Source: Enterobacteria phage vB_EcoS_IME18. From it: a DNA stretch of 50,354 nucleotides. The stretch lies in the sequence record MH051911; one strand, given 5' to 3'. Under the pieces are notes generated by a model. The model saw only the letters and a list, made by a program, of their open reading frames with translations, did no database searches and was not told the origin of the DNA. This document shows positions 1 to 50,354 of this stretch, piece after piece (within the stretch, counting starts at the first letter, position 1; each line of letters begins with the position of its first letter). Position numbers and translations under genes: made by a program.

Positions 1-151
1 CTTTTACACCATCAACTATGCCGACAACCTGAACCGCCGCGCCGAACTCAATGTCACCTTGAGCCACACAAGCGCCATCAATATTGTAGGTTGAAGTATC
101 AGAAAGATTTCCCGGACACGCCGGGCGCAACATTAAATTTTCGTAAGCCAT
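1..151 (-). CDS. gpD-like head decoration protein with C-terminal Ig-like domain, 5' portion; continues at 49738..50354 across the window junction
   Basis: ATG at 149-151 with SD GGAGAAA; frame open to position 1; N-terminus paralogous to 213..689 product; joins in frame with ORF at window end. Confidence 0.55.
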   Translation of the reverse strand, partial: MAYENLMLRPACPGNLSDTSTYNIDGACVAQGDIEFGAAVQVVGIVDGVK

Positions 152-164
152 AATGATTTCTCCA

Positions 165-196
165 TAAAAAAAGGACTATCCAAAAAAGGATAGTCC
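165..196 (-). terminator. intrinsic terminator, hairpin GGACTATCC/GGATAGTCC plus U-run on minus strand
   Basis: 9-bp inverted repeat 173-181/188-196, A8 run 165-172 (U-run on minus transcript); sits between 213..689 gene and next RBS. Confidence 0.6.
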
Positions 197-212
197 CCAT
201 ATTAAACGCTAA

Positions 213-689
213 TTACAGTTGATGCAACTGAACCTCAACAAGCTGAATATCTTTGTATTTAGTCCAGCCGCCAGCGTAGGTCCAGGTTGTTTCGATCGTG
301 CCATCAGATTTCTCTTGACCATCAACATCAAGTTTAACGGCAGAGCCGAAAGTTGGTGCTTCGGTGGATTTGGAAAGCATCCATACTCGGCCTGAAGTCA
401 TCACGTTGATAGCGCCGCCATCTTCGTAAATCATCTGATTTTGAGCGTTAACAGTCTGCCAGTGAGATCGGATTGCCACGCCGTAAGGAGTGGTTCCGGT
501 AGTAAGAGCCTTAACCAACTTATGACCATCAACCGCCTGAGCTTGAACAACTTGTACGGCAGCGCCAACAAGAACATCACCTTCATTAACGACACAAGCG
601 CCGTCAATATTGTACTTTGAAGTATCCGCAACCATACCCGGAAGCGCAATCGCCATATCTCGCTGATAAGATGCATTAATTTGTGCCAT
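213..689 (-). CDS. putative head decoration protein (lambda gpD-like position), paralog of junction gene
   Basis: ORF with SD AAGGAGAAA; located between scaffold and major capsid genes as gpD is in lambda; shares TPYG...SGRVW motifs with junction ORF. Confidence 0.55.
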   Translation of the reverse strand: MAQINASYQRDMAIALPGMVADTSKYNIDGACVVNEGDVLVGAAVQVVQAQAVDGHKLVKALTTGTTPYGVAIRSHWQTVNAQNQMIYEDGGAINVMTSGRVWMLSKSTEAPTFGSAVKLDVDGQEKSDGTIETTWTYAGGWTKYKDIQLVEVQLHQL

Positions 690-700
690 GATATTTCTCC

Positions 701-1813
701 TTACATTACTTTGCTTAAACGTGAATTTGGCGTAACAGGAGCGGCGTCGTTTTTCTCTTCCGGCTTGCCACCTTCGATAGAGTCGCCTTTTACTGCTTTA
801 CGCTGAATAGCCATGATATCAGAATCTTTAGCAACATCAAACATAGCGTCGATATATGCGTCTGATTTTTCGCTAACATCTTTATCAAGCATGGCTTTAA
901 CTACGGCAATCTTGACGTCTTTGATATCAAGACCATCATGTTTGACACCTGCGGTTTCTGCTACTGCGGTAACTTCTGCGCGTGCGGCGGCATCAGCTTT
1001 TTGCTTCTCTACTTCAGCCTTCACAAGTTCCGGCAGAGAGTCAACCTTAACCTTCAGCGCGTCGCGTTCAGCTTCGAAGCCATCAGCCTTGCCCTGAATG
1101 GTGGCAATCTGTGCGGTTAATTTTTCGATGTGGTTCGCAACGTCTTCGGTTACTTCCACATCAACGGAGTCGATCTTGATTTTTTTCATTTGCTTGTCCT
1201 CGTTAGTTGATTGAACGTTATTATAATACGGAAATTCCTGTTCAGCATCAAGGTTTAATTTAGCAATTCCAGCACGACCCTTGAAAACTAGTGCGATATG
1301 GTTGACCTTGATATTAGTCTGTACCGCGTCAAATTTCACCCAGCCTTCCGGCGGCGCTTCGTCCTGTTTCATATCCTCTTCGAAGATATATTCTCCAGTC
1401 TCATTTGAACCCCAGCCGGGCTTATCAATATCTACCGACGTATACCCTACAGATAATTCCCCGGCCTCCTTCGCTTTAGCCTTGCTGATCGCGTAGTCGC
1501 TGTAAATACTCAAAGGAACTTCAACGCCAACCCCTGAAGCAATACCAGCGCCAGCACACGATCCGACAACAACGTCCTTAGCATTTTGGGGAGTCACCGT
1601 TACGTGACCGACTGTGATCGGCTTGCCTGCAAAACTTTGCAAGGATTCTTGCTTGAAAACTTCGGACGCCGGACGGAACTCAACTCTATCGCCGTGCGGC
1701 GTTTTGTAAACCTGAGCGCCGATTCGCGCCACGATTGGGCGGTCAACTAAAAAACCGTTATCATCAAAGTGCGCCTTGATTTTTACTGAATCGAATCTTT
1801 GCTTTGCCTTCAT
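701..1813 (-). CDS. putative prohead protease/scaffolding protein
   Basis: Start reassigned to ATG 1811-1813 with SD AGGAG; C-terminal coiled-coil-like Ala/Glu/Lys-rich region; position between head morphogenesis and decoration genes. Confidence 0.55.
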   Translation of the reverse strand: MKAKQRFDSVKIKAHFDDNGFLVDRPIVARIGAQVYKTPHGDRVEFRPASEVFKQESLQSFAGKPITVGHVTVTPQNAKDVVVGSCAGAGIASGVGVEVPLSIYSDYAISKAKAKEAGELSVGYTSVDIDKPGWGSNETGEYIFEEDMKQDEAPPEGWVKFDAVQTNIKVNHIALVFKGRAGIAKLNLDAEQEFPYYNNVQSTNEDKQMKKIKIDSVDVEVTEDVANHIEKLTAQIATIQGKADGFEAERDALKVKVDSLPELVKAEVEKQKADAAARAEVTAVAETAGVKHDGLDIKDVKIAVVKAMLDKDVSEKSDAYIDAMFDVAKDSDIMAIQRKAVKGDSIEGGKPEEKNDAAPVTPNSRLSKVM

Positions 1814-1815
1814 TT

Positions 1816-2577
1816 TTAATCTCCTGTAGAAAAGTCTGGAACAGCCCAACAGCGGCAATTGTATTCCTCACCCGGGAATACATGATCGGAATCTACCGCT
1901 ATGCGCTTACCTTCCCATCTTACATGTTTTTCACGTTCGCGTAAATCCATCACCCCGCGCCAGAAATAGTAAGATACACCAGCGTCTTTTATGCGCTGCC
2001 GCATCAGTCTACTGTTCCATGTTCCGACAATTCCCGACGCCCTGTTTTTGGCCCAGCTTCGGTAAATACCAAATCGCTCCTTAGCCAGTTCAACAACAAA
2101 ATCCTTGCTTTTACCCTGACCGGATGCCGCACGAAGTTTATCAGTGAAATCAGTAACCATGTTGGCGGCAAATTTCCTGATAGAAGTAGTCACCTGCGAT
2201 CGCCACAGATTATATTGTCCTGAGTACCAGCTTTCGGCGGCGGTAGGACCAATCAGGGCAAGTAGCATAACGGCTTGATTCTTCTTACCTCCAGCATTGC
2301 GAGCGATACGCAGCCACTGCTTAGAGTTGAATTTATAGATCGTGAGCGCAACGGATGATAGAGAACCAATAATCGGAGCGATGAGTGATTCAACGTAATC
2401 AAGCAATGACCTTTCTGTCTGATCTATCTCTTCGTCAGTGGCGTCAAATTTCATCGGCTTTAATTCGTCACGCATTTTTTCAGTTAGTTTGGCTGCAACA
2501 TCCTGTAGGGAGCGCGACATTGCGCGCTCGCTCATTTCAGGATAGCGCCACTGTGTTGCAACGCCATTAATTTTCAT
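1816..2577 (-). CDS. head morphogenesis protein (SPP1 gp7 / Mu F-like minor head protein)
   Basis: 253-aa ORF directly after portal gene; sequence pattern typical of Mu F family (recalled, not searched). Confidence 0.65.
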   Translation of the reverse strand: MKINGVATQWRYPEMSERAMSRSLQDVAAKLTEKMRDELKPMKFDATDEEIDQTERSLLDYVESLIAPIIGSLSSVALTIYKFNSKQWLRIARNAGGKKNQAVMLLALIGPTAAESWYSGQYNLWRSQVTTSIRKFAANMVTDFTDKLRAASGQGKSKDFVVELAKERFGIYRSWAKNRASGIVGTWNSRLMRQRIKDAGVSYYFWRGVMDLREREKHVRWEGKRIAVDSDHVFPGEEYNCRCWAVPDFSTGD

Positions 2578-3850
2578 CTTCTAACTTCTCCCCTAATCCC
2601 GGTTCCGGTTCGGTTGTTTCTTCCGGTTCGCGAATGTTGATGTTATTACCATCCTTGAGTTTGAACTCAGGGGCAATGGATCGCAGCGTGTCGCGAGCTT
2701 CTTCCAGATCGATGATTTGCTCAGTGATAGCCTTCGTGACTGACTCAACGTTATTCTTCGTGATCTCTGATTCCTCTTTCTTACTCGGAACAGACAAAGG
2801 CTCAAACTCGATCGACCACTCTTCCTCATCAACAATGAACGGCAACAAGAACTCAAGAAGCGGCCTGTAGTCTTCCTCACGCTTGCGGTCGACTAGCTTA
2901 TAGAAAGTCTCAAGCGCTGTGTTTTGACTCGCTGATACGCCGCCTACGTTCTTATTCTTAATGATAATCTCATGAATCCCGGATAGTGAGACGATGCGGT
3001 CCATCTTGCTTGATAAGAACTCAGGAACTCCGCTGATATCAGAGTTGAGAACGTCATATTCCTCAGTCTCAGCATCGATACCGATCGCACGACCTACGCC
3101 GGAGTTATCATCAACCTGAGCAAGTCGCAGGCGCGCGGCATACTGAGCATCATCATCATCACACATTTCGGCAAGACCTTTGACCTTCCATACAGCCTGT
3201 TGCTTACGTCGCAAGATCTGAGTAGCAAGAGATTCACAGTAATCATAATCACAGATTGCATCAATCAGTGACTTGTTCAATACCGAAGCTCCCCATCCTT
3301 GATTCTGCTTTCTTGCCTGTTGCGTTACTCGTTCACCATCAGCAATAAAGACTCTTGAGTGATGAATCAGATACGGCTGCATATTGTCGCCAGGGGATAC
3401 CTTGTAAATTTCAGGCTCACCATAGCGAGGGGATCTTGCATTGGTGACTCGCTTTTCAATAGTGATAGCAAATCGATCGTAAACTCGGACGCCTTCAAGT
3501 TTGGCTCCAGGCTTTGCCTGACTGGTTAACATCCGGTTGTCGTTGATGATTGCCACCATCGCCGCGCCACCGTAAAGTCTCGCCCAACAAAGAAGATCCA
3601 CCAGACTTGAATCAAGTTTGTAGCTATCCCATAAAGACTTGAACTCTTTTTCATCCTTAACGCCTGACATTTTAAAACCAGCCGTCACCATCTCTTCCGG
3701 GATAACATCCACAATTCGCTTCGCGGTTGCGTTGTCGTTGTAGAAAGAACCTACGTGATATGATGCATCAGACATAAAGAATGGCTTAGGCGACCCGTCC
3801 GCGCCGCCGTTAAAGATATCGTTATATCCATCATGCTTAACAATTTTCAT
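2567..3850 (-). CDS. portal protein
   Basis: Start reassigned to ATG 3848-3850 with SD GGAGG; about 427 aa; immediately downstream of large terminase. Confidence 0.7.
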   Translation of the reverse strand: MKIVKHDGYNDIFNGGADGSPKPFFMSDASYHVGSFYNDNATAKRIVDVIPEEMVTAGFKMSGVKDEKEFKSLWDSYKLDSSLVDLLCWARLYGGAAMVAIINDNRMLTSQAKPGAKLEGVRVYDRFAITIEKRVTNARSPRYGEPEIYKVSPGDNMQPYLIHHSRVFIADGERVTQQARKQNQGWGASVLNKSLIDAICDYDYCESLATQILRRKQQAVWKVKGLAEMCDDDDAQYAARLRLAQVDDNSGVGRAIGIDAETEEYDVLNSDISGVPEFLSSKMDRIVSLSGIHEIIIKNKNVGGVSASQNTALETFYKLVDRKREEDYRPLLEFLLPFIVDEEEWSIEFEPLSVPSKKEESEITKNNVESVTKAITEQIIDLEEARDTLRSIAPEFKLKDGNNINIREPEETTEPEPGLGEKLEDEN

Positions 3851-3860
3851 GTTTCCTCCA

Positions 3861-3887
3861 ATAAAAAGGGCCGTCAATTGACAGCCC
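3861..3887 (-). terminator. intrinsic terminator/attenuator between terminase and portal genes
   Basis: Near-palindrome GGGCCGTCAATTGACAGCCC preceded on plus by A-run (U-run on minus transcript), followed directly by portal RBS. Confidence 0.5.
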
Positions 3888-3904
3888 TGATTATATCTCA
3901 TTTA

Positions 3905-5473
3905 TTACCGCTTAACCATCCCGGCGAGTCGCTTCATTCTCTCGATAGGATCATCAATGGTCAGCAATTCGATGTTCGCCGCATCCATGAAGTTATCGAC
4001 GATATCATCATGCGGGTGGGTGTCATCGTAAGTAAAGGCGCTGTGCTCAGCGATAATTTCAGCAAGCATAGGGTGCTCTTCTGGCAGAACCACACGCCCT
4101 GCTTTAATAACTGGCTGAGCATCCATAGCTCGGGTAACTTTGTCTTTGTTACGCTGCAATGGAGTGATGGATATCGGAGTCTTTTTCCTTAGGTTCTGGA
4201 TTAAGCCCGTACCGCTTGCTTTGTCTTCCACGTAGATTTTACGAAGCACGCCCATTGATTTATTGTGTCTCCATGCCTGATTCACGAAGGCGGTAAATTG
4301 TTTCTCCATATCCGGCGCTTCCCACTTACCGCGAATGCCGTCGATAAAGTAAACCTTGTCGTTTTTCTTACCCCACAAACAAAAGACTGTGTAGTCGTTT
4401 AGCTCACCTGTCTTCTGAGCGGTATCAGCGGTGATAAAACGGTAATCATATTTACCAGGATCTGGCTCGTCAGCGTCAAGGCTGCTTCCGTAATAAGTCC
4501 ACCACTCCGAGTTAAACACGGAGCCACCAAGCGCGATCGGCTTCTGTTGATACTGAGAATCAAAGGTGTACTGGTCCGCTTCGCGCAAAGCTAATAGGTC
4601 GTGCACACTTTCCTTGCTGGGCCAGAATGAATAATGCTTAACACCATCCAATTCTACATACTCAGACGACAAAACGTCGCGCTCGAAGTAAGGCTGCAAC
4701 CAGTCAGGAAGCGTCTTTCCGTATTCTTCCGTCACCAGCGCCGGGATTGAGATCTGGTCAAACTCAATACCCATCCCGCCATTCATCATGAACCATGTTG
4801 AATCCTGAGCGTGCAGTCTTTGCTGAATTGCAATAATAGGAGTCTCGTTATGCATACGACGAGATCGGATGGTGTTTTTCAATAGCATGTGCGTACGCTC
4901 ACGCTTAACCTTTGAGAACATATCATCAGGCTTGTCGATATCATCGAGCATTACCATCCCTGAGAATCCCGGCATCATGTATCCACCACGCGAACCTGTA
5001 ATTCGACCTCCAGCCGCAGCTGATATCAACTCAAACCAAACCTTTCCGTCTTCGTTAAGAACCTGCATCTCCTCGTCTTTCGATGTACCGAACTTGCAAG
5101 GCCATAGCTCTTGAAATTCGTTGCTGCTGATAATCTCACGGACGCGCTTACTGTTACGCTTAACCAAGCTGTCAGCAAACGACACGTTAAGGTTTCGCAC
5201 CTTCTTACACTTGAGCATTGCGTACACCGGAAGGTGAATTGAGAACACTTCAGTTTTACCGGAACCTGGCGTGACGTTAAAGATTGTATTCCCTCGCCGC
5301 CCTGCAATAATTTCCTCCACTTCGTGACATAGGTAAAGGTGATGCCAGTTAGGCTGGAACTGCTGCGCCTGCATAAGCTGGAACCAGATCCGAATCATTT
5401 TTTCGAAATTGGCCTCGCTCATTTTCTTGATCGCCAGCTTCTGTGTTGCGTTAAGGTCTTCCCATTGAATCAT
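3905..5473 (-). CDS. terminase large subunit
   Basis: 522 aa; P-loop-like TPGSGKT near N-terminus; SD AGGAGAA; gene order small terminase-large terminase-portal. Confidence 0.85.
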   Translation of the reverse strand: MIQWEDLNATQKLAIKKMSEANFEKMIRIWFQLMQAQQFQPNWHHLYLCHEVEEIIAGRRGNTIFNVTPGSGKTEVFSIHLPVYAMLKCKKVRNLNVSFADSLVKRNSKRVREIISSNEFQELWPCKFGTSKDEEMQVLNEDGKVWFELISAAAGGRITGSRGGYMMPGFSGMVMLDDIDKPDDMFSKVKRERTHMLLKNTIRSRRMHNETPIIAIQQRLHAQDSTWFMMNGGMGIEFDQISIPALVTEEYGKTLPDWLQPYFERDVLSSEYVELDGVKHYSFWPSKESVHDLLALREADQYTFDSQYQQKPIALGGSVFNSEWWTYYGSSLDADEPDPGKYDYRFITADTAQKTGELNDYTVFCLWGKKNDKVYFIDGIRGKWEAPDMEKQFTAFVNQAWRHNKSMGVLRKIYVEDKASGTGLIQNLRKKTPISITPLQRNKDKVTRAMDAQPVIKAGRVVLPEEHPMLAEIIAEHSAFTYDDTHPHDDIVDNFMDAANIELLTIDDPIERMKRLAGMVKR

Positions 5474-5511
5474 ATCAATTCTCCTATGTTGGCGCTCGCG
5501 CGCCCGTAACG

Positions 5512-6036
5512 TTAAAGCATGTCAAGAATGCTATTTACTGCGTCCTTCATTGCATCCTCAGTAGTGGCTACTACTGTCGATGCGGAAGCTGACGAGTTTT
5601 CGATATTGATTGAGGCTGGCTTGTCGATTCCGAGATCCTTACCGATAAATGAGGCGTTAATAACACCGTTGGCGGCAAGCTGGAATTTTTGCTCGTTGAT
5701 TACCGATTCCACAAACTCCATAACCTCACTGTATTCTTCCTCTCGCTTCCACTTAATGATTGCGGCCTCGCTTGCACCGATGAATAGTCGGTATCCGGTC
5801 CAGGTGAAGACGCGCGGCTTATGGACAAGCGATTCATAAACGCCACCCTGAAAGCTGGCTGATTCTGACGCCTTGATTGCATTGTCCTCGGCCCATTCGA
5901 AATACTTCACTGACAGATCGAATAGTTGCTCTGGCGTCATCGCCCGGTTTTTCGCGAGTACAGTGCCAAACTTTTTCTTGTATAGCTCTTTGAAATTACC
6001 CCCCTGGACTACGGGAGCGTTCTTAGGTTCACTCAT
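5512..6036 (-). CDS. putative terminase small subunit
   Basis: Start reassigned to ATG 6034-6036 with SD GAGGA; position immediately upstream of large terminase. Confidence 0.5.
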   Translation of the reverse strand: MSEPKNAPVVQGGNFKELYKKKFGTVLAKNRAMTPEQLFDLSVKYFEWAEDNAIKASESASFQGGVYESLVHKPRVFTWTGYRLFIGASEAAIIKWKREEEYSEVMEFVESVINEQKFQLAANGVINASFIGKDLGIDKPASINIENSSASASTVVATTEDAMKDAVNSILDML

Positions 6037-6088
6037 AAATCCATCCTCTTTGTTTAACATTTAGTGCTATTTTACCATATTGCAGGCA

Positions 6089-6112
6089 TAAAAAAACCCG
6101 CCGAAGCGGGTT
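6089..6112 (-). terminator. intrinsic terminator separating early island from packaging operon
   Basis: Stem CCCGC/GCGGG with CGAA loop, A8 run on plus (U-run on minus transcript). Confidence 0.65.
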
Positions 6113-6120
6113 AGTGTTTA

Positions 6121-6348
6121 TCACGACAATCGTCGCTTAATTCCTTTAGGGTGGGTCTGAGCTTTAGAGTAGCAGTGAGCAAGGTCGCCAGTCATCTCCC
6201 ATTGGTCCTTCTTAGGTGAGTAGGTCAGCCATACACCAGTTTTATCCTTAGCGTCCATCGCAATTGCTGCCGCAACAAGTGCGAAGCCAGCAAACAAACC
6301 AGCACCAAAAATAACAACACCAGAGATAATCAATAAAAAAATTGTCAT
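6121..6348 (-). CDS. small membrane protein, hypothetical
   Basis: N-terminal hydrophobic stretch IFLLIISGVVIFGAGLFAGFALVAAAIA; SD AGGAG. Confidence 0.5.
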   Translation of the reverse strand: MTIFLLIISGVVIFGAGLFAGFALVAAAIAMDAKDKTGVWLTYSPKKDQWEMTGDLAHCYSKAQTHPKGIKRRLS

Positions 6349-6349
6349 G

Positions 6350-6535
6350 TTAAATCTCCTTGATTAATTCAATATTTATTTTGTGAGTGTCAAGGTTAGC
6401 GCCTGAAAGTTTTTTTGCTTTCGTGATGGCTTCTGCCTGACTGGTTGCTGATAATTCAGTTTCGAAAGATTGCTTGCACGACTGGCAAAACATTCCCATC
6501 TTTCGAATAATTAATTTAACTTTGAATCGCTTCAT
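6350..6535 (-). CDS. hypothetical protein
   Basis: 61-aa ORF tightly packed against neighbours. Confidence 0.4.
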   Translation of the reverse strand: MKRFKVKLIIRKMGMFCQSCKQSFETELSATSQAEAITKAKKLSGANLDTHKINIELIKEI

Positions 6536-6677
6536 CTTCCTGCGCCTTAATCATAACGCCAGCAATGCGACCAATAACAGCCTCGCCAGGATTTAATCGT
6601 TTTTTATAACGAGTGGTTTCACCGTTGCGAGTTACTTTAATTTCAATTTTGACTGATTCATCTTTAGTGTTTTGCAT
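6516..6677 (-). CDS. hypothetical small protein (53 aa)
   Basis: ATG 6675-6677 with SD AGAGGA spacer 7; not in ORF track (below size cut-off); overlaps next gene start. Confidence 0.35.
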   Translation of the reverse strand: MQNTKDESVKIEIKVTRNGETTRYKKRLNPGEAVIGRIAGVMIKAQEDEAIQS

Positions 6678-6841
6678 TATGCAATCCTCTTGAATTTTTG
6701 CCGCTTACGGGTCTGCGGCGTTGCTTAACCACTATGCAACCGAGCTTGTTAGCTGGAAGTGTGAGAATCGTCTCACGCGTTGCGCCTAATTGCGCCTCGT
6801 CTGTCTACGGGATTAATACTATCACCGCTCAGGGATTTAGG

Positions 6842-7045
6842 TCAATCATTAATTTCGAATTGCCCCTTAGTCATATCCTGCGGGTAATCAATTTCATGAA
6901 GGTTTCCATCGTCACCGTACACATATACGAGTCTATTTGCTTTACTTACCTTTTCAACATCGTACAAGCACCCCGCTGAGAAAGCATCGCTATTGCGTGA
7001 CGTGAAGCATCGAACCTGATCGCCTTTCTTCGGTAAATTAGCCAT
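6842..7045 (-). CDS. hypothetical protein
   Basis: 67-aa ORF in co-directional tightly packed block. Confidence 0.45.
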   Translation of the reverse strand: MANLPKKGDQVRCFTSRNSDAFSAGCLYDVEKVSKANRLVYVYGDDGNLHEIDYPQDMTKGQFEIND

Positions 7046-7275
7046 TATTCGTAATCCCCTTCTTTGTTACCTACGCGCCCGGCAATATACCCGGCAGTCC
7101 AGACAAACTTGTATCGGTCGATGAGTAGCTCGACCTTTTTGTGGTGAGTAGAAATCACGTCAATCATGATCTTGTCGTTTTTACGATCTTCCTTCTTCAT
7201 GCCGCTAACGAATTTATTTAATTCCTTCGCCGCGCGCTTTACTACGTTCCATTCAACTTCACTTAAACCGAACAT
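7045..7275 (-). CDS. hypothetical protein
   Basis: 76-aa ORF; start/stop overlap with neighbours. Confidence 0.5.
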   Translation of the reverse strand: MFGLSEVEWNVVKRAAKELNKFVSGMKKEDRKNDKIMIDVISTHHKKVELLIDRYKFVWTAGYIAGRVGNKEGDYE

Positions 7276-7619
7276 TATTTACCTCCACCAAATGAGAAGT
7301 TAACATCTAAAACCTGATTGCAAACCGACTCCATGTATCGCAACTGATATTGAGCAACCTTTGAAGGACTTAATTCATCGGTAAATAAATCCTCAACGTT
7401 GATTTCTTTTTTATGCTTGCGCTTCCATGCCTTGATGATATTTGGCAAGATGCGTTCGCTTTTCCATGCTGCGAACTCAGCTTGATTCGTCGATACTGGT
7501 GTAATCTGCCTGTCGATCTGGTTAAGCAATTCAGCCGTAGCACCTTTTACGTGAAGCTGTTCACCAATCGTGTCCAGGAGTTCGCGCGCTTGTTTATCTG
7601 ACAAGTTAATCGTAATCAT
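7275..7619 (-). CDS. hypothetical protein
   Basis: 114-aa ORF; start/stop overlap with neighbours. Confidence 0.5.
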   Translation of the reverse strand: MITINLSDKQARELLDTIGEQLHVKGATAELLNQIDRQITPVSTNQAEFAAWKSERILPNIIKAWKRKHKKEINVEDLFTDELSPSKVAQYQLRYMESVCNQVLDVNFSFGGGK

Positions 7620-7825
7620 GCCTCTTCTCCTTCTTCTTCGATCGGTGTAAAGAACTGAGTGTTCACTGCCGGGTTATAATAAACTCCGTCATCATAGTCG
7701 CTTTCTTTCACTTCGATAAAAACGTCGCAACCGTCATGCATGAAATCACCATTATCAGTATGAACAAGCTCGAATACTTCAGAGGTTTTAGTGCAGGTGA
7801 AAAACTTATCAGTTGATACCATCAT
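7616..7825 (-). CDS. hypothetical protein
   Basis: 69-aa ORF; first gene downstream of box at 7886..7900. Confidence 0.5.
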   Translation of the reverse strand: MMVSTDKFFTCTKTSEVFELVHTDNGDFMHDGCDVFIEVKESDYDDGVYYNPAVNTQFFTPIEEEGEEA

Positions 7826-7885
7826 TTCGATTTTCTCTCTTCGTTGTCGATGAGGTAACTATATCAAATCACCCCATCGACGTTT

Positions 7886-7900
7886 TAGCAATTCGTGCTA
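7886..7900 (-). promoter_or_regulatory. palindromic box TAGCA-N5-TGCTA (promoter-associated)
   Basis: TAGCAATTCGTGCTA; on minus strand TATAGT lies exactly 22 nt downstream (7859-7864); overlaps stop codon of kinase gene. Confidence 0.6.
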
Positions 7901-8470
7901 TTTATTGATGAACGTGGCGGCTATGTGCTGAGCGGTAATTTCTGGATGACCTTCGACAGAAAAGAAGTCACATTCCTGATAACCGTTAACCCCGATCATG
8001 TAGTCAAGATAGATATAGTCGCGGCTGTCGTTATCAAAGCTGCAACCTTTGCGATGTATGCGGCATAGCTTGACCTGGATATCACCTTCAATCATTTGCA
8101 AGATCTCATCTTTGAATCCACCATCAGTAAATACCGAAAGGGAGTGCGACTCTTTCACCTTGCTTTCCGCTCGCATACCGAAAAAGCGATTGCCGAATTG
8201 CGGCTTGATGACCTCTTCACTAATCCAGATCATAAACTGGCGTGGGCTTTTACCGTTCAGGATTGATGCTGGCTCTTCTTTATATCGACGGTCCTCATAC
8301 AAGAACATGAAATACTCGTAGTTAGCTTCACCCAGGATTGCTCGGGCAATCTCAAACATTGGCGCTTTGAAGCTGCGCAAGGCTACGTGATCGTAAGTGT
8401 CAGCAAGGATGCATCCGATAGTGTCTTTTCCCGCTCCAGGTGCGCCGTTTAAAATGATAGCTGTTTTCAT
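7898..8470 (-). CDS. P-loop kinase (polynucleotide kinase-like or dNMP kinase-like)
   Basis: Walker A GAPGAGKDT at N-terminus; LNGKSP motif; adjacent to PNK-type phosphatase gene. Confidence 0.65.
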   Translation of the reverse strand: MKTAIILNGAPGAGKDTIGCILADTYDHVALRSFKAPMFEIARAILGEANYEYFMFLYEDRRYKEEPASILNGKSPRQFMIWISEEVIKPQFGNRFFGMRAESKVKESHSLSVFTDGGFKDEILQMIEGDIQVKLCRIHRKGCSFDNDSRDYIYLDYMIGVNGYQECDFFSVEGHPEITAQHIAATFINK

Positions 8471-8578
8471 GTTAGTATCTCCCTAAAAATAATTTTGCCA
8501 CATTGATGATAGTGTGATTGATGATTAACAGGATGATAACCGTCAATACCGGATGTGCTGCAATAAATTCGTACAGGT

Positions 8579-9190
8579 TCACTTCAATAACTCCTTGCAC
8601 TTAATACATATTTTATCGCCAAATGGCGGTAGCGGCTCAGATGGTTCATGATTGCAAACCTCATCTACGCCATGAGATTTTAAATGATCGTGAATTTTAT
8701 CGCCATAGTCAACTACGGCATACGTTGTTATTCCAAGCGAGCGGAATAATGGAATAATCTGCGGTGAGTCATCCCAAGCTGCCAGGATGTTCTCAATACC
8801 GATCGCGCGCACCGCCTCTTCTTTCATTACCGTGTCTTTGCGGTTGTCGGTGTGCGGCCTCATGACCAAGTAATCATATCGAGCGCCGTGATGCTTAAGC
8901 CATAACTCAGATGCGTAACGCACCTCATCACTTCGCCCGGTTAAAATTATTACATGATATCCAGCGGCAAACATAGAGTTCATCACATCGATCGTGCTTT
9001 GGATAGGGTTGTCAAATATTGCCGAGCGGTTAAACTCGGACCAGCTTTCAGTTAAGTGCAAATCCTTTGTCGGTAGCAGGTGAAGTCGACCAGATCCATC
9101 GCTAAGTGTTCCATCAAAGTCAAAGATTGCTACGCGGCGCGTGCCGAGAAACAGATTGATTGCCTGGCCCCAAATTGTGATTTTATCCAT
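8579..9190 (-). CDS. HAD-family phosphatase resembling polynucleotide kinase 3'-phosphatase domain
   Basis: DxDGT motif FDFDGTL, ILTGRS, DNRKDTVMKEEA resembling T4 Pnk phosphatase segments (from memory). Confidence 0.65.
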   Translation of the reverse strand: MDKITIWGQAINLFLGTRRVAIFDFDGTLSDGSGRLHLLPTKDLHLTESWSEFNRSAIFDNPIQSTIDVMNSMFAAGYHVIILTGRSDEVRYASELWLKHHGARYDYLVMRPHTDNRKDTVMKEEAVRAIGIENILAAWDDSPQIIPLFRSLGITTYAVVDYGDKIHDHLKSHGVDEVCNHEPSEPLPPFGDKICIKCKELLK

Positions 9191-9258
9191 GATTTATTCC
9201 TCTGATTGGTTGCTTAACTCAATGAAGGGCATTCTATCAAATGCCCTTGAGCAAGTTT

Positions 9259-9273
9259 TAGCAATTCGTGCTA
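9259..9273 (-). promoter_or_regulatory. palindromic box TAGCA-N5-TGCTA (promoter-associated)
   Basis: TAGCAATTCGTGCTA; TAGAAT 22 nt downstream on minus strand; hairpin AAGGGCAT/ATGCCCTT in spacer. Confidence 0.6.
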
Positions 9274-9720
9274 TTACCAGCAATCGACCTCGTAGTCAGC
9301 CCAAGCGTCAAAATCACTTTGGCAGAATGTGCCGCTATAATTTTCCATCATTTCATCGATCAGGAAGTAGCACGACTCACCGTTACGATAGAAGTATGAA
9401 TCAGCAACGTTACGCGCCCAGCGCCCAGCATCTTTCTTGCTCATCTTCCAGTATTTCATTGCAATTTTCTTGAATGCGCGAACAACGCGTTTGCGGATCT
9501 TTATATGCTTGTACACAGCGTTGCAGCCGTAGGCCATATATTCGTTATCGCCAAGATTCTGCATAATGTACGGATTTACTTCTCTTGACGTAATCATCAG
9601 ATCGCCATCGCCGCGACGCTCATCATAAATACTTGCTGTCATGTAGTGACCTCTGAACATTCCGATGCCGTGAAGAGTGTATTCATCGTTAGGCGTTTCA
9701 ATGCAAATTAAGTGTTTCAT
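9274..9720 (-). CDS. hypothetical protein
   Basis: Start reassigned to ATG 9718-9720 with SD GAGGAAG; 148 aa. Confidence 0.5.
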   Translation of the reverse strand: MKHLICIETPNDEYTLHGIGMFRGHYMTASIYDERRGDGDLMITSREVNPYIMQNLGDNEYMAYGCNAVYKHIKIRKRVVRAFKKIAMKYWKMSKKDAGRWARNVADSYFYRNGESCYFLIDEMMENYSGTFCQSDFDAWADYEVDCW

Positions 9721-9777
9721 TAGTGCTTCCTCGTTTGTTGGTGTAGGGGAATCATAGCGCATTCCCCTTGATAGGTT

Positions 9778-9996
9778 TTAGCAATTCGTGCTATTCGTTT
9801 TAATAGTAATGCAAAAATAATTTTTTAAGCACGTCACCACGCGCGCTGAATCGACTTGTGGGAGCCTTAAAACCTCGCTGACCAATTGCACTGCCGACAC
9901 CTCAGATTTGTAGTAGTGGGCGATTCTGGAGCTATTTGGGCGCATTCCTTCCACTGCGTCGCGTGCTGCATCTTCTGCTGTCATGATAGTAGCCAT
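9778..9996 (-). CDS. questionable ORF, hypothetical
   Basis: 72-aa ORF whose 3' end reads through the palindromic box; weak SD; may be non-coding. Confidence 0.25.
   Translation of the reverse strand: MATIMTAEDAARDAVEGMRPNSSRIAHYYKSEVSAVQLVSEVLRLPQVDSARVVTCLKNYFCITIKTNSTNC
9779..9793 (-). promoter_or_regulatory. palindromic box TAGCA-N5-TGCTA (promoter-associated)
   Basis: TAGCAATTCGTGCTA; TATGAT 22 nt downstream on minus strand. Confidence 0.55.
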
Positions 9997-10103
9997 AAAA
10001 CACCCTTAAGAGATAATGTCAGGATCAGGAGGCAAAATAGCAACTCCTGAAATGATGGCGGCTCGTTATTCCAGTTAGAAAAGTCTGGCATAGTTCTTTC
10101 TCC

Positions 10104-10137
10104 AAAAGAAAGGGGAACCGCTCAGAGCCGATTCCCC
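10104..10137 (-). terminator. intrinsic terminator
   Basis: Stem GGGGAA/TTCCCC with A-rich run upstream on plus (U-rich on minus transcript); downstream of gene 10145..10783. Confidence 0.45.
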
Positions 10138-10144
10138 GTTAAAA

Positions 10145-10783
10145 TTACATGATGAACATCAGCGAAATCGAAGCTACCAGGAGAACAAGCGCAACAGCCA
10201 GGCCGGATAAATCCGCTTTCTCTTCAAACTTCAATGCTGGCTTGCGGTCAACTTGTGACGCCTTGACGCTGTGGATCTTGTTTGCTGCAACCTTGCCTTT
10301 AACGCAGAAAGTGCGCTTACGCTTCTTGCCGAACGTTGCAAACTTAGTGCCGCCGCTATTCCATCTCAGACCTTCGCCATTGTGCGTTACGGTAGCAATG
10401 CGGTGACGCCCCGTGTCGTCAGTAAGCGCTACAGTGTGTTTTGCGTTCTCGGTCGGCGCTTCGTAAATATTGCCAACAGTAAATTTTTTGGTGTTATCGC
10501 TGATACATTCGAATTTCATAAATTTTACCTCTTTATTATGCAGTTGGTTGATTGCTTCGATTACGTCGTTAAATTTAACACCATCCACGATTCGATGGAA
10601 GATGTATTTTGAACTATTGCCATACGGCAGGAATATCTCCTGGTATTCGTGACGACGGACAATGTTCACGTTGCAACCGTTCTCATCAGTAATGATGAAG
10701 CTGTCATCATTTACGCGAACACCTTTGTAAGTTTTTCCCCACTTAAAACCAGATCCGCTACTTGATACGCACTCAAATTTCAT
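10145..10783 (-). CDS. membrane-anchored protein with tandemly duplicated domain
   Basis: Two internal repeats each starting MKFEC(V/I)S...; C-terminal hydrophobic segment LSGLAVALVLLVASISLMFIM. Confidence 0.5.
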   Translation of the reverse strand: MKFECVSSSGSGFKWGKTYKGVRVNDDSFIITDENGCNVNIVRRHEYQEIFLPYGNSSKYIFHRIVDGVKFNDVIEAINQLHNKEVKFMKFECISDNTKKFTVGNIYEAPTENAKHTVALTDDTGRHRIATVTHNGEGLRWNSGGTKFATFGKKRKRTFCVKGKVAANKIHSVKASQVDRKPALKFEEKADLSGLAVALVLLVASISLMFIM

Positions 10784-11067
10784 GGTCTAACCTTCCTGTA
10801 AGGCTTGATTGATAACATCACGTATTGCGTGAAGTCGCATCCTTGATCGTCATACCCGCGATTGATGTATGGCGTCACGTCTGTAACATCGGACACCCTG
10901 GCGTGAACTTCCCACCCGGTAAACTCGTCACGTTCGAACTCGCGTAGCTCAAGGATATCACCAACCTGGAAGTTTCGGTCATTGACGCGGAACTCTGCCG
11001 TTTTGGTTCCGTTCATTACACCAATGAAATGTACCGGGGCGATTTTTAACTTATGAGTTTTGCTCAT
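10780..11067 (-). CDS. hypothetical protein (possible ASCH/DUF3850-like fold)
   Basis: 95-aa ORF, SD GAGGTAAAG; family assignment is tentative recollection. Confidence 0.45.
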   Translation of the reverse strand: MSKTHKLKIAPVHFIGVMNGTKTAEFRVNDRNFQVGDILELREFERDEFTGWEVHARVSDVTDVTPYINRGYDDQGCDFTQYVMLSIKPYRKVRP

Positions 11068-11257
11068 CTTTCTTTACCTCAAATGTCACGTTCCAGAATT
11101 TATTGCCGCATGAATGATAGATTACGTCCTGAGATGTTAGTTCGTGCAATGCGTGCCCGATAATCTCCATTCGGTCATTCGGCGCCAGTCCACGAAGTGA
11201 TTCGCGTAGGCGTGATGCCTTGTCGTAAATCTGCCACTGCGTGAGTCGTGTATCCAT
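11051..11257 (-). CDS. hypothetical protein
   Basis: Start reassigned to ATG 11255-11257 with SD AGAGGA in conserved CCAATCAGAGGA context. Confidence 0.45.
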   Translation of the reverse strand: MDTRLTQWQIYDKASRLRESLRGLAPNDRMEIIGHALHELTSQDVIYHSCGNKFWNVTFEVKKDEQNS

Positions 11258-11325
11258 AGCTGATTCCTCTGATTGGTTGCTCTGCTTCAATAAGGCCACT
11301 ATATCAAATGGCCTTGCGGAAGGTT

Positions 11326-11340
11326 TAGCAATTCGTGCTA
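11326..11340 (-). promoter_or_regulatory. palindromic box TAGCA-N5-TGCTA (promoter-associated)
   Basis: TAGCAATTCGTGCTA; TATAGT 22 nt downstream on minus strand. Confidence 0.6.
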
Positions 11341-11487
11341 TCGTTTAACGCACATTGTTTTAACTTCGTACCCGAACGGCTTATTCTCTGCAATTACTTC
11401 CCGCGCCTTGTTGCATGATTGCTGACTTTCCATGTATACGTGATCAGGCCCGGTACTCATCAAGATAATCAAGATCCACGCAGCCAT
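11338..11487 (-). CDS. hypothetical small protein (49 aa) with hydrophobic N-terminus
   Basis: ATG overlaps upstream stop (TAATG); stop TAG lies inside box; not in ORF track. Confidence 0.4.
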   Translation of the reverse strand: MAAWILIILMSTGPDHVYMESQQSCNKAREVIAENKPFGYEVKTMCVKR

Positions 11488-11993
11488 TATTTCACCTCAT
11501 AGCGTACAAGCGTTCCGCGCTTAATGCTGATTTCACCTGATACCGTTTTGTGCTTAAAGCTGCCGTAATGCAATAGGAGAATCACTACATCATCATGCAC
11601 CTCAATAGTTTTAGGTGTGGCGGTAATCTCGGTCCAGGATTCGCTATCAAGTTGGACGCCCTTTATCGTAGCGCTCAATGGCATGTTCTCGATCTGAGTG
11701 CATTGTAACATCGGTTTAATTTCTGGCTTTGCGGTGTTGAAGATGGATCGATCAGTTTTCCAACCATCACACTTTCCGTACACATCCTGACTACCACTAA
11801 TAATGTAATGGTAATCCTTCTTGGCTGAGTTTTCAGGATTTACTTCATTGTGCCGATTGATAAACCAATCCAACTTAAGTTGAGACACCTCATCAGTGGC
11901 ACACTTGCCTTTATCTTCACTGGTGAATGTAATTTCACCGCAACCCAGGCTGATAAATTTAATCGGGAATTTTACGTCTTCTAATTTTAACAT
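11487..11993 (-). CDS. hypothetical protein
   Basis: 168-aa ORF with SD AGAGGA. Confidence 0.55.
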   Translation of the reverse strand: MLKLEDVKFPIKFISLGCGEITFTSEDKGKCATDEVSQLKLDWFINRHNEVNPENSAKKDYHYIISGSQDVYGKCDGWKTDRSIFNTAKPEIKPMLQCTQIENMPLSATIKGVQLDSESWTEITATPKTIEVHDDVVILLLHYGSFKHKTVSGEISIKRGTLVRYEVK

Positions 11994-12051
11994 GATGCTT
12001 TCCTCTTAGTGGTTTATGCGGGGATTATACCATTCAGGACAAATCCCCTTT

Positions 12052-12067
12052 TAACAATTCGTTCTTA
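12052..12067 (-). promoter_or_regulatory. degenerate palindromic box with consensus -10
   Basis: TAACAATTCGTTCTTA; on minus strand TATAAT exactly 22 nt downstream. Confidence 0.5.
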
Positions 12068-12553
12068 GTAAACTAACTCACACTCAATATCGAACGGCTC
12101 TGGATCTCGATGGAAGAAGCAAAGTGCCTCTTTATTCATACCTCCCACAAATCCAACAGCATGAAGCTGTTCACCGTTGATATAAGCTAAGTGCGCGGTG
12201 ATTTCTTCAAAGTCAACGATAACCGGGAACGTGCGATTCTCATAACCTTGACGCATCGGGTAGCCGCCATTACTGAGAAGACGAACCTTGCGAGGCTTGA
12301 TGTTTGCCTGCACTTCCCAATCAAAAAAGAACATCGTTCCGTCCTTCTCGTTGAAGTCTGCCGGGCCGAATACAGGGCTAACAGAAAGTCCGTAGTCAAG
12401 ATCGTACACGCCAGCTTTAACAAGATCGTCAACCTTAACGCGGTAGCCTCCAGTGCTGGAATCGCACTTAACCGCATCAACCACGATATGGTCGGCTTCA
12501 AGGTCGCGGGTGAATCCCTTGTAACCACCAGTGCAAAGTAATTTGATTTTCAT
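12065..12553 (-). CDS. hypothetical protein (MKIKLLCTGG family paralog)
   Basis: 162-aa ORF, SD GAGGA; N-terminus resembles 10145 and 18760 products. Confidence 0.55.
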   Translation of the reverse strand: MKIKLLCTGGYKGFTRDLEADHIVVDAVKCDSSTGGYRVKVDDLVKAGVYDLDYGLSVSPVFGPADFNEKDGTMFFFDWEVQANIKPRKVRLLSNGGYPMRQGYENRTFPVIVDFEEITAHLAYINGEQLHAVGFVGGMNKEALCFFHRDPEPFDIECELVY

Positions 12554-12612
12554 GCTATCGTCCTCGTTCGTTGTCGATGGGGTTACTATATCGCAACCCC
12601 TGAGTTGAGTTT

Positions 12613-12627
12613 TAACAAAAAGTGCTA
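12613..12627 (-). promoter_or_regulatory. palindromic box (promoter-associated)
   Basis: TAACAAAAAGTGCTA; TATAGT 22 nt downstream on minus strand. Confidence 0.6.
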
Positions 12628-12816
12628 TTCTTTAATTTCGAAGCAATCGGTGTCTTCGTCGAATATCCAGGGGTCGCCGTTATCATCAAGTAATGAGATA
12701 TTCCCGAAGCTGGTTAGCGATGCACTATAAGGCTTGTCAACGGTAAAGCACTCTTTAACTTCCTCGTAATCACTGCCTTTGAATACTGCAATCATTTGGT
12801 GCATAAAATCAGCCAT
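12625..12816 (-). CDS. hypothetical protein
   Basis: 63-aa ORF. Confidence 0.4.
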   Translation of the reverse strand: MADFMHQMIAVFKGSDYEEVKECFTVDKPYSASLTSFGNISLLDDNGDPWIFDEDTDCFEIKE

Positions 12817-12825
12817 TGTTAAATC

Positions 12826-12999
12826 CTATTCGCAAGTGATTTCATTTGATGTGATTGGTAGCAATACGTTACCAACCATCACGAAAGTAGTAACCTGGTT
12901 CCCGGTTTCATTGCATCGCTCTTTGACCTCGTCGCAGCCGGACACTACCAGGATAGCCAGGGCGACAGCCGCCATCATGCAGATCAGAATGCGCATCAT
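12826..12999 (-). CDS. small lipoprotein, hypothetical
   Basis: Start reassigned to ATG 12997-12999 (SD GGGAG); signal MMRILICMMAAVALAILVVSGC with lipobox-like VSGC. Confidence 0.45.
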   Translation of the reverse strand: MMRILICMMAAVALAILVVSGCDEVKERCNETGNQVTTFVMVGNVLLPITSNEITCE

Positions 13000-13106
13000 T
13001 CGAACGCTCCCGCACACAGTAGTAACATGATTACGATCCCAACAATGGCATGACCCATGCAGAAGAACCAGACGGCAGACCATAGAGCTATTGTATTGAA
13101 GTTCAT
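12996..13106 (-). CDS. small hydrophobic peptide (36 aa), hypothetical
   Basis: ATG overlaps upstream stop (ATGA) and its stop overlaps lipoprotein start; predicted membrane peptide; not in ORF track. Confidence 0.3.
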   Translation of the reverse strand: MNFNTIALWSAVWFFCMGHAIVGIVIMLLLCAGAFE

Positions 13107-13330
13107 TTTAGTACCTCGATCTTGTTGTCGCCGATTGAGTTTTCTACTACCGATTGCGGGTCGTCTCCAGGGACGCGCATGTAGAAATTACTCACTGCTG
13201 TGAAGTTCCATTGACCTCGCCACTTGAAATATAATCCGTGTTTTGCGCCCTTCGCGTAATGAGTGGATTTAGCAGGGATCATGTGCCCGTTGACTCGGGT
13301 CAGTTTGGTTAGGTTACTGTAACGTGGCAT
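13103..13330 (-). CDS. hypothetical protein
   Basis: 75-aa ORF with SD GAGGA. Confidence 0.5.
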   Translation of the reverse strand: MPRYSNLTKLTRVNGHMIPAKSTHYAKGAKHGLYFKWRGQWNFTAVSNFYMRVPGDDPQSVVENSIGDNKIEVLK

Positions 13331-13336
13331 GATTAT

Positions 13337-13600
13337 TTATTCCTCAATTAAAGTGCTGATATCGTCATATCCCTGAAATTCACCATTCCAGATCAAGAAG
13401 CTCGTTACGCCCTCAATCTCAATCCACTTGCCATTCTCCTCGCGATATTCCTTGTAAATGTATGGGGAAGGCTCAATCACTGCATAGCGGCGATACTGCA
13501 AGCCACCATTGATGCTTGAGCAGTAGCGAGCAATGAAAATCGCGTGTTGCTTGTTGTGGCGAGTAGCTTCAATTGCGTTGCGATTCTTGACTATAGACAT
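13337..13600 (-). CDS. hypothetical protein
   Basis: Start reassigned to ATG 13598-13600 with SD AGAGGA in CCAATCAGAGGA context. Confidence 0.5.
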   Translation of the reverse strand: MSIVKNRNAIEATRHNKQHAIFIARYCSSINGGLQYRRYAVIEPSPYIYKEYREENGKWIEIEGVTSFLIWNGEFQGYDDISTLIEE

Positions 13601-13666
13601 GGTGATTCCTCTGATTGGCATCTCGTTTCAATGGTGTAACTATATCAAGATACCCCGATCCGGTTT

Positions 13667-13681
13667 TAACAATTCGTGCTA
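13667..13681 (-). promoter_or_regulatory. palindromic box (promoter-associated)
   Basis: TAACAATTCGTGCTA; TATAGT 22 nt downstream on minus strand. Confidence 0.6.
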
Positions 13682-14149
13682 TTTGGTGAGATATTTCACA
13701 CGGCTTCCGGCAGTCTCATTCCAGCCATCCTCAAAGAATACGCTATAGCAAGTTGTCGAACGCTGGCGAACCTTCGACACAGTGCGCCACACTTTACGGC
13801 CCGAGTAACCAGTCAGCACACGCATCCCTGGCAACAACTCACCAGACTTTCTCACCTTAATGGCAACATCAGCATCAAGCTCGAACGACTCAAGATAGAC
13901 CGGGTTAATCATATTGCACATGCGGCGCTCTTCGTGCTCATCTGCCCACTCGCAGCCATTGTTCGTCTTGATAGCTCCAATGAAGCAACCCAGTTTTTCA
14001 GTAAGTGAGCCTGCGCGGTATGAGTTGATATCGATGACCGTGTAATGGCTATACATATGCCAGTGCAATCCGGTTTTGTGCTCAAACGCGAAGAATGACA
14101 TTTCGCCATCAACCTCATCTTTAGCCAGAAATACGGTAATTGTCGTCAT
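13679..14149 (-). CDS. hypothetical protein
   Basis: 156-aa ORF; stop TAG inside box. Confidence 0.55.
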   Translation of the reverse strand: MTTITVFLAKDEVDGEMSFFAFEHKTGLHWHMYSHYTVIDINSYRAGSLTEKLGCFIGAIKTNNGCEWADEHEERRMCNMINPVYLESFELDADVAIKVRKSGELLPGMRVLTGYSGRKVWRTVSKVRQRSTTCYSVFFEDGWNETAGSRVKYLTK

Positions 14150-14151
14150 GA

Positions 14152-14346
14152 TTAAGCCTCGGAAAAATAAGTGTTAAATCCTTTGAGTTTGTAGTCGCTG
14201 CCGACGCGCACCACGTTCCAGGTAAGACCAGAGTGATACGCAACCATATCCTCAAGGTCGATCGTGATTTCGGTTCCCTTCTTGAACAGACCCTTTTCAT
14301 GAGTTGAGTCTCGCTGAACAACCACTACGTCAATTTGCGTTTCCAT
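14152..14346 (-). CDS. hypothetical protein
   Basis: Start reassigned to ATG 14344-14346 with SD AGAGGA. Confidence 0.45.
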   Translation of the reverse strand: METQIDVVVVQRDSTHEKGLFKKGTEITIDLEDMVAYHSGLTWNVVRVGSDYKLKGFNTYFSEA

Positions 14347-14406
14347 CTTTGTTTCCTCTGTATCGTGTCGATGAAAAGATAATACCCGATCCGCTCGACC
14401 GGGATT

Positions 14407-14421
14407 TAACAAAAAGTGCTA
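14407..14421 (-). promoter_or_regulatory. palindromic box (promoter-associated)
   Basis: TAACAAAAAGTGCTA; TATTAT 22 nt downstream on minus strand. Confidence 0.55.
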
Positions 14422-14679
14422 TTTCATCAAAGTGAAGCAGCGAATTTTATTTGGCTTGAATAGGAATAGCTGGATGCCTTGCACCTTACCAAGACTTATC
14501 ATCTCTACGCCAAACTGTTTACGCACATACCGAACCAGCTCATCAGCTGGCGAACTCATCTGTAGGCCGAGTCTATAGAAGCCGACGAACCCGAATGTCT
14601 CGGGGTTAAGCTGGAATGCTTCGCCTGGATTTAGTTGCATCAATACACCTTTCAGGGCGTCATGATTAATCTTGCTCAT
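14419..14679 (-). CDS. hypothetical protein
   Basis: Start chosen at ATG 14677-14679 with SD AAGGAG spacer 8. Confidence 0.45.
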   Translation of the reverse strand: MSKINHDALKGVLMQLNPGEAFQLNPETFGFVGFYRLGLQMSSPADELVRYVRKQFGVEMISLGKVQGIQLFLFKPNKIRCFTLMK

Positions 14680-14691
14680 AACCATCTCTCC

Positions 14692-15207
14692 TTACAATCC
14701 ACATTTCTCAATATGCGCTTTCATCTGGCGCACGATCTCATTTACATCACGAACCATTAACTCGCTATCGCCCAGCTTGCTAACATCAACGTCAAACGAA
14801 TCGAGGCAATCAGTCAGGCTAACTTTCTTCCGGCTGCGGCGCTTCTTCACCGGAACCTCTTCGTCTGTAACGATAACGGTTATCATCGTGATTGCCGCGT
14901 CATTCCGGCCTACCTTCACCTTTGCCACCTTGCCATACTTACAGAAGTGCCTGGTAATGATCGGAGTGATGAAAGCGGACTTGAATCGCTTCTCTACCTC
15001 CCCCTGGTTCTGGTCCACCCATCCGGCAGCGGCAGATTCAAGATCGCTATCGCTTACCTCCTGGTCACGGAAGTAGAATCGCGCGGCTTCGAGGGCCATA
15101 TCATCAGCCACGAAAGAGAACTCATTCATGCCTTTGTCGCGATACATTGCATCGCAGGTTAGTCGAATCATATCGGTGATTTTTAATTCCTGATTGGTGT
15201 TGCTCAT
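14692..15207 (-). CDS. hypothetical protein
   Basis: 171-aa ORF, SD AGAGGG; first gene of minus-strand early block. Confidence 0.55.
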   Translation of the reverse strand: MSNTNQELKITDMIRLTCDAMYRDKGMNEFSFVADDMALEAARFYFRDQEVSDSDLESAAAGWVDQNQGEVEKRFKSAFITPIITRHFCKYGKVAKVKVGRNDAAITMITVIVTDEEVPVKKRRSRKKVSLTDCLDSFDVDVSKLGDSELMVRDVNEIVRQMKAHIEKCGL

Positions 15208-15611
15208 AATATACCCTCTTTGTCTATTCGTGTGTAAATGGTGTCATAATGTGTCAACAATTGCCATTGTGACATTGCGATGTAGAGCTGTCAATGCCTG
15301 CGAGCCAATTTTAAGCCGTGTAACATTTGTCTAGCTGTCTAGAGTCACTATAGAAATATATAGCTCTCAAAAAAGTACTGTATATATAAACATGCAGATA
15401 GAAATATGCCAACAGTACGCCAGACAATGTAAGACAACTATACACAACTATTACAATATAATTATCTATATATATAAATAAAAAAAACACTATATATATT
15501 ATATAGATACATATATCTATATGTATATTTAGAGGCGTCACAGTGTGTAATTTTGTCACAAGTGCGATTCTAGACAAATATTACATCCGTGACAAGTTAA
15601 AGTGTAATCGA

Positions 15612-15626
15612 TAGCACTTTTTGCTA
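15612..15626 (+). promoter_or_regulatory. palindromic box TAGCA-N5-TGCTA
   Basis: TAGCACTTTTTGCTA inside control region; no good -10 at +22. Confidence 0.4.
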
Positions 15627-15816
15627 AAAATGGAGATGACTACCAGGCGAACTGGGCAACACCAGATCATCCCTCTCACAATCATTGCAATCTCAGCAAC
15701 AAATCAACCAACTGTTGCACACCATGCAATAATCACGTTTCATCATTTGCAATCAATCGCAATCAGAATTATTCCACCTATTCCGATATTGATGGAATAA
15801 TGAGCAATTATTGGAA

Positions 15817-15831
15817 TAGCATTTTTTGCTA
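15817..15831 (+). promoter_or_regulatory. palindromic box (promoter-associated)
   Basis: TAGCATTTTTTGCTA with TATGGT-like hexamer about 22-23 nt downstream; upstream of 15895 gene. Confidence 0.45.
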
Positions 15832-15894
15832 ATGACTCGATCAGGTTGTCGGGGTATGGTTCTGGCCATCAACCAATCAGAAGAGGAAGCAGCA

Positions 15895-16512
15895 ATGAAG
15901 TTAATTTGGTCACTATTCGACGGTTCCGGTCTTGCGGGTCATGAACTGGCAAAGCAAGGTCACAAGGTGATGTGCTTCAACTTTGACGGAGCAGATCACG
16001 GAGATTACGCAAAGTACAATGCCCGGGTTGAGCATCCGAACATTGAGTATGTGAACGTGTTCATTGATGCAACGTTTGAGCGTGATGCGATCGCGGGTGT
16101 GTATGGCAAGCCGGATTTTATTATGGCCTTCCCTCCTTGCACTGACCTGGCTGTTAGTGGTGCTCGTCACTTTGCAAGCAAGCGTGAGCGCGATCCGTTA
16201 TTCCAGGAGAAAGCTGTTGCCACCGCTAGGATTGCTGCGAATATTGGCGACGCCCTGGGAGTGACTTACATCATTGAGAATCCGGTGAGCGTCCTGTCAT
16301 CTGCCTGGAGAAAACCAGATCACTCCTTCAATCCCTGGGAGTATGGCGGCTACCTTCCTGAGAATGACGCACATCCCTGGTTCCCGATGTATATTGCGCC
16401 GCGCGATGCTTACCCGAAGAAAACTTGTCTTTGGACCTCTGACGATTTTGTCATGCCAGAGAAAAAACCTGTAACCTGCCTGACGGGTACTCTGCACAGC
16501 ACAGCAAGCTAG
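15895..16512 (+). CDS. short C5-cytosine methyltransferase-like protein
   Basis: Start reassigned to ATG 15895 (SD AGAGGAAG); motif I-like LFDGSGLAG, PC motif FPPCTD, ENV-like IIENPVSV; only about 205 aa, no obvious target-recognition domain. Confidence 0.5.
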   Translation: MKLIWSLFDGSGLAGHELAKQGHKVMCFNFDGADHGDYAKYNARVEHPNIEYVNVFIDATFERDAIAGVYGKPDFIMAFPPCTDLAVSGARHFASKRERDPLFQEKAVATARIAANIGDALGVTYIIENPVSVLSSAWRKPDHSFNPWEYGGYLPENDAHPWFPMYIAPRDAYPKKTCLWTSDDFVMPEKKPVTCLTGTLHSTAS

Positions 16513-16582
16513 GCGGCAAGTCCGCCAAAACAAAACTGATACGATCCCTGTCGCCGCGTGGATTTTTCAAAGCGATCGCAAA

Positions 16583-16597
16583 TAGCACTTTTTGTTA
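16583..16597 (+). promoter_or_regulatory. palindromic box (promoter-associated)
   Basis: TAGCACTTTTTGTTA; CATAAT 22 nt downstream. Confidence 0.6.
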
Positions 16598-16658
16598 AAA
16601 CTCGATCTGTGCGATTTGGCATAATTACCTCATCGAAACGAGATTGAGGAAAAACAAA

Positions 16659-16844
16659 ATGGCACGTCGCATCACTAAAGACCTTAAAATTCTGAACAAA
16701 GAAAACGTAGTTAAAATCCTGGCTATTTGGGGATACAGCGAAGAGTCAGCAAAGCAGAAGGTAGAGGCTGGTTATGACCTGGCTGTCAAGGCGATGCCTA
16801 ACGACGACGCAAAAGGCATTGCAAACTATGTAGCATTCTTTTAA
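16659..16844 (+). CDS. hypothetical protein
   Basis: Start reassigned to ATG 16659 with SD GAGGA. Confidence 0.45.
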   Translation: MARRITKDLKILNKENVVKILAIWGYSEESAKQKVEAGYDLAVKAMPNDDAKGIANYVAFF

Positions 16845-16859
16845 TTAACTGGCTAACAA

Positions 16860-17045
16860 ATGAAAACGAAATTAGTGCATAAATCAGAAATCAAGATCGG
16901 CGATACTGTTATTCACAACGGAGAGCTTAGAACAGTTGGTAAGGAGTCGATAACCAAAGATGAATTTATGGGGTTATTGTTGTTCGGCGACTCCTATCGC
17001 CTGGGGTACAAATTTGTCGAGCTTGTTGAAGATGTAAAATTCTAA
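16860..17045 (+). CDS. hypothetical protein
   Basis: 61-aa ORF; stop followed directly by box. Confidence 0.4.
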   Translation: MKTKLVHKSEIKIGDTVIHNGELRTVGKESITKDEFMGLLLFGDSYRLGYKFVELVEDVKF

Positions 17046-17046
17046 A

Positions 17047-17060
17047 TAGCACTTTTGTTA
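17047..17060 (+). promoter_or_regulatory. palindromic box (promoter-associated)
   Basis: TAGCACTTTTGTTA (N4 spacer); TATAGT 22 nt downstream. Confidence 0.6.
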
Positions 17061-17119
17061 AGCGCGCACACGGGGTGGCTGGTATAGTCATCACATCAAC
17101 AGCAAACGAGGAAAGAATC

Positions 17120-17491
17120 ATGTTTAAGCAGCTCACTGACCTGGACTTCTCAGCAAGCACGGCAATACAGACTGACGAAAAAGAGCGCGTTGCGATCGAG
17201 AACATCGCGCGAAAGATTTACAACAAGCAAGAGAAAGCCGTGAGAGCCGCTCTAAGCTCTTATTACGGTGTAAGTGATGCAATGGAGTGTGTTAACCGCG
17301 TAACGCGCGTGGTGGACCGTTCTGGCGCATCTCGTTTCGTCGATAACGATACTGGCGAGACAATCATTCAGCTTAATAATCCATCTATGCGTACCGAGCT
17401 TGGCAATATTGCATTATGGGGCGTGGCTAACTACTCAATCACTGTAAACTCCTGCATTGCGGATCGTGTTAAGGAGGCATTGTATGAGTGA
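17120..17491 (+). CDS. hypothetical protein (paralog of 17698..18021)
   Basis: Start reassigned to ATG 17120 with SD GAGGA; shares AAxxxYG(V/I) region with 17698 product. Confidence 0.5.
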   Translation: MFKQLTDLDFSASTAIQTDEKERVAIENIARKIYNKQEKAVRAALSSYYGVSDAMECVNRVTRVVDRSGASRFVDNDTGETIIQLNNPSMRTELGNIALWGVANYSITVNSCIADRVKEALYE

Positions 17492-17684
17492 TAATATCTA
17501 CCGCGTGGTTGCGATCTCACGCAAGACGCAAAAGAGAGTAGTTGCCTACATGGGGAATAGCGCCATTGAAGCTACAGACGCATTCGAGCTACTGAAGAAT
17601 AACGAAGGATTTATGAACACGTTCCGAGTTAGACTTGAGCGTCTCGAACCTGTTATTATTGACGAAGCGAGAAAGCTATCCTGA
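17484..17684 (+). CDS. hypothetical protein
   Basis: Start ATG 17484 with SD AAGGAGG; overlaps previous gene end. Confidence 0.45.
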   Translation: MSDNIYRVVAISRKTQKRVVAYMGNSAIEATDAFELLKNNEGFMNTFRVRLERLEPVIIDEARKLS

Positions 17685-17697
17685 CTGGTTAGGGGGA

Positions 17698-18021
17698 ATG
17701 ATGAACCACACTTACAAAATCACAACGAAATCACCGAAGATTAACGGAAGTACGGTAGTCGCACTGAATAACGCGGCAGCAATCCACGAAAAAAACATCA
17801 TGGAGCGCGTTAAGGCGGCGGTAGGCCGATTCTACGGAATCAACGCCGACATTGCTGACAGCAAGCGACTGTTCAAATACGTGCCAGGTCATCCATATAG
17901 CCGGATGATTGATATTAAGCATGATAAAGAACTGGTTCGAATAGGATCGCTTAGCATTGACGAGTTTGACCATAGCATTAACCTTGTGACGGCGTATCAA
18001 ACCTGGGACGGCAAAAAATGA
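17698..18021 (+). CDS. hypothetical protein (paralog of 17120..17491)
   Basis: Start at ATG 17698/17701 after AGGGGGA. Confidence 0.45.
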   Translation: MMNHTYKITTKSPKINGSTVVALNNAAAIHEKNIMERVKAAVGRFYGINADIADSKRLFKYVPGHPYSRMIDIKHDKELVRIGSLSIDEFDHSINLVTAYQTWDGKK

Positions 18022-18161
18022 TTTATATTCACACTTTCTATACTGGCAAATTTAACAGCGTAAAAAATGTTCGCGTTTACGATAGTCACCAAAAAGCAAT
18101 GATGCAGAAAGTAGTTCTAGGTGGAACAATCAAGGAGTGCCAAGTAATTTCCGAGTACTGA
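18018..18161 (+). CDS. hypothetical small protein (47 aa)
   Basis: ATG overlaps previous stop (ATGA); stop immediately precedes box; not in ORF track. Confidence 0.35.
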   Translation: MIYIHTFYTGKFNSVKNVRVYDSHQKAMMQKVVLGGTIKECQVISEY

Positions 18162-18176
18162 TAGCACTAATTGCTA
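18162..18176 (+). promoter_or_regulatory. palindromic box TAGCA-N5-TGCTA (promoter-associated)
   Basis: TAGCACTAATTGCTA; TATATT-like hexamer 22-23 nt downstream. Confidence 0.55.
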
Positions 18177-18238
18177 AAGACAATAAATAGTGAGTAAGGT
18201 ATATTACTCACACACCAAACAAAACAAAGGAATTAAAA

Positions 18239-18463
18239 ATGAGCATTAAAGTTGAGAATATCATCAAGCGCTTGAACGCAAAAGGCCGTGTAGTTATCAA
18301 GATGGATAAGTCTTCCGGTTTTATTTCAATGACGGTAACTAAGACGCGTAACGGAAATAGCGTTATCGGAAGTGTACCGGGATCTCGACTGATAAATGCA
18401 ACAGATGCGGATGTTCGCGCAACGCTTGAGGCTAACTCGATTTACATTAATTCATGGAGCTAA
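18239..18463 (+). CDS. hypothetical protein
   Basis: 74-aa ORF with SD AAGGA. Confidence 0.5.
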   Translation: MSIKVENIIKRLNAKGRVVIKMDKSSGFISMTVTKTRNGNSVIGSVPGSRLINATDADVRATLEANSIYINSWS

Positions 18464-18466
18464 TTA

Positions 18467-18679
18467 ATGGAACAGGATAATTTCTGGACTCGTTATTTTG
18501 CAGCGCTCGATGCCGGGCTTGGTGCGGAATGGTGTATCAAGGTTGCATATAAAGAAATTACGCTTGACGACGCGCTAGGGAATATGGATATGGACGCAGA
18601 AAGTGAATATAATCCCGACTTCGAGATGCCAGGCGATGATACTGGTGATAATGACGACGACGATTATATTCCCTGGTAA
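18467..18679 (+). CDS. small acidic protein with SSB C-terminal-tail-like ending DDDDYIPW
   Basis: 70-aa ORF; C-terminus DDTGDNDDDDYIPW resembles the SSB tip DDDIPF present in this phage's own SSB (32260..32676). Confidence 0.5.
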   Translation: MEQDNFWTRYFAALDAGLGAEWCIKVAYKEITLDDALGNMDMDAESEYNPDFEMPGDDTGDNDDDDYIPW

Positions 18680-18680
18680 A

Positions 18681-18695
18681 TAGCACGATTTGTTA
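18681..18695 (+). promoter_or_regulatory. palindromic box (promoter-associated)
   Basis: TAGCACGATTTGTTA; extended -10-like TGATAAAGT with hexamer 22 nt downstream. Confidence 0.6.
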
Positions 18696-18759
18696 ATATT
18701 GCCGTAAGGTCATTTGATAAAGTGACCTTATTCAAGATAACCAATCAGGAGCTAACGCA

Positions 18760-19176
18760 ATGAAATCCATCAAACTTAAATGTACTTCAGCAGATAAAAT
18801 CACAGGATTTGAAGTAAACAACCTGTACAAAGGTCGTGAGCGCTATGATGGCACTCGCGAAGTAAAATTAAAATGCGGAAAGTATTTAAAACTTGAAAAG
18901 CATGATGAATTACAGATTCACGGATCTGATGAAATCTTCTTCGCGAAGTTCACTGAGTTGAAAACAAAGACGCTCAAGTGCACCGGGCTTGACCATCGCA
19001 ATCCGATGAAAAAATCATTCAAACTTGGCAAACGTTACCAGGTGGAAAGCGGTCGCGCTCTCGGCGGCGTAGCTGGTTATATTTTTGATGAGGACGGTTG
19101 CCGCTGGACCTTATTTCGAGAAGATGTTGGTTTTAGTATCGCGGACGGCACAACCTTTGAGGCCAAATACTTATAA
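18760..19176 (+). CDS. hypothetical protein (MKxxKLKCT family paralog)
   Basis: 138-aa ORF; N-terminus resembles 10145 and 12065 products. Confidence 0.5.
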   Translation: MKSIKLKCTSADKITGFEVNNLYKGRERYDGTREVKLKCGKYLKLEKHDELQIHGSDEIFFAKFTELKTKTLKCTGLDHRNPMKKSFKLGKRYQVESGRALGGVAGYIFDEDGCRWTLFREDVGFSIADGTTFEAKYL

Positions 19177-19180
19177 CCAA

Positions 19181-19195
19181 TAGCACTTTTTGCAA
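19181..19195 (+). promoter_or_regulatory. palindromic box (promoter-associated)
   Basis: TAGCACTTTTTGCAA; TATCAT 22 nt downstream. Confidence 0.55.
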
Positions 19196-19252
19196 AACGC
19201 GTGTACCATTGGCGGTGTATCATTTACACCGTCAACTAAGGAGTTTATTGTG

Positions 19253-20821
19253 ATGTTTAATATTAAGCCAAAACTGAATTACCAACAGATTATTGAGATC
19301 GCCAATAGCACTGGAGTTAATCCGGTGGCGATCGCAATTCGTGAAAACAGCTATGGTGACTCAGTTTCATTTTGGCAAGATCCGATCGATATCAATAACG
19401 GCAACGATAAGTTCCCTCTGATTTCGTTAGGTGGCGATAACCTGGTATTCGAATATGCAAAAGCAAAAGCTGAATCAGTCCAGTTCCCGGTTTCATCCGC
19501 GTATGCTCATTTTATCGGTTGCATCTCAGCCGCGATGCTCGGGAAGTTTTGGGTGCAATATCACGGAGAGGAACAGCCGACCGCGCTTTACATGGTAATC
19601 AGCCAGCCACCATCAACAGGTAAGTCCGCTATTAACTCAGCGGCGATAACTCCTATGCGTGCGGAGATTCAGCGACTGAATGAAGAGCGCAAAAAGGAAC
19701 GTATTCGTTTAACCAGTCAGCTACGCCAGGTTGAGAAGGAAATCAAGAATGATCCTAAAGGAAACACGACTGCGGCACTATACGAGGACAAAGAAAAACT
19801 GGAAGAGAAGATCAAAAAGATGGCTGATATTGTTTTTGCTGTATCAGATCCTACACCTGAAGGTCTTGCGAAAGTAGCCGCTGTTCAGGGCCACTTTTCC
19901 GTAATCTCTGATGAGGCAACGGCAATCAATACATTGCTCGGCCTGACTTATGGAGGTTCAGACAAGAAGTCAAACAGTGAACTTATCCTTAAGGCGTGGG
20001 ATAAAAACCACATGGAGGTAGCGCGTTCCAACCAGGACAACAACTTGTCTCTTTGCCCGGTTGGCTCGATCTGCGTAATTGCGCAGGATGAAACAATCAA
20101 AGGTATCATGGACGCAGGCCAACGAGGTATCGGTGTATCTGAGCGCTTCCTGTTAGTTCGCGAGGAACCGCTTTTAGGTACTCGTATTCTTTGTGATGAA
20201 AATGGTGATGCATTGTATAAAGAAGTCGATCGAGGACTGGTTAGCAAATATTACAGACTCGTTCACAACATCATGAAGGAGGAAAACGTTGTTCTCTCTG
20301 TAAGCCGTAATGCTATGCGTGAATTAAACCTTGCGCGTCAGGCGATGGAGCCGGATTTCGCCGCAGGTGGGAAATACTCTCACTCAATGCTACGCGGTCA
20401 TCTCGGCAAGTTCGATAAGCACGCCTTGCGTATTGCTTCAGTTCTCCACACGATCAAGAATTGGGATGGTGAATCACCGAACCGTTCCAACCGTGAGATT
20501 GACCTTGAAACAATGCAGGAAGCAATCATGATCTTCAATGAGCTTTCCAGGACTTATCTGTCGTCTGCCAGCGCTGCCGGGTATGCTGGTGATGAAGCTG
20601 AATCTCGCAAGCTGATTGATGTTATCACTGAGATCGCAAAGAAGAACAAAGGGCGCGCTCCGATTCATAGCATTGTTGCAAAGTGCCGTAACGTTACGCC
20701 GTTCAACGGTCAACAGAAAGTAGCTGAGCGAATCGATAGCCTGCTGATCACGCTCGAAGAGATGAACTACACTTGCCGCATTGATGATATTGTTTTCATC
20801 AATCCTCGACTGATGGGTTAA
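19253..20821 (+). CDS. putative replication-associated ATPase (P-loop-like), function uncertain
   Basis: Start reassigned to ATG 19253 (SD AAGGAG); 522 aa; deviant Walker-A-like QPPSTGKS. Confidence 0.45.
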   Translation: MFNIKPKLNYQQIIEIANSTGVNPVAIAIRENSYGDSVSFWQDPIDINNGNDKFPLISLGGDNLVFEYAKAKAESVQFPVSSAYAHFIGCISAAMLGKFWVQYHGEEQPTALYMVISQPPSTGKSAINSAAITPMRAEIQRLNEERKKERIRLTSQLRQVEKEIKNDPKGNTTAALYEDKEKLEEKIKKMADIVFAVSDPTPEGLAKVAAVQGHFSVISDEATAINTLLGLTYGGSDKKSNSELILKAWDKNHMEVARSNQDNNLSLCPVGSICVIAQDETIKGIMDAGQRGIGVSERFLLVREEPLLGTRILCDENGDALYKEVDRGLVSKYYRLVHNIMKEENVVLSVSRNAMRELNLARQAMEPDFAAGGKYSHSMLRGHLGKFDKHALRIASVLHTIKNWDGESPNRSNREIDLETMQEAIMIFNELSRTYLSSASAAGYAGDEAESRKLIDVITEIAKKNKGRAPIHSIVAKCRNVTPFNGQQKVAERIDSLLITLEEMNYTCRIDDIVFINPRLMG

Positions 20822-20825
20822 TAAT

Positions 20826-21233
20826 ATGCTTCTTCTTTTAGATCTGTTCCGGTTCTGCGAAGGTTACGACAAATACACTCGGCAGCACATAGCGAAATTT
20901 ATATACGCCCACAAGGAAAGTGAGCGATTTGCTAAGGCTGCTGGAATGACTCGCCGTGAATTTACAAGCGCGCTATCTAAGGAGTTTTGCGCTCGTTGCG
21001 TGACTGATGGTTACTTGGATCGCAAGGATGGAGTTTACTGGTGCAAGGGAAAGATTAAGCGCCCGGTAATGATGAAGCTGATGTGTATTGATGGCTACAA
21101 CAATCGGTATACGTGGGAAATGATGCACATTGGAGAGATGAGTGATGAAGATTTGTTTGGCGAACGTAGAAACATTGATAGATCGGAACGTCGAATTGTG
21201 CGCAAGGCTCCAGCTTACGAAAGAAGAATTTGA
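20826..21233 (+). CDS. hypothetical protein
   Basis: 135-aa ORF; 3' end overlaps next ORF by about 90 nt. Confidence 0.4.
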   Translation: MLLLLDLFRFCEGYDKYTRQHIAKFIYAHKESERFAKAAGMTRREFTSALSKEFCARCVTDGYLDRKDGVYWCKGKIKRPVMMKLMCIDGYNNRYTWEMMHIGEMSDEDLFGERRNIDRSERRIVRKAPAYERRI

Positions 21234-21345
21234 GCAAGGGTTGTTGAGTCTGTTACTCACTTCAATGAGGGCCAACAACGACAGTGAGCACAATCTTTGC
21301 GATCAGGAAGGAGAGTTACTCCTTCACGTAAAAAGGTACAAATAG
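21145..21345 (+). CDS. hypothetical protein (overlapping, +1 frame relative to 20826..21233)
   Basis: ATG 21145 with SD GGAGAG spacer 7; stop TAG lies in box. Confidence 0.35.
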   Translation: MKICLANVETLIDRNVELCARLQLTKEEFEQGLLSLLLTSMRANNDSEHNLCDQEGELLLHVKRYK

Positions 21346-21357
21346 CACTTTTTGTTA
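21343..21357 (+). promoter_or_regulatory. palindromic box (promoter-associated)
   Basis: TAGCACTTTTTGTTA; TATATT 22 nt downstream. Confidence 0.6.
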
Positions 21358-21432
21358 AAACACCAGATCTCGTATCGGGTATATTTGTTTCATCGAAACG
21401 AAGCGACCCGAAGGAAAGCATTATGGCTAACA

Positions 21433-21638
21433 AATTTTTAGTAGTTCGCGTTTACAACCACTCTAACGGCACTAGCAGTGAGATTCCTACCCTTTACAGC
21501 AAGCATGATGGATGGACTGAAGAAACGGCGGTAGCGAACGAGAAGAGGGTCGCTGAGATGTACGGCGACACCTGCGAGATTGAAGTTCGAGAATACGCAA
21601 AACTCACGAACGAAAGTTACATGTGGGCTGATGCATAA
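21433..21638 (+). CDS. hypothetical protein
   Basis: Start reassigned to ATG 21433 with SD AAGGAAAG; 68 aa. Confidence 0.45.
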
Positions 21639-21643
21639 AAGAA

Positions 21644-21667
21644 AGGAGGCTTACGCCTCCTTTTTTT
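21644..21667. terminator. bidirectional intrinsic terminator between convergent genes
   Basis: Stem AGGAGGC/GCCTCCT, loop TTAC, T7 run on plus and U-rich on minus; overlaps last codons of spanin gene. Confidence 0.7.
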
Positions 21668-22055
21668 CGTACTTACGAATTGAAAAATAAACCATCAACA
21701 GGCCAATAAAAACGAGAGTCCACCCTACAATTGCATCGTACCAGTTCCCATGTTTTGTTACCGTGATGTTTTCAGCGTTAACCGTATTTGCCTGAATGGT
21801 TGACACCTCCACAGACTTATTGACGGATGAGTCAACCTTGCCAATATTTGAGTCACTCACCTTCACCTCTCGCTTATCCTCTGCCTTTGCTGTAACTCCT
21901 GCTAGTTGTTTCGTGTTCTCAGCGCCAACCTGCGCCGTAACATCCGGGGAGTCAGAAAGTAAACCGCTCAGAGCAGATGCCGTCGAGCAACCGGATAGAG
22001 AAATAACACCAACAGCCACTGTAATCGCAATGCACGTTTTCTTCAGTTTCATCAT
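21651..22055 (-). CDS. unimolecular spanin (lipoprotein signal plus C-terminal TM)
   Basis: N-terminal [23 protein letters not shown] lipobox and C-terminal hydrophobic [13 protein letters not shown]; last gene of lysis cassette. Confidence 0.6.
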
Positions 22056-22540
22056 AATTCCTTAACGCAATACGCGTATTCTTCAGTGCGTCGGTTCTTG
22101 AGTCCTCTAGACACTTCTCGCTTTTTGGTTTTTGGGTTGTAGTAGTATACCCATCGCCATAACTGATTGCACGCTTCCTTGTGCTTACTCTGATTTATTA
22201 GCTTAAGCATTGTAGAAGATCCGAACGCGCCAGTTCCAACGTTGAAAGTGAAGCTGTACAGTGACGCGCGCATCGTTACCGGAATATCAACATTCACCTT
22301 TTTGTCAACGTATCGCTGAGCGACGCCGATATGTTTTATCAGCAATGCATCGCATTCTCGCTTAGTGTATTTCTTACCAGGTATGACGTCCGGCCCGGTT
22401 ATTCCGCTGCATACGGTAGGGACTCCGGCTATATCGTAATACACCTCGTACTCTATACCTTCGATTCGTTCAAGTAGGGTAGGTGTCAACGTCAAAGCAG
22501 CCCCGATCGATGCGCCTATAACGTTATTTTTTAAGCTCAT
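22052..22540 (-). CDS. SAR endolysin (GH24 lysozyme)
   Basis: Lysozyme motif [17 protein letters not shown]...G; weakly hydrophobic Gly/Ala-rich N-terminal segment; ATGA overlap with holin. Confidence 0.75.
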
Positions 22541-22755
22541 TATCTCCCCCTGATCTTAAGCGCCTTATTTAGATCGCCATCGTTTAACGCTTCCTGAATT
22601 GCCTTACTATCACGATACTTCCAGTATGCACCCCAGGCACCAAAAAGCAGAAAGCAAATGAATGTAGCGCCAGCAATATAAAGTTGCCCGGTAGCGGCCC
22701 CGACTAATGAAGCACCGCCCGTGCTTGACGTAGCTGCTGTTAAAAATTCTTTCAT
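22540..22755 (-). CDS. holin (pinholin-like)
   Basis: Start chosen at ATG 22753-22755 (SD GGTGAG); two hydrophobic segments; immediately upstream of endolysin. Confidence 0.55.
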
Positions 22756-22873
22756 AATCTCACCATATATTTTTTGAACAAGTGAGTCGATTTTAACCTT
22801 CAAATTTACTTGATACAACGCAAAAAGGCCAGCATGTAAATCATGCCAGCCTGTAAGGTGATGAATGATATTG

Positions 22874-23050
22874 TTAATCTATCGCAATAAATTCCAGATA
22901 GCTACCGTTCAGAGGAGTCTGAATTGCTGAACCTCGCCCGTCGTAAATCTCAAATAATCCCCCACCGAAATCATAACCAACACTATAGATCTGATTTACG
23001 CGGAATGGAAGTGTTTTGGAGTCATTTCGGATGCACTTAACTCGCTTCAT
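22874..23050 (-). CDS. hypothetical small protein (58 aa)
   Basis: ATG 23048-23050 with SD AAGAGGA; not in ORF track. Confidence 0.4.
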   Translation of the reverse strand: MKRVKCIRNDSKTLPFRVNQIYSVGYDFGGGLFEIYDGRGSAIQTPLNGSYLEFIAID

Positions 23051-23107
23051 GATATATCCTCTTTGTTTTCGATGTGATTACTATACCCGAATCCCTTCGG
23101 GCGTTTT

Positions 23108-23122
23108 TATCAATTAGTGCGA
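23108..23122 (-). promoter_or_regulatory. degenerate palindromic box (promoter-associated)
   Basis: TATCAATTAGTGCGA; TATAGT 22 nt downstream on minus strand. Confidence 0.45.
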
Positions 23123-24265
23123 CCCTGTCATTTCTGGACGATAGATGAATCGACCGATTTCACCAAACTGCTTATCGTAAACAATTACCGCCGCCTGGCG
23201 ATATGAGCGCCACCCTCCGCGTGCTGCGTATGCATCTTTCGCGCCTAACTGACCGTGTACTTCATCAATACCTAGCGAGTGCTCAGTGATTGTCTGGTGA
23301 TGCCAGTGCCCGCTATGAGTATACACATACTTGCTCTCGCCGAAATCCGATCGGAAATCTGCTGCCATCGCTGCAAGTCGCGTGTCTGCCTTTTTCATAG
23401 TGTGCCCGTGAGTGTATCCCAACAAGGTATTTCCCCAACGAGTCTTATGCAGAATCATAGGACTGACGTCAACGAATACTCGCGGCTCGTCTTCATAGTA
23501 TGCTGCCATTGCTGCGCGTAACCAAATCATCCCGGCCTGGTCGTGGTTTCCTTCGATAACCTGAACTTCGACCTCTTTGTGTTTCGTCAGCATTTTGTCT
23601 ATAGCTCGTCGCACCGATCGAATCGCTACATGCACCAATTTAGCATATCGTGAATCCTGATCAAGAACGTGACCACTTGCCGGGGTAACTGCATCAAGTC
23701 CGTCAGAGTGAAGGAAGTCGCCGCCGATTAACAGAACAGCCTTCTCTGCGTTCGGGGCAATATCGATCGCGTAGTTAAAGAAGTCATTCAGCACTTTTTC
23801 CGCTACGTCTGTAGAGTAGTTCTCTCCGCATTCATGCTTGTGAGCAAGCGCGCCAATGTGAAGATCGAACACCGGGTATAGTGCCAGCTTGCCAATAGCG
23901 GTTGTAAGCCCTTGCGATGTGAGTAGCTCAGTTAGTTTTGCTCGCGGCAAGTCTTCACAGAATGCAATACGCGCTGCTTCCATCATTGCCGCAATCTTCT
24001 CACGGTCCTGATCGGTCTTAACCCATCGCACTACCTCGGTCCCATCTCCGCGAATCATCGTTGATGTGCCTTTTACCATGAATCCTTCCGGTACGTTCTT
24101 AGCAACATGCTCGTTGCCGTGGAAGTGTCCTTCTTTTGCCAATTTTGCGTGGCGAGCCTCAACAGTGCGAATGTGCATACCGTACTTTTCCGCGATCTCG
24201 CGAAGTGTCAGGCCTTTCATGCGTTCTTCGACAAGTTGCTCGGTAGTGATTTTAGCTTGTGACAT
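23114..24265 (-). CDS. HTH domain-containing calcineurin-like metallophosphoesterase
   Basis: N-terminal HTH-like LTLREIAEKYGMHIRTVEARH; metallophosphatase motifs DLH, GDFLHSD, GNHD, GHT, GHWH. Confidence 0.6.
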   Translation of the reverse strand: MSQAKITTEQLVEERMKGLTLREIAEKYGMHIRTVEARHAKLAKEGHFHGNEHVAKNVPEGFMVKGTSTMIRGDGTEVVRWVKTDQDREKIAAMMEAARIAFCEDLPRAKLTELLTSQGLTTAIGKLALYPVFDLHIGALAHKHECGENYSTDVAEKVLNDFFNYAIDIAPNAEKAVLLIGGDFLHSDGLDAVTPASGHVLDQDSRYAKLVHVAIRSVRRAIDKMLTKHKEVEVQVIEGNHDQAGMIWLRAAMAAYYEDEPRVFVDVSPMILHKTRWGNTLLGYTHGHTMKKADTRLAAMAADFRSDFGESKYVYTHSGHWHHQTITEHSLGIDEVHGQLGAKDAYAARGGWRSYRQAAVIVYDKQFGEIGRFIYRPEMTGSH

Positions 24266-24343
24266 ATTTTAATCCTTACATGATAATGAAATACATTACT
24301 GAAAATGAAATTAGCGGTGTTAATACTACAGCAAAATAAAGAT

Positions 24344-24745
24344 TCATGCCACAGCCTTTAACCAGAATCCGAGATCTGAAGATTTAAACTCAACAAGTTT
24401 CCCATCAACCTCAAGCATCATGCTGTTTCTACCTGGTGAGTAATAACCTATATGCAACTCCTGTTTCATACCGATGGTGCAAAGCACATTAACGAAGTCA
24501 GGAGGCAACCAATCAGAGAAAGGGATTTGCTTAACCTGCCTCTTTCCGATCCATATGGTCTGGTAGTCATCTAAGTTAATGTTTAAGCCTGGAAGACTTG
24601 TTGTTCTTTGCTGTTTTTCGTTCTCGCTCAATTCTCTTTCCTTCTTCACGATAAAATTCAAGTGATGGGGTAGCTGGCACTCTATGCATTTTTCTCGGCA
24701 TATCTTCCATAAATGAAATCTTTCCGTTTGAGATAATGCTAACAT
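24344..24745 (-). CDS. hypothetical protein (possibly 3' part of a frameshifted gene)
   Basis: 133-aa ORF overlapping 24576..24848 by 170 nt in a different frame; weak SD at own start. Confidence 0.35.
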   Translation of the reverse strand: MLALSQTERFHLWKICREKCIECQLPHHLNFIVKKERELSENEKQQRTTSLPGLNINLDDYQTIWIGKRQVKQIPFSDWLPPDFVNVLCTIGMKQELHIGYYSPGRNSMMLEVDGKLVEFKSSDLGFWLKAVA

Positions 24746-24848
24746 CCTTTATATCGAAATATTTTGCTATTAGTGCTATATCGTCTGAGATGCCACATTC
24801 CTTTGCGTGCTCCCACACCTCTCGTTTACCTTGCTTTTTTATCAGCAT
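24576..24848 (-). CDS. hypothetical protein (possibly 5' part of a frameshifted gene)
   Basis: Good SD GGAGA at 24848 start; 3' third is Lys/Arg-rich low complexity. Confidence 0.35.
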   Translation of the reverse strand: MLIKKQGKREVWEHAKECGISDDIALIAKYFDIKDVSIISNGKISFMEDMPRKMHRVPATPSLEFYREEGKRIERERKTAKNNKSSRLKH

Positions 24849-25035
24849 TAGTTAATTTCTCCACGTCAGAGATGAAGCCTTCGACTTCTTCAACCGAGCA
24901 ACGGTAATAAGACATTTTAAGGAAGTTCATAGCAATATCCCAATCGAAGTTGCCGCCTTGCTTGTCAGTGATATGAACAGCCATTTTTGCGGACTGTTGA
25001 GCGATATTGAAAAAGTTTGCGTTAATGCGTGCCAT
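24826..25035 (-). CDS. hypothetical protein
   Basis: Start reassigned to ATG 25033-25035 with SD GAGGAA. Confidence 0.45.
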   Translation of the reverse strand: MARINANFFNIAQQSAKMAVHITDKQGGNFDWDIAMNFLKMSYYRCSVEEVEGFISDVEKLTNADKKAR

Positions 25036-25095
25036 CTTTTGATTCCTCACTTCGTCTCGATGAAATAACTATACCCGACTTTCGCCGGGTATTTT

Positions 25096-25110
25096 TAGCA
25101 ATTAGTGCTG
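25096..25110 (-). promoter_or_regulatory. palindromic box (promoter-associated)
   Basis: TAGCAATTAGTGCTG; TATAGT 22 nt downstream on minus strand. Confidence 0.55.
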
Positions 25111-25350
25111 TACGATCGTATCGGCTTTAAGTTCCTCTACGTCTTTCTGGATAATTGAAGGCCAACGCTCGATATATTCATTTTTTATCTCATCGAAAGA
25201 CATATCAAGAGAACTAGTAAACTTCCACAGATCGCAACCAATAACATCCTGAGTCAATCCGTTTTGCTCCATAATTTCGCAGCACGTAGCGCGATAAAGA
25301 AGCCATAAACCTTGCTCAGTTAATTTAACAGGAACCATTTTTTCGCTCAT
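25102..25350 (-). CDS. hypothetical protein
   Basis: Start chosen at ATG overlapping Dam stop (ATGA); 82 aa. Confidence 0.45.
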   Translation of the reverse strand: MSEKMVPVKLTEQGLWLLYRATCCEIMEQNGLTQDVIGCDLWKFTSSLDMSFDEIKNEYIERWPSIIQKDVEELKADTIVQH

Positions 25351-26063
25351 CATACTTTCCTTACCTTTGCTCGTTTGTTTTTCACCGAAGGGCAAATGCT
25401 TGTGATTGGGATGTAGTGAGTCTGTTGCACCTCACCTTCTTTAAGTTCGCGCATAATAAAAATTACCGAACCTTTGTTATTGCCGTCTACGGCCTTTCCA
25501 GTTTCACCGGATATGAAAGCCAGGCGACCAGATCTGGCGTACTCGTTACCGTCGATATCTTCAGTCAAGTCAGCTTCAATCCAGATAATCTCAGCCGCAT
25601 TCTGTCGCGCCTCAGTAAACCACGCTGTGGAATTATCGGCAGGCAACAGAATATCAATCTGATTGTTGTGCTCCATTTGCTCGATCGCCTTCTTGACGAA
25701 TATATCAGGTCGACTATAAGGAGGATTTAACCATACGTGCTTATTCTTACCCCACCAACGTTTTAAGCAGTTTGTTTCTTGTGAGTAGAACTTATCGCAA
25801 ACTTTATTTTCTTCGCTTGCCGCAGCGTCGAGATCATATTTTCCGTAGCGCCCCTCAAGGTATGCAATAACCTCTCGCGGAGTTGACCATAAATCACGAA
25901 CAGCGTCAGGGGTATTCGTCCCCTTGTATCGACGCCCTGAAATCTCTTTGCAGGTTGGCGTTTTCAATGCCTGATAATAACCGCCTGATGCTATTGCTTC
26001 GCGAGTGAATGAGCAACCAGTTTCTGCAAAGTCGATAGTTTCGATATCATTAAAGTCTTTCAT
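25350..26063 (-). CDS. dam: DNA N6-adenine methyltransferase (phage Dam-type)
   Basis: NPPY catalytic motif (WLNPPYS); SD GAGAGGAA. Confidence 0.75.
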   Translation of the reverse strand: MKDFNDIETIDFAETGCSFTREAIASGGYYQALKTPTCKEISGRRYKGTNTPDAVRDLWSTPREVIAYLEGRYGKYDLDAAASEENKVCDKFYSQETNCLKRWWGKNKHVWLNPPYSRPDIFVKKAIEQMEHNNQIDILLPADNSTAWFTEARQNAAEIIWIEADLTEDIDGNEYARSGRLAFISGETGKAVDGNNKGSVIFIMRELKEGEVQQTHYIPITSICPSVKNKRAKVRKV

Positions 26064-26118
26064 TTTTATTCCTCTCGTTTTGGTGAGATAATAATGCCAG
26101 ATTCCATCCCGGCAGTTT

Positions 26119-26133
26119 TAACAAAAAGTGCTA
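26119..26133 (-). promoter_or_regulatory. palindromic box (promoter-associated)
   Basis: TAACAAAAAGTGCTA; CATTAT/TATTAT about 22-25 nt downstream on minus strand; upstream of dam. Confidence 0.5.
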
Positions 26134-26547
26134 TTTCATCATTTCGTAAATTGCGATCTTGAATTGCCCGAATCCGTATGCGACGGCAGAGAAGCCACCA
26201 CGCTCCCGGACCTTTCGGAGAAATTCCCTTTGCTTGTCGCTGACTGGTGACGCCTTTCCTTTGCCTGACTTATTAACCCGCTTGAGTTCTATTGCTGCAA
26301 ACGGGTATCGTGAGTTAACACCAATCAGGATAACGAAGTCTGACACTCCTTTAAGTAATCCGGCCTGCTCATCCCTGAGCGCCGATGTGATTGTTTTTTC
26401 ACCTTCATTGACAGTGTGCCAAAATAGAAGGTGAGGAAAATTGTATTTCAGCCAGGACACACAATCCACCTGATGAGCGTCCTCCTTTCGAGTGTCGCTG
26501 GGATCTCGCTCGTAAAACTCTAAATAATCACCTTTGTCTGTAATCAT
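26131..26547 (-). CDS. VRR-NUC domain nuclease
   Basis: PD-(D/E)XK-type segment GVSDFVILIG...AIELKR typical of VRR-NUC; ATGA overlap with helicase stop. Confidence 0.65.
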   Translation of the reverse strand: MITDKGDYLEFYERDPSDTRKEDAHQVDCVSWLKYNFPHLLFWHTVNEGEKTITSALRDEQAGLLKGVSDFVILIGVNSRYPFAAIELKRVNKSGKGKASPVSDKQREFLRKVRERGGFSAVAYGFGQFKIAIYEMMK

Positions 26548-28562
26548 TCCGGGATATCCTCCATACCGAAGTCTTTACGTGAAATAATATCTTCTTTCTT
26601 CTGGTTGCGACGATGAGTTACGCGCACCGGGTGAGCAATATGATGTGAGTATTGCAAAATCTTGATGGCGTTCTTCATTCCGATAAAGTAGCGACGCATT
26701 TTAGGATCTGACACATGAGGTAATACACCTTTCGTTTTCCATAGCGTACCGCAAATCTTAGAGTCTGACTCAGGGAAGAATTTTTCATACGCCTTGAACT
26801 CATCACCTTCATCATTAATCAGCGTGTATTTGTATATCACGCCCTTTTGGTTTTTGGTTAGCGTAACCTCAAAATTCTTGACCTCGTACCAGTCATTCTT
26901 GGTGTACGCTTTGCCGGACAACTTCAGGTTCGGATCGACAAGTGAAACATCACAGCAACGACAGACTCGCGCAACAACATCATTCTCTGCACCACACCCT
27001 TTAACAAGGATTTTTCCTGTACGCTCATCAACCTGGTCCTCGCAAATCTGAGAAGTCCAGAAGTGATCGCAGCGCTCGCCGTCGATAACGTTAACGCATC
27101 TGCGAGCATAGAAGCTATTTACGCAACCGCATTTCGGACATGTTTTCGGATCTTTGCCGTTTTCGAAACGCTTTTGGAATTGTGCCTGCTCAAGTATCGG
27201 ATCGAAATAAAGCTGACCCAACTCATCCATCGTACCTGCGAAATCCCATACCAGATGGTCCTGCTTAACCATTCCCTCAGCAACCTGCCAGGATTTAAGC
27301 AGACGCATACCCCTACCCAAAAGTTGAATCAACAGTGTGAGCGACCCTATCTTGCGGAGTATGACACTGAAATCCCAATTTGGAACGTTAACGCCAGTAG
27401 TGAGCGCCATTACCTGAAAGGTGTATTTAATTTTTCCGGCCCTTACATCGTCCAGAATCTTTTTGCGCGCTTTGTTGTCTGTGTCGCCAGTAATAATTGC
27501 ATAGGTGCTTCCCGGAGGAAGTGCTGCCGCTGCCTCTTTGCAGTGGCGCACACCAGCACATGTAATCAGAACCGCGTTACGCTCTTCGGCCTTTTTGGCG
27601 ACCATTTGCATGATTCGCTGAGTCAGAGATTTATCATGAAGGATCTCATCTTCCATAGCCTTCATATCTTTCTCTGTAAAGTCCTGCACTCCGTCCTCGC
27701 TCGACGCCTTGAACTTATCCAGATCGTAATGAACTCCGTCTGTTGATCCGAATATAGTCGGAACGACAGAGCCGAACTCAATCAGATAGTTTGTGTCGAT
27801 ATCGGTTACTCGCTCACGCCAGAATCCCAGCGCTTTAGGATTCTCTACCAGAATAGGAACTACGCCACGAAATTCAGATCCCGTCATACCAAATATTCTG
27901 AGATCGTGACCGTGAACCTTTTTACAGCGCCGCATCATTTCCACGATTACGATCGTGTACTGACTACGCTTAGTTCCAAGCAAAGGTTTTCCATCATTAC
28001 CAATCAGGGGAATATCTCCGTCCATGATAATTTTCCCTTTCTCGCCCCTCATCTGTTCCATTGTTTCCTTGCCCTCGATGGCTTGCGCAAGGTCTTCCCA
28101 ATCCACCTGATGACATTCATCGATCCCGATTACGTGCGGGACAAAATCAGCCAACTCATTGTTTAAGCCATTTGCAACAGTACCCTCTGAGCCTACCACG
28201 ATAGGAAAATAGCAGGACTTAATACCTAATGAGGCTGAGAAGATGGAGTTAGTTACCCCGAAGTTGTCAATCTCCTCGCTATCCTGATCGACAATCTCAC
28301 CCTGACGAGCCAGAACGAGCATTTTTAATCCCATTTTCTGACACTGCTTTGCAACCATAGCAAAAATGATGGTTTTACCCGCAGATACTGACGCTTTAAC
28401 AAAGAATGGATGCTCGTAATTTGACAGGCGTTTCGCGATCTCAGCATAAGCAACAACCTGGTACGGATAAGGAACAACCTCACCGACAGTGAATCGCTCC
28501 TGAGTTCGCTTTATGTAGTCCTCGCCAAGTAATGCAATCTGTTTTTTAATGTTCATTGTCAC
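26544..28562 (-). CDS. SF2 ATP-dependent DNA helicase (DEAH-type) with C-terminal Cys-rich region
   Basis: Walker A SAGKT, DECH box (IGIDECHQV), C-terminal CxxC clusters; 672 aa. Confidence 0.75.
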   Translation of the reverse strand: MTMNIKKQIALLGEDYIKRTQERFTVGEVVPYPYQVVAYAEIAKRLSNYEHPFFVKASVSAGKTIIFAMVAKQCQKMGLKMLVLARQGEIVDQDSEEIDNFGVTNSIFSASLGIKSCYFPIVVGSEGTVANGLNNELADFVPHVIGIDECHQVDWEDLAQAIEGKETMEQMRGEKGKIIMDGDIPLIGNDGKPLLGTKRSQYTIVIVEMMRRCKKVHGHDLRIFGMTGSEFRGVVPILVENPKALGFWRERVTDIDTNYLIEFGSVVPTIFGSTDGVHYDLDKFKASSEDGVQDFTEKDMKAMEDEILHDKSLTQRIMQMVAKKAEERNAVLITCAGVRHCKEAAAALPPGSTYAIITGDTDNKARKKILDDVRAGKIKYTFQVMALTTGVNVPNWDFSVILRKIGSLTLLIQLLGRGMRLLKSWQVAEGMVKQDHLVWDFAGTMDELGQLYFDPILEQAQFQKRFENGKDPKTCPKCGCVNSFYARRCVNVIDGERCDHFWTSQICEDQVDERTGKILVKGCGAENDVVARVCRCCDVSLVDPNLKLSGKAYTKNDWYEVKNFEVTLTKNQKGVIYKYTLINDEGDEFKAYEKFFPESDSKICGTLWKTKGVLPHVSDPKMRRYFIGMKNAIKILQYSHHIAHPVRVTHRRNQKKEDIISRKDFGMEDIPE

Positions 28563-28575
28563 GGCTATTAATCCT

Positions 28576-28604
28576 TTGAATCGTTGTAGCGTTTACGCTA
28601 TAAT
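28576..28604 (+). promoter_or_regulatory. sigma70-type promoter (-35 TTGAAT, 17-bp spacer, -10 TATAAT)
   Basis: TTGAAT 28576-28581 and TATAAT 28599-28604; upstream of HTH gene 28656; its -10 overlaps the -10 of the divergent box promoter. Confidence 0.55.
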
Positions 28605-28627
28605 ACACGGCATACAGTAAACGTTTT

Positions 28628-28642
28628 TAGCAAAAAGTGCTA
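28628..28642 (-). promoter_or_regulatory. palindromic box (promoter-associated, divergent)
   Basis: TAGCAAAAAGTGCTA; on minus strand TATTAT 22 nt downstream, upstream of helicase; also sits about 10 bp from RBS of plus gene 28656. Confidence 0.55.
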
Positions 28643-28655
28643 TAGGAGAATTAAG

Positions 28656-29108
28656 ATGAGTATTCAACGCATCGCGGAGTCAACTGGTGAAATCGATAAA
28701 CGTCACATCAATGGTAACAACGGAACTCGACGCGGTAAAGACAAAAAGCCACGACAGCGCTGCGGGTTCTATATTCATAAGGAAGAAACACGCGCCGGAT
28801 TGCGAGCACGACTTGATGCGCTTATCGAATATTATGGTGGCCCTGCGGCATGCGCAAAGGCACTAAAAGTAACAAATCAGACGGTGCAAGGCTGGAAAGA
28901 ACGCAACATGATTTCGTGGCAAGGCGCTGAGGCTGCACATCGCGCTTACCGCCGACAGGGGTGTAAAGGATACCGCGCATCATGGCTGAGATTCGACCTC
29001 AAGTTTGATGGTAACGGCAAGTGCCTTGAGAAGCGATGCAAGAACAAGAAATTCATGCGGGTTGTGAAGAAGGAAGATATCGGAACGACCAATAGCATTT
29101 TTAGTTAA
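28656..29108 (+). CDS. putative HTH DNA-binding regulator (Cro/YdaS-like)
   Basis: Segment GGPAACAKALKVTNQTVQGWKERNMISWQGAEAAH resembles Cro-type HTH; SD AGGAG. Confidence 0.5.
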   Translation: MSIQRIAESTGEIDKRHINGNNGTRRGKDKKPRQRCGFYIHKEETRAGLRARLDALIEYYGGPAACAKALKVTNQTVQGWKERNMISWQGAEAAHRAYRRQGCKGYRASWLRFDLKFDGNGKCLEKRCKNKKFMRVVKKEDIGTTNSIFS

Positions 29109-29169
29109 AACAAACTACGCGTAGCGGGTTAACATCCTTCTACGCGTTTTTTATTTTGGAGATCTGGAA

Positions 29170-30105
29170 GTGAACGAAGAATTTATGATGTTTCAGAAAG
29201 AGGACGTTTTACCGTACATGAAGGGGTTATGGCGCGAGGCTTTCCAATCAATCTGCGGATTGCCGAATGATGTTTTTAATAAGAAGCACCAACCCTGCCC
29301 AAACTGCGGCGGTAAAGACCGATTTCGCTGGACTGACAATCTTAACACTCCAGGCGACGGCGGCGCGATCTGTAACTCATGCGGCAACGACTCAGGGATC
29401 GGTTGGTTGATGAAGTTAACTGGTATGCCGTATAGCGAATGCATAAACATCCTGGGGAGATTTCTCGGAAAGGTTCCGCAGGAATACATTGTCAAGGCCA
29501 ATAAAAAAGCGCGAAGAACTCCGGTGTCTGGCGTCAATGTTATGATGGCAGACCATGAAGCAGTGATGAAAGTTATGGAGCGCACAGAGAAGCGCGTAAA
29601 CACGCCTCTAAGCATGTTTGAGTCGCTACCAACTGAATCATTCGACGTTGGCGTAAAACGTCGAGAGGATGGCGGTGAATCGGTATTTCACACTATCCCG
29701 TGTCAACTTGTGCATGAGGACGGGCTTGATGACGAGTTTTGCAATATTTTGATTATTGATGAGGAAGGAAGGGAGTCATTTTACGCGAAGAAATACACGA
29801 GTTGCTCGGTTGCCGTGACTGGTAAAACAGAAAAGGCGATCTACTTATGCCTGAACTGGATTGATGCTCAGCATATTGCATTTCATACAAAGCAAGAAGT
29901 ATGGGCCTGCTTCACTCCTGAAAATATCGAAATGGTTGCGTACAGGTATAAAGGTGATCGAGAAGTAAGGGTGGCGTGCGAACCTTCAGACAAGGATACC
30001 TTGTACATGGCAGACGACCGACAATTAAAAATAATCATCCCGAATCTTGGAGGGTACCGTTCAGGAATGCAATCCAAATTATTCTCAGCAAGCGATCTAC
30101 TCTAA
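29170..30105 (+). CDS. DNA primase (zinc-ribbon type)
   Basis: CPNCGG...CNSCGN zinc-binding primase N-terminal motif; 311 aa; followed by terminator. Confidence 0.6.
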   Translation: MNEEFMMFQKEDVLPYMKGLWREAFQSICGLPNDVFNKKHQPCPNCGGKDRFRWTDNLNTPGDGGAICNSCGNDSGIGWLMKLTGMPYSECINILGRFLGKVPQEYIVKANKKARRTPVSGVNVMMADHEAVMKVMERTEKRVNTPLSMFESLPTESFDVGVKRREDGGESVFHTIPCQLVHEDGLDDEFCNILIIDEEGRESFYAKKYTSCSVAVTGKTEKAIYLCLNWIDAQHIAFHTKQEVWACFTPENIEMVAYRYKGDREVRVACEPSDKDTLYMADDRQLKIIIPNLGGYRSGMQSKLFSASDLL

Positions 30106-30128
30106 CCGCCTTCGGGCGGTTTTTTGTT
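30104..30128 (+). terminator. intrinsic terminator after primase gene
   Basis: Stem AACCGCC/GGCGGTT, loop TTCG, T-run TTTTTTGTT. Confidence 0.7.
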
Positions 30129-30169
30129 GGCCATTGCAAGACTCATAGCACAATGATAAAATCAGTGCT

Positions 30170-30184
30170 TAGCAATTCGTGCTA
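30170..30184 (-). promoter_or_regulatory. palindromic box adjacent to tail fibre RBS
   Basis: TAGCAATTCGTGCTA about 20 bp upstream of tail fibre ATG; oriented opposite to that gene; a degenerate forward copy lies at 30146-30160. Confidence 0.4.
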
Positions 30185-30205
30185 TTTACTTAAGGAGTTT
30201 ATACT

Positions 30206-32230
30206 ATGGCTTTATATAGACGCGGTACAGCATCAATGGATGCAGACGGAACGGTTCACGGAACCGACACAAAATGGAAAGACCAACTTGCTCTGATTCG
30301 AGTCGGTGCAACTATCGTATTCCTGGAGCAACCGATCAAGCTGGCGGTAATCAGCGACATCGTGAGCGACACAGAGTTAAAGGCTATCTCTACGGATGGT
30401 CAGACTGCCGCTGACGGAAAGTATGTGATCCTGCTTAACGACTCATTGACCGTTAACGGGCTTGCGCAAAACGTCGCTGAGACGCTTCGATACTATCAAA
30501 GCAAAGAGACTGAGATTGCTGGAGCATTGGATATTATTGCCGATCTTGATATGGATAACCTTAACCGCATCGTTGAAGAAATTAAGGCGAACAAATCAGC
30601 CGCTGAATCTGCACAGAATCAAGCGGAACTTGCTCGCGACTCAGCGAATGCAGCACGCGACGAAGCTAACGCCACTAAAGGTCAGGTACAGCAAATTGTT
30701 GACGGGGCGGTCGGTAGCATCAATTCAGCAAAAGACCAGGCTGTAACAGCTGTTAACTCCACGAAAGATTCAGCAGTAACCACAATCAATCAGGAAGAAG
30801 CTAGCGCGATCTCTGCTATCAACGCGGCGAAGGGAGATTTATCAGGTTACGTTAATGACGCTCAAGCGGCTGCTTCTACTGCAACATCTGCTAAAAACGA
30901 CGCTCAGAATGCAAGAAATCAAGCAGTAAGCGCAAAAGATGCAGCGGCGGCGTCTGCTCAGGAAGCTAAGGATGCAGCAAGTAGTGTTAATGCCTCAAAC
31001 CTGTTAACAAAAGATGGAAATCTTTCTGGATTAACAAATACACAAGCAGCAAGGAATAACTTGCAGGTTTTATATGCATCAAATTCTAATTTGGGATCTA
31101 CCGATCTTAACACGCTTAACAGCACTAAGGAGGGTAGGTACTATCAAACAACATCGGCTAATGCTACATCAGAGCGTAACTACCCATTTCAGGAGGCTGG
31201 TTGTCTTACAGTATTTAAAACGGGCGCTGGAAGCGTAGAGGCGTGTATACAGGAGTACACCACGTTTTCAAGCATGCGTAGATTCGTTAGATCTCTTGCT
31301 GGGACGGTATGGAAGGAGTGGAAGGAGATCTACCTGCAAGGGTCATTCCCGACTTACGGCGATATTAACGCTAAAGGCCGCGTGAGATCTGAGAAGGAGT
31401 ACCCTTCGTTCGAGTGGGTAACGACGAAAGTCGGAGACGATTTCATTGGCAAACGAGTCAGCATAGAGAATGACTCTGGTGTTAATATGTTCATGTTCTT
31501 CATGCAGAAAGAGACAACAGCAAATAGACGTGTCGTATCGTTCGCAAGACCTAACTCTACCGTATTCCACTTCGTCGGCTACAACGGTGGACTGCCTACA
31601 GATGGCAACAGTGCGCCATCAAATAACATAAACTTTAACACTCAGCCACAAGGCTGGAGGTTGGTATCAGGTGGGTGGCAAAATGCTCCTCTTGCTGGTA
31701 ATAGCTACGGGACTTTATTCACGCAGTGTATGCAAGGTGTTGCGCAGGGTGATTCGAAAAACACGGGTGATTCAGGATTATGGTATTCGCAGCGATATAC
31801 TAACACCGAATCACGCATGTTTATCAGAAATCAAACTAACAACGCAAACTGGTCCAACTGGTTCGAGTTCACTAAAACAGCGGTATCAGACGAACGCCTG
31901 AAGAATGTAAAAGGTAATTTGAATGTTGAAGGTGCGCTTGATAACATCAATCGCATGGAGTTTAAAGTATTCTCATTTAAGGACGATAAAAAAGGGAAGG
32001 GATATAGACGCGGTGTTATCTCTCAGCAGATTCGACAGATTGACAAAGAGTATACAAAGGAGATAGGCGGTTACTATCATCTAGATCAAACACCTATGCT
32101 TCTTGATGGATTGGCGGCAATAAAGGCACTTCGCGCTCGTGACGAAGAGAGCAAAAAAAGAATTTCAGATCTTGAATCAAGAATTTCCTCACTTGAGGAT
32201 ATGATCAAAAAACTAATAGAAAACAAGTAA
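30206..32230 (+). CDS. tail fibre protein with C-terminal intramolecular chaperone domain
   Basis: 674 aa; N-terminal coiled/Ala-rich region; C-terminal SDERLKNVKG motif typical of autoproteolytic chaperone domains; SD TAAGGAG. Confidence 0.65.
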   Translation: MALYRRGTASMDADGTVHGTDTKWKDQLALIRVGATIVFLEQPIKLAVISDIVSDTELKAISTDGQTAADGKYVILLNDSLTVNGLAQNVAETLRYYQSKETEIAGALDIIADLDMDNLNRIVEEIKANKSAAESAQNQAELARDSANAARDEANATKGQVQQIVDGAVGSINSAKDQAVTAVNSTKDSAVTTINQEEASAISAINAAKGDLSGYVNDAQAAASTATSAKNDAQNARNQAVSAKDAAAASAQEAKDAASSVNASNLLTKDGNLSGLTNTQAARNNLQVLYASNSNLGSTDLNTLNSTKEGRYYQTTSANATSERNYPFQEAGCLTVFKTGAGSVEACIQEYTTFSSMRRFVRSLAGTVWKEWKEIYLQGSFPTYGDINAKGRVRSEKEYPSFEWVTTKVGDDFIGKRVSIENDSGVNMFMFFMQKETTANRRVVSFARPNSTVFHFVGYNGGLPTDGNSAPSNNINFNTQPQGWRLVSGGWQNAPLAGNSYGTLFTQCMQGVAQGDSKNTGDSGLWYSQRYTNTESRMFIRNQTNNANWSNWFEFTKTAVSDERLKNVKGNLNVEGALDNINRMEFKVFSFKDDKKGKGYRRGVISQQIRQIDKEYTKEIGGYYHLDQTPMLLDGLAAIKALRARDEESKKRISDLESRISSLEDMIKKLIENK

Positions 32231-32260
32231 AAATAAGCCCCGCAATGCGGGGCTTTTTAT
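32231..32260. terminator. bidirectional intrinsic terminator between tail fibre and ssb
   Basis: Stem AAGCCCCGC/GCGGGGCTT, loop AAT, flanked by A-run and T-run. Confidence 0.75.
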
Positions 32261-32676
32261 TAGAACGGGATATCATCATCAAATGTTGACTGAGGATTTG
32301 GCTGTGGCTGTGATTGCGTTCGCTGTTGTTGCTGAGGTGCTCGTTGTTGCTGGTTGCTTTGTCCTCTCTGACTGAATACCAGCTTAGGAAAATCAGCAGC
32401 CTGCAATGAATTGTAAATAGTTCCGTTGTGCTCACGTGATGAGATCTTCAACGTCTCGCACGATACTGAGATCACTCTACCAACCTGGAACGCATCACGA
32501 TACCAGTCAGCAAGTCCGGGCTTTCCACCGTCACTAAAAAAGAACGTGTAGTTTGTGTATTCGCGATCGCCATCGCGCGGTTTGTAGCTTTCTGCCAGTT
32601 CGATGATGTAAGTATTGCCGCCGTTACGTTCCAGAATCTTCGGTTCTTTGCGGATCTCTCCAGTGATAATATGCAT
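32260..32676 (-). CDS. ssb: single-stranded DNA-binding protein
   Basis: OB-fold-like N-terminus, Gln/Pro-rich linker, canonical acidic tail DDDIPF. Confidence 0.85.
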   Translation of the reverse strand: MHIITGEIRKEPKILERNGGNTYIIELAESYKPRDGDREYTNYTFFFSDGGKPGLADWYRDAFQVGRVISVSCETLKISSREHNGTIYNSLQAADFPKLVFSQRGQSNQQQRAPQQQQRTQSQPQPNPQSTFDDDIPF

Positions 32677-32723
32677 GATTTTCTCTCCTAAAATTTATGG
32701 GCGACCGAAGCCGCCCGAAATGA

Positions 32724-33371
32724 TTATTCGAAGTTGGTTATTGATTGAGATTGTACAGGTTTCGCGCTCGTTGCTTCAACCTGTTTTTTCTGTTCCGGCT
32801 GAGCCGGGCGAATGCCGCGAGCTTTTCCGATCTCAAACTTAGCCTTAAGTGCGTTGTAGTGATCCTGAATGATTGACTTGCTCGCCGTGTCCGTCTGTCG
32901 GTAAGCGTTGGCCCACACCTCTTTCAGTGATTCGATATCTTCACACGCATCAAGTTCTTTTTTCCAGTCCTTGACTGATTTCACCGCAAGCTGAGCGTCG
33001 TCATCACTCTGACTAATCCCCAGCGCCGCAGCGAGTGAGTAACGTCGCGCATAAGTCATCGCTGAGCCTACACCTTGAGGATCGCGTTTTGCAATCGGCA
33101 TCATCATGAAGAATTTGGCCCACTGCCCGGATTTGTGAATCAGCATAGTTTCAAGGTGGAAGGTCGTTTCCGTGCTTGTATCCAGCATTGATTGCAGGAT
33201 CATGATATCGTTGTCGGTTAGAGCCGGACTAACCGCTGCCATCATTGCGTCAAGAGTTGCGTATGAGTTTTTCAGGTGATTGTTTTTAGCGTCCTTCTTT
33301 GCTTTCGCGAATTTGTTGCGAGCATTAAACAGCGCCGGGAGGATTTCGTTGGTTTCTGGTGATAATTGCAT
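32724..33371 (-). CDS. ERF-family single-strand annealing protein
   Basis: Start reassigned to ATG 33369-33371 (SD AGGAGA); motif GSAMTYARRYSL typical of ERF. Confidence 0.7.
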   Translation of the reverse strand: MQLSPETNEILPALFNARNKFAKAKKDAKNNHLKNSYATLDAMMAAVSPALTDNDIMILQSMLDTSTETTFHLETMLIHKSGQWAKFFMMMPIAKRDPQGVGSAMTYARRYSLAAALGISQSDDDAQLAVKSVKDWKKELDACEDIESLKEVWANAYRQTDTASKSIIQDHYNALKAKFEIGKARGIRPAQPEQKKQVEATSAKPVQSQSITNFE

Positions 33372-33445
33372 TTTAACTTCTCCTGATTGGTTTATGAGGT
33401 GCATTATAACACCTCATTAGTTACTTGTTTAGCTATTTGTGCCGT

Positions 33446-34510
33446 TTACTTGTTTTGGTATCGTACCCATGAAGGCGTTTCAAGTTCAATCTCGCTTGCG
33501 TCGCCAGCGTACCCAGGCCAAACATCCATTTCAGAGCAAGCCTTGTAAGTGTGGACTACGCTAATGTACTGGTTACGACCGATCCTGATTTGCTCCATAG
33601 TCATACGGTAAGCCAGTGCGATATAAGGCTCTTTTTTCTCCTGCGCCAGCAATCGAACTACGATCGGGATATCTTCCGGGAAGTTGCCTTCAAAAGCGCC
33701 AGCCTGGATTGCGCGTCGTAGCAGATCATGCTGCAAGGCCATTTTCAGATAATACCCGTGATTGTATGCCAGTCTAGGGAACTCTAACGGGTTGGCGCTC
33801 ATTGTTGTTTTGAAGTCAGTGATAATCAGTGCTTCAGGAAAAATAACATCTTCGAATACAGGATCGCCATTCTCATCATAACCAGTCAGGACACGACCTG
33901 GAACATTCTCCTTGTAATCAAGATGGTCAAGTCGAACCTTAACCTTGACGCCGGATATCTCACCGAAGATTGAAATCTCACGCTGAGCCGTTTCGCTGTT
34001 AATGCACGCTTCGTGATCCGGGTTTTGCTCAAGTATAGCTCTCATCTTCATGCAGGCGTCGTATTTATCAGCGTCAACGAGTTTCTTTCCTTCAGCGCGC
34101 GCCTCAGCTTCTGCGATCAGTTCAGTCAGGTATTGAACGTTGAGTTCTTCACCACAATCAACCATCATTTTGATGAGGTCAGGGTACTGTTTACCGGATG
34201 TACCTTTCAGGCCAAAAGATTTTAACTTTGCCGCCAGCGCCGTTTGAGAAGTAATGAGATCTTTAAACTCTGATGGAGCAGGACAACGCGCATACGATGC
34301 AGTAAACAGATCTCGGCTCTCAAAGTTGGTATGCGACTGAGTACCGAACTCAAGCGCTTTCGTTGTCTCATTCTTCTTGAATCGCCAGTTAGCCGGGCAA
34401 GTTTGATAGATTTCTGCAAGGCTCGATCCGCTTACATACTCTGCCGCCCAACCTTCGTTGCTATGATACTCGTCGTTAGAAAGCTGGCTTGATGTGAATA
34501 CCTGGAACAT
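33446..34510 (-). CDS. PD-(D/E)XK recombination exonuclease
   Basis: 354 aa; motif IITDFKTT consistent with D-E-K nuclease core; SD AAGGAG; upstream of ERF and SSB. Confidence 0.6.
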   Translation of the reverse strand: MFQVFTSSQLSNDEYHSNEGWAAEYVSGSSLAEIYQTCPANWRFKKNETTKALEFGTQSHTNFESRDLFTASYARCPAPSEFKDLITSQTALAAKLKSFGLKGTSGKQYPDLIKMMVDCGEELNVQYLTELIAEAEARAEGKKLVDADKYDACMKMRAILEQNPDHEACINSETAQREISIFGEISGVKVKVRLDHLDYKENVPGRVLTGYDENGDPVFEDVIFPEALIITDFKTTMSANPLEFPRLAYNHGYYLKMALQHDLLRRAIQAGAFEGNFPEDIPIVVRLLAQEKKEPYIALAYRMTMEQIRIGRNQYISVVHTYKACSEMDVWPGYAGDASEIELETPSWVRYQNK

Positions 34511-35037
34511 TGCGTTTATCTCCTTCGTTTACGATGAATCCATTATAGCCATTAACAGCGTTTAGTCAATCGAATACATGTAATTGGTGTGTAATTGCGT
34601 GTCTATATTGCTCAAGTTACAACCAGCATCAGCAGAATCAATGTCTTAAGTCGATTTTTATGCGATGTCTATTGCGTAACACTTGTAACCGCTTTTTCTT
34701 AGAAATACACAGATATCCATGAATAGAATCCCGATCGATTAAATTTTGAACATATATGATAGAAATTTGACGAATCAATCAAATCACCTGTTACACGATA
34801 GACAACTGTTACACAACAATAATTATATATATAAAGCTAAAATTAAATATTATCTATCTATATATATTATATAGAGTTTTTATCATATCTCCCTGCGGTC
34901 GGATGGGATCGATTTTGTAACGCCATCTCAAGTTACAAAAATAGACACCTGTTACACGAAAAAAATTGTAATCGAGCTATTGCAATAAAAGTAAACGCGA
35001 CATACAATGCAATCACACTAACGACGAGGACATGCAA
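34511..35037. promoter_or_regulatory. second AT-rich divergent control region, partly homologous to 15208..15894
   Basis: No ORF; shares exact 18-bp CTATATATATTATATAGA and a GACAACT(G/A)T(T/A)ACACAAC segment with region 1; repeated CACCTGTTACACGA and CTCAAGTTACAA. Confidence 0.5.
34980..35008 (+). promoter_or_regulatory. sigma70-type promoter for lipoprotein gene (-35 TTGCAA, 17 bp, -10 TACAAT)
   Basis: TTGCAA 34980-34985 and TACAAT 35003-35008, about 30 bp upstream of ATG 35038. Confidence 0.5.
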
Positions 35038-35265
35038 ATGAAAAAGTTAATCACCATTATCGCTGCGGCATTCATCCTGACTGGTTGCTCATCGATGCCT
35101 GAGCGCACTTGCACGGCAATTTATGAATCAGGCGGCGCGGAGTACTCGGTTTACGTTTTTGGATCTAAGATGCGCGGAAAGGAGATGGTATTGCGTGCTG
35201 GATACCCATTCTCCTTCAACTATGTATCAGAGAAAAACTTCAAATCTCACGATTGCTCGATATAA
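35038..35265 (+). CDS. Cor-like superinfection-exclusion lipoprotein (putative)
   Basis: 75 aa with signal MKKLITIIAAAFILTGC (lipobox LTGC); SD GAGGA; next to tail fibre/J genes where cor sits in T1/phi80-like phages. Confidence 0.45.
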   Translation: MKKLITIIAAAFILTGCSSMPERTCTAIYESGGAEYSVYVFGSKMRGKEMVLRAGYPFSFNYVSEKNFKSHDCSI

Positions 35266-35288
35266 AAGAAAAGCCCCGCAAGGGGCTT
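35262..35288 (-). terminator. intrinsic terminator after distal tail genes
   Basis: Stem AAGCCCC/GGGGCTT, loop GCAA, A-rich run on plus side (U-run on minus transcript). Confidence 0.6.
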
Positions 35289-35976
35289 AGTCGTACGCTG
35301 TCGTTTTGATTGCTGTTATAATATTTCCATTATTTGTGGTGTTCATTATCTGACCCGCCGCAGTGGTTGCTGCTGCGTTTATTCTCGTTGTGCTCCCATT
35401 GTACCTGCATGAACTGCCTGCTGTTGAGTTTCCTATTATGGGTTGCCCAGTTGGCAGCCTGCCAATAACAACTTGATAGTTGCCAAGTATAGTTGGAACA
35501 ACTGCGTAGCTTCCGCTGAGTGTTGTGTCTATGTTTAATCCGCCGCCAGCGTATCCAGGAGTGCCAATTGTAACCAAATCACTAAGAACTTTTGTCTCAT
35601 TTGTCAGCACTAGCTTTCCTGACGCATCCCATATCGCCATACCCCAGCTCGGTAGTGACTGCTCAAATATGGCAAATATGTAATATGTTAGTGTGTATGA
35701 TTGGTTTGCTGGATTTGTCCCCCTTATATAAACAGTTCCAACATTGGGTCCGCTTCTGAAAGTAAAGGCTGAAAGCGCGGTCCCCTGTTGCGTACTTGTT
35801 GTTTTGCAAAAAGCTATAACCGGAACACCTGTAGGTATCCGAACATATCTCTCCGCAACCTGTGAACCACTAACATTTACTGATTTAATTTCCCCTCTCG
35901 CATATAAAGCGAATGGCGTGGATAACGGGGTTATGAATGGGTTTCCGTTTACATCTATAAAAGCACCGTATGACAT
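35287..35976 (-). CDS. putative tail fibre / receptor-binding protein
   Basis: 229-aa Gly/Thr/Asn-rich ORF immediately downstream of J-like gene. Confidence 0.45.
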   Translation of the reverse strand: MSYGAFIDVNGNPFITPLSTPFALYARGEIKSVNVSGSQVAERYVRIPTGVPVIAFCKTTSTQQGTALSAFTFRSGPNVGTVYIRGTNPANQSYTLTYYIFAIFEQSLPSWGMAIWDASGKLVLTNETKVLSDLVTIGTPGYAGGGLNIDTTLSGSYAVVPTILGNYQVVIGRLPTGQPIIGNSTAGSSCRYNGSTTRINAAATTAAGQIMNTTNNGNIITAIKTTAYD

Positions 35977-36308
35977 TAATCATTCTCCAGATATGCTATT
36001 AAGTAACAGTTTGATGATGGGTGCACGTTTGGCCCAGGTGAGTTTGCTGGCGTTACTGTTATCGTATTGCCGCTAGCAATAATTTTCCTGCCAGGTCCGC
36101 TAATGGCGCCATCGTCAAGGCTTATAACGTAGTTCACACGCATACCAGGTGGTACTTGATAGCTGAACGATGCTGAATTCTGGCCTGCTGACAAAAAGCT
36201 CCAACCAACAACCGTGACAGGCTTAATTCCATAGTTATTATAAACGCCATTTGCGTCCCAAGTTGATATACCGTACGCCATAATAAATCCTCCAAAAGAA
36301 AAGGGCAT
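35976..36308 (-). CDS. putative tail protein
   Basis: 110-aa ORF between J-like gene and distal fibre gene; start/stop overlap. Confidence 0.4.
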   Translation of the reverse strand: MPFSFGGFIMAYGISTWDANGVYNNYGIKPVTVVGWSFLSAGQNSASFSYQVPPGMRVNYVISLDDGAISGPGRKIIASGNTITVTPANSPGPNVHPSSNCYLIAYLEND

Positions 36309-36326
36309 CTCTCGATGCCCTTGATA

Positions 36327-39300
36327 TTACCATGAACCAGTCAACCTGCCAATCTGAACCCTCAGGCGACCACTCGCATCCCTAACAGATATTGTGGTAT
36401 TAGTTTGCTTCATTGCACCCTCACCGTCACTTCCGTAGTTTTCGAATGTTCCACCCTTGTCAAGTCTCCAGCCAGCCTTGTTAACGACATAGTTATTCGA
36501 TTGAATAACATTACCAATCATCGCATTCGTGATGAATCCGTTCTTAATAATGGCGCTATTAAGAATCACCTGATTACCTTCAACAACGAAAGGATACTGA
36601 GTCTGACCGTTCATCCCTGTCATGATTGCAAATCGCGACGCCTCGAATAGAATTTGCGCCTTAACAGCTGCGCCGGAACCAATCAGAGACATAGCCATGC
36701 CTGCGCTATATTCCTGTCCGTTGTATTTCAGACCCAGCTTGACGCCGTACATTGCACCAGTCGAATCTGCATTGCTCCACGAATCAAGTTTTTGAGAAAG
36801 TGCTGCCTCATTATCCCCAAGCCTCGCGCTTAATGACAAGTCAGCTTGCGTTCTCGCCTCAGTCTCGTTTGCTATAGCCTCTCTGATATCAGTCAAACTT
36901 GCCTGAATATCATCACCAATCTCTGCCCTGAGTTGGTCAATTTCACGCGATAGCGCTCCAGTCTCAGTTGCGATAACTTCACGCAATTCGCTATTGCTTG
37001 CACTAATCTGATCACCAAAACTTGCCCTTAACTGCTCAACTGCTGTTACTCGCGCCTGAGTCTCATCAGCAATAAGTTGCAGTGATTTGGTGTACTCTGC
37101 TTTTCGTTTTCCGTTCTCCTTCTTCATGTAGATCGCGTCTTTGTCATTAGCTAGAGCGTTCTCAATTGCTGCCTCTGCGTTCGCTGCGTTCTGCGCCGCG
37201 TTGTCGGTTGCGTTATCAACAAGCCACTCGTAACCCGGCGAGTTTTCGATATCGACAGAAATCTCCCCAATGATATCGTCAACGTTTGTTGATGCCATAC
37301 CTCTGACAAAATCAGTCCACTGAGACACGTTACCGATCCTGTCAACCGTCCTTACCCGATACCACACAATATTCCCTCCAGGCATCGGTGAGTGATAATA
37401 CTCATGCTGCGGATACGGAATCAAAGAAAGCAAACTTGCGTTATCCACTGTTCCATCCGGTGACTGCTGCAACTCCGTATAGGCCGTATCTCCAGAACCA
37501 TCAGAGAACCCCCATTTTGTACGGATACCAAAAACAACATCATCCGTAGCTGTAAGGTTAATCGGTCGGCCCGGTTCACCCTGTTTACCCGTCAACGTTG
37601 CCGCGACGATATTTGACCAGCCTGAAGTTGTGCCAGAACCAGCGACGGAGCGCACGCGAACCTGATAGTTGCCAGCGTAAATCCCTTCAACATAAACCTC
37701 CTTGTTTGCCGTCTGCGGGACGTTCTGCCAGTTGCCATTATCCTTTCGCCACTGGACGTCATAGAAAACTGCGTACGGCACTTTATCCCAGCTAACAATC
37801 ATCGTTTCTACGCTCATCCCCTGGACGATTCGTGACTCTGAGGACACTTGCACGTTTTCCGGTCTAGGGATCTGATCTGGTTCAACGATGCTCGTCGGTC
37901 GGTCGTCGATATTAACTCCGTAATCAATCTCATCGTACTTGTTAGGATCGTACTCCACCGCCGTTATTTTGTAGGTAAATTCCTCATCATCATCGCCCTT
38001 ATCGATTTTTGTCACGACGTACTGCTGTAACGCAATGTCGGTGCGGTCGATAGCGAATACCGTGTTAGGCTTCACAGGAAAGCCAAAGCCAATGTTAACC
38101 TCTATAGTCTTACCATCCGCACTAACACTTGATATTGTGCGCTTCACGGGCTTGCCATCTGGCTTATTTACGATAATGAAGTCACCCGCGCGTGCATCCA
38201 CCCGGAACGGCAAGAAAATCTGACTACCGGATACTTCGAGCAAGCGCCCTGATAGGTTCATCGTCAAGTTACTTGACCAGAAGTTATCAGCTATTGCCAC
38301 AACATCTCCGATTGTCGGGATCATACCCTCAAGTCCGGTAGCGAAGTTTACCGTAGTGCTGCGGAGGTTAGTTTTCAGAATCCATCTCCCGCGTCGGTTG
38401 GCCTCGCTTCGACGTGTGCAGCCGATCGCTGTAATGCTCGTTACGTTGTTCCCGAACCGTAGAGTAGCCTCACGATCGAATACTGGCTCAACGTCCTGCT
38501 GATACATGTTTTGCTCGTCGTCAAACATCACATTACACGTCGTGTACATGCTCTTTTCGCTTGCAAACGTGTAGGAGAAGTCACCATTAACCACGTTGTC
38601 GTTAGTGAAGATGTACGCAGGCTCACGCGGCCTATCGATGATTACCGAAATGCTTTCGCCATTCCAAAAGCTCATACCTCGAAAGATTGAGCAAATATCT
38701 CGAATAACCTTGTAAGCGTCAGTCTGAGACTGGATTATCACGTCGCAAAGGTATCGAGGTTCCGTCCCGCCCTTCCCATCAGGAACCATCTGATCGCAAT
38801 ATTGCGCAGCCTCGTAGAGCGCCCATTTATCGACAGCGATACCAAGCTCTTTCTGATCCAAGCCGTAACGCTGATTAATCATCAGGTCATAAAGAACCCA
38901 CGCCGGATTATTCGTCCATGCTTTTTTGAAAGTGCCATCCCAATTGCCGTTGTATGTTCGCGATTCTGTGTCGTAGTTCGACGGAACGCTTACAATCTTC
39001 CAGCGCTTACGAATTGAGATCGTAGGTAACTGGTTTGGGAACATCTTCGAATCGAACTCTACGAAAAGAAGACCAGTCAGAGGATATCGGAATTTGGCAT
39101 CAATGACCTCGGCATAGCTTCTTACCTGGATTGCATCAACGACATTCGAGTCATTGGAATCAGGCGTCTTTCGAACAACTCTGAATATTACCTGATTGTT
39201 GAAGTTAGGCAGGTTTACGCGACGGCTTCGATCATAACCTGACATTGTTTTACCTTCGATTACGTCAGTAAGAACAGTCTCAAACGAACCGCCATCAACC

Positions 39301-39746
39301 GCTTGCTGCACCTCGTACTCAACTCGAACGCCGTTTTTATCACCATTGCTTTCAATTCGTACACCTCGAGGCATAAACATTTTGATGCGTATTGCCGATA
39401 GTGTTTTATTGGTTACTGAGATCGTGTATGGGTTATCGGTAGTAACCTCACGATTTACAGTTACCTCACTTGAGCTATCTTCCATGCCCTTGATGTATTC
39501 CTGCGTCTGAGTTCCCGGCCTGAACTCAGCCCTTACCCCTTCGAAGTTGAATGATCCATCCTCGTTTTGCACCGGAACTGAGTTAAACATCAACTGCTTT
39601 AGGCTGAATGTTTCGTCAATTTCACCATCAGATACAGCTAACAGGATCTTGATTTTGTTGATTGAGATTAGATTGTCCTCCATCTCAACTGGGTTATGAG
39701 GCTTCTGTGACCCACCTTTAGATCCGCTTATCACTTTTTGAATCAT
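36327..39746 (-). CDS. tail tip / host specificity protein (lambda gpJ-like)
   Basis: 1139 aa; follows I/K/L/M-like genes in lambda order. Confidence 0.75.
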   Translation of the reverse strand: MIQKVISGSKGGSQKPHNPVEMEDNLISINKIKILLAVSDGEIDETFSLKQLMFNSVPVQNEDGSFNFEGVRAEFRPGTQTQEYIKGMEDSSSEVTVNREVTTDNPYTISVTNKTLSAIRIKMFMPRGVRIESNGDKNGVRVEYEVQQAVDGGSFETVLTDVIEGKTMSGYDRSRRVNLPNFNNQVIFRVVRKTPDSNDSNVVDAIQVRSYAEVIDAKFRYPLTGLLFVEFDSKMFPNQLPTISIRKRWKIVSVPSNYDTESRTYNGNWDGTFKKAWTNNPAWVLYDLMINQRYGLDQKELGIAVDKWALYEAAQYCDQMVPDGKGGTEPRYLCDVIIQSQTDAYKVIRDICSIFRGMSFWNGESISVIIDRPREPAYIFTNDNVVNGDFSYTFASEKSMYTTCNVMFDDEQNMYQQDVEPVFDREATLRFGNNVTSITAIGCTRRSEANRRGRWILKTNLRSTTVNFATGLEGMIPTIGDVVAIADNFWSSNLTMNLSGRLLEVSGSQIFLPFRVDARAGDFIIVNKPDGKPVKRTISSVSADGKTIEVNIGFGFPVKPNTVFAIDRTDIALQQYVVTKIDKGDDDEEFTYKITAVEYDPNKYDEIDYGVNIDDRPTSIVEPDQIPRPENVQVSSESRIVQGMSVETMIVSWDKVPYAVFYDVQWRKDNGNWQNVPQTANKEVYVEGIYAGNYQVRVRSVAGSGTTSGWSNIVAATLTGKQGEPGRPINLTATDDVVFGIRTKWGFSDGSGDTAYTELQQSPDGTVDNASLLSLIPYPQHEYYHSPMPGGNIVWYRVRTVDRIGNVSQWTDFVRGMASTNVDDIIGEISVDIENSPGYEWLVDNATDNAAQNAANAEAAIENALANDKDAIYMKKENGKRKAEYTKSLQLIADETQARVTAVEQLRASFGDQISASNSELREVIATETGALSREIDQLRAEIGDDIQASLTDIREAIANETEARTQADLSLSARLGDNEAALSQKLDSWSNADSTGAMYGVKLGLKYNGQEYSAGMAMSLIGSGAAVKAQILFEASRFAIMTGMNGQTQYPFVVEGNQVILNSAIIKNGFITNAMIGNVIQSNNYVVNKAGWRLDKGGTFENYGSDGEGAMKQTNTTISVRDASGRLRVQIGRLTGSW

Positions 39747-39782
39747 GATGTTTACCTTTTTGTGCTATTTATCAGTGGACTC

Positions 39783-39809
39783 ATTATACAGGCGAAAAAA
39801 AACCCGCGC
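39783..39809 (-). terminator. intrinsic terminator/attenuator between I-like and J-like genes
   Basis: Stem AACCCGC/GCGGGTT preceded by A8 on plus (U-run on minus transcript). Confidence 0.55.
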
Positions 39810-39823
39810 AAGGCGGGTTAATT

Positions 39824-40423
39824 TTAACTCATATCCTCGGCATAAGAACCTGCTGAGAAAGTTGCGCCACCTCCTGCGCGATATCCATACGGGACCGGGA
39901 GAGGGTATCCCGCCGCCGTCGTATTGACAGCACCGCCGAACGCGTACGAAGGTTTATTCTTGCTTGATTGAACTTCAAAGTTTGCGCCACCCGGCTGCGG
40001 TGAAATCATCTGCATCACGCCGCCCAGCACCATAGCGCCGCCCATCATAAACAGAGACGAGGACATTGTGCCCATTAAAGCCAGAGACGCGCCGCCAGTA
40101 TAGAATGCTGCAACCATTATTGCCGCGCCCAATACAACCTGAAATAGACCTCCTGTCTTAGAGCCAGTAGGGATCGGTACGATTCTTATCTCTTTCGCGC
40201 ACTTGAATTTTTCCTCTTCATGGTGTCCCACGTTAACGCCATCCACAAATATTGCAAACTTGCTACGAGATCCTACCTCGCTTTGCATGTATTCTTTAAA
40301 TCCGTCCACCTGACTGGATAGCGCCCGTATGGCTTCCGGGTAAGAGTCAACAGCGTAACGGTGAAAGACGCCGAAGCGTCTCCCAAGTGAACCTGACAAT
40401 TTAATTACTTTTACATCATTCAT
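39824..40423 (-). CDS. tail assembly protein (lambda gpI-like)
   Basis: 199 aa with Gly/Met-rich hydrophobic C-terminal half; ATGA overlap with K-like gene. Confidence 0.65.
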   Translation of the reverse strand: MNDVKVIKLSGSLGRRFGVFHRYAVDSYPEAIRALSSQVDGFKEYMQSEVGSRSKFAIFVDGVNVGHHEEEKFKCAKEIRIVPIPTGSKTGGLFQVVLGAAIMVAAFYTGGASLALMGTMSSSLFMMGGAMVLGGVMQMISPQPGGANFEVQSSKNKPSYAFGGAVNTTAAGYPLPVPYGYRAGGGATFSAGSYAEDMS

Positions 40424-41154
40424 AATTTAAGATCCTTATGGCGAACGATTAAAACAGTATGATCCTGATACCATCCGGAATAAATATCACGACGAGATAG
40501 CTTGCCGAAGGCATGATGCAAGATCTGATTATCTCCCAGGTAAATCCCTGCATGGTTCCATACCGGAACGTTTTGCCCTATCTGCATGATTACCATATCA
40601 CCGAATGACGGATTATTCTGATCTGGAATCTCAACGAAGCCATCCTTCTTGTAATAATCCTGATAGAGATTAATTCCGTACTCAGGTTTCCACCATTCAA
40701 AATTCAATCGGCGATCGCGCAATTCTACGCCGTGCTCTTTGTGCCATGCAATAACAAGACCGTAACAGTCGAATGATCCTAATGACCACGGACGACCAAT
40801 CAGAGGCAATTTCTCCGGCTTCACAAATCGCATATCCCCTTCCGGCACGCTAACAATAATCCAGGTAACTTCCATCTCGTTGCACATGCACGTATCGTGA
40901 GCGCTTGGTAGAGTTGTAGCCCCGTCTCCTGTGTGGCTGTGAACAATTGCTATTGTTGTTGATTCCGCATCGTCCTCAATGCAAGCGTATTGTACAGCAT
41001 CCATCATGAAATGATTCTCGGGATCGCGGTGTACATTATCAACGCGATGGTATTTTTGTACGCGGCCCTTTTGGGTGACTACCCCACAGCATTCGCGAGG
41101 ATATTCTTCTTGAGCGTGAGTCATAATTTCAAGTTTAATTTTTGCACTAATCAT
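40420..41154 (-). CDS. tail assembly protein (lambda gpK-like, JAB/MPN plus NlpC/P60)
   Basis: JAMM-like motif IVHSHTGDGATTLPSAHD; Cys/His-containing C-terminal domain; start chosen at ATGA overlap. Confidence 0.7.
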   Translation of the reverse strand: MISAKIKLEIMTHAQEEYPRECCGVVTQKGRVQKYHRVDNVHRDPENHFMMDAVQYACIEDDAESTTIAIVHSHTGDGATTLPSAHDTCMCNEMEVTWIIVSVPEGDMRFVKPEKLPLIGRPWSLGSFDCYGLVIAWHKEHGVELRDRRLNFEWWKPEYGINLYQDYYKKDGFVEIPDQNNPSFGDMVIMQIGQNVPVWNHAGIYLGDNQILHHAFGKLSRRDIYSGWYQDHTVLIVRHKDLKL

Positions 41155-41933
41155 TGATTTTTCCTCTGTAGTGAAGCGACTGCGCAACCGCCAAAATCCA
41201 ATTCATTGTTTGCGCCGAATCTCAGGCGGCAGGCCGTTACCGTTCCCGGGCAAAAATCCAGCGAAGGATCGTCTACCGGATTATTGTCTTTATCGAAGTA
41301 ACCATTTTGCCCGTTGTATCCGCACCCCTTCCCGGTTTTATACCATCCCCTCTGCGCCCAATAGCAAACGCTTTGAGTTAGTCGTGACGGTATCATGATT
41401 CCATCCATATCATAAGGAGACGTTAGATCGAACCTGGCGACACTCTTATCAACATAGTTCGGACGCTCGATATAGTATACCAGTTTACGGTAAGCTCCGT
41501 CAGCGATTGAGCCGTTAGGTTGAATTAAGTCCTTTTGAGTGATCCAGATAGTCACCTTAGCTTGCATTAGTCCGTTATATGCACGAATCATCGCAGATAC
41601 GCGACTATCGATGTTTGCCACCGTTAATTGTGGCTTTGTGGCCTTGCCGGAACTGTCGAACGAGATCCCGGATATACCGAAAGGTCGCGCGCCGTATTGC
41701 TCGCCACGGAAGGTGATTTCTTTCGGCGGTAGCGTTCCGGTTTGCTGTGCCTGCATGATTTCTTCTGGAGTGTACTGGATATTTTCCCCGTGGAAACGGT
41801 ACACCTGAGCGCCGAACTTGCTGCCATCAACTTCAATCAGAGTGATTATCTCTCCAGGGTATAGTGATTGAAGGCAGTTGTGAAACAGGCTCTTCCCGCT
41901 TTCTTCATCATAAAGTTTTTTGTTTTCGCTCAT
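41151..41933 (-). CDS. minor tail protein (lambda gpL-like)
   Basis: Start reassigned to ATG 41931-41933 (SD AGAGGA); position between M-like and K-like genes. Confidence 0.65.
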   Translation of the reverse strand: MSENKKLYDEESGKSLFHNCLQSLYPGEIITLIEVDGSKFGAQVYRFHGENIQYTPEEIMQAQQTGTLPPKEITFRGEQYGARPFGISGISFDSSGKATKPQLTVANIDSRVSAMIRAYNGLMQAKVTIWITQKDLIQPNGSIADGAYRKLVYYIERPNYVDKSVARFDLTSPYDMDGIMIPSRLTQSVCYWAQRGWYKTGKGCGYNGQNGYFDKDNNPVDDPSLDFCPGTVTACRLRFGANNELDFGGCAVASLQRKNQ

Positions 41934-41973
41934 TGTCTTTTCCTCTTGTTTAGTTGCAACCATTCTACAGCTA

Positions 41974-41996
41974 CAAAAAAACCCGCGCAAGGCGGG
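41974..41996 (-). terminator. intrinsic terminator/attenuator between M-like and L-like genes
   Basis: Stem CCCGC/GCGGG, A8 run on plus (U-run on minus transcript). Confidence 0.5.
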
Positions 41997-42012
41997 CTTT
42001 TGTCATGAAGTG

Positions 42013-42366
42013 CTATTCCATAGATGTAAACTGCTCCATAAACGTGACATTAATTTCCATCACGTCGCGTGATACTGGCTTCGCACCCAGGCTGTTAGGC
42101 TTAACAACCCATATTCCGATCTTCCCGTCCGGCGGCGTCCATGCGAAAGGTTTAATGCGGTGAGAATCACAGAAGTCGTAAACAGCCATGAAATCTTCCC
42201 CAGCATAGACAACTGAATACTCGCGTCGCGTGGTGTTAAATCCAGAAGATGCAAGCTGCATGTAGCCGTTTCCAAACTGTATGGATCTGTCATTGTTGGT
42301 AGTTGTAAGGGAGCCGCCGCCCCCTTGAACCTGCGTACACCAACTGAAAGTGTCAAGTGTCGCCAT
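42013..42366 (-). CDS. minor tail protein (lambda gpM-like)
   Basis: 117 aa; immediately downstream of tape measure gene. Confidence 0.65.
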   Translation of the reverse strand: MATLDTFSWCTQVQGGGGSLTTTNNDRSIQFGNGYMQLASSGFNTTRREYSVVYAGEDFMAVYDFCDSHRIKPFAWTPPDGKIGIWVVKPNSLGAKPVSRDVMEINVTFMEQFTSME

Positions 42367-42368
42367 TA

Positions 42369-45242
42369 TTAGCCTCCTGTTTTTTCCTGAATGTAATTGT
42401 AAACCTCACCGCCCTGTGAACAAGACTCTCGAATCATTTTTTTGAACATCATTTCTACGCCCTGAGAAATTCCTCTCGGATCTGAACCGTTGTCAACTTT
42501 AACCTCCATACCCCTAACATCAACGACCGTCCCGCCTGCTGATTGGTTCACTGCCTTCGGTGCGGATTTAGATGCGTTAAATCCAGATGTTGCAACACTA
42601 CCCGCAGCGGCAGCAAGCGAGGTAACAGCGACGCCTGAAGATAAAGACCTAAAACCAGAGACGGCAGGCGTAGGAGTTGCCTGTGATACCGCAGAAGCAC
42701 CAGGCGACACCCCTCCAGCAAAGCTCCACGTCTTACCGCCCATCATGCCTGAGATCGTATTGAAGATTACCATTTGAGCAATCATCTTGATAATCATGCT
42801 AATGATGTTTTTCGCAAAGTCCTCAAAATTTGCCTTACCTGTAGTCAGGAATTGGGTCATCATGTCACTCATTCCGTTAAGTGAACTTGACGCGATATCA
42901 TACACGTTGCCGTACATATCCATTGCAGAATCGCCGTAATCTGCAAATGCACTTTCAGCACCTGCTAACCAGTCAGAACGCTTGGCATCTTCCGCAGCAT
43001 AGTAATCATTTTGTGCCTTGATCATGTTCTGGAGTTTTTCATCTCCTTCGCTGCCACCTGCATTAATATAATCAGTAGTGATCTTAGCCAACTCAGCTTG
43101 CCTTTCCATTTCTCGGGTGCTCATCCCTCGAGACGCGTTTAGCTGTTCTGTAGCTGCCGTCAAATCATTGACAAATTTCAGTGATTTATCGGTAAGAGCG
43201 TTCAACTGCTGCTGCTTAACAATCTGATCGCCAATCTCAGCCTTTTGTTTCGCAAGCTCTAAAACCTTCTCTTGGTTTGCAAGTAGTGCTTTTTCTTCCG
43301 CAGATAGCTGACGCTTAGAACTAGCTTCTCGAAGAACAGCAATTGTAGCCTCAGTCGTAAACAGCGCCTTTCTCTGTGCTGATATTTTTTGCCCGATCTC
43401 CTTGTGCTCCTGCAAAACCTTAAGCTGCGCTTTGAGTGAAATTAACTCCTTATCGAATTGCTCTGTAGGTGAGCGTAAAATTTTCGACTGCTTATTTCGT
43501 TCACGGTTTCGCTTTTCGATCTCTTCCGCTTCTTCCTTGATAGCGTCCTTAGTTTCCTGGCTATACTGCTTTTCAAGAGTACGGCGCTGCTTCATTGCTT
43601 CAATGTATCCCATCTCACCTTTTTCAACACGGGCGTTAATGGCATCAAGCTCTGAAGCTAACTGATCGTAGTTGTCACGAGAACTTTTTACAATATTCTC
43701 CTGTTCCTTTAGTACATCAGCACCAAAATCACTCATGCCAGGCAGGGACTGTGTAGCCTTAATTGCAGATGCGATAAAGTTTGAGATGTACTCATCACCC
43801 TTAGCAAGAATCATTTTCACCTGAATTACTGTACCTTGAACTACGTCAATAATCAGGTTTAACGCTCCGAGCGTATGATCCCCAACCCATCCCCACGCAT
43901 CAGAGGCCCACTGCTTAATATCGTTCCACATTTTTTCAAGAGGTGTGGCATTGTCTGCGATCGACTTCATTCGTTTTTCCATTACATCGGCGAATAATTT
44001 CGTGGCTTCAGACACTGCCTCCGTTTCACCCTTAGTACGGCTTAGAGTATCGATGTATGTCAGCTGTCCTTTTTCTAAAAAATTGTATTGCTCGTTAAGT
44101 TTAGCTAAACCCTTTACAGGATCGCTTGCGATTTTATCGAACTCAGCGATGATTTTACTTGCTGATTTTCCGGTTGCTGTCGACCACTCAGCGGTAGCTT
44201 TTGTGATGTTCTGAATCTGCTCTCGAGTATACTTCCCCGTACTGGCAAGTTCAGTAACAATATCACGAATACTTCCAACGGTTGAGTTACTTGTCTGCGC
44301 AACCTTTTTAGCAACCAAATCAAGATCATCAGCCGTAACTCCAGCATAACCTCCAGTCTCAATAAGTGCATTCTGCATATCAGTTATTGACTTGTAAGAG
44401 TCATAACCAGCTTTCGCAAGAAGACCTAAAGAACCGACAAGAACACCAACGCCAACTGTGACAGGATTAATATAGCTTAGCAATACCTTAAACGTATTCC
44501 CGATCCCGCCGAACGAGTCCTTGATTTGACCGCCTTGCTGGATGGCAACCATCCAAACTGGCATACCGGACGCAAGAGATGTAACGACGTCGGTAATCTG
44601 TGCAGGAAGCATTCGCATTGCCTGCCTATATTGCCCTGCGCTAATACCTGCGGCATTCATGGCTCTACCCTGTTCTTTCAGTTTTGCGATCAGGGGCGCT
44701 GCTTCATTTGATAGTCCAAGCTGAGCCGCTTTCAGTTCCATTAACTCTGCGTGAGTTTTGCCAATGGCGTTAACCTGACTGTTCAGGGAATCCATGAACG
44801 CTTTGTTTTTCGCTGCCGCCTGCTCTTTTGCTTTCGCCTCCTGCAATGCTGCCTGACCTTCTTCTGTAAGCATGGCCCGGCTGCGAGCAAGTTTTGCGTT
44901 TTGCATATCCAGCATTTCACCTAACCGGAAAAATGTTTCATCTGGAACGACGCCCTTTTGCCAGAGCTTGTCAAGCTGCTGAGATGCAATCTTCAGCCTT
45001 TCCATTTTTGATACTGTAGGATCGATTGCCTTTTCTACAGCCTCGTACTCTTTTCGCTGGCGCTTAAGTTGCTCAGCGTGTTCTTTAGCCTTCTGTTTTG
45101 CAACCTCAGCCTCATTGATTAAAGACCCCATAGAGTCAGCGGCTTGGTCGTTAGCTTTTGAAAACTCTTTCAATGACTTGACGGCGCGCTGCACTGTCGA
45201 CACATCAACGTCAAGCGATAGACCTGCTACCTTATCAACCAT
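42369..45242 (-). CDS. tail tape measure protein
   Basis: 957 aa, long Ala/Gln/Lys-rich coiled-coil regions, Gly/Met-rich hydrophobic segment; follows G/G-T chaperones. Confidence 0.85.
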
Positions 45243-45258
45243 ATAACCCCCTTATATA

Positions 45259-45281
45259 CAAAAAAACCGCCAAACGGCGGC
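45259..45281 (-). terminator. hairpin plus U-run between chaperone and tape measure genes
   Basis: Stem CCGCC/GGCGG with A-run on plus (U-run on minus transcript). Confidence 0.45.
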
Positions 45282-45916
45282 TTAGTTATTCTGCTTAGCA
45301 ATCATTTCGAGCGCTTTCGCTTCCATGATCCTAACGTCCTGCAATGCCAGTTCTTCATCCTCTATTTTATAGATTTTAAACAACATAGGCAAAACATTAT
45401 AATCAAGACCGTAAGCGCCAGCGCCTGAACTTCTCCACTGAGTGAGCATTGATGTAAAAACATTCCAAGCCTTCAACATTTCAGCGTCGCCAATTATCGT
45501 TTCCGGTTCCTCGTCTTCATAGTCAGAAAGACTTAAACCAACCGATCGCAATTGTTCCTCTGTTGGCGGCTTCTGATATAACAGATAGACCGCCTTTTTT
45601 AGTTTTTTGCGCGGTGTCCGGCAAGCGCCTTGATGTAAGTCGCTGTCAGGTTGTACGCTGCGGAAGGATAATACTGAACCAGTTTTCGTGAATTTTCTTC
45701 GTTAAATTCTTCTTCAAGGTTCCATCCTGACGCGATCTTGGTAATGAACTCGCTGTCGTTCATTTCTCCCTGGTTAGCATACATGTCCTGAACTTCTTTA
45801 CTGGAAAGGTGGCGCACAGTGAAAATGATCGTTGCATCTTCACCGTTAGGCATGGTGAAGGTAACTGGAAGTTTGAAGTCTGGAAGTTGACCAAGAACGA
45901 AATTAAATTTAGCCAT
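45282..45916 (-). CDS. tail assembly chaperone G-T fusion (via programmed -1 frameshift)
   Basis: T-frame ORF is open upstream of its annotated start and overlaps G; slippery heptamer A_AAA_AAC at G stop. Confidence 0.6.
45599..45916 (-). CDS. tail assembly chaperone (lambda gpG-like)
   Basis: 105 aa; SD AGGAGAA; ends in slippery site AAAAAAC followed by TAA. Confidence 0.65.
   Translation of the reverse strand: MAKFNFVLGQLPDFKLPVTFTMPNGEDATIIFTVRHLSSKEVQDMYANQGEMNDSEFITKIASGWNLEEEFNEENSRKLVQYYPSAAYNLTATYIKALAGHRAKN
45602..45608 (-). other. -1 programmed ribosomal frameshift slippery site AAAAAAC
   Basis: mRNA reads GCA AAA AAC TAA; -1 slip gives AAA AAA CUA and continues into 45282..45598 frame. 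Confidence 0.6.
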
Positions 45917-45938
45917 GATATTTCTCCTGATTGGTTAA

Positions 45939-45953
45939 TAGCACTTTTTGTTA
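45939..45953 (+). promoter_or_regulatory. palindromic box adjacent to chaperone G RBS
   Basis: TAGCACTTTTTGTTA about 20 bp upstream of G start on opposite strand; TACGAT 22 nt downstream on plus. Confidence 0.4.
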
Positions 45954-45989
45954 AAAGCAAAGAGTGCAAAGTTGATACGATGATTTTAC

Positions 45990-46017
45990 AGAAATGAAGA
46001 AGGGGGCGCAAGCCCCC
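45990..46017 (-). terminator. intrinsic terminator after major tail gene
   Basis: Stem GGGGGC/GCCCCC, loop GCAA, U-rich tract on minus transcript. Confidence 0.6.
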
Positions 46018-46029
46018 TGTGGATATGAT

Positions 46030-46698
46030 TTAGGCACCTGGAGATGCCAGAGTTGATGAGACGAAAGTAAAGTCACCTTTCAGGGATACGGCGAGTTCCA
46101 CCGTTTCCATTTCGTTAACCTGCGTGGATGGGATATCGTTAAACGACAAGATGCCAGCCCACATACGCATTTCGCTCGCTTTCGGCACGTACATTCGAAC
46201 CGCTGTTACCTGGCCAGACGAATCCAGCTTGCGCAGAATCGGGTAGATCGGGTTATCAAATTCGTGCGCGAAAGTGTACGTTAGCGATACCGCAGATTTA
46301 AACGTTGGGATCTGCTGCTCTTTATCGTCGGACAAACACTGATAAGTGTAATACTGCTGCTCGCCGCCGTCCTGACCAATCTCCTGTACGCAAGGAATCT
46401 CAGTCCAGCCAGTAATTTTTGCAAAGCTCATTGTACCGCCAGTCGGGAAAACAAGAGTATCAGAGGTGTCAATTCCAGCAAGAGTGATGCTTGTTTCTTG
46501 AGCGTCAGTAACAATTAGCACTCGACTAACCATCTTAGCCCAAGTTGACTGAGTTACAATAACGTAATCGCCTTTTACTAAGTCACCTTTAGATGCAACT
46601 GTAGCAACAGGATTATCTGCATTAGTGATAGCGGTCGCCTCAATCTCTACTCCGCGAGAGGTTTCCACGAAAATTTGCGCGCCATTTGGTAAGTGCAT
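46030..46698 (-). CDS. major tail protein (lambda gpV-like)
   Basis: 222 aa; position upstream of chaperone pair; followed by strong terminator. Confidence 0.65.
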   Translation of the reverse strand: MHLPNGAQIFVETSRGVEIEATAITNADNPVATVASKGDLVKGDYVIVTQSTWAKMVSRVLIVTDAQETSITLAGIDTSDTLVFPTGGTMSFAKITGWTEIPCVQEIGQDGGEQQYYTYQCLSDDKEQQIPTFKSAVSLTYTFAHEFDNPIYPILRKLDSSGQVTAVRMYVPKASEMRMWAGILSFNDIPSTQVNEMETVELAVSLKGDFTFVSSTLASPGA

Positions 46699-46699
46699 A

Positions 46700-47098
46700 T
46701 TAAGTCTCCTTTGTGTCTACTCGTACTGTAAAGCGAACCGGAATCATCCACCCGCTTTCATGTTTAACAATTTGATGCACGATTGCACCCTCGAAAATAT
46801 AACCAACGTTAAGCATTTTACCATCTTTGAAAAAATCAGCAATCTCTTTTGCTTTCAATCTTGCCTCGTCAACGCCGGAACCTGGAGGGAACACTACGCC
46901 GATCTGAACGATTGCGATGTAAGATTTACACTTTCTGTCAATGGATAGATAAAGCGTATCCCCTTCAATGTAGTTGAACCTCAGCCACATCCCGCCATCC
47001 TTCGGCGGTGTGAAATTTCTGTTTTCCATGTAGTGAGGAAAGTCTCTGTACTTTGATAGAAAAGCGGCTCGCGCCGCCGCTGATAACTCATAGTGCAT
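46700..47098 (-). CDS. putative tail terminator (gpU-like position)
   Basis: 132 aa, immediately upstream of major tail gene. Confidence 0.4.
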   Translation of the reverse strand: MHYELSAAARAAFLSKYRDFPHYMENRNFTPPKDGGMWLRFNYIEGDTLYLSIDRKCKSYIAIVQIGVVFPPGSGVDEARLKAKEIADFFKDGKMLNVGYIFEGAIVHQIVKHESGWMIPVRFTVRVDTKET

Positions 47099-47624
47099 TT
47101 TGCTGTCTCCTTGCCTGCTTGATTGCGTCAGCCATATATGATCTAAGCCTTAACGCCACAAGACCGACAACGCCGCTCGGTGCTTGCTGTGAATGACCGT
47201 ACTCAAGAGCGTTTGCATAAATCAACATGTTTGAAAAGTGAACTGATGTTATCGCGCCGCCACGGCTGAACATGCCATAAGTTTTGGCCTGCTCCTCACC
47301 TCTGACGACACCGCCAGTTTTATCGTATCGGTTTAATGCGTGGTTAGGTATTTCGTTAAAAGTTATCTGCCAGTTACCCTTGAATCGACCTGTATCAACA
47401 GGGGAGCGGCTAACAAGAGCGTCGTGAACATCCCTTACGAATATCTCAATGGCATGTTCTAACGTGCTTTCAGCTGCCTTAATCCACGCATCAATCTCGC
47501 CTTGAAATCTACGAATCTGATAATTAGCCACCGACTGATACCCTCCGTAATACTGGACGATAGGCGACTGGTTCCAGTGACGCCTGAACCGGGCGAGCAT
47601 CAACGACAACATGACGAATGCCAT
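47088..47624 (-). CDS. putative tail completion protein (HK97 gp10 / gpZ-like)
   Basis: Segment ANALEYGHS resembles gp10-family motif; start uncertain (ATG candidates 47600-47624). Confidence 0.4.
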   Translation of the reverse strand: MAFVMLSLMLARFRRHWNQSPIVQYYGGYQSVANYQIRRFQGEIDAWIKAAESTLEHAIEIFVRDVHDALVSRSPVDTGRFKGNWQITFNEIPNHALNRYDKTGGVVRGEEQAKTYGMFSRGGAITSVHFSNMLIYANALEYGHSQQAPSGVVGLVALRLRSYMADAIKQARRQQNAL

Positions 47625-47904
47625 CAATCTCTATATAGTCACCTTCGTTTATTTCATGATCATTATTGAAGATCCCCAAAATATCTGAGGCGCGGATAGT
47701 TTCCCCGTCAATCTCACGCGCGTTCGGTCTTCTCGTCGCGCCGGATATTGGAATAACCTGTTCCATCGGTGGGATCTCGAATCCGTTTTCATCATATCCG
47801 TATTCAACTTGTTTTATCAGGTTCATAGGTCTTGACGGATCGGTGAAGAAAGCCACGCCTTTGCGAGCCATTCTTTCAATCTGTGAGTAGTTCATTAGTG
47901 GCAT
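47524..47904 (-). CDS. putative head-tail joining protein
   Basis: 126-aa ORF in connector gene block. Confidence 0.4.
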   Translation of the reverse strand: MPLMNYSQIERMARKGVAFFTDPSRPMNLIKQVEYGYDENGFEIPPMEQVIPISGATRRPNAREIDGETIRASDILGIFNNDHEINEGDYIEIDGIRHVVVDARPVQASLEPVAYRPVLRRVSVGG

Positions 47905-48305
47905 CCTCCACGGAGTCCTGTCATTAATGCGAATCTACCACGGCGTCTCGCTTTAAGCTGTTCGAACATCTTACCCCACGGCGTCGAAAGCATCATGTTC
48001 CCTGACTGGTTCTTCGTAACCTCTCCGAAAGTCTGGCTAAATTCACCGCTCAGGGAGAATGACGTAACGCGTCGTGAGTACGATTCCAGATCCTCATCTT
48101 CACCTTTTAGCGCCCCGTCAAGGAAAGCAAGGTGCAATGCATAAAGAGCGAGCGCTTTGACGTATGCGTCTTTAAAGGTCTTCTGGCATACAAAAAGCTC
48201 AGCCATTTCTACCCACGCATAAAGCGTTTCGTCTGGAACCTTACGAAGTGCCGGAACCAGCTTTCGCATTTGCTCAACAACTGCAATTAAAGTTTCTTGA
48301 TTCAT
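47895..48305 (-). CDS. putative head-tail connector/adaptor protein
   Basis: 136-aa ORF; LALYALHLAF-type segment reminiscent of gp6-like connectors. Confidence 0.4.
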   Translation of the reverse strand: MNQETLIAVVEQMRKLVPALRKVPDETLYAWVEMAELFVCQKTFKDAYVKALALYALHLAFLDGALKGEDEDLESYSRRVTSFSLSGEFSQTFGEVTKNQSGNMMLSTPWGKMFEQLKARRRGRFALMTGLRGGCH

Positions 48306-48349
48306 AATTTACCCCCATAAAAAAAGGCGCTACATGAGCGCCTTGATGA

Positions 48350-48637
48350 TTAATATTCGCCGCCGTCCTCAAGCTCTTTAACGCTTTTGCTATCCCACGG
48401 ATCTGGCTTCGTGATCTTTGCCATTTCAGCGCGGATTTTGCGGTTGGTTGCACTGTCGTCTTTAACTTCGATTTCTTCGCGAGCAATTAAGCAACGCAGG
48501 CCGGGCAAATCAAGAACGGACGCCGGAAGCGTGACCTCTTCATCTGGAAGAACTTTAGCAAAGGAGCCATCTTCAAGACGGAACATCTGAAGAGCTACAC
48601 CAACATTTACGATAACAACAGTTTTTTCTTTAGCCAT
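48350..48637 (-). CDS. hypothetical head-associated protein
   Basis: 95-aa ORF with SD GGAGAAA directly after capsid-gene terminator. Confidence 0.45.
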   Translation of the reverse strand: MAKEKTVVIVNVGVALQMFRLEDGSFAKVLPDEEVTLPASVLDLPGLRCLIAREEIEVKDDSATNRKIRAEMAKITKPDPWDSKSVKELEDGGEY

Positions 48638-48650
48638 TTTGATTTCTCCA

Positions 48651-48679
48651 ATAAAAAAGGGACTAACTAAGTTAGCCCC
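48651..48679 (-). terminator. intrinsic terminator after major capsid gene
   Basis: Stem GGGACTAACT/AGTTAGCCCC with A7 on plus (U-run on minus transcript), immediately followed by next RBS. Confidence 0.6.
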
Positions 48680-48686
48680 TATAATA

Positions 48687-49646
48687 TTACACGCCAGTGA
48701 TTAAGACAATAGTCATCGGGCGATAAATTGTAAGACCAGTACATTTAGAGGTGCAAGGCACTTTAAAGTGCAAGTCTTTCGGCTGTGCTGGCAGCATGTT
48801 AAATGCTTCCGGGATCTCGATGGACATATTCATCGGATTCTTTTCGTACACCAGCACACCTTTAGTTCCAGCGCCGTCGATATCTTCAAGTTCTGCGATA
48901 GAGTCGATTTCGATACCTGAGTTCTGAGACTTGAAATAGTCCAGATAAGACATGGTAGTCTCAGGCATACGAATCGCCAGCACCTTACGCATGGACGGCG
49001 GGATCAGAATGTTGGTAGCTCGGTGCTGGCCTCGAGTAATCGTCTCGATGGTTTCGATCGCCTGAGTCAATTCCGCTTCAGCCGTTTCCGGTTTCTGAGT
49101 TGCGCCATCCATCCACTTACCGGAGGTAATTTTGGTGATGTTCGGATGATTGAACACGGACACAATCTTGTGCGGCGCGGAACCTTTGAACACCAGGCGG
49201 TTAACAAGCTGATCATGAGCCAACTGGCACGCACTTGCCTTACGGGTTGACAGTGGGCGACCAGTTGCCTGACCTGCTTTGATTTCGTCGATTGAGATCA
49301 GATACGCGTTACCCAGACGGAACACCTTGCCAAACTCAGAAGTACCCAGGGCGTCAACCAGCGGAAGATCGTCGGTGTAGTCTGCGATAATCTGAGCCGT
49401 ACCAACCTTGTCAAAGGTCATGTATTCAAACGTCTTATCAGTCGGAGAAAGATCGGTTGTAACCGGGAATACGCGTAAAGCTGAGCCGACCGGGTAGTCT
49501 TCTTCATAGGACTGGCTTTTGATGCGGTGTAGTTCCTGAGCGGTCCAGATACCCATCGTTGCGGCTGCATCCTGTTTTACGCCAGCCTGGATCAGATACA
49601 TTTCAACATTGCTTTTATCTGCTTCATCAAATTTTTTAGTAGTCAT
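48687..49646 (-). CDS. major capsid protein (lambda gpE-like position)
   Basis: 319 aa; SD GGAGAAG; flanked by terminator hairpins on both sides. Confidence 0.7.
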   Translation of the reverse strand: MTTKKFDEADKSNVEMYLIQAGVKQDAAATMGIWTAQELHRIKSQSYEEDYPVGSALRVFPVTTDLSPTDKTFEYMTFDKVGTAQIIADYTDDLPLVDALGTSEFGKVFRLGNAYLISIDEIKAGQATGRPLSTRKASACQLAHDQLVNRLVFKGSAPHKIVSVFNHPNITKITSGKWMDGATQKPETAEAELTQAIETIETITRGQHRATNILIPPSMRKVLAIRMPETTMSYLDYFKSQNSGIEIDSIAELEDIDGAGTKGVLVYEKNPMNMSIEIPEAFNMLPAQPKDLHFKVPCTSKCTGLTIYRPMTIVLITGV

Positions 49647-49664
49647 GATTACTTCTCCGTAGTT

Positions 49665-49695
49665 AATAAAAAAGCCGTGATTATGTTCACGGCTT
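49665..49695 (-). terminator. intrinsic terminator between junction gene and capsid gene
   Basis: Stem AAGCCGTGA/TCACGGCTT, loop TTATGT, A-run on plus (U-run on minus transcript). Confidence 0.6.
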
Positions 49696-49701
49696 CAATA
49701 A

Positions 49702-49716
49702 TAGCACTTTTTGTTA
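49702..49716 (+). promoter_or_regulatory. palindromic box between decoration-like and capsid genes
   Basis: TAGCACTTTTTGTTA; plus orientation inside minus-strand operon; TATGCA-like hexamer 22 nt downstream. Confidence 0.4.
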
Positions 49717-49737
49717 AAGCGTCAAAGTGTTTTTATG

Positions 49738-50354
49738 TTATGCATCAACCTCTGGCGTTGGCACTGCTTCTACGCGATAAGCAATGGTTGCCGTCGTCTT
49801 GCTGGCATCGTTAGCCGTCCAGGTAATATTGAAATCACCGACTACCTCTCCACCAACAGGAGTTACAAGACCCGAGTCCGGATCGACAGTGGCGATATTG
49901 GTAGCGTCGATTGACCATTTGCCAGTCTTATCGGTTGCATTAGCCGGAAGAGCATTAGCTACACACTGGATCGTAACATTGTTTGGCTGAGGACTTTCCT
50001 TGTTAGTGGTGATTGTAGCGGATTCAACAAGAACGACAGGGGGCGGCGGCGGTGGAGCGATGAAAGCATTTTGTTTCACCTGAACTTCAATAATGTGCCC
50101 GTCTTCGTGCTTAACAAAGCCGCCAGCAAAGGTCCATCCTGCGGAACCAGATCCACCAGTAACAACTCCACCAGATCCAAACTGCAACTTTGAGAACAAG
50201 CTGGGAACCTCATCAAGAGAAGTAAGCGCCCATACTCGACCATGAGAAACGACGTTGCAAACTTCACCGTCTAGGATTTTACCGCTCAGGTGTTCATATT
50301 GTGAGCGGAAAGCGATTCCGTAAGGAGTCCCGCCATCAGAAAGTACTTTGACTA
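49738..50354 (-). CDS. gpD-like head decoration protein with C-terminal Ig-like domain, 3' portion (gene begins at 1..151)
   Basis: Frame open from stop at 49738 to window end; poly-Pro linker PPPPPP then Ig-like C-terminal domain; upstream part paralogous to 213..689. Confidence 0.55.
   Translation of the reverse strand, partial: VKVLSDGGTPYGIAFRSQYEHLSGKILDGEVCNVVSHGRVWALTSLDEVPSLFSKLQFGSGGVVTGGSGSAGWTFAGGFVKHEDGHIIEVQVKQNAFIAPPPPPPVVLVESATITTNKESPQPNNVTIQCVANALPANATDKTGKWSIDATNIATVDPDSGLVTPVGGEVVGDFNITWTANDASKTTATIAYRVEAVPTPEVDA

Follow-up and report, generated by a model that had tools for sequence, protein, structure and literature searches.

Boxes matching the marbox in a T1-like phage: copies placed as in class II promoters and reversed copies over sigma-70-type promoters

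The DNA of Enterobacteria phage vB_EcoS_IME18 (sequence record MH051911; all 50,354 nucleotides were analysed and are called the window below) is that of a T1-like phage (Tunavirus, near ADB-2 and T1), and it carries about 23 copies of a box, aATAGCACnnnTTG(C/T)TAAAA, which judged by its sequence is a near-perfect marbox, the site of MarA, SoxS and Rob. This identification is new here. About 19 of the copies stand in the forward orientation at a nearly constant distance from a -10 hexamer, as in class II mar-sox-rob promoters, and four copies are turned against the gene next to them. We consider it somewhat probable that the box is an asymmetric, marbox-type site for a single protein, that its forward copies activate, that its reversed copies are set against opposing sigma-70 promoters, and that the factor is a host protein.

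Results

The box and its likeness to the marbox

The 15-mer core of the box, TAGCACNNNTTGNTA, lies at 28628-28642, 30170-30184, 45939-45953 and 49702-49716, and the core pattern is enriched in the window (30 matches, 0.78 expected). The same box was published earlier as a 21-nt repeat in phage TLS, with its function left open (PMC11447400). The copies lie between genes, with -10 hexamers following at a fixed distance. The core of the 15-mer is palindromic, TAGCA-N5-TGCTA, in about half of the copies, and a phage HTH protein acting as a dimer could therefore bind there as well. The box as a whole is asymmetric, marked by ATAGCAC at its 5' end and TTGnTAAAA at its 3' end: the left half is kept as ATAGCAC in 22 of the 23 copies, the right half reads TTG(C/T)TAAAA with C and T about equally common, and the full pattern ATAGCAC-(T/G)WW-TTG-Y-TAAA is found in 22 of the 23.

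MarA, SoxS and Rob are monomeric regulators of the AraC family, as is RamA in Klebsiella and Salmonella. The phage box fits both published definitions of their site, gcannwwntgnnaaa (PMC12052159) and AYnGCACnnWnnRYYAAAY (PMC3709825), and its variable positions (nn, W, Y) are the degenerate positions of the marbox. Scoring with an independent matrix of 70 Salmonella MarA/SoxS/Rob/RamA ChIP-seq sites (PMC10268841) gave 15.2-17.5 bits for 21 box sites, where the maximum is 17.7 and the best training site reaches 17.4; on the same matrix the E. coli marboxes of micF and mar reach 13.3 and 13.2 bits, below the phage boxes. Matches of at least 14 bits number 25 in the window, against 0.8 in dinucleotide shuffles and none in 50 kb of E. 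coli DNA. The lowest-scoring reversed copy, 30170, has only 11.8 bits because its tail reads AAG, which is AAA in several relatives.

Table 1. Predicted boxes, promoters and terminators, with positions in the window
Site	Feature	Position	Strand	Remarks
28628	Sigma-70 promoter TTGAAT-17-TATAAT, HTH-regulator/primase operon	28576..28604	+	10/12 match; promoter in T1 and Chapo records; conserved in relatives
28628	Box as 20-bp marbox ATAGCACTTTTTGCTAAAAA (core 28628-28642)	28624..28643	-	17.0 bits
28628	-10 TATTAT of helicase-operon box promoter	28600..28605	-	18 bp past marbox end; helicase gene start 28562
30170	Intrinsic terminator after primase gene	30104..30121	+	Annotated in T1 and Chapo
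30170	Tail-fibre promoter TTGCAA-17-TAAAAT, upstream TG	30134..30162	+	Annotated in Chapo; conserved in relatives
30170	Reversed box (15-mer 30170-30184)	30166..30185	-	Covers about -4..+16 of tail-fibre promoter
45939	Reversed box (15-mer 45939-45953), between tail-tube and chaperone genes	45938..45957	+	15.2 bits
45939	-10 TACGAT with upstream TG, antisense divergent box promoter	45976..45981	+	18 bp past marbox
45939	Candidate chaperone sense promoter TTGCGC-17-TAAAAT	45983..46011	-	-35 in terminator loop
45939	Tail-tube gene terminator	46001..46018	-	
49702	Reversed box (15-mer 49702-49716)	49701..49720	+	15.2 bits; spans about -29..-10 of capsid promoter
49702	Capsid sense promoter TTGACG-16-(TGc)TATTAT	49698..49725	-	10/12 match; TG present
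49702	Terminator directly downstream of capsid promoter	49671..49696	-	Predicted start (~49691) inside its 5' arm
Other	Box, class I-like	15611..15630	+	Backward; 15 bp upstream of -35 of leftward promoter
Other	Leftward promoter TTGTCA-17-TAGAAT	15595..15567	-	Box centre at about -60.5
Other	Box, forward	6051..6070	-	Adjoins ribosome-binding site of small terminase gene, first late gene

Promoter geometry of the box

The distance from the end of the marbox to the -10 is 17-19 bp in about 19 phage copies (exactly 18 in 13; the others have 17, 19 or a near-consensus -10), and the same gap, measured here for E. coli micF, is 18 bp. Class II marbox promoters have a fixed box orientation and no -35 element (PMC12052159, PMC10268841). 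This is the arrangement found in the phage: the boxes are forward and lie over the -35 position, where the hexamer reads Aaaaac and no -35 element can be recognised. In these roughly 19 promoters the box has one strict orientation relative to the -10, which is flipped only at the class I-like copy (15611-15630), whose position falls within published windows (PMC12052159, PMC10268841). There the layout box-16 nt-TTGnnn-17-TAnnAT is kept in three different left-flank variants; the marbox of the E. coli mar promoter has a gap of 16 bp and its centre at -61.5, and the phage copy, a single case, is 1 bp closer to the -35. One further forward copy (6051-6070) directly follows a conserved extended -10, TGnTAAAAT, and the entry promoter of the late operon (small terminase) is also overlapped by a box.

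Many of the box promoters carry extended -10 elements, and these may work without an activator. We tried TTGnTA, which lies within the box, as the -35 of the box promoters and rejected it because it stands a constant 22 bp from the -10; region 4 of sigma-70 uses spacers of 15-19 bp. The same out-of-range distance counts against a reading with no trans factor at all, in which the box is a cis element for RNA polymerase (UP-element-like, or a displaced -35-like element) that boosts extended -10 promoters and the reversed copies are divergent or antisense promoters or their remnants. We think this improbable, even though A-tracts flank the box and an extended -10 needs no -35: GCAC and TG, invariant in the box, are no UP-element features, and two of the reversed copies, 49702 and 30170, lack a conserved -10 of their own yet keep full boxes inside other promoters, where a spacer could drift. 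UP-like enhancers were suggested by the TLS authors (PMC11447400).

Four copies turned against the adjacent gene

That four copies are oriented against the adjacent gene and lie close to its start codon, as the first-pass annotation had it, proved correct: minus-strand copies stand beside the plus-strand genes at 28656 and 30206, plus-strand copies beside the minus-strand genes at 45916 and 49646, and 13, 21, 22 and 55 nt separate the boxes from the start codons. The neighbours are likewise what they had been taken to be, namely a Cro-like HTH protein, a tail fibre (Peptidase_S74 domain), a tail assembly chaperone (Phage_TAC_4) and the major capsid protein, so that three of the four (tail fibre, chaperone and capsid) are late genes. 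The boxes lie near ribosome-binding sites because the leaders are short. We considered whether the reversed boxes activate their neighbours in class I fashion and rejected this, since the 13-55 nt to the start codons leave no room for a promoter.

Three of the boxes, 13-22 nt from start codons, lie inside predicted leaders, which would suit a role of the reversed copies in RNA, as a leader hairpin or a protein site by the Shine-Dalgarno sequence that controls translation or mRNA stability. We give this very little credence: the stem would have five A/U-rich pairs, one of them mismatched in the TTGTTA variants 45939 and 49702, the 49702 box is upstream of the predicted start and within the promoter, and at about 19 other sites the same sequence appears to be a promoter element at the DNA level. 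The leader hairpin of the box was set aside as too weak, an Rfam scan of the whole window matched no family, and nothing that we found supports a role at the level of RNA or translation.

The copy at 28628 had been described as sharing a -10 region, back to back, with a plus-strand promoter, and the details hold. The plus-strand promoter is present, and the -10 elements TATAAT (plus strand, 28599-28604) and TATTAT (minus strand, 28605..28600) do overlap, by 5 bp; given a start near 28612, the 15-mer lies at +17..+31, and the 20-bp box at about +13..+32, of the plus-strand transcript. The sequence at 28599-28605 is thus a shared -10 of the kind that defines bidirectional promoters, whose divergent starts lie about 18 bp apart; here the predicted starts are about 19 bp apart, and the same back-to-back layout occurs in TLS (DR11/P57) and in relatives. 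By position the box would serve the minus-strand promoter as its activator site; in the order of its elements (box, 22 bp, TATTAT), 28628 is an ordinary box promoter in forward orientation, belonging to the divergent helicase operon.

The copy at 45939 is, on its sequence features, a genuine divergent box promoter that is interlocked with the chaperone promoter. All 21 distinct relatives have its TAnnnT -10, with differing spacers, and all 21 likewise have the TA(A/G/C)AAT of the chaperone sense promoter; the -35 of that candidate promoter is weak evidence because TTGCGC matches TTGACA at three of six positions, below the scan threshold. The predicted chaperone start near 45976 places the box at about +19..+39. 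We also rejected the idea that the reversed box itself makes a sense promoter (TGcTATTAA), since the -7 is not conserved among relatives.

The other two copies look like operators. At 30170 the box would lie as an operator over the start site of the tail-fibre promoter, whose TAAAAT is conserved in relatives. At 49702 it supplies the spacer and the first two -10 bases of the capsid promoter and so resembles an operator in the spacer/-10 region; TTGnnn and TATnAT/TATATT of that promoter are conserved in 29 of 29 distinct relatives. Antisense promoters were rejected at both sites: the hexamer TATGAG (30147..30142) at 30170, and the one at class II distance at 49702, lack the -7 T and vary freely among relatives. 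The apparent conservation of the antisense hexamer at 49702 comes from the upstream Ig-like gene, whose stop codon lies there. Copies 28628 and 45939 have a -10 of their own; 30170 and 49702 have no conserved antisense -10.

Conservation among relatives

The position and orientation of the reversed copies are conserved across divergent relatives, beyond what chance would give. In a comparison of 42 related late-region loci (tail-tube protein identity 55-98%), a reversed copy was found upstream of the capsid gene in 39 and upstream of the chaperone gene in 27, and 67 of 69 boxes in these loci are antisense to late genes, counts that are non-independent because many of the loci are close relatives. 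The copies at 28628 and 30170 persist in every one of the 12-13 Tunavirus relatives, and two 74-77% relatives have them too.

Discussion

A candidate factor and mechanism

The first-pass annotation had proposed a promoter switch that might time late-gene expression. The architecture and conservation described above give this partial support: each reversed box overlaps a canonical sigma-70-type promoter of the adjacent gene. The four copies do not form one class, however they were grouped at first. Where a reversed box overlaps a promoter, a bound factor, or the RNA polymerase that it recruits, would have to interfere with that promoter while activating the opposite direction. There is a precedent at pbpG, where a marbox in the promoter spacer leads to repression by MarA/SoxS/Rob (PMC12052159).

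We infer binding, activation, repression and timing at the boxes as follows: the roughly 19 forward boxes would form class II-type promoters that drive early and middle genes, the 20-bp box at about -50..-31 replacing the -35 and the -10, often extended, following 17-19 bp on. Bound factor and recruited polymerase would favour the box-driven direction, the adjacent promoter would be occluded or outcompeted, and the late genes and the HTH operon would be held back while the factor is available. The likeliest factor would be a host protein present at infection, and Rob is the constitutive one.

But which protein reads the box? Phage HTH proteins had been put forward in the first place, and they are now disfavoured; a host factor of the MarA/SoxS/Rob type is the better candidate because the box is a consensus marbox, the promoters have class II geometry, the phage has no AraC-type protein that we could find and its HTH regulator has a Cro fold. 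In phmmer and hmmsearch runs over all 561 ORFs of at least 40 aa, with MarA and SoxS sequences as queries, no MarA/SoxS homologue was found (best E = 0.7). The sole annotated regulator has a single Cro-type HTH and matches Cro proteins by sequence, and its predicted fold has a TM of about 0.7 to the Cro proteins of Xfaso-1 and N15, with no AraC matches.

A phage protein, either this Cro-like HTH protein (28656-29108) or an unannotated small early protein, might nonetheless bind the core as a dimer, activate delayed-early box promoters, shut its own promoter and act on late promoters, the likeness to the marbox being coincidence or mimicry. The half-site centres of the palindrome, 10 bp apart, would suit a dimeric HTH protein, the HTH protein with its Cro fold is conserved across the Drexlerviridae, and its gene has a strong canonical promoter that needs no activator and overlaps a box promoter, a typical autoregulatory layout. 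We nevertheless hold this to be unlikely, since the asymmetry of the box (ATAGCAC in 22 of 23 copies; TTG(C/T)TAAAA) is conserved, strict orientation in about 19 promoters is needless for a symmetric dimer, and a near-maximal score on an independent matrix together with spacing identical to that of micF is hard to put down to coincidence. In addition, a repressor made by the phage would presumably come too late to silence strong late promoters at DNA entry.

The abundance of asymmetric copies, most of them turned the same way relative to transcription, also recalls the stoperators of mycobacteriophage L5, a role suggested as well in the TLS paper (PMC11447400), in which case repressor-bound boxes would be roadblocks that stop elongating polymerase. 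This seems to us highly improbable: the phage is virulent and no immunity repressor has been identified, the copies are fixed 18 bp from the -10 at intergenic promoter positions and are not within transcription units, and their orientation tracks promoters, not the direction of elongation.

Returning to a host factor, it is possible, though short of probable, that T1-like phages (Drexlerviridae) wire nearly their whole transcription programme to host MarA/SoxS/Rob, with about 20 better-than-host marboxes that use whichever factor is in the cell at infection (Rob, or MarA/SoxS under stress; RamA in Klebsiella and Salmonella) to fire the early and middle promoters and, where boxes lie within or opposed to canonical promoters, to keep the capsid, tail, tail-fibre and terminase promoters shut, and with late onset brought about by titration of the factor by replicating box copies or by its inactivation by a phage product. 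Unstressed cells contain little MarA or SoxS, and most Rob is in aggregates under standard conditions (PMC10268841), so it is not obvious that about 20 promoters of a virulent phage should depend on these factors. In the literature on T1-like phages and Drexlerviridae we found no binding, transcript-start, RNA-seq or mutant data and no link between marbox or Rob and phage, beyond the TLS paper.

T1 is a classic coliphage whose control of transcription is essentially uncharacterised, and the 2024 re-annotation of TLS listed no more than three sigma-70 promoters and did not explain the 21-nt repeat (PMC11447400). The class II marbox reading would assign about 19 promoters at once and explain why orientation matters, and the reversed copies would become a concrete early-to-late switch made of known parts (class II activation, promoter occlusion and a shared -10). 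If the ligand is a host Mar/Sox/Rob factor, a widespread group of enteric phages, therapy candidates and laboratory contaminants among them, would tie its gene expression to regulators of antibiotic and bile tolerance; phage development would then be sensitive to the agents that control these regulators, namely bile salts, oxidants and antibiotics, which would bear on phage-antibiotic interactions, and the phages would offer very strong natural marboxes for work on the regulators.

Comparison with known systems

The closest relative of the box is the 21-nt direct repeat of TLS, aaATAGCACnnnTTGnTAAAA, which is the same element with the same consensus, in about 20 intergenic copies some 76 nt upstream of start codons (PMC11447400). 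German, Misra and Kropinski (2024) also noted it in T1, Rtp and Rogue1, described the repeats as following the transcriptional direction and left their function open between stoperator, enhancer site and UP element (PMC11447400). TLS, too, has a reversed copy, beside a terminator of the head region (DR7/T35), and in another copy (DR11/P57) the box and a canonical promoter stand back to back. The fixed spacing of the box to the -10, the marbox identity and the overlap of reversed copies with promoters are new here and are not in the TLS paper (PMC11447400).

As in the class II mar-sox-rob promoters micF, lpxL and rfaY, a forward, asymmetric 20-bp site replaces the -35 in the phage, in micF 18 bp from the -10. 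The sites of the host mar-sox-rob regulon are scattered and degenerate, whereas the phage, which is virulent, has about 20 near-identical consensus sites that would organise its transcription. For repression, Schneiders et al. (2004/2006) reportedly found that a marbox in the core promoter represses purA, hdeA and rob, and the phage resembles these cases and pbpG in having a marbox over the -35/-10 spacer (capsid, 49698-49725) or the start-site region (30166-30185). Unlike pbpG-type cases, the phage late promoters are strong and near-consensus.

Bidirectional promoters with shared or overlapping -10 elements are said to have been described by Warman et al. (2021, Nat Microbiol); compared with these, the phage sequence at 28599-28605 pairs a canonical -35/-10 arm with an activator-type arm in which the box stands for the -35. 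As the two arms are unequal, a factor could set the direction, and symmetry is not required. The MotA boxes at the middle promoters of T4 are likewise a conserved, phage-wide motif that replaces the -35 upstream of a sigma-70 -10, and they mark out a temporal class. Their centre is at -30 and their readers are the phage-encoded MotA and AsiA (sigma appropriation), whereas the T1-type box is centred at about -40.5, had no phage homologue in our searches, and matches the site of a host factor.

Identity of the repeated box

The box core, TAGCACNNNTTGNTA, is found 30 times in the window against 0.78 expected (≤1 mismatch, with palindromic copies counted on both strands). Its ends are asymmetric, 5' ATAGCAC and 3' TTGnTAAAA, and across 23 copies the positions A, T, A, GCAC, T, T, G, T and AAA are invariant and the variable ones (T/G, W, W and C/T) coincide with degenerate positions of the marbox. 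The box is a previously published repeat without an explained function: when phage TLS was re-annotated in 2024, a direct repeat of 21 nt, aaATAGCACnnnTTGnTAAAA, was reported in 21 copies ~76 nt upstream of start codons and noted in T1, Rtp and Rogue1 too, and its role was left open as a stoperator, an enhancer site or an UP element (PMC11447400). As judged from its sequence, the box matches the marbox, which is 20 bp long, asymmetric and bound by the monomeric AraC-family proteins MarA, SoxS and Rob; published forms of the marbox are AYnGCACnnWnnRYYAAAY (PMC3709825; updated in PMC2453137) and gcannwwntgnnaaa (PMC12052159).

How closely do the phage boxes approach known host sites? For an independent test, a weight matrix built from 70 Salmonella MarA/SoxS/Rob/RamA ChIP-seq sites (Table 1 of PMC10268841) was run over the window. 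The boxes score 15.2-17.5 bits, where the matrix ceiling is 17.7, the top training site 17.4 and the training-site median 10.7 bits; the E. coli micF and mar marboxes score 13.3 and 13.2 bits. The window has 25 matches of at least 14 bits, dinucleotide shuffles have 0.8, and a 50-kb stretch of E. coli K-12 has 0 (top score 12.1). Two more high matches lack the ATA prefix: 9318-9332 (-), 16.8 bits, within ORF 9274-9762, and 33428-33442 (-), 16.1 bits, which lies upstream of gene 32724-33404, has TATAAT 17 bp downstream and may be an extra class II-type promoter.

The window is ~88-90% identical in DNA to phage T1 and its relatives, and its major capsid protein and the one from Escherichia phage ADB-2 are 100% identical. 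The late block 50199..32260 includes decoration protein, capsid, tail tube, chaperone and tape measure genes.

Gene blocks and promoter features of the window
Feature	Position	Strand	Remark
Late genes	6060 (small terminase start) down through position 1, wrapping to 50199..32260	minus	
Small early genes	6121-15577	minus	
Small early genes	15826-21638	plus	
Replication and recombination genes	21651-28562	minus	
Cro-like HTH protein, primase and tail fibre block	28656-32230	plus	
Backward box	15611-15630		upstream of -35 of next entry
Leftward promoter	15595..15567		TTGTCA-17-TAGAAT
Tail-fibre promoter	30134-30162	plus	TTGCAA-17-TAAAAT, upstream TG; conserved
Capsid promoter	49725..49698	minus (sense)	TTGACG-16-(TGc)TATTAT; near-consensus

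Forward copies and promoter geometry

At 22 bp (21-23) past the core, ~19 copies have a -10 hexamer (TATAGT, TAGAAT, TATTAT or similar), often with TG before it, and then a ribosome-binding site and start codon. A 22-bp spacer exceeds the -35 to -10 distances that sigma-70 accepts, and TTGnTA is therefore ruled out as the -35 of these promoters, in which the box occupies ~-50 to -31. This is the position of the forward marbox in class II promoters, which overlaps the -35; such promoters have no recognisable -35 (PMC12052159, PMC10268841, PMC8811837). Measured directly, the micF marbox of E. coli ends 18 bp from its -10 hexamer TAGAAT; 13 phage promoters have this gap at exactly 18 bp, and the others of the ~19 have a gap of 17 or 19 bp or a near-consensus -10 (e.g., CATAAT, CATTAT).

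The backward box at 15611-15630 appears from its placement to be a class I arrangement (a backward marbox upstream of a good -35), although it is a single copy and its gap is 1 bp shorter than in mar: the backward marbox of the E. coli mar promoter lies 16 bp from the -35 with its centre at -61.5, and the phage copy 15 bp from it with its centre at ~-60.5. The layout box-16 nt-TTGnnn-17-TAnnAT is found in three left-flank variants of relatives that otherwise differ. The leftward promoter is flanked, within 15480-15610, by an inverted repeat (GTGTAATTTTGTCAC / GTGACAAGTTAAAGTGTAAT) and, at 15490-15530, an A/T-rich stretch of TATATA-type repeats, which may be an origin, a packaging feature or the operator of another regulator, perhaps the Cro-like one; this flank exists in three or four unrelated versions among relatives.

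About 10 of the 19 box promoters fold as a strong hairpin (z ≤ -2.6 vs shuffles) between the box and ~+15, with the -10 hexamer in the loop or just past the stem. The -10 is in the loop at 7884, 9257, 9777, 11324, 12611, 18164, 18683 and 19183, and the hairpin is just upstream of it at 14405, 23106, 25094 and 26117. Pairing is kept from copy to copy and stem sequence is not. In TLS one counterpart carries a terminator annotation (T57), and the hairpins may be 3'-end or terminator hairpins of the upstream transcript that overlap the next promoter. Many forward promoters also carry a conserved motif, CATCGAnAACGA, ~7-18 nt downstream of the -10 and at or just past the predicted transcription start (e.g., 7840-7850, 12560-12572, 16640-16650 and 21400-21410), which could be an initial transcribed sequence or leader element.

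Copies that point against the adjacent gene

The first-pass annotation had singled out four copies (28628, 30170, 45939 and 49702) as reversed close to start codons, one of them sharing its -10 region with a divergent promoter. All four are present exactly as it described, with box ends that point away from the gene and gaps to its start codon of 13, 21, 22 and 55 nt. The shared -10 is likewise there: the plus-strand promoter TTGAAT-17-TATAAT lies at 28576-28604, where the T1 and Chapo records annotate a promoter, and its TATAAT (28599-28604) overlaps by five bases the minus-strand TATTAT (28605..28600) that follows box 28628 after 22 bp. By this geometry copy 28628 would be an ordinary class II promoter of the minus-strand helicase operon (start 28562), "reverse" only relative to the HTH gene; the box covers +13 to +32 of the plus transcript, and its -10 segment is shared with the strong plus-strand promoter. 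The back-to-back arrangement is maintained in relatives, and TLS has the same one (DR11 vs P57).

The other three copies differ in their settings. Box 30170 covers ~-4 to +16 of the tail-fibre promoter and looks like an operator over the start site; an antisense promoter is ruled out because the minus-strand hexamer at class II distance (TATGAG) varies freely and its -7 T is absent in relatives. At 45939 the spacer is highly variable, and TAnnnT lies exactly 18 bp past the box in 21/21 distinct relatives, often after TG; adjacent to it all 21 have a sense-strand TA(A/G/C)AAT, with TTGCGC (within the terminator loop) 17 bp upstream. This conservation points to a divergent promoter pair with interlocking -10 elements, for which rightward and leftward starts are predicted near 45988 and 45976; the transcript driven by the box would run antisense into the tail-tube gene. 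Box 49702 makes up the spacer and first two -10 bases of the capsid promoter. All 29 distinct relatives have TTG and TATnAT or TATATT there with the full box retained in between, and no antisense -10 is conserved; a marbox within the spacer is the arrangement by which MarA, SoxS and Rob repress pbpG (PMC12052159). The predicted capsid start (~49691) is inside the 5' arm of a terminator stem, 49696..49671 (49671-49703, minus), and transcripts from it would carry a truncated hairpin only, upstream read-through the full terminator.

A comparison of 42 full-length related loci finds the box at the capsid site in 39 and at the chaperone site in 27, and 67 of 69 late-region boxes are antisense to the late genes; because many of the loci are closely related, these are not independent counts. 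The late-operon entry fits the same theme: immediately next to the ribosome-binding site of the operon's first gene, small terminase, box 6051-6070 (-) stands in forward orientation directly past a conserved extended -10 (TGnTAAAAT). Tunavirus members and relatives whose terminase is 89-92% identical keep this box; more distant relatives have none within 1 mismatch. Late "terminator plus promoter" modules (TTGCGC in a hairpin, 17 bp, TATAAT or TAGAAT) at ~39750-39800 and 41960-42015 (-) are adjoined by weak box-like sequences (39753-39767 and 42001-42015); the start codon of the gene for the 1139-aa tail-tip protein lies 6 nt from the first of them.

Which protein binds the box?

No window ORF of at least 40 aa resembles MarA or SoxS (best E = 0.7). 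The annotated regulator (28656-29108) is Cro-like on three counts: sub-threshold Pfam matches to P22_Cro and YdaS, a match of the profile from its homologues to Cro proteins in the PDB, and a predicted core (pLDDT >90, residues ~43-130) that superposes on Xfaso-1 and N15 Cro (TM ~0.7), with no AraC-family match in that structure comparison. It also has a strongly conserved basic N-terminus (GEIDKRTINGNNGTRRGKDKKPRKR) of low-confidence prediction and a C-terminal extension that is predicted with confidence and contains conserved Cys and Gly residues; neither part was assigned to a family. Recognition of the palindromic core TAGCA-N5-TGCTA by a Cro-type dimer is conceivable, but it would leave the conserved asymmetry, the strict orientation rule and the near-maximal score against a host-factor matrix unexplained, and for these reasons we favour a host Mar/Sox/Rob-type protein. 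A factor that pre-exists infection would explain how strong late promoters could be silent from DNA entry. As caveats, MarA and SoxS are stress-induced, and extended -10 elements are present in many box promoters, which may be active without an activator. Most of the Rob protein is reportedly aggregated under standard conditions (PMC10268841).

Proposed mechanism and known systems

From the sequence features, spacings and conservation observed we infer each step of the following scheme. The box-binding factor would recruit RNA polymerase to the ~19 class II promoters of early and middle genes. Where a box is interlocked with a canonical promoter or lies inside it, that promoter would be closed to polymerase by the bound factor or by the polymerase brought in with it, and transcription would fall for the HTH/primase operon, the tail fibre, the capsid gene, the chaperone and tail block, and probably the terminase operon. 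Late in infection the block could be lifted if replicating phage DNA titrates a limited factor, or by the action of a phage product. In the open literature we found no link between marboxes or Rob/MarA/SoxS and T1-like phages, and no transcript mapping for this phage family. Class II activation, marbox-mediated repression and bidirectional promoters with a shared -10 are each already known; if the scheme is true, a virulent phage whose programme is organised around the three in combination would be new.

Follow-up and report, generated by a model that had tools for sequence, protein, structure and literature searches.

SPP1, a virulent pac-type siphovirus, carries two replication origins, oriL and oriR, that are both bound by gp38 and rank with the strongest A+T islands found in that genome (PMC6316719). 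One of them is intergenic, and a 5′–3′ exonuclease, an annealase, SSB and a junction nuclease are associated with the system; oriR has been proposed to stall forks and to trigger recombination-dependent concatemer synthesis via the exonuclease, annealase and SSB (PMC6316719). The two modules described here, found in the 50,354-nt sequence of Enterobacteria phage vB_EcoS_IME18 (MH051911; this whole stretch is the analyzed window), resemble oriL and oriR in being two sites, kilobases apart, that each combine direct repeats with a candidate AT-rich unwinding element (PMC6316719). SPP1 differs in that no sequence or protein homology to this phage has been shown, in its DnaB-type helicase with a loader, whereas this phage encodes an MCM-like DUF3987 helicase and no recognizable loader, and in the location of oriL inside the initiator gene, with neither SPP1 origin coinciding with pac.

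A second likeness is to the SaPI replication origin, which contains 6–12 penta- or hexanucleotide iterons of element-specific sequence that flank a central AT-rich region and are oppositely oriented on its two sides (PMC9371898). SaPI Rep is a self-loading AAA+ helicase that ends in a winged helix, and the primase is either a separate protein or fused to it (PMC9371898). The SaPI origin lies directly downstream of rep, whereas this phage has two copies of the module and an acidic third helix in the winged helix of its helicase. A phmmer search of the phage helicase against the PDB gave no similarity to SaPI Rep, and SaPI Rep chains were absent among the listed fold matches.

Two further systems share parts of the architecture. 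In satellite phage P4, ori and crr are two separated cis sites that carry the same short iteron and are bound by the alpha protein, a single primase-helicase-binding polypeptide with a helicase class unlike that of the present phage. The P4 primase belongs to the same Zn-ribbon family as the primase of this phage, and the TLS-type repeat GTGAACA resembles the P4 iteron TGTTCACC, a likeness that may be due to chance. In P1-type pac sites, two sets of hexamers flank a cleavage region of ~80–90 bp; the parallel extends to the packaging end, which maps in the core of one of the two modules in relatives. The phage modules differ from P1 pac in being present in two copies per genome, one of them at the packaging end, and in lying away from the terminase genes.

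T1 is a classical T phage, with its replication origin and pac sequence still undefined. The literature gives the origin of T1-like phages as not known, and no initiator had been recognized; recent genome papers found no origin or iteron-like repeats (PMC11447400, PMC7718038). Our searches of the accessible literature on origins, transcription start sites and pac sequences returned no mapped T1-like origin and no description of the paired modules. The one paper on repeats of T1-like genomes found in these searches describes the 21-nt Drexlerviridae repeat aaATAGCACnnnTTGnTAAAA, with ~20 dispersed copies upstream of operons that are conserved across genera (PMC11447400). One copy abuts the first module at 15611–15634. 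It is a different element from the module repeats, which are confined to two sites and genus-specific.

Two intergenic regions share a paralogous module

The window represents a Tunavirus (T1-like, Drexlerviridae) genome, and its gene order agrees with that of T1. The two regions at issue are intergenic. IG2 (34511–35037) lies between the exonuclease VIII gene (33446–34510, minus strand) and the cor lipoprotein gene (35032–35265, plus strand) and adjoins the exonuclease–annealase–SSB operon. IG1 (15208–15894) separates two divergent blocks of small early genes, at a distance of 3.3 kb from the MCM-like helicase gene; the T1 GenBank record was opened within it. Compared with Tunavirus genomes, IG2 shows 91–96% identity and IG1 77–96%. 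The first early gene beside IG1 (14692–15207) is hypervariable.

A sequence-only reading of this DNA had proposed that both regions carry a diverged copy of one regulatory element, on the basis of a shared 18-mer and an adjacent segment. The 18-mer CTATATATATTATATAGA, a near-palindrome (CTATATA-TAT-TATATAG), is indeed exact in both regions on the plus strand, at 15490–15507 and at 34858–34875; the second copy had been placed at 34867–34884, 9 bp off. With up to three mismatches, four occurrences were found, against 0.03 expected from shuffles. The adjacent GACAACT..ACACAAC segment is likewise common to both regions once a 1-nt indel is allowed (GACAACTATACACAAC at 15433–15448 versus GACAACTGTTACACAAC at 34801–34817), and the direct repeats reported within IG2 are exact, with CACCTGTTACACGA at 34785 and 34946 and CTCAAGTTACAA at 34611 and 34927.

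The likeness is wider than first described. Seven anchors (TAGAAAT twice, GACAACT.., TATATATATAAA, the 18-mer, a 16-bp repeat and TGTAATCGA) occur in the same order in both regions, with an offset of 19,349–19,371 bp and over a span of ~260 bp. The pairwise alignment that had been suggested as a check gave a Smith–Waterman score of 60, compared with 33 ± 5 (maximum 49) for block-wise composition-preserving shuffles. Collinear anchors and an alignment score above that of shuffles bear out two copies of a diverged module ~19 kb apart. The two AT-rich regions are paralogous, collinear modules of ~290 bp: copy A at 15318–15611 (plus strand, in IG1), defined by the anchors, the local alignment and an AT core kept in Tunavirus relatives, and copy B at 34666–34975 (plus strand, in IG2), defined by the anchors, the alignment and a footprint across 14 Tunavirus sequences.

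Repeats flank the most AT-rich DNA of the genome

Ranked by A+T content per 100 bp, the two modules take the first two places in the genome. Core A (15434–15533) has 86% A+T, the genome maximum per 100 bp, and core B (34789–34888) has 82%, the second highest, compared with a mean of 54%. Each is a candidate DNA-unwinding element, and the core of each module, 70–100 bp long, is the candidate least stable duplex of the genome. An 88-codon open reading frame (ORF) across core A was rejected as an artefact of AT richness. Contig breaks of draft assemblies at the AT cores were considered as physical ends and set aside as probable coverage artefacts of AT-rich DNA. Both matters affect annotation, with spurious ORFs in some records and draft assemblies that break at the cores.

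Around the cores stand copies of a 16-bp repeat, TAGACAMMTGTTACAC, with three copies per module and none elsewhere in the genome: at up to three mismatches, six matches were found in 50 kb, all in IG1 or IG2, with 1.15 expected genome-wide. The unit can be written TAGACA-NN-TGTTACAC; its two ..ACA half-sites are separated by roughly a turn of the helix. In module A, an inverted copy (TAGACAAATGTTACAC, 15318–15333, minus strand) precedes the core-proximal copy by 123 bp on its left; the latter is a degenerate plus-strand unit with three mismatches (15441–15456) at the left edge of core A that overlaps GACAACTATACACAAC. The third copy, TAGACAAATATTACAT (15571–15586, plus strand), lies to the right of core A, inside the spacer of a leftward sigma-70-like promoter (15595 to 15567). 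In module B, two tandem plus-strand units (34781–34814) are found to the left of core B, one with three mismatches (34781–34796) and one exact (TAGACAACTGTTACAC, 34799–34814), while TAGACACCTGTTACAC (34942–34957, plus strand) stands to its right. Here, too, an inverted TGTTAC..TAGACA unit (34666–34681, minus strand) precedes 34789–34804 by 123 bp, so that the spacing between the inverted and the core-proximal copy is equal in both modules.

The half-sites are enriched as well. Hexamers of the type RTKACA, which occur in both orientations, number 9 and 10 in the two regions, compared with 3.2 and 2.1 in dinucleotide shuffles, and the only two 200-bp clusters genome-wide are modules A and B; the repeat motifs were defined after inspection of the data, which makes p values for such counts optimistic, whereas the cross-genome comparisons are independent of motif choice. 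In most of the eight modules examined across genera, the repeats nearest to the core form an inverted pair around it, most clearly in both Tunavirus copies, both copies of the Webervirus Sushi and the IG2 copy of TLS.

Conservation and co-variation across Drexlerviridae

For a view of the whole family, we used 45 IMG/VR Drexlerviridae loci with exonuclease identities of 42–99%. All 45 had an AT core with short flanking repeats before the exonuclease gene, on its upstream side. The AT peak (74–86% per 100 bp) was 219–307 bp away from the start of the exonuclease match in 43 loci, and inspection of the two positional outliers revealed the module there also. A second copy in the early/pac intergenic region was found in each of the four genera checked. 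Conservation of both copies in relatives, which the sequence-only reading had left as a check, is borne out by the exonuclease-side module at 45 of 45 loci and the second copy in four of four genera. The AT maxima follow the same pattern: the top two peaks are located at the IG2- and IG1-equivalent sites in TLS (82% and 81%) and SRT8 (80% and 79%), and the two loci retrieved for Sushi peak at 82% and 79%, respectively. With the Sushi IG2 sequence as BLAST query, the majority of 357 Webervirus genomes gave matches at two separate positions.

Of 13 Tunavirus loci, 12 have an exact 18-mer in IG2, and in IG1 of nine relatives it differs by 0–3 edits; both results speak against a chance low-complexity AT match that relatives lack, the outcome named earlier as refuting the idea. 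An alignment of IG2 from 14 Tunavirus sequences showed invariant core, repeats and promoters and variable spacers. In IG1, the core is kept and the flanking repeats are mosaic, with GTTAATC/GATTAAC arrays in T1.

Between genera, the repeat itself changes. It is GTTACA in Tunavirus, GATTACA in the Sertoctavirus SRT8, GAACAA or GAAACA in TLS-like phages and GGTAAGAT in the Webervirus Sushi. The TLS paper reports no iteron-like repeats anywhere in the TLS genome; contrary to that statement, the flanking repeats are present at an IMG/VR locus with coordinates matching TLS. When IG1 and IG2 of the four genera were aligned in all 4 × 4 combinations, the same-genome pairs scored 60, 96, 63 and 83 and the cross-genus pairs 25–51, which indicates that the two copies evolve together. 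This within-genome co-variation could stem from gene conversion by the phage recombinase rather than from shared binding. The module also keeps company with replication and recombination genes when gene order changes, as in Webervirus with its contiguous order of helix–turn–helix (HTH) gene, primase gene, module and exonuclease gene.

Candidate replication origins

Several traits together point to an origin-type element: genus-specific repeats bracket the least stable DNA, those next to the core form a dyad, the two copies co-vary, the modules are linked to genes of replication and recombination, and promoters flank them. Of the traits of that class, clustered replicon-specific repeats, an adjacent AT-rich element and replication-gene linkage are all present, while the cluster of DnaA boxes that marks DnaA-dependent (oriC-like) origins is missing. 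Both modules lie in promoter regions. We consider the chances even that the modules function as replication origins, with iterons flanking a candidate DNA-unwinding element, and on this sequence evidence they appear to be the best candidates so far for the origins of T1-type phages. What we infer is that a protein binds the repeats, which protein this would be, that the core melts and that the modules act as origins.

In the mechanism that we propose, a genus-specific phage DNA-binding protein would occupy the repeats flanking the core, the best candidate being the HTH protein and the alternative being a domain of the MCM-like DUF3987 helicase. The AT core would then melt, the phage MCM-like helicase and Zn-ribbon primase would be loaded and elongation would proceed by a host polymerase. 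The IG2 copy may be the main origin; alternatively, it could act as a bound barrier like SPP1 oriR, breaking forks and feeding recombination-dependent concatemer synthesis. The IG1 copy would also be located at the packaging start, with the first terminase cut probably inside AT core A.

The modules provide two targets of ~300 bp, along with a candidate binding site of 16 bp and three proteins as candidates, so that the start of T1-like replication and its relation to packaging become directly testable. Genus-specific repeats could also explain replication incompatibility or exclusion between co-infecting Drexlerviridae, and they bear on the engineering of phages that are common as therapeutics and contaminants.

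Candidate replication and repeat-binding proteins

The candidate repeat binder is a Cro/YdaS-like HTH protein (28656–29108, plus strand) of 150 aa, basic with a pI of 10.2 and encoded just upstream of the primase gene. Its putative recognition helix differs between genera with different repeats. The primase (29170–30105, plus strand) carries the Zn-ribbon of primase-helicases (Pfam Zn_Ribbon_Prim). An alternative candidate binder is the DUF3987/MCM-like (SF6) helicase (19253–20821, plus strand), assigned through Pfam, AlphaFold and fold matches and ending in a C-terminal winged helix. Its AlphaFold model has a pLDDT of 89.8 and best PDB folds that are MCM subunits, in agreement with literature on DUF3987 proteins as SF6 replicative helicases (PMC4889955, PMC11724360). 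The winged helix has an acidic third helix, and this weakens both a version of the model with a self-loading helicase and the winged helix as a candidate binder. PDB sequence searches with the helicase, the HTH protein and a 135-aa protein gave no meaningful matches. On this sequence evidence, the HTH protein would be the best candidate for binding the repeats.

One prediction made from the letters alone was that the regions are paired recognition sites for one protein. A 16-bp repeat exclusive to the two sites supports it well, as do same-genome copies that are most alike in all four genera. From genus-specific repeats that match best within one genome, we infer that a single genus-specific phage DNA-binding protein would act at both sites. 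Within Tunavirus, TerS (5512–6060 in this genome) is 97–99% and the candidate binders 95–99% conserved, while the IG1 flanking repeats vary, which argues that not every repeat is a specific site for one protein. The same conservation means that a search for the binder by co-variation within the genus did not discriminate, with TerS and the HTH protein both at 95–99%. Between genera, the repeats and the HTH helix differ together, but all proteins diverge with genus. The product of the first early gene (14692–15207) was rejected as a binder: it co-varies with the IG1 flanks and not with IG2 and is probably just linked.

Promoters and regulation

Thirteen sites in 50 kb match the sigma-70 consensus at 10 or more of 12 positions, four of them inside IG1 or IG2. 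The best match of the genome (11/12) is the promoter of the exonuclease operon, TTGACT-16-TATAAT (34542–34569, minus strand), with a TTGACT box (AGTCAA on the plus strand) that recurred in all 11 upstream sequences listed across the sampled genera. A sigma-70-like promoter of the early-left operon, TTGACA-17-(TG)CACAAT (15266–15294, minus strand), matches at 10/12 and has an extended −10 element, and cor is preceded by TTGCAA-17-TACAAT (34980–35008, plus strand). A promoter that fires into the core and is conserved in both copies was sought; one is present in IG1 only.

This setting suggests another function, in which the modules would be operator or enhancer arrays of immediate-early promoters: the repeats would bind a phage transcription regulator (the Cro-like HTH protein) and thereby turn the two strongest host-type promoter regions on or off, with the AT core serving as upstream DNA of a curved or UP-like kind. 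Both modules are located upstream of, and in the same orientation as, the best sigma-70 matches (34569, 11/12; 15294, 10/12), in regions holding four of the 13 strong sites, and PHROGs labels the HTH protein a transcriptional regulator. Hexamers occur 10–50 bp upstream of both −35 boxes, including the distal half-sites of IG2 (TGTAAT twice and GTTACA, 34579–34621) before that of the exonuclease promoter; a few are found at −45 to −80 of the leftward promoters, and one 16-bp repeat falls within a candidate promoter spacer. The core and the core-proximal repeats, however, are 140–280 bp away from the −35 boxes, repeats to the left and right of the core extend over ~300 bp and the Webervirus module follows a terminator and has one promoter to serve, with no divergent one. 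Neither the extreme AT content nor the dyad arrangement of sites is needed for operators. We regard operator arrays as an unlikely main function.

The duplicated promoter/operator cassette of the sequence-only reading is weakly supported. Sigma-70-like promoters do flank both modules, whereas the core and most repeats are 100–280 bp from the −35 boxes; an origin-type element fits better. The suggested involvement of host IHF or Fis is unsupported: the IHF consensus is matched once, in IG2, and DnaA boxes are lacking.

Probable packaging start at IG1

In relatives, a packaging end probably falls within one of the modules. PhageTerm was used to set the termini of five records of Webervirus, which infect Klebsiella (PMC10433977); their starts agree to within a few bp, and a Roth record ends at that position. 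The position belongs to the AT core of the IG1-equivalent module and is ~25 bp short of its right edge; when placed on Sushi, the mtp28 record begins within the homologous core. By homology, the Webervirus terminus corresponds to ~15515 in this genome. Tunavirus records start 110–215 bp further to the right (15642, 15662, 15676 and 15730), and the TLS record start is a guess within the accuracy of restriction mapping. On the packaged side of IG1, a GCAATC/AATCA repeat array with inverted repeats (~15680–15835) is absent from IG2 and conserved across genera, even in Klebsiella phages. We therefore think that terminase recognition takes place in this array, found in IG1 alone, and that the shared module is something else, with its core being used for the cut in IG1. 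By this homology, copy A probably also hosts the first packaging cut, inside its AT core.

Part of the module anatomy could, then, serve packaging. Extended to both copies, this idea would make the modules packaging signals, with small-terminase sites flanking a cleavage region, IG1 as pac and IG2 as a second or auxiliary pac-like site. The pac of T1-like phages has been placed in the IG1 region, where that of TLS was mapped by restriction analysis; the five Webervirus starts and the Roth end fall inside the homologous core, and the architecture is similar to P1 pac. Classical T1 work, on the other hand, reportedly points to a single pac site, and no complete record starts or ends at IG2 among 63 Tunavirus matches and a 60-row sample of 357 Webervirus matches. 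The extra GCAATC/AATCA array with its inverted repeats in IG1 is the better candidate for terminase recognition, and the module travels with exonuclease and primase genes, not with terminase genes. A weak further argument is that TerS is 97–99% identical in Tunavirus, whereas the IG1 flanking repeats vary. We hold a packaging role for the module as such to be decidedly unlikely.

Equally doubtful in our view is a dual use that combines these functions. One protein at both copies would define the origin or origins, the AT core of IG1, distorted by the protein, would be the substrate for the first terminase cut and the IG2 copy, with its fixed place upstream of the exonuclease–annealase–SSB operon, would be a bound barrier to forks or a site of breakage from which recombination-dependent concatemer synthesis starts. 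If true, replication initiation, recombination and packaging initiation would be physically coupled via a pair of sites in rapid co-evolution with the protein that binds them.

That the modules share no function, being AT-rich spacers homogenized by gene conversion or a chance low-complexity match, is very improbable: the phage does have an active RecE/Erf-type recombination system and the IG1 flanks are mosaic within the genus, but the module persists at 45 of 45 family loci down to 42% exonuclease identity, with its position kept in 43 and a second copy in four genera, the Tunavirus core and repeats are invariant while spacers vary and the alignment score is well outside that of composition-matched shuffles.

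Other sequence features

DnaA boxes (TTWTNCACA) are absent from IG1 and IG2, with one in the whole genome. Scanning the whole window against Rfam (at gathering thresholds) and for tRNAs gave no matches, and cumulative GC and AT skews of the genome track transcription direction only and are uninformative on origins. GATC sites number two per region. A 46-codon ORF in IG2 (34638–34778, minus strand), annotated in T1 as CPTT1_049, was rejected as a gene given its lack of codon-position bias (8, 13 and 12 variable sites). This reading frame is open in 14 genomes.

Record ends and what they suggest about packaging

Independent assemblies of Klebsiella phages of the genus Webervirus placed their record ends at nearly the same point. 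In mtp28 (L074, OX335385, 1-60; about 1249 in the locus L071), mtp12, mtp10, mtp20, cp2 and Roth24, ends agreed within ~3 bp; for the mtp and cp set at least, termini had been set with PhageTerm. The clustered starts and ends fall in the AT core of the module equivalent to that in the early/pac intergenic region (IG1), a pattern that suggests this core as the site of the first terminase cut. These read-derived ends also bear on direction. In the T1 records MK213796 and NC_005833, positions 1-2800, which extend from IG1 in the direction of the terminase genes, carry a 'repeat region' annotation. In the numbering first used for T1, ORF1 lies across IG1 from this stretch. Together, the Webervirus ends and this numbering suggest packaging in the direction opposite to the annotated repeat region, and the terminal redundancy direction in both T1 records may be wrong.

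A GCAATC/AATCA repeat array followed by inverted repeats (ATTATTCCAC..TGGAATAAT and CTATTCC..GGAATAG; 15680-15835) occurs in IG1 only, on the side of the AT core that is packaged. Within it, 15748-15832 is ~80% conserved in >200 Klebsiella Webervirus genomes. We regard 15680-15835 as a candidate for the terminase recognition part of pac.

Draft contigs from fragmented Tunavirus isolate assemblies (OR845167, OR845214, OR844733, OR844705, OR844725 and OR844658) break at or adjoining the two AT-rich modules, probably reflecting coverage drop-out in extremely AT-rich DNA.

A hypervariable gene beside IG1

The leftward early operon begins with a gene (14692-15207, minus strand) that is hypervariable within the genus, its product sharing 52% identity with the T1 counterpart and 22% with that of DELF2, in contrast to the exonuclease, small terminase subunit and Cro/YdaS-like HTH proteins (95-99% identical). 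The C-terminal third (..DEEVPVKKRRSRKKVSL..VRQMKAHIEKCGL) is conserved, and the gene diverges in step with the mosaic left flank of IG1.

Dispersed repeats, terminators and other ORFs

The dispersed repeat of the window is the 21-nt repeat reported for TLS (PMC11447400), with copies at, for example, 7885-7904, 9258-9277, 12610-12630, 15611-15634, 16582-16605, 21342-21365, 26116-26136, 28625-28645, 30169-30188, 45938-45961 and 49701-49724. Unlike the module repeats, it keeps its sequence across genera. Its spacing exceeds that of a normal -35/-10 pair.

Similar A-rich/GC-hairpin elements (AAAAAAACCCGCGCAAGGCGGG) at operon ends (6087-6110, 32227-32250, 35263-35286, 39793-39816, 41972-41995 and 45257-45280) form one family of intrinsic terminators, and the sequence they have in common exceeds what function alone needs.

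A 46-codon TTG-start ORF on the minus strand (34638-34778) corresponds to T1 CPTT1_049, annotated there as a hypothetical protein, and stays open in each of the 14 Tunavirus sequences. The spread of variable sites among them over the three codon positions (8, 13 and 12) makes it unlikely to be a gene.

The plus-strand gene at 30206-32230 sits within the replication gene cluster. Its 674-aa product has a domain characteristic of tail fibres, Peptidase_S74 (endosialidase chaperone); the annotation in SRT8 names the counterpart a tail fibre, and that in TLS calls it hypothetical.

Follow-up and report, generated by a model that had tools for sequence, protein, structure and literature searches.

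The closest described systems are small phage lipoproteins that act on the outer-membrane receptor FhuA. The Cor proteins of the temperate phages phi80, N15, HK022 and mEp167 are experimentally characterised FhuA-inactivating lysogenic-conversion lipoproteins, and those of phi80, N15 and mEp167 block both the adsorption of FhuA-dependent phages and FhuA transport (PMC11436027; bioRxiv 10.64898/2026.03.26.714494). Direct binding to FhuA has been proven for one protein only, Llp of phage T5, whose structure is available both bound to FhuA (PDB 8A60, chain B) and free (7QJF). Llp shares about 20% identity with Cor proteins, disulphide included (PMC9586334), Llp and the Cor proteins of T1, phi80, mEp167 and HK022 have been assigned to one structural family (bioRxiv 10.64898/2026.03.26.714494), and the Cor of the T1-like phage KanT1 resembles Llp with a TM score of 0.69 and is placed by an AF3 model on the periplasmic face of FhuA with an ipTM of 0.84 (PMC13164509). 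A further small lipoprotein, Rtp45 of phage Rtp, occupies the equivalent position in the receptor-specificity locus of a Drexlerviridae phage and blocks the phage's own receptor (PMC12685063); unlike Cor, it exerts superinfection exclusion on LptDE (PDB 9RPS), its receptor being LptD. Phage T1 itself carries a cor gene (Orf30, AAP49969; Roberts et al. 2004), recorded as “lysogenic conversion protein ... similar to N15 Cor”. In the literature we found no experiment on T1 Cor itself, and the cited functional data come from the Cor proteins of phi80, N15 and mEp167, which are about 36% identical.

We analysed the genome of Enterobacteria phage vB_EcoS_IME18 (MH051911; 50,354 nt, the whole of which is referred to here as the window), in which a first-pass annotation had read an ORF of 75 aa as a Cor-type superinfection-exclusion lipoprotein, by its position and lipoprotein signal and expressly not by sequence identity. 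Our main reading, to which we assign a probability of roughly 0.85, is that the phage is T1-like (Tunavirus) and this ORF its cor gene, transcribed from its own promoter and encoding a lipoprotein that blocks FhuA by Llp-like binding (Table 1). The feature as such is already known, being the cor of T1 unchanged: it was annotated in T1 in 2004, RefSeq versions call the ORF “Cor superinfection exclusion protein”, RefSeq and PHROG annotations name it in Tunavirus genomes by the dozen, and a paper of 2026 deals with its cassette.

Table 1 Features of the cor locus and its surroundings (positions within the window)
Feature	Position	Strand	Basis and remarks
cor CDS	35038..35265	+	75-aa prolipoprotein plus TAA stop; ORF list, PHROG 1119, NF047972, T1 identity
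Ribosome-binding site GAGGA	35026..35030	+	Read from sequence; ribosome-binding site at the same place in the T1 record
Signal peptide, residues 1–16, MKKLITIIAAAFILTG	35038..35085	+	Lipobox LTGC; predicted removal by signal peptidase II
Mature lipoprotein, 59 aa	35086..35262	+	Cys17, Cys25, Cys73, RAGYPF motif
Candidate sigma70-like cor promoter	34980..35008	+	-35 TTGCAA 34980–34985, 17-nt spacer, -10 TACAAT 35003–35008
GC-rich hairpin AAGCCCCTTGCGGGGCTT, then TTCTTTT on the - strand	35271..35288	-	Terminator scan; intrinsic terminator of the tail-tip operon
229-aa gene	35287..35976	-	Homologue of phi80 gp23, N15 gp23 and T1 Orf31; phi80 gp23 50%, E 2e-66; PHROG 425, E 6.5e-67
101-aa gene, start MAYGI	35976..36281	-	Homologue of phi80 gp22 and T1 Orf32; phi80 gp22 56%, E 2e-38; PHROG 557, E 4.5e-31
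J-like central tail fibre / tail tip protein, 1139 aa	36327..39746	-	Pfam Phage_Tail_Tip, FNIII-A_GpJ, Phage-tail_3; PHROG 31
Lateral tail fibre gene	30206..32230	+	ssb/erf/exoVIII recombination operon between it and cor

The cor gene and its counterpart in phage T1

Over a 24-kb stretch, the window is 91–95% identical to the phages LeonhardEuler, CLB_P3, ADB-2, SH2 and others, and the 1.9 kb around cor, which match 61 Escherichia and Shigella phages in total, show 97.2% identity to Escherichia phage CLB_P3 and 96.5% to T1; by these nucleotide matches, the window is a Tunavirus (Drexlerviridae, T1-like phage) genome. The gene itself agrees with T1 Orf30 at 228 of 228 nt (protein identity 100%), and it shares with the T1 gene the promoter hexamers, the ribosome-binding site and the convergence with Orf31, Orf32 and J, whereas the flanks differ by about 3–6%. 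Near-identity of the receptor locus to that of T1 makes it likely that this phage, too, uses FhuA.

The distribution of differences from T1 is uneven. When the interval 35035–35267 was compared with T1, the nearest differences lay at 35034 and 35268, and in an 8-kb comparison no other stretch of about 230 nt is free of differences, neighbouring 200-nt bins containing between 1 and 22. This suggests either a recent exchange of this short piece between Tunavirus genomes or an unusually strong constraint at the nucleotide level.

The ORF list starts the gene at 35032 (35032..35265, +; 77 aa, MQMKKLITII...), whereas a start at 35038 gives a protein of 75 aa (MKKLITIIAAAFILTGC...; full precursor MKKLITIIAAAFILTGCSSMPERTCTAIYESGGAEYSVYVFGSKMRGKEMVLRAGYPFSFNYVSEKNFKSHDCSI). 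The ATG at 35032, in frame and two codons upstream, is an extra one in this phage and reads ATA in T1; it also stands only 1 nt from the GAGGA motif, compared with 7 nt for the ATG at 35038, and the 77-aa version was rejected on both counts. Because of this spacing, the invariance of the 35038 ATG in the five related phages aligned and the identical 228-nt extent (35038–35265) of the CDS in the T1 record, 35038 is the correct start, which is where the first-pass annotation had placed it.

The precursor opens with the elements of a lipoprotein signal, namely an n-region (MKK), a hydrophobic core (LITIIAAAFI) and a lipobox (L-T-G-C) ending in Cys17 (35086–35088); Gly16 and Cys17 do not vary among 66 homologues, and the Pfam model LPAM_1 scores 20.1 bits on the ORF against a cutoff of 20, in agreement with the lipoprotein signal claimed at the outset. 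By the lipobox rule, the signal peptide would be cleaved directly before Cys17. A regular expression for the lipobox signature, scanned over 1292 start/ORF combinations of at least 40 aa across the whole window, matched at only three loci (cor, the spanin gene and a 56-aa ORF), so that its presence in cor is not a chance event. In lipoprotein sorting, a residue other than Asp at position +2 leads to Lol-dependent transfer to the outer membrane; because this residue is Ser in Cor, and not Asp, outer-membrane sorting is predicted.

The two other lipobox loci are findings in their own right. One is an ORF of 133 aa (21651–22052, -; ...VISLSG/CSTAS..., the stroke marking the cleavage site) that matches the Rz-like spanin family PHROG 1804 at E 4e-44 and is a T1-type unimolecular spanin, unrelated to cor. 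The other is a small lipoprotein ORF of 56 aa (12826–12996, -; MRILICMMAAVALAILVVSG/CDEVKERC...), in which Asp at +2 predicts retention in the inner membrane and which matches PHROG 8628 (E 1.4e-27), a family without assigned function.

Cor family membership and fold

Sequence homology to Cor is unambiguous, and the original caveat that the assignment did not rest on sequence identity was too cautious. The ORF matches PHROG 1119 (“Cor superinfection exclusion protein”) at E 3.6e-30 over profile positions 1–75 of 78, as well as the NCBIfam equivalog NF047972 (lamb_exclu_cor, “phage exclusion lipoprotein Cor”) with 55.8 bits against a curated cutoff of 31 (E 3.5e-15, residues 1–73 of 75); taken with the complete identity to T1 Cor, these matches uphold the Cor-type reading, and we regard membership of the Cor family as practically certain. 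A tblastn search of 50,697 phage records gave hits in 218, most of them annotated as Cor or superinfection exclusion, with identities of 100% in CLB_P3 and T1, 50–60% in other Drexlerviridae and in Dhillonvirus, and 31–36% in phi80, N15, HK022, mEp phages, ES18 and Fostie, the Cor proteins of phi80, N15, HK022 and the mEp phages lying at 35–36%. A single-sequence search of a 5.8-billion-protein set returned only close relatives of at least 59% identity; phi80-type Cor was reached only by a profile search of a large protein collection, which yielded 366 homologues, many of them named “phage exclusion lipoprotein Cor”, with named homologues in Escherichia, Enterobacter, Salmonella, Citrobacter and Klebsiella genomes. 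In Pfam, nothing matched beyond the generic lipobox model and, below threshold, PF24052 (Phage_lipoprotein; 18.4 bits against a gathering cutoff of 27), which was rejected. Since phi80 Cor and T5 Llp match no Pfam family, Pfam holds no Cor/Llp model, and PF24052 is a different family.

Conservation is concentrated at few positions. Residues M1, G16, C17, C25, G55, P57, F58 and C73 are invariant both in a 12-sequence alignment that includes phi80, N15, HK022 and ES18 and in one of 66 sequences, and within the central RAGYPF motif R53, A54 and Y56 are nearly invariant (A54 and Y56 at 90% or more across the 66). The protein thus carries the family's two mature cysteines, Cys25 (35110–35112) and Cys73 (35254–35256), and its central motif, together with a type II signal whose lipobox cysteine is predicted to be lipidated and a precursor within the 75–80 aa or so of Cor proteins. 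The Cor proteins of phi80, N15, HK022 and mEp167 belong to the same family and have the same length, lipobox, two cysteines, RAGYPF motif and a promoter of their own; they are 33–38% (about 36%) identical to the present protein, whose mature N-terminus is three residues shorter than theirs. In phi80, N15 and HK022, cor points the same way as the tail genes and is expressed from the prophage, whereas here it is inverted and belongs to a virulent phage; the inverted arrangement is also found in ES18, Dhillonvirus and other Drexlerviridae. Rtp45 showed no meaningful likeness to the Cor profile, its hit (9rps_D, E 1.5) being confined to the signal-peptide region.

Alignment with known Cor and Llp proteins, which the first-pass annotation had proposed as a check, gave the similarity to Cor described above and, once profiles are used, points to a possible remote homology to Llp. 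The 66-sequence Cor profile aligned to T5 Llp by hhalign with a probability of 92% and, for this single comparison, an E-value of 6.4e-7 over 73 columns, the lipobox cysteine and both mature cysteines being aligned. Searched against the whole PDB, the Cor profile ranked 8a60_B (Llp, “Lytic conversion lipoprotein”) first, at E 0.005 and mostly over residues 1–43. A single-sequence search of PDB sequences with Cor returned only designed armadillo-repeat proteins, which were discarded as spurious summed scores, the E-value of each repeat on its own exceeding 500.

The predicted structure agrees with these alignments. An AlphaFold2 model of Cor, built on the 66-sequence alignment of database proteins, has a mean pLDDT of 86 (94–97 over residues 21–75) and consists mostly of beta-strand. 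Among Foldseek matches in the PDB, 8a60_B had the highest probability (0.99) and the lowest rmsd, E-values being insignificant for so small a domain, and the top hits in BFVD were a Drexlerviridae superinfection-exclusion protein and T5-like “receptor-blocking protein” or lipoproteins. In the model, Cor has the small Llp-like beta fold of the Cor/Llp superfamily, with a predicted intramolecular disulphide; binding to the periplasmic face of FhuA and remodelling of its plug and of the loops EL7/EL8, as in 8A60_B, would be expected of a member. Identity between T5 Llp and Cor is about 20%, and the RAGYPF motif is not conserved in Llp. Together, these comparisons reproduce the published relation of Cor to Llp cited above.

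The receptor cassette, proposed mechanism and alternatives

Directly after the J, gp22-like and gp23-like genes of a FhuA-type receptor cassette, cor converges with the 229-aa gene across a gap of 21 nt. The position originally claimed, on the opposite strand, stands with one correction: cor adjoins the gene for the J-like central tail tip protein and the two small genes downstream of it, the lateral tail fibre being encoded elsewhere. The same succession (J, ~100 aa, ~225 aa, cor) recurs in T1, SRT8, herni, SSL-2009a, ES18, phi80 and N15; cor is co-directional in phi80 and N15 and inverted and convergent in the other five, of which SSL-2009a is a Dhillonvirus and ES18 a Salmonella phage. For HK022, J and a co-directional cor are the only genes of this group in the record, which leaves about 1 kb between the two without annotation. 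The J-like protein is 43% identical to phi80 J, again above the 36% of Cor, the similarity running through to the C-terminus, and the T1 counterpart of the 101-aa gene (Orf32) has a CDS of 306 nt. In T5 the layout differs, llp being divergent from oad, which encodes the single large receptor-binding protein pb5, whereas cor is convergent to the J/gp22/gp23 cassette.

The cassette is already in print for T1-like phages. In the BASEL study, the genes downstream of gpJ were interpreted as receptor-specificity (“bona fide RBP”) loci accompanied by cognate genes for superinfection exclusion, and each known receptor, FhuA included, was assigned particular alleles (PMC8594841); the three-gene cor cassette is present in all ten FhuA-using Drexlerviridae and Dhillonvirus phages of the BASEL set (KanT1 paper, PMC13164509). 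The two small genes have been read as receptor-binding proteins (PMC8594841) and, differently, as exclusion-related membrane proteins (PMC13164509). They match no Pfam or NCBIfam family (35287–36281, -), are not mentioned in the T1 tail-tip cryo-EM paper, and are closer to their phi80 counterparts (50% and 56% identity) than cor is to its own (36%). As a marker, cor identifies this phage as a T1-like phage of FhuA type and forms the right-hand boundary of a receptor-specificity module exchanged among small siphophages; the gene is also a candidate for building production strains resistant to T1, phi80 and T5.

Cor very likely functions by inactivating FhuA, and the Llp-like periplasmic allosteric mechanism is probable, if a degree less so. 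In the series of events that we infer, from the timing of expression through processing and localisation to direct FhuA binding and an allosteric switch, cor would be transcribed from its own sigma70-type promoter, independently of the tail-tip operon and convergent to it. The 75-aa precursor would be exported, lipidated and cleaved at Cys17, and anchored in the inner leaflet of the outer membrane, where the 59-aa mature protein, a small beta-fold domain probably stapled by a Cys25–Cys73 disulphide, would bind the terminal receptor FhuA from the periplasmic side. Bound FhuA would be switched to a state in which its surface loops refuse the phage receptor-binding apparatus, as shown for T5 Llp (extracellular site closed, 8A60). 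Two outcomes may follow: FhuA-dependent phages (T1, phi80, T5 and relatives) would be excluded from the infected cell, and released progeny would be spared futile adsorption to FhuA on cell debris.

The second of these outcomes could be the main selected benefit, the same FhuA inactivation serving as “lytic conversion” that keeps new virions off the FhuA of debris rather than as exclusion of competitors. T1-like phages are virulent and have no long-lived lysogen to protect, and cor has a candidate host-type promoter of its own; the two benefits are not mutually exclusive, however, and we put the chance that the debris benefit dominates at somewhat below even. A different proposal starts from the ORF being merely a neighbour of the tail genes and encoding an unrelated small lipoprotein, such as an outer-membrane spanin subunit or another moron. 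There are weak PHROG hits to Rz-like spanin families (E 0.02–0.3), but these cover only residues 1–25, in the signal-peptide region, the phage encodes its real spanin elsewhere (21651–22052, -; see above), and the matches to the Cor family, which span the full length, are better by 28 orders of magnitude. We rejected the spanin reading of cor on these grounds and consider any unrelated lipoprotein highly improbable.

The remaining alternatives concern how Cor acts. Instead of locking FhuA directly as Llp does, it could depend on other outer-membrane proteins (OmpA, OmpC, OmpF) or on the gp22-like and gp23-like proteins as partners, which we judge unlikely. Arguijo-Hernandez and colleagues reportedly observed in 2018 that Cor interacts with other outer-membrane proteins, and on that account the mechanism may not be a simple 1:1 Llp-like complex. 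In the FhuA-type cassettes that we examined, moreover, linkage of the three genes is strict, the exception being HK022, with only J and cor annotated; the two upstream proteins have been speculated to be Sie-related (PMC13164509), and the mechanism of Cor has been described as unresolved (bioRxiv 10.64898/2026.03.26.714494). BASEL analysis, on the other hand, takes the two upstream genes for receptor-binding proteins, that is, parts of the virion (PMC8594841), the phi80 record lists cor as a moron with transcription of its own, Cor and Llp have their fold and both cysteines in common, and in the AF3 model a T1-like Cor sits at the same site of FhuA on the periplasmic side (PMC13164509). Less likely again is that cor in virulent T1-like phages, instead of being a free-standing moron, is co-regulated with the gp22-like and gp23-like genes as a receptor module of three genes, and that its own expression is controlled through three CTGTTACAC repeats just upstream of its promoter; were this so, the action of Cor on FhuA might differ from the Llp lock, for example by requiring other outer-membrane proteins.

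Transcription signals and the upstream intergenic region

The first-pass annotation had also given the gene a sigma70-like promoter of its own, and a consensus scan does find a candidate site at the expected place, with 9 of 12 consensus matches. Because such sites are common in this AT-rich region (8 in 1.1 kb, compared with 3.8 +/- 2.0 expected from shuffles), the match is weak evidence when taken alone. Both hexamers are nevertheless unchanged in T1, the substitutions at 34975, 34976 and 34996 falling between or beside them; the more distant relatives SRT8 and herni have -10 elements of their own (TGTGTATAAT / TGTGTATAGT) at the equivalent place, and the phi80 record annotates for cor its own -35/-10 and transcription start site. 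From the promoter-like site, transcription is predicted to start about 20–25 nt 5′ of the ATG.

Downstream, the 21-nt gap between cor and the convergent 229-aa gene contains a hairpin (AAGCCCCGCAAGGGGCTT, 35271–35288) with fold energies of -16.7 kcal/mol on the + strand and -13.7 kcal/mol on the - strand. With its T-run on the - strand, it is a canonical terminator of the tail-tip operon, and the T1 record places a rho-independent terminator at this hairpin on the tail-gene strand only. Since the + strand of the hairpin has no T-run, termination of the cor mRNA there is uncertain, and for this transcript the structure may at best be stabilising.

Several further elements were observed in the 527-bp intergenic region upstream of cor (34511–35037). 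A 14-nt direct repeat, CACCTGTTACACGA, occurs in three copies, two exact and one 86% (34785–34798, 34803–34816 and 34946–34959), and its core CTGTTACAC has three occurrences in the 50-kb window, all upstream of cor, compared with a chance expectation of 0.28. About 20 nt separate the end of the proximal copy from the -35 hexamer of cor, and T1 retains the CTGTTACACGA core of this copy. On visual comparison, the repeat fits none of the consensus sequences of the LexA, CRP and Fur boxes. The region also contains CTCAAGTTACAA twice (34611 and 34927) and an AT-rich palindrome (34824–34866); judged from their sequence, these repeats and the palindrome could be regulator-binding sites or iterons. 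GC skew over the AT-rich repeat region follows the direction of transcription and is uninformative on a replication origin. At the far end lies a near-consensus sigma70 promoter on the - strand (34542–34569, TTGACT-16-TATAAT, 11/12) directed towards the exoVIII / erf-like / ssb operon and, because it points away from cor, the intergenic region is a divergent promoter region.

Follow-up and report, generated by a model that had tools for sequence, protein, structure and literature searches.

In phage lambda, the tail assembly proteins G and GT are produced by a low-level translational frameshift that gives much G and little GT, and neither protein is present in the virion (Levin, Hendrix and Casjens 1993; Xu, Hendrix and Duda 2004, 2013, in the account of these works in PMC5009743). 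The ratio of G to GT is about 30:1 (PMC5009743). Among the T1-like phages, the papers on Citrobacter phage Stevie (PMC4319613), Klebsiella phage Skenny (PMC6763657) and E. coli phage Rogue1 (PMC3496638) predict a conserved translational frameshift or a fusion of the G-T type, for Rogue1 as a hypothesis that includes a "downstream pseudoknot". In addition, the record of Klebsiella phage Sparks carries a joined coding sequence labelled "frameshift product". We found no experimental demonstration of the frameshift in T1-like phages in the literature.

Here we describe the corresponding locus of Enterobacteria phage vB_EcoS_IME18 (sequence record MH051911). The whole stretch of 50,354 nucleotides that was analysed is hereinafter designated the window. 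A previous sequence-only reading of the window proposed that a programmed −1 frameshift at the end of chaperone gene G produces a G-T fusion as in lambda, and that the start listed for the T open reading frame is not a real initiation site.

Results

Gene neighbourhood of the locus

The window belongs to a T1-like Tunavirus. A 901-base query around the site matches 67 phage records, phage T1 among them, and the closest match is Shigella phage pSf-2, with 99% identity; the records of LHE71 and pSf-2 are classed as Tunavirus, Drexlerviridae. The minus strand carries the structural genes of the region. Pfam matches and open reading frames define the gene order as tail tube, G, T (in the −1 frame) and tape measure, with the following features.

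46030..46698, minus strand: tail tube (major tail) protein gene, upstream neighbour (PF08813, E 1.6e-70)
46001..46018, minus strand: terminator-like hairpin in the gap between the tail tube gene and G; the equivalent site of T1 is annotated as a rho-independent terminator
45924..45928, minus strand: Shine-Dalgarno sequence AGGAG, 7 nt 5' of the G start codon ATG at 45916 (read from the sequence)
45599..45916, minus strand: gene G, tail assembly (tape measure) chaperone, the zero-frame product (open reading frame; PF08748; phrog_569 and phrog_17368)
45282..45602, minus strand: T segment, 106 codons of the −1 frame (translation; PF08809; phrog_17368; coding signature)
45264..45283, minus strand: terminator-like hairpin that overlaps the stop codon of T, just ahead of the tape measure gene; the equivalent is annotated in T1
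42369..45242, minus strand: tape measure protein gene, downstream neighbour (PF06791 and PF09718)
42366-42013, minus strand: lambda-M-like minor tail protein gene (PF05939)

G and T are flanked by the tail tube gene on one side and the tape measure gene on the other, which is where chaperone genes of this type are classically found.

Gene G ends in a slippery heptamer

Gene G extends from ATG at 45916 to TAA at 45601-45599 and encodes a protein of 105 aa (11.96 kDa). The protein belongs to the Phage_TAC_4 family (PF08748), with an E-value of 1.5e-36 and a score of 125.8 bits against a gathering cutoff of 21.1. The 3' end of the gene reads ...GGA CAC CGC GCA AAA AAC TAA. Specifically, the final sense codons GCA (45610-08), AAA (45607-05) and AAC (45604-02) are followed directly by the stop codon, and the heptamer A_AAA_AAC therefore has the phase that a tandem slip requires.

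45602..45608, minus strand: A_AAA_AAC, the slippery heptamer; its phase relative to the G frame is X_XXY_YYZ (mRNA index 308, phase 2)
45599..45601, minus strand: zero-frame stop codon TAA adjoining the heptamer (read from the sequence)

The proposal that A_AAA_AAC directly precedes the G stop is thus borne out: the motif is present, is in the right phase and is kept in 83 of 109 relatives. AAAAAAC as such is not enriched in the window, which holds 20 copies against 14.4 ± 4.1 expected, so it is the position and the conservation of the heptamer, not its bare count, that make it non-random. The description of the heptamer as canonical holds for its X_XXY_YYZ form, but it is chiefly for eukaryotic viruses that A_AAA_AAC counts as canonical. 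E. coli ribosomes shift far less readily on it than on A_AAA_AAG (Atkins et al. 2016, PMC5009743), and this weakness fits a low-level shift, in which a small fraction of GT is wanted.

The −1 frame encodes a T domain

In the −1 frame, no stop codon interrupts the stretch between 45699, which lies 100 nt upstream of the G stop, and the TAA at 45284-45282. Past the heptamer this frame reads CTA AAA AAG GCG GTC TAT..., translated as LKKAVYLLYQKPPTEEQLRSV..., and the first T codon is CTA at 45602-45600. When the −1 shift proposed at 45602-45608 is introduced, translation stays open to 45282 and gives a G-T fusion of 211 aa, complement(join(45602..45916, 45282..45602)), with a conceptual mass of 24.09 kDa. 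All coordinates given in the earlier reading are correct.

The T segment matches DUF1799 (PF08809) with an E-value of 3.4e-12 and a score of 46.8 bits against a gathering cutoff of 26. Both halves of the fusion also match a single profile, phrog_17368, which has 213 positions; G aligns with 1-107 of these and T with 109-212. Because G and T lie in one profile, this family must be built from fused G-T proteins. A word-indexed protein search with the fusion returned one match of 123 aa, covering T only. A search of PDB sequences with the GT profile gave no match, and a single-sequence AlphaFold2 model of GT, made without an alignment, has a mean pLDDT of 42, too low for the model to be used.

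The split-frame arrangement is conserved

A tblastn search with the conceptual fusion matches 1128 phage records, and each of the matches listed falls in two pieces on one strand. We collected 108 loci from annotated records and IMG/VR and located G, the G stop and the T frame in each; counts below refer to 109 sequences. T lies in the −1 frame in every good-quality sequence. The exceptions are five loci, none of which we retain as a counter-example. Two of them (L020 and L071) have several frame breaks each, and a third (L078) has a further frame break inside T; all three are read as low-quality sequence. L067 differs only by one extra A in the A run and is read as a sequencing or assembly error. 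L077 combines an extra A in the run with a second frame break and is also read as low-quality sequence.

The nine bases that precede the G stop are distributed among the sequences as follows.

NNA AAA AAC, window included: 83 sequences
GCA AAA GTY or GCC, Webervirus: 18 sequences
GCA AAG GTC, an Rtp-like group: 3 sequences
CGG GGA AAC, Ralstonia phage Dina (24% G identity): 1 sequence
CAA AAG CAC: 1 sequence
Error-ridden (L020, L071) or with an extra A that fuses G and T in frame (L067, L077): 4 sequences

The final two sense codons of G are still those of A_AAA_AAC in relatives with G identity down to 35-38%. Ralstonia phage Dina has the classical heptamer G_GGA_AAC at the same codons, and in Webervirus and part of the Rtp-like phages the G stop is preceded only by A_AAA_G or A_AAG_G, with no full heptamer. 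The codon that precedes the heptamer varies among GCA, GTA, GAA, CAA and ACA, encoding Ala, Val, Glu, Gln and Thr, respectively, yet its third base is always A. Within the heptamer, only AAA is used for Lys and only AAC for Asn; AAG and AAT never occur. AAT is absent although it would be synonymous in both frames, TTA and TTG also being Leu codons. The invariant third base, the fixed AAA and AAC codons and the swap of one heptamer for another point to selection at the nucleotide level rather than at the protein level. A stop codon, TAA or TGA, is found directly 3' of the heptamer in every relative with A_AAA_AAC or G_GGA_AAC.

The same arrangement is seen in proteins. When 1.84 billion cluster representatives were searched exhaustively with HMMER, 454 relatives were recovered, and 149 of the best 150 of them cover the G half only or the T half only. 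The G-half relatives are about 100-110 aa long and end at about query residue 105, and the N-termini of the T-half relatives are ragged. In the remaining one of the best 150 (P0020), the two halves are naturally fused in frame across a shortened junction. The predominance of half-only relatives indicates that the split-frame arrangement is the conserved state.

Alternative routes to the T product

The T segment could in principle be translated from a start codon of its own, with no need for a fusion.

45549..45551, minus strand: TTG, start of T in the open reading frame list and internal Leu codon of GT (open reading frame list; start-codon survey)

This TTG, at 45551-45549, is codon 17 after the slip point. 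Independent initiation here or at a later ATG could draw on an SD-like GAGGA at 45560-45556, 5 nt upstream of the TTG, which makes minor independent initiation possible in the window phage, and on the two separate coding sequences given in most GenBank records. GAGGA, however, arises from the codon pair GAG GAA, which reads GAA GAG in T1, and the starts of the separate T coding sequences differ between records, as expected of gene-finder defaults. TTG is found at the window position in only 16 of 86 distinct relatives. No T start codon is conserved among the 86 sequences; the position of the earliest ATG, GTG or TTG in the T frame varies between codon 4 and codon 67, out of about 105. In T1, the earliest start candidate is the ATG at codon 41, where RefSeq begins "ST39". 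The region upstream of the TTG is also coding. In the 15 codons between the end of the stop overlap and the window TTG, examined in 62 distinct junction sequences, entropy at the three codon positions of the −1 frame is 0.84, 0.92 and 1.48, and codon differences from the window are synonymous and non-synonymous in a proportion of 229:435 in the −1 frame, whereas the two remaining frames give 37:606 and 86:497. The stretch from the slip site to the TTG thus evolves as protein in the −1 frame, judging by these substitution patterns, and all 17 codons upstream of the TTG are conserved in this way up to the heptamer. The peptide LK(K/R)AVYL.YQKPPT(D/E) is kept across genera directly after the slip site, and in Dhillonvirus and Ralstonia phages it is still recognisable as LIEAARR.Y..PP. 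The earlier view that the TTG is not a real start agrees with all three lines of evidence, namely −1-frame coding upstream of it, its rarity among relatives and the wandering position of the first start codon, and we consider separate initiation of T highly improbable. The comparison supports the reading that T is translated only as the C-terminal half of GT.

The two frames could also be joined by a route other than a ribosomal slip at the terminal heptamer. RNA polymerase might add one A in the A6 run (GCAAAAAAC), so that part of the mRNA pool would carry G and T in one frame; the product would have ...AKK-LKK... at its junction in place of ...AKN-LKK.... A homopolymer is indeed present, with 6 A in the window and 7 A in Dhillonvirus-like relatives, and L067 and L077, each with one extra A, encode exactly the in-frame fusion and show what the product of an A insertion would be. 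Against this, L077 probably carries a homopolymer sequencing error, given its second frame break, and a run of 6 A is short, since efficient transcriptional slippage in bacteria has been described for about 9 A or T (PMC5009743). Furthermore, G_GGA_AAC in the Ralstonia relative and a run of only A4 in Webervirus suit re-pairing of tRNAs rather than slippage of polymerase, and the X_XXY_YYZ phase is kept whichever heptamer is present. There is thus little reason to favour transcriptional slippage, to which we assign a very low probability. Finally, the slip could take place elsewhere in the 100-nt overlap of G and T, for instance on a single tRNA at CGA_AAA_C about 80 nt upstream, with the terminal heptamer being incidental. 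The −1 frame is open over the 100 nt before the G stop, and an in-phase A_AAA tetramer lies within this overlap. Among the relatives, however, upstream −1-frame stops bound the overlap at 82, 73, 40, 28 or 7 nt, and the terminal heptamer alone is common to all. The stretch open to the shift is 28 nt in one Tunavirus relative and 7 nt in one Dhillonvirus (L025). In the latter, a −1-frame TGA lies immediately 5' of AAAAAAC, so the shift must fall within these 7 nt. The varied upstream stops leave the heptamer as the sole place that joins G to T in all lineages and rule out the alternative slip sites of the overlap; a slip elsewhere is therefore extremely unlikely.

Candidate stimulators of the shift

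A candidate stimulatory element lies downstream of the heptamer, within the T coding sequence.

45565..45594, minus strand: candidate frameshift-stimulating RNA hairpin, composed of 6 bp, an internal loop, 4 bp and a 6-nt loop; begins 7 nt past the heptamer

The hairpin (45594-45565) has a predicted stability of −15.5 kcal/mol, with a z-score of −4.09 relative to dinucleotide shuffles. Constraint on RNA was separated from constraint on protein by synonymous recoding of the T-frame codons with the codon usage of the window itself. The native hairpin is more stable than 99% of the synonymous recodings (z −2.46), and in Tunavirus and Tempevirinae relatives the corresponding z-scores range from −2.5 to −5.4. 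In an alignment of 23 distinct sequences, 86% of cells are paired, and covariation amounts to one compensatory change, a score equalled in 51 of 500 shuffles, which lends the hairpin no support, the region being too conserved and constrained by coding to be informative. No excess stability is observed in Rtp-like, Webervirus, Dhillonvirus and other lineages. Since several of these lineages keep the heptamer without the hairpin, the hairpin is not essential to the conserved mechanism; it plausibly stimulates the shift in certain lineages but does not define the site. An Rfam scan of 45100-46100, with E-values up to 10, returned chance-level matches only and no frameshift element.

Upstream of the heptamer, no GGAG or AGGA that could act as an SD-like stimulator is conserved among the relatives, and the codons there (A-G-H/Q-R) vary freely at the third position, as in GGA, GGG and GGT. 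Shifting is known to be helped when a stop codon in the A site is decoded slowly, a case termed a "shifty stop" (PMC5009743), and the zero-frame stop that abuts the heptamer possibly contributes in this way.

Discussion

Our analysis confirms the observation made in the sequence-only reading and supports its interpretation. The site is very probably the tail-assembly-chaperone programmed −1 ribosomal frameshift of a T1-like siphophage, as judged from comparison of sequences. The feature is an ordinary one, already known both as a kind and within the T1-like phages.

We infer that the slip is made by the ribosome, and the mechanism may be pictured as follows. Most ribosomes would read G to its TAA and release the 105-aa chaperone. 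A minority would slip back by one base at A_AAA_AAC (45608-45602) in a tandem slip, with tRNA-Lys moving from AAA to AAA and tRNA-Asn moving from AAC to AAA. The next codon decoded would be CTA (Leu), and reading would continue through CTA AAA AAG... to 45282, giving the 211-aa GT with a predicted junction ...HRAKN-LKKAVY.... The N-terminal half of GT would be G, and the C-terminal half would be the "T" domain (DUF1799). If the proteins act as those of lambda do, the tape measure protein would be coated by G and by the corresponding part of GT, and the T part would recruit the tail tube protein. A low rate of slipping would result in a high ratio of G to GT.

We also observe a second A_AAA_AAG in the window phage, at 45600-45594, which is in phase with the −1 frame. 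It could divert some of the shifted ribosomes into the third frame, yielding a short third product.

It is conceivable, though we would not expect it, that the G:GT ratio of T1-like phages is set not by the heptamer alone, as is said of lambda, but by a cassette of three parts: a weak A_AAA_AAC, an always-abutting stop codon and a stable hairpin, confined to Tunavirus and Tempevirinae, which lies 6-7 nt downstream and is preserved at synonymous sites. If so, the Rtp-like phages and Webervirus, in which the hairpin or the full heptamer is lost, would run a different ratio or compensate otherwise. The comparative series could serve as a natural test set for the trade-off among slip-site strength, abutting stop and 3' hairpin at a low frameshift rate.

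The main value of the finding lies in annotation, the correct product being the joined 211-aa GT protein; knowledge of phage tail assembly is unchanged by it. The records of pSf-2, T1, Rtp, PHB17 and many other phages give two separate coding sequences, often mislabelled "tail length tape measure protein". The fusion is unannotated in the GenBank and RefSeq records of pSf-2, T1 and most Tunavirus phages, and the T starts given there are arbitrary.

The locus shares several properties with the G/G-T locus of lambda. In both, the genes for the tail tube and the tape measure enclose two overlapping reading frames, the second of them in the −1 frame without a start of its own, and an in-phase X_XXY_YYZ is found near the end of G. 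The earlier claim of a G-T fusion as in lambda is therefore upheld as an analogous arrangement, for which gene order, PF08748, phrog_17368 and the joined coding sequence of Sparks argue. It does not extend to sequence homology: hhalign of a 10-sequence GT alignment against lambda GT gives no relationship (probability 0.4%, E 0.14), and the lambda proteins belong to PF06894 and PF06223, whereas the window proteins belong to PF08748 and PF08809 and have no match to PF06894 or PF06223. The sites differ as well. The heptamer is G_GGA_AAG in lambda and A_AAA_AAC here, and the stop codon lies 15 nt past the heptamer in lambda, whereas it adjoins the heptamer here. A stable hairpin is located 7 nt downstream here, in contrast to lambda, where the shift is not known to require a downstream element.

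The closest described systems are those of Stevie, Skenny, Sparks and Rogue1 (Drexlerviridae), whose genes are homologous to those of the window, with 45-65% identity, and have the same architecture. The Webervirus phages Skenny and Sparks differ in the slip site, which reads GCA AAA GTY TAA, with A_AAA_G one codon earlier instead of the full heptamer.

Outside the phages, the site resembles that of E. coli dnaX, in which a heptamer of the A_AAA_AAN type is likewise followed by a stem-loop a few nucleotides downstream. dnaX also has an upstream SD-like stimulator, whereas none is conserved here, and the hairpin of the window is a candidate of restricted lineage distribution. The dnaX heptamer is A_AAA_AAG, at which about 50% of ribosomes shift (PMC5009743), compared with the weaker A_AAA_AAC here. 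The g-t frameshift of the haloarchaeal siphoviruses HCTV-1, -2 and -5, whose hosts are archaeal, is likened to the present site by motif, and parallels the interchange of A_AAA_AAC with G_GGA_AAC among the relatives of the window phage.

Junctions between G and T in related phages

The full heptamer is absent from the junction at the stop codon of G, the tail assembly chaperone gene, in the related loci L004, L024, L074-L091 (Webervirus) and L068-L070 (Rtp-like). The junction codons there are GCA AAA GTY TAA or GCA AAG GTC TAA, and all that remains is an in-phase A_AAA_G or A_AAG_G, one codon ahead of the last sense codon of G. The −1 frame of T is kept in these loci, and a frameshift product is annotated in the record of Klebsiella phage Sparks. 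The slip in the Webervirus and Rtp-like phages would have to be made by a single tRNA-Lys.

Two database sequences, L067 (about 604-1224) and L077 (about 604-1164), have one A more, giving a run of eight that places G and T in the same frame with the junction ...REKKL... Because L077 has a second frame break, both runs are probably homopolymer errors. P0020 (206 aa), a cluster representative from the HMMER search, joins G and T in frame through a shortened junction and appears to be a genuine fusion; it is the one such case among the best 150 of 454 representatives.

A second heptamer past the shift point

The −1 frame directly past the shift point in the window reads CTA AAA AAG, and therefore contains a second heptamer in phase:

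45594-45600, minus strand, second heptamer A_AAA_AAG, −1-frame phase

A ribosome slipping again at this site would reach the third frame, which meets a stop at ~28 codons and ends ...KKGGLSVISEAANRGTIAIGWFKSF. The second A_AAA_AAG is confined to the pSf-2-like subset, with the junction common to 9 sources; at its position, T1 and the majority of the relatives carry AAA AGG or AAA CGG. Of such heptamers, A_AAA_AAG is the most shift-prone in E. coli.

Database annotation

RefSeq records, including NC_026010 (pSf-2, L002) and NC_005833 (T1, L109), give the name 'tail length tape measure protein' not just to the true tape measure protein but also to G and T, and start T at an internal codon that differs from phage to phage. 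This misleading name is also attached to PHROGs 569, 680 and 17368.

Elements flanking the G-T unit

The G-T unit is flanked on both sides by terminator-like hairpins, and a copy of the 20-nt T1-type repeat AATAGCACTTTTTGTTAAAA lies near G:

46001-46018, minus strand, terminator-like hairpin 3' of the tail tube gene
45937-45956, plus strand, T1-type repeat, between the terminator of the tail tube gene and the ribosome binding site of G
45264-45283, minus strand, terminator-like hairpin across the T stop codon, directly ahead of the tape measure gene

The bracketing hairpins could lower transcript levels in two steps, once between tube protein and chaperones and again between chaperones and tape measure. 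In the T1 record, rho-independent terminators are annotated at both equivalent sites.

The repeat occurs 22 times in the window (two mismatches or fewer; 0 expected). Almost every copy in the early and middle regions shares the strand of the adjoining long ORFs. The late structural region has two copies, at 45937 and 49700, each antisense to its gene. The same repeat is already known in T1 and Stevie (PMC4319613).
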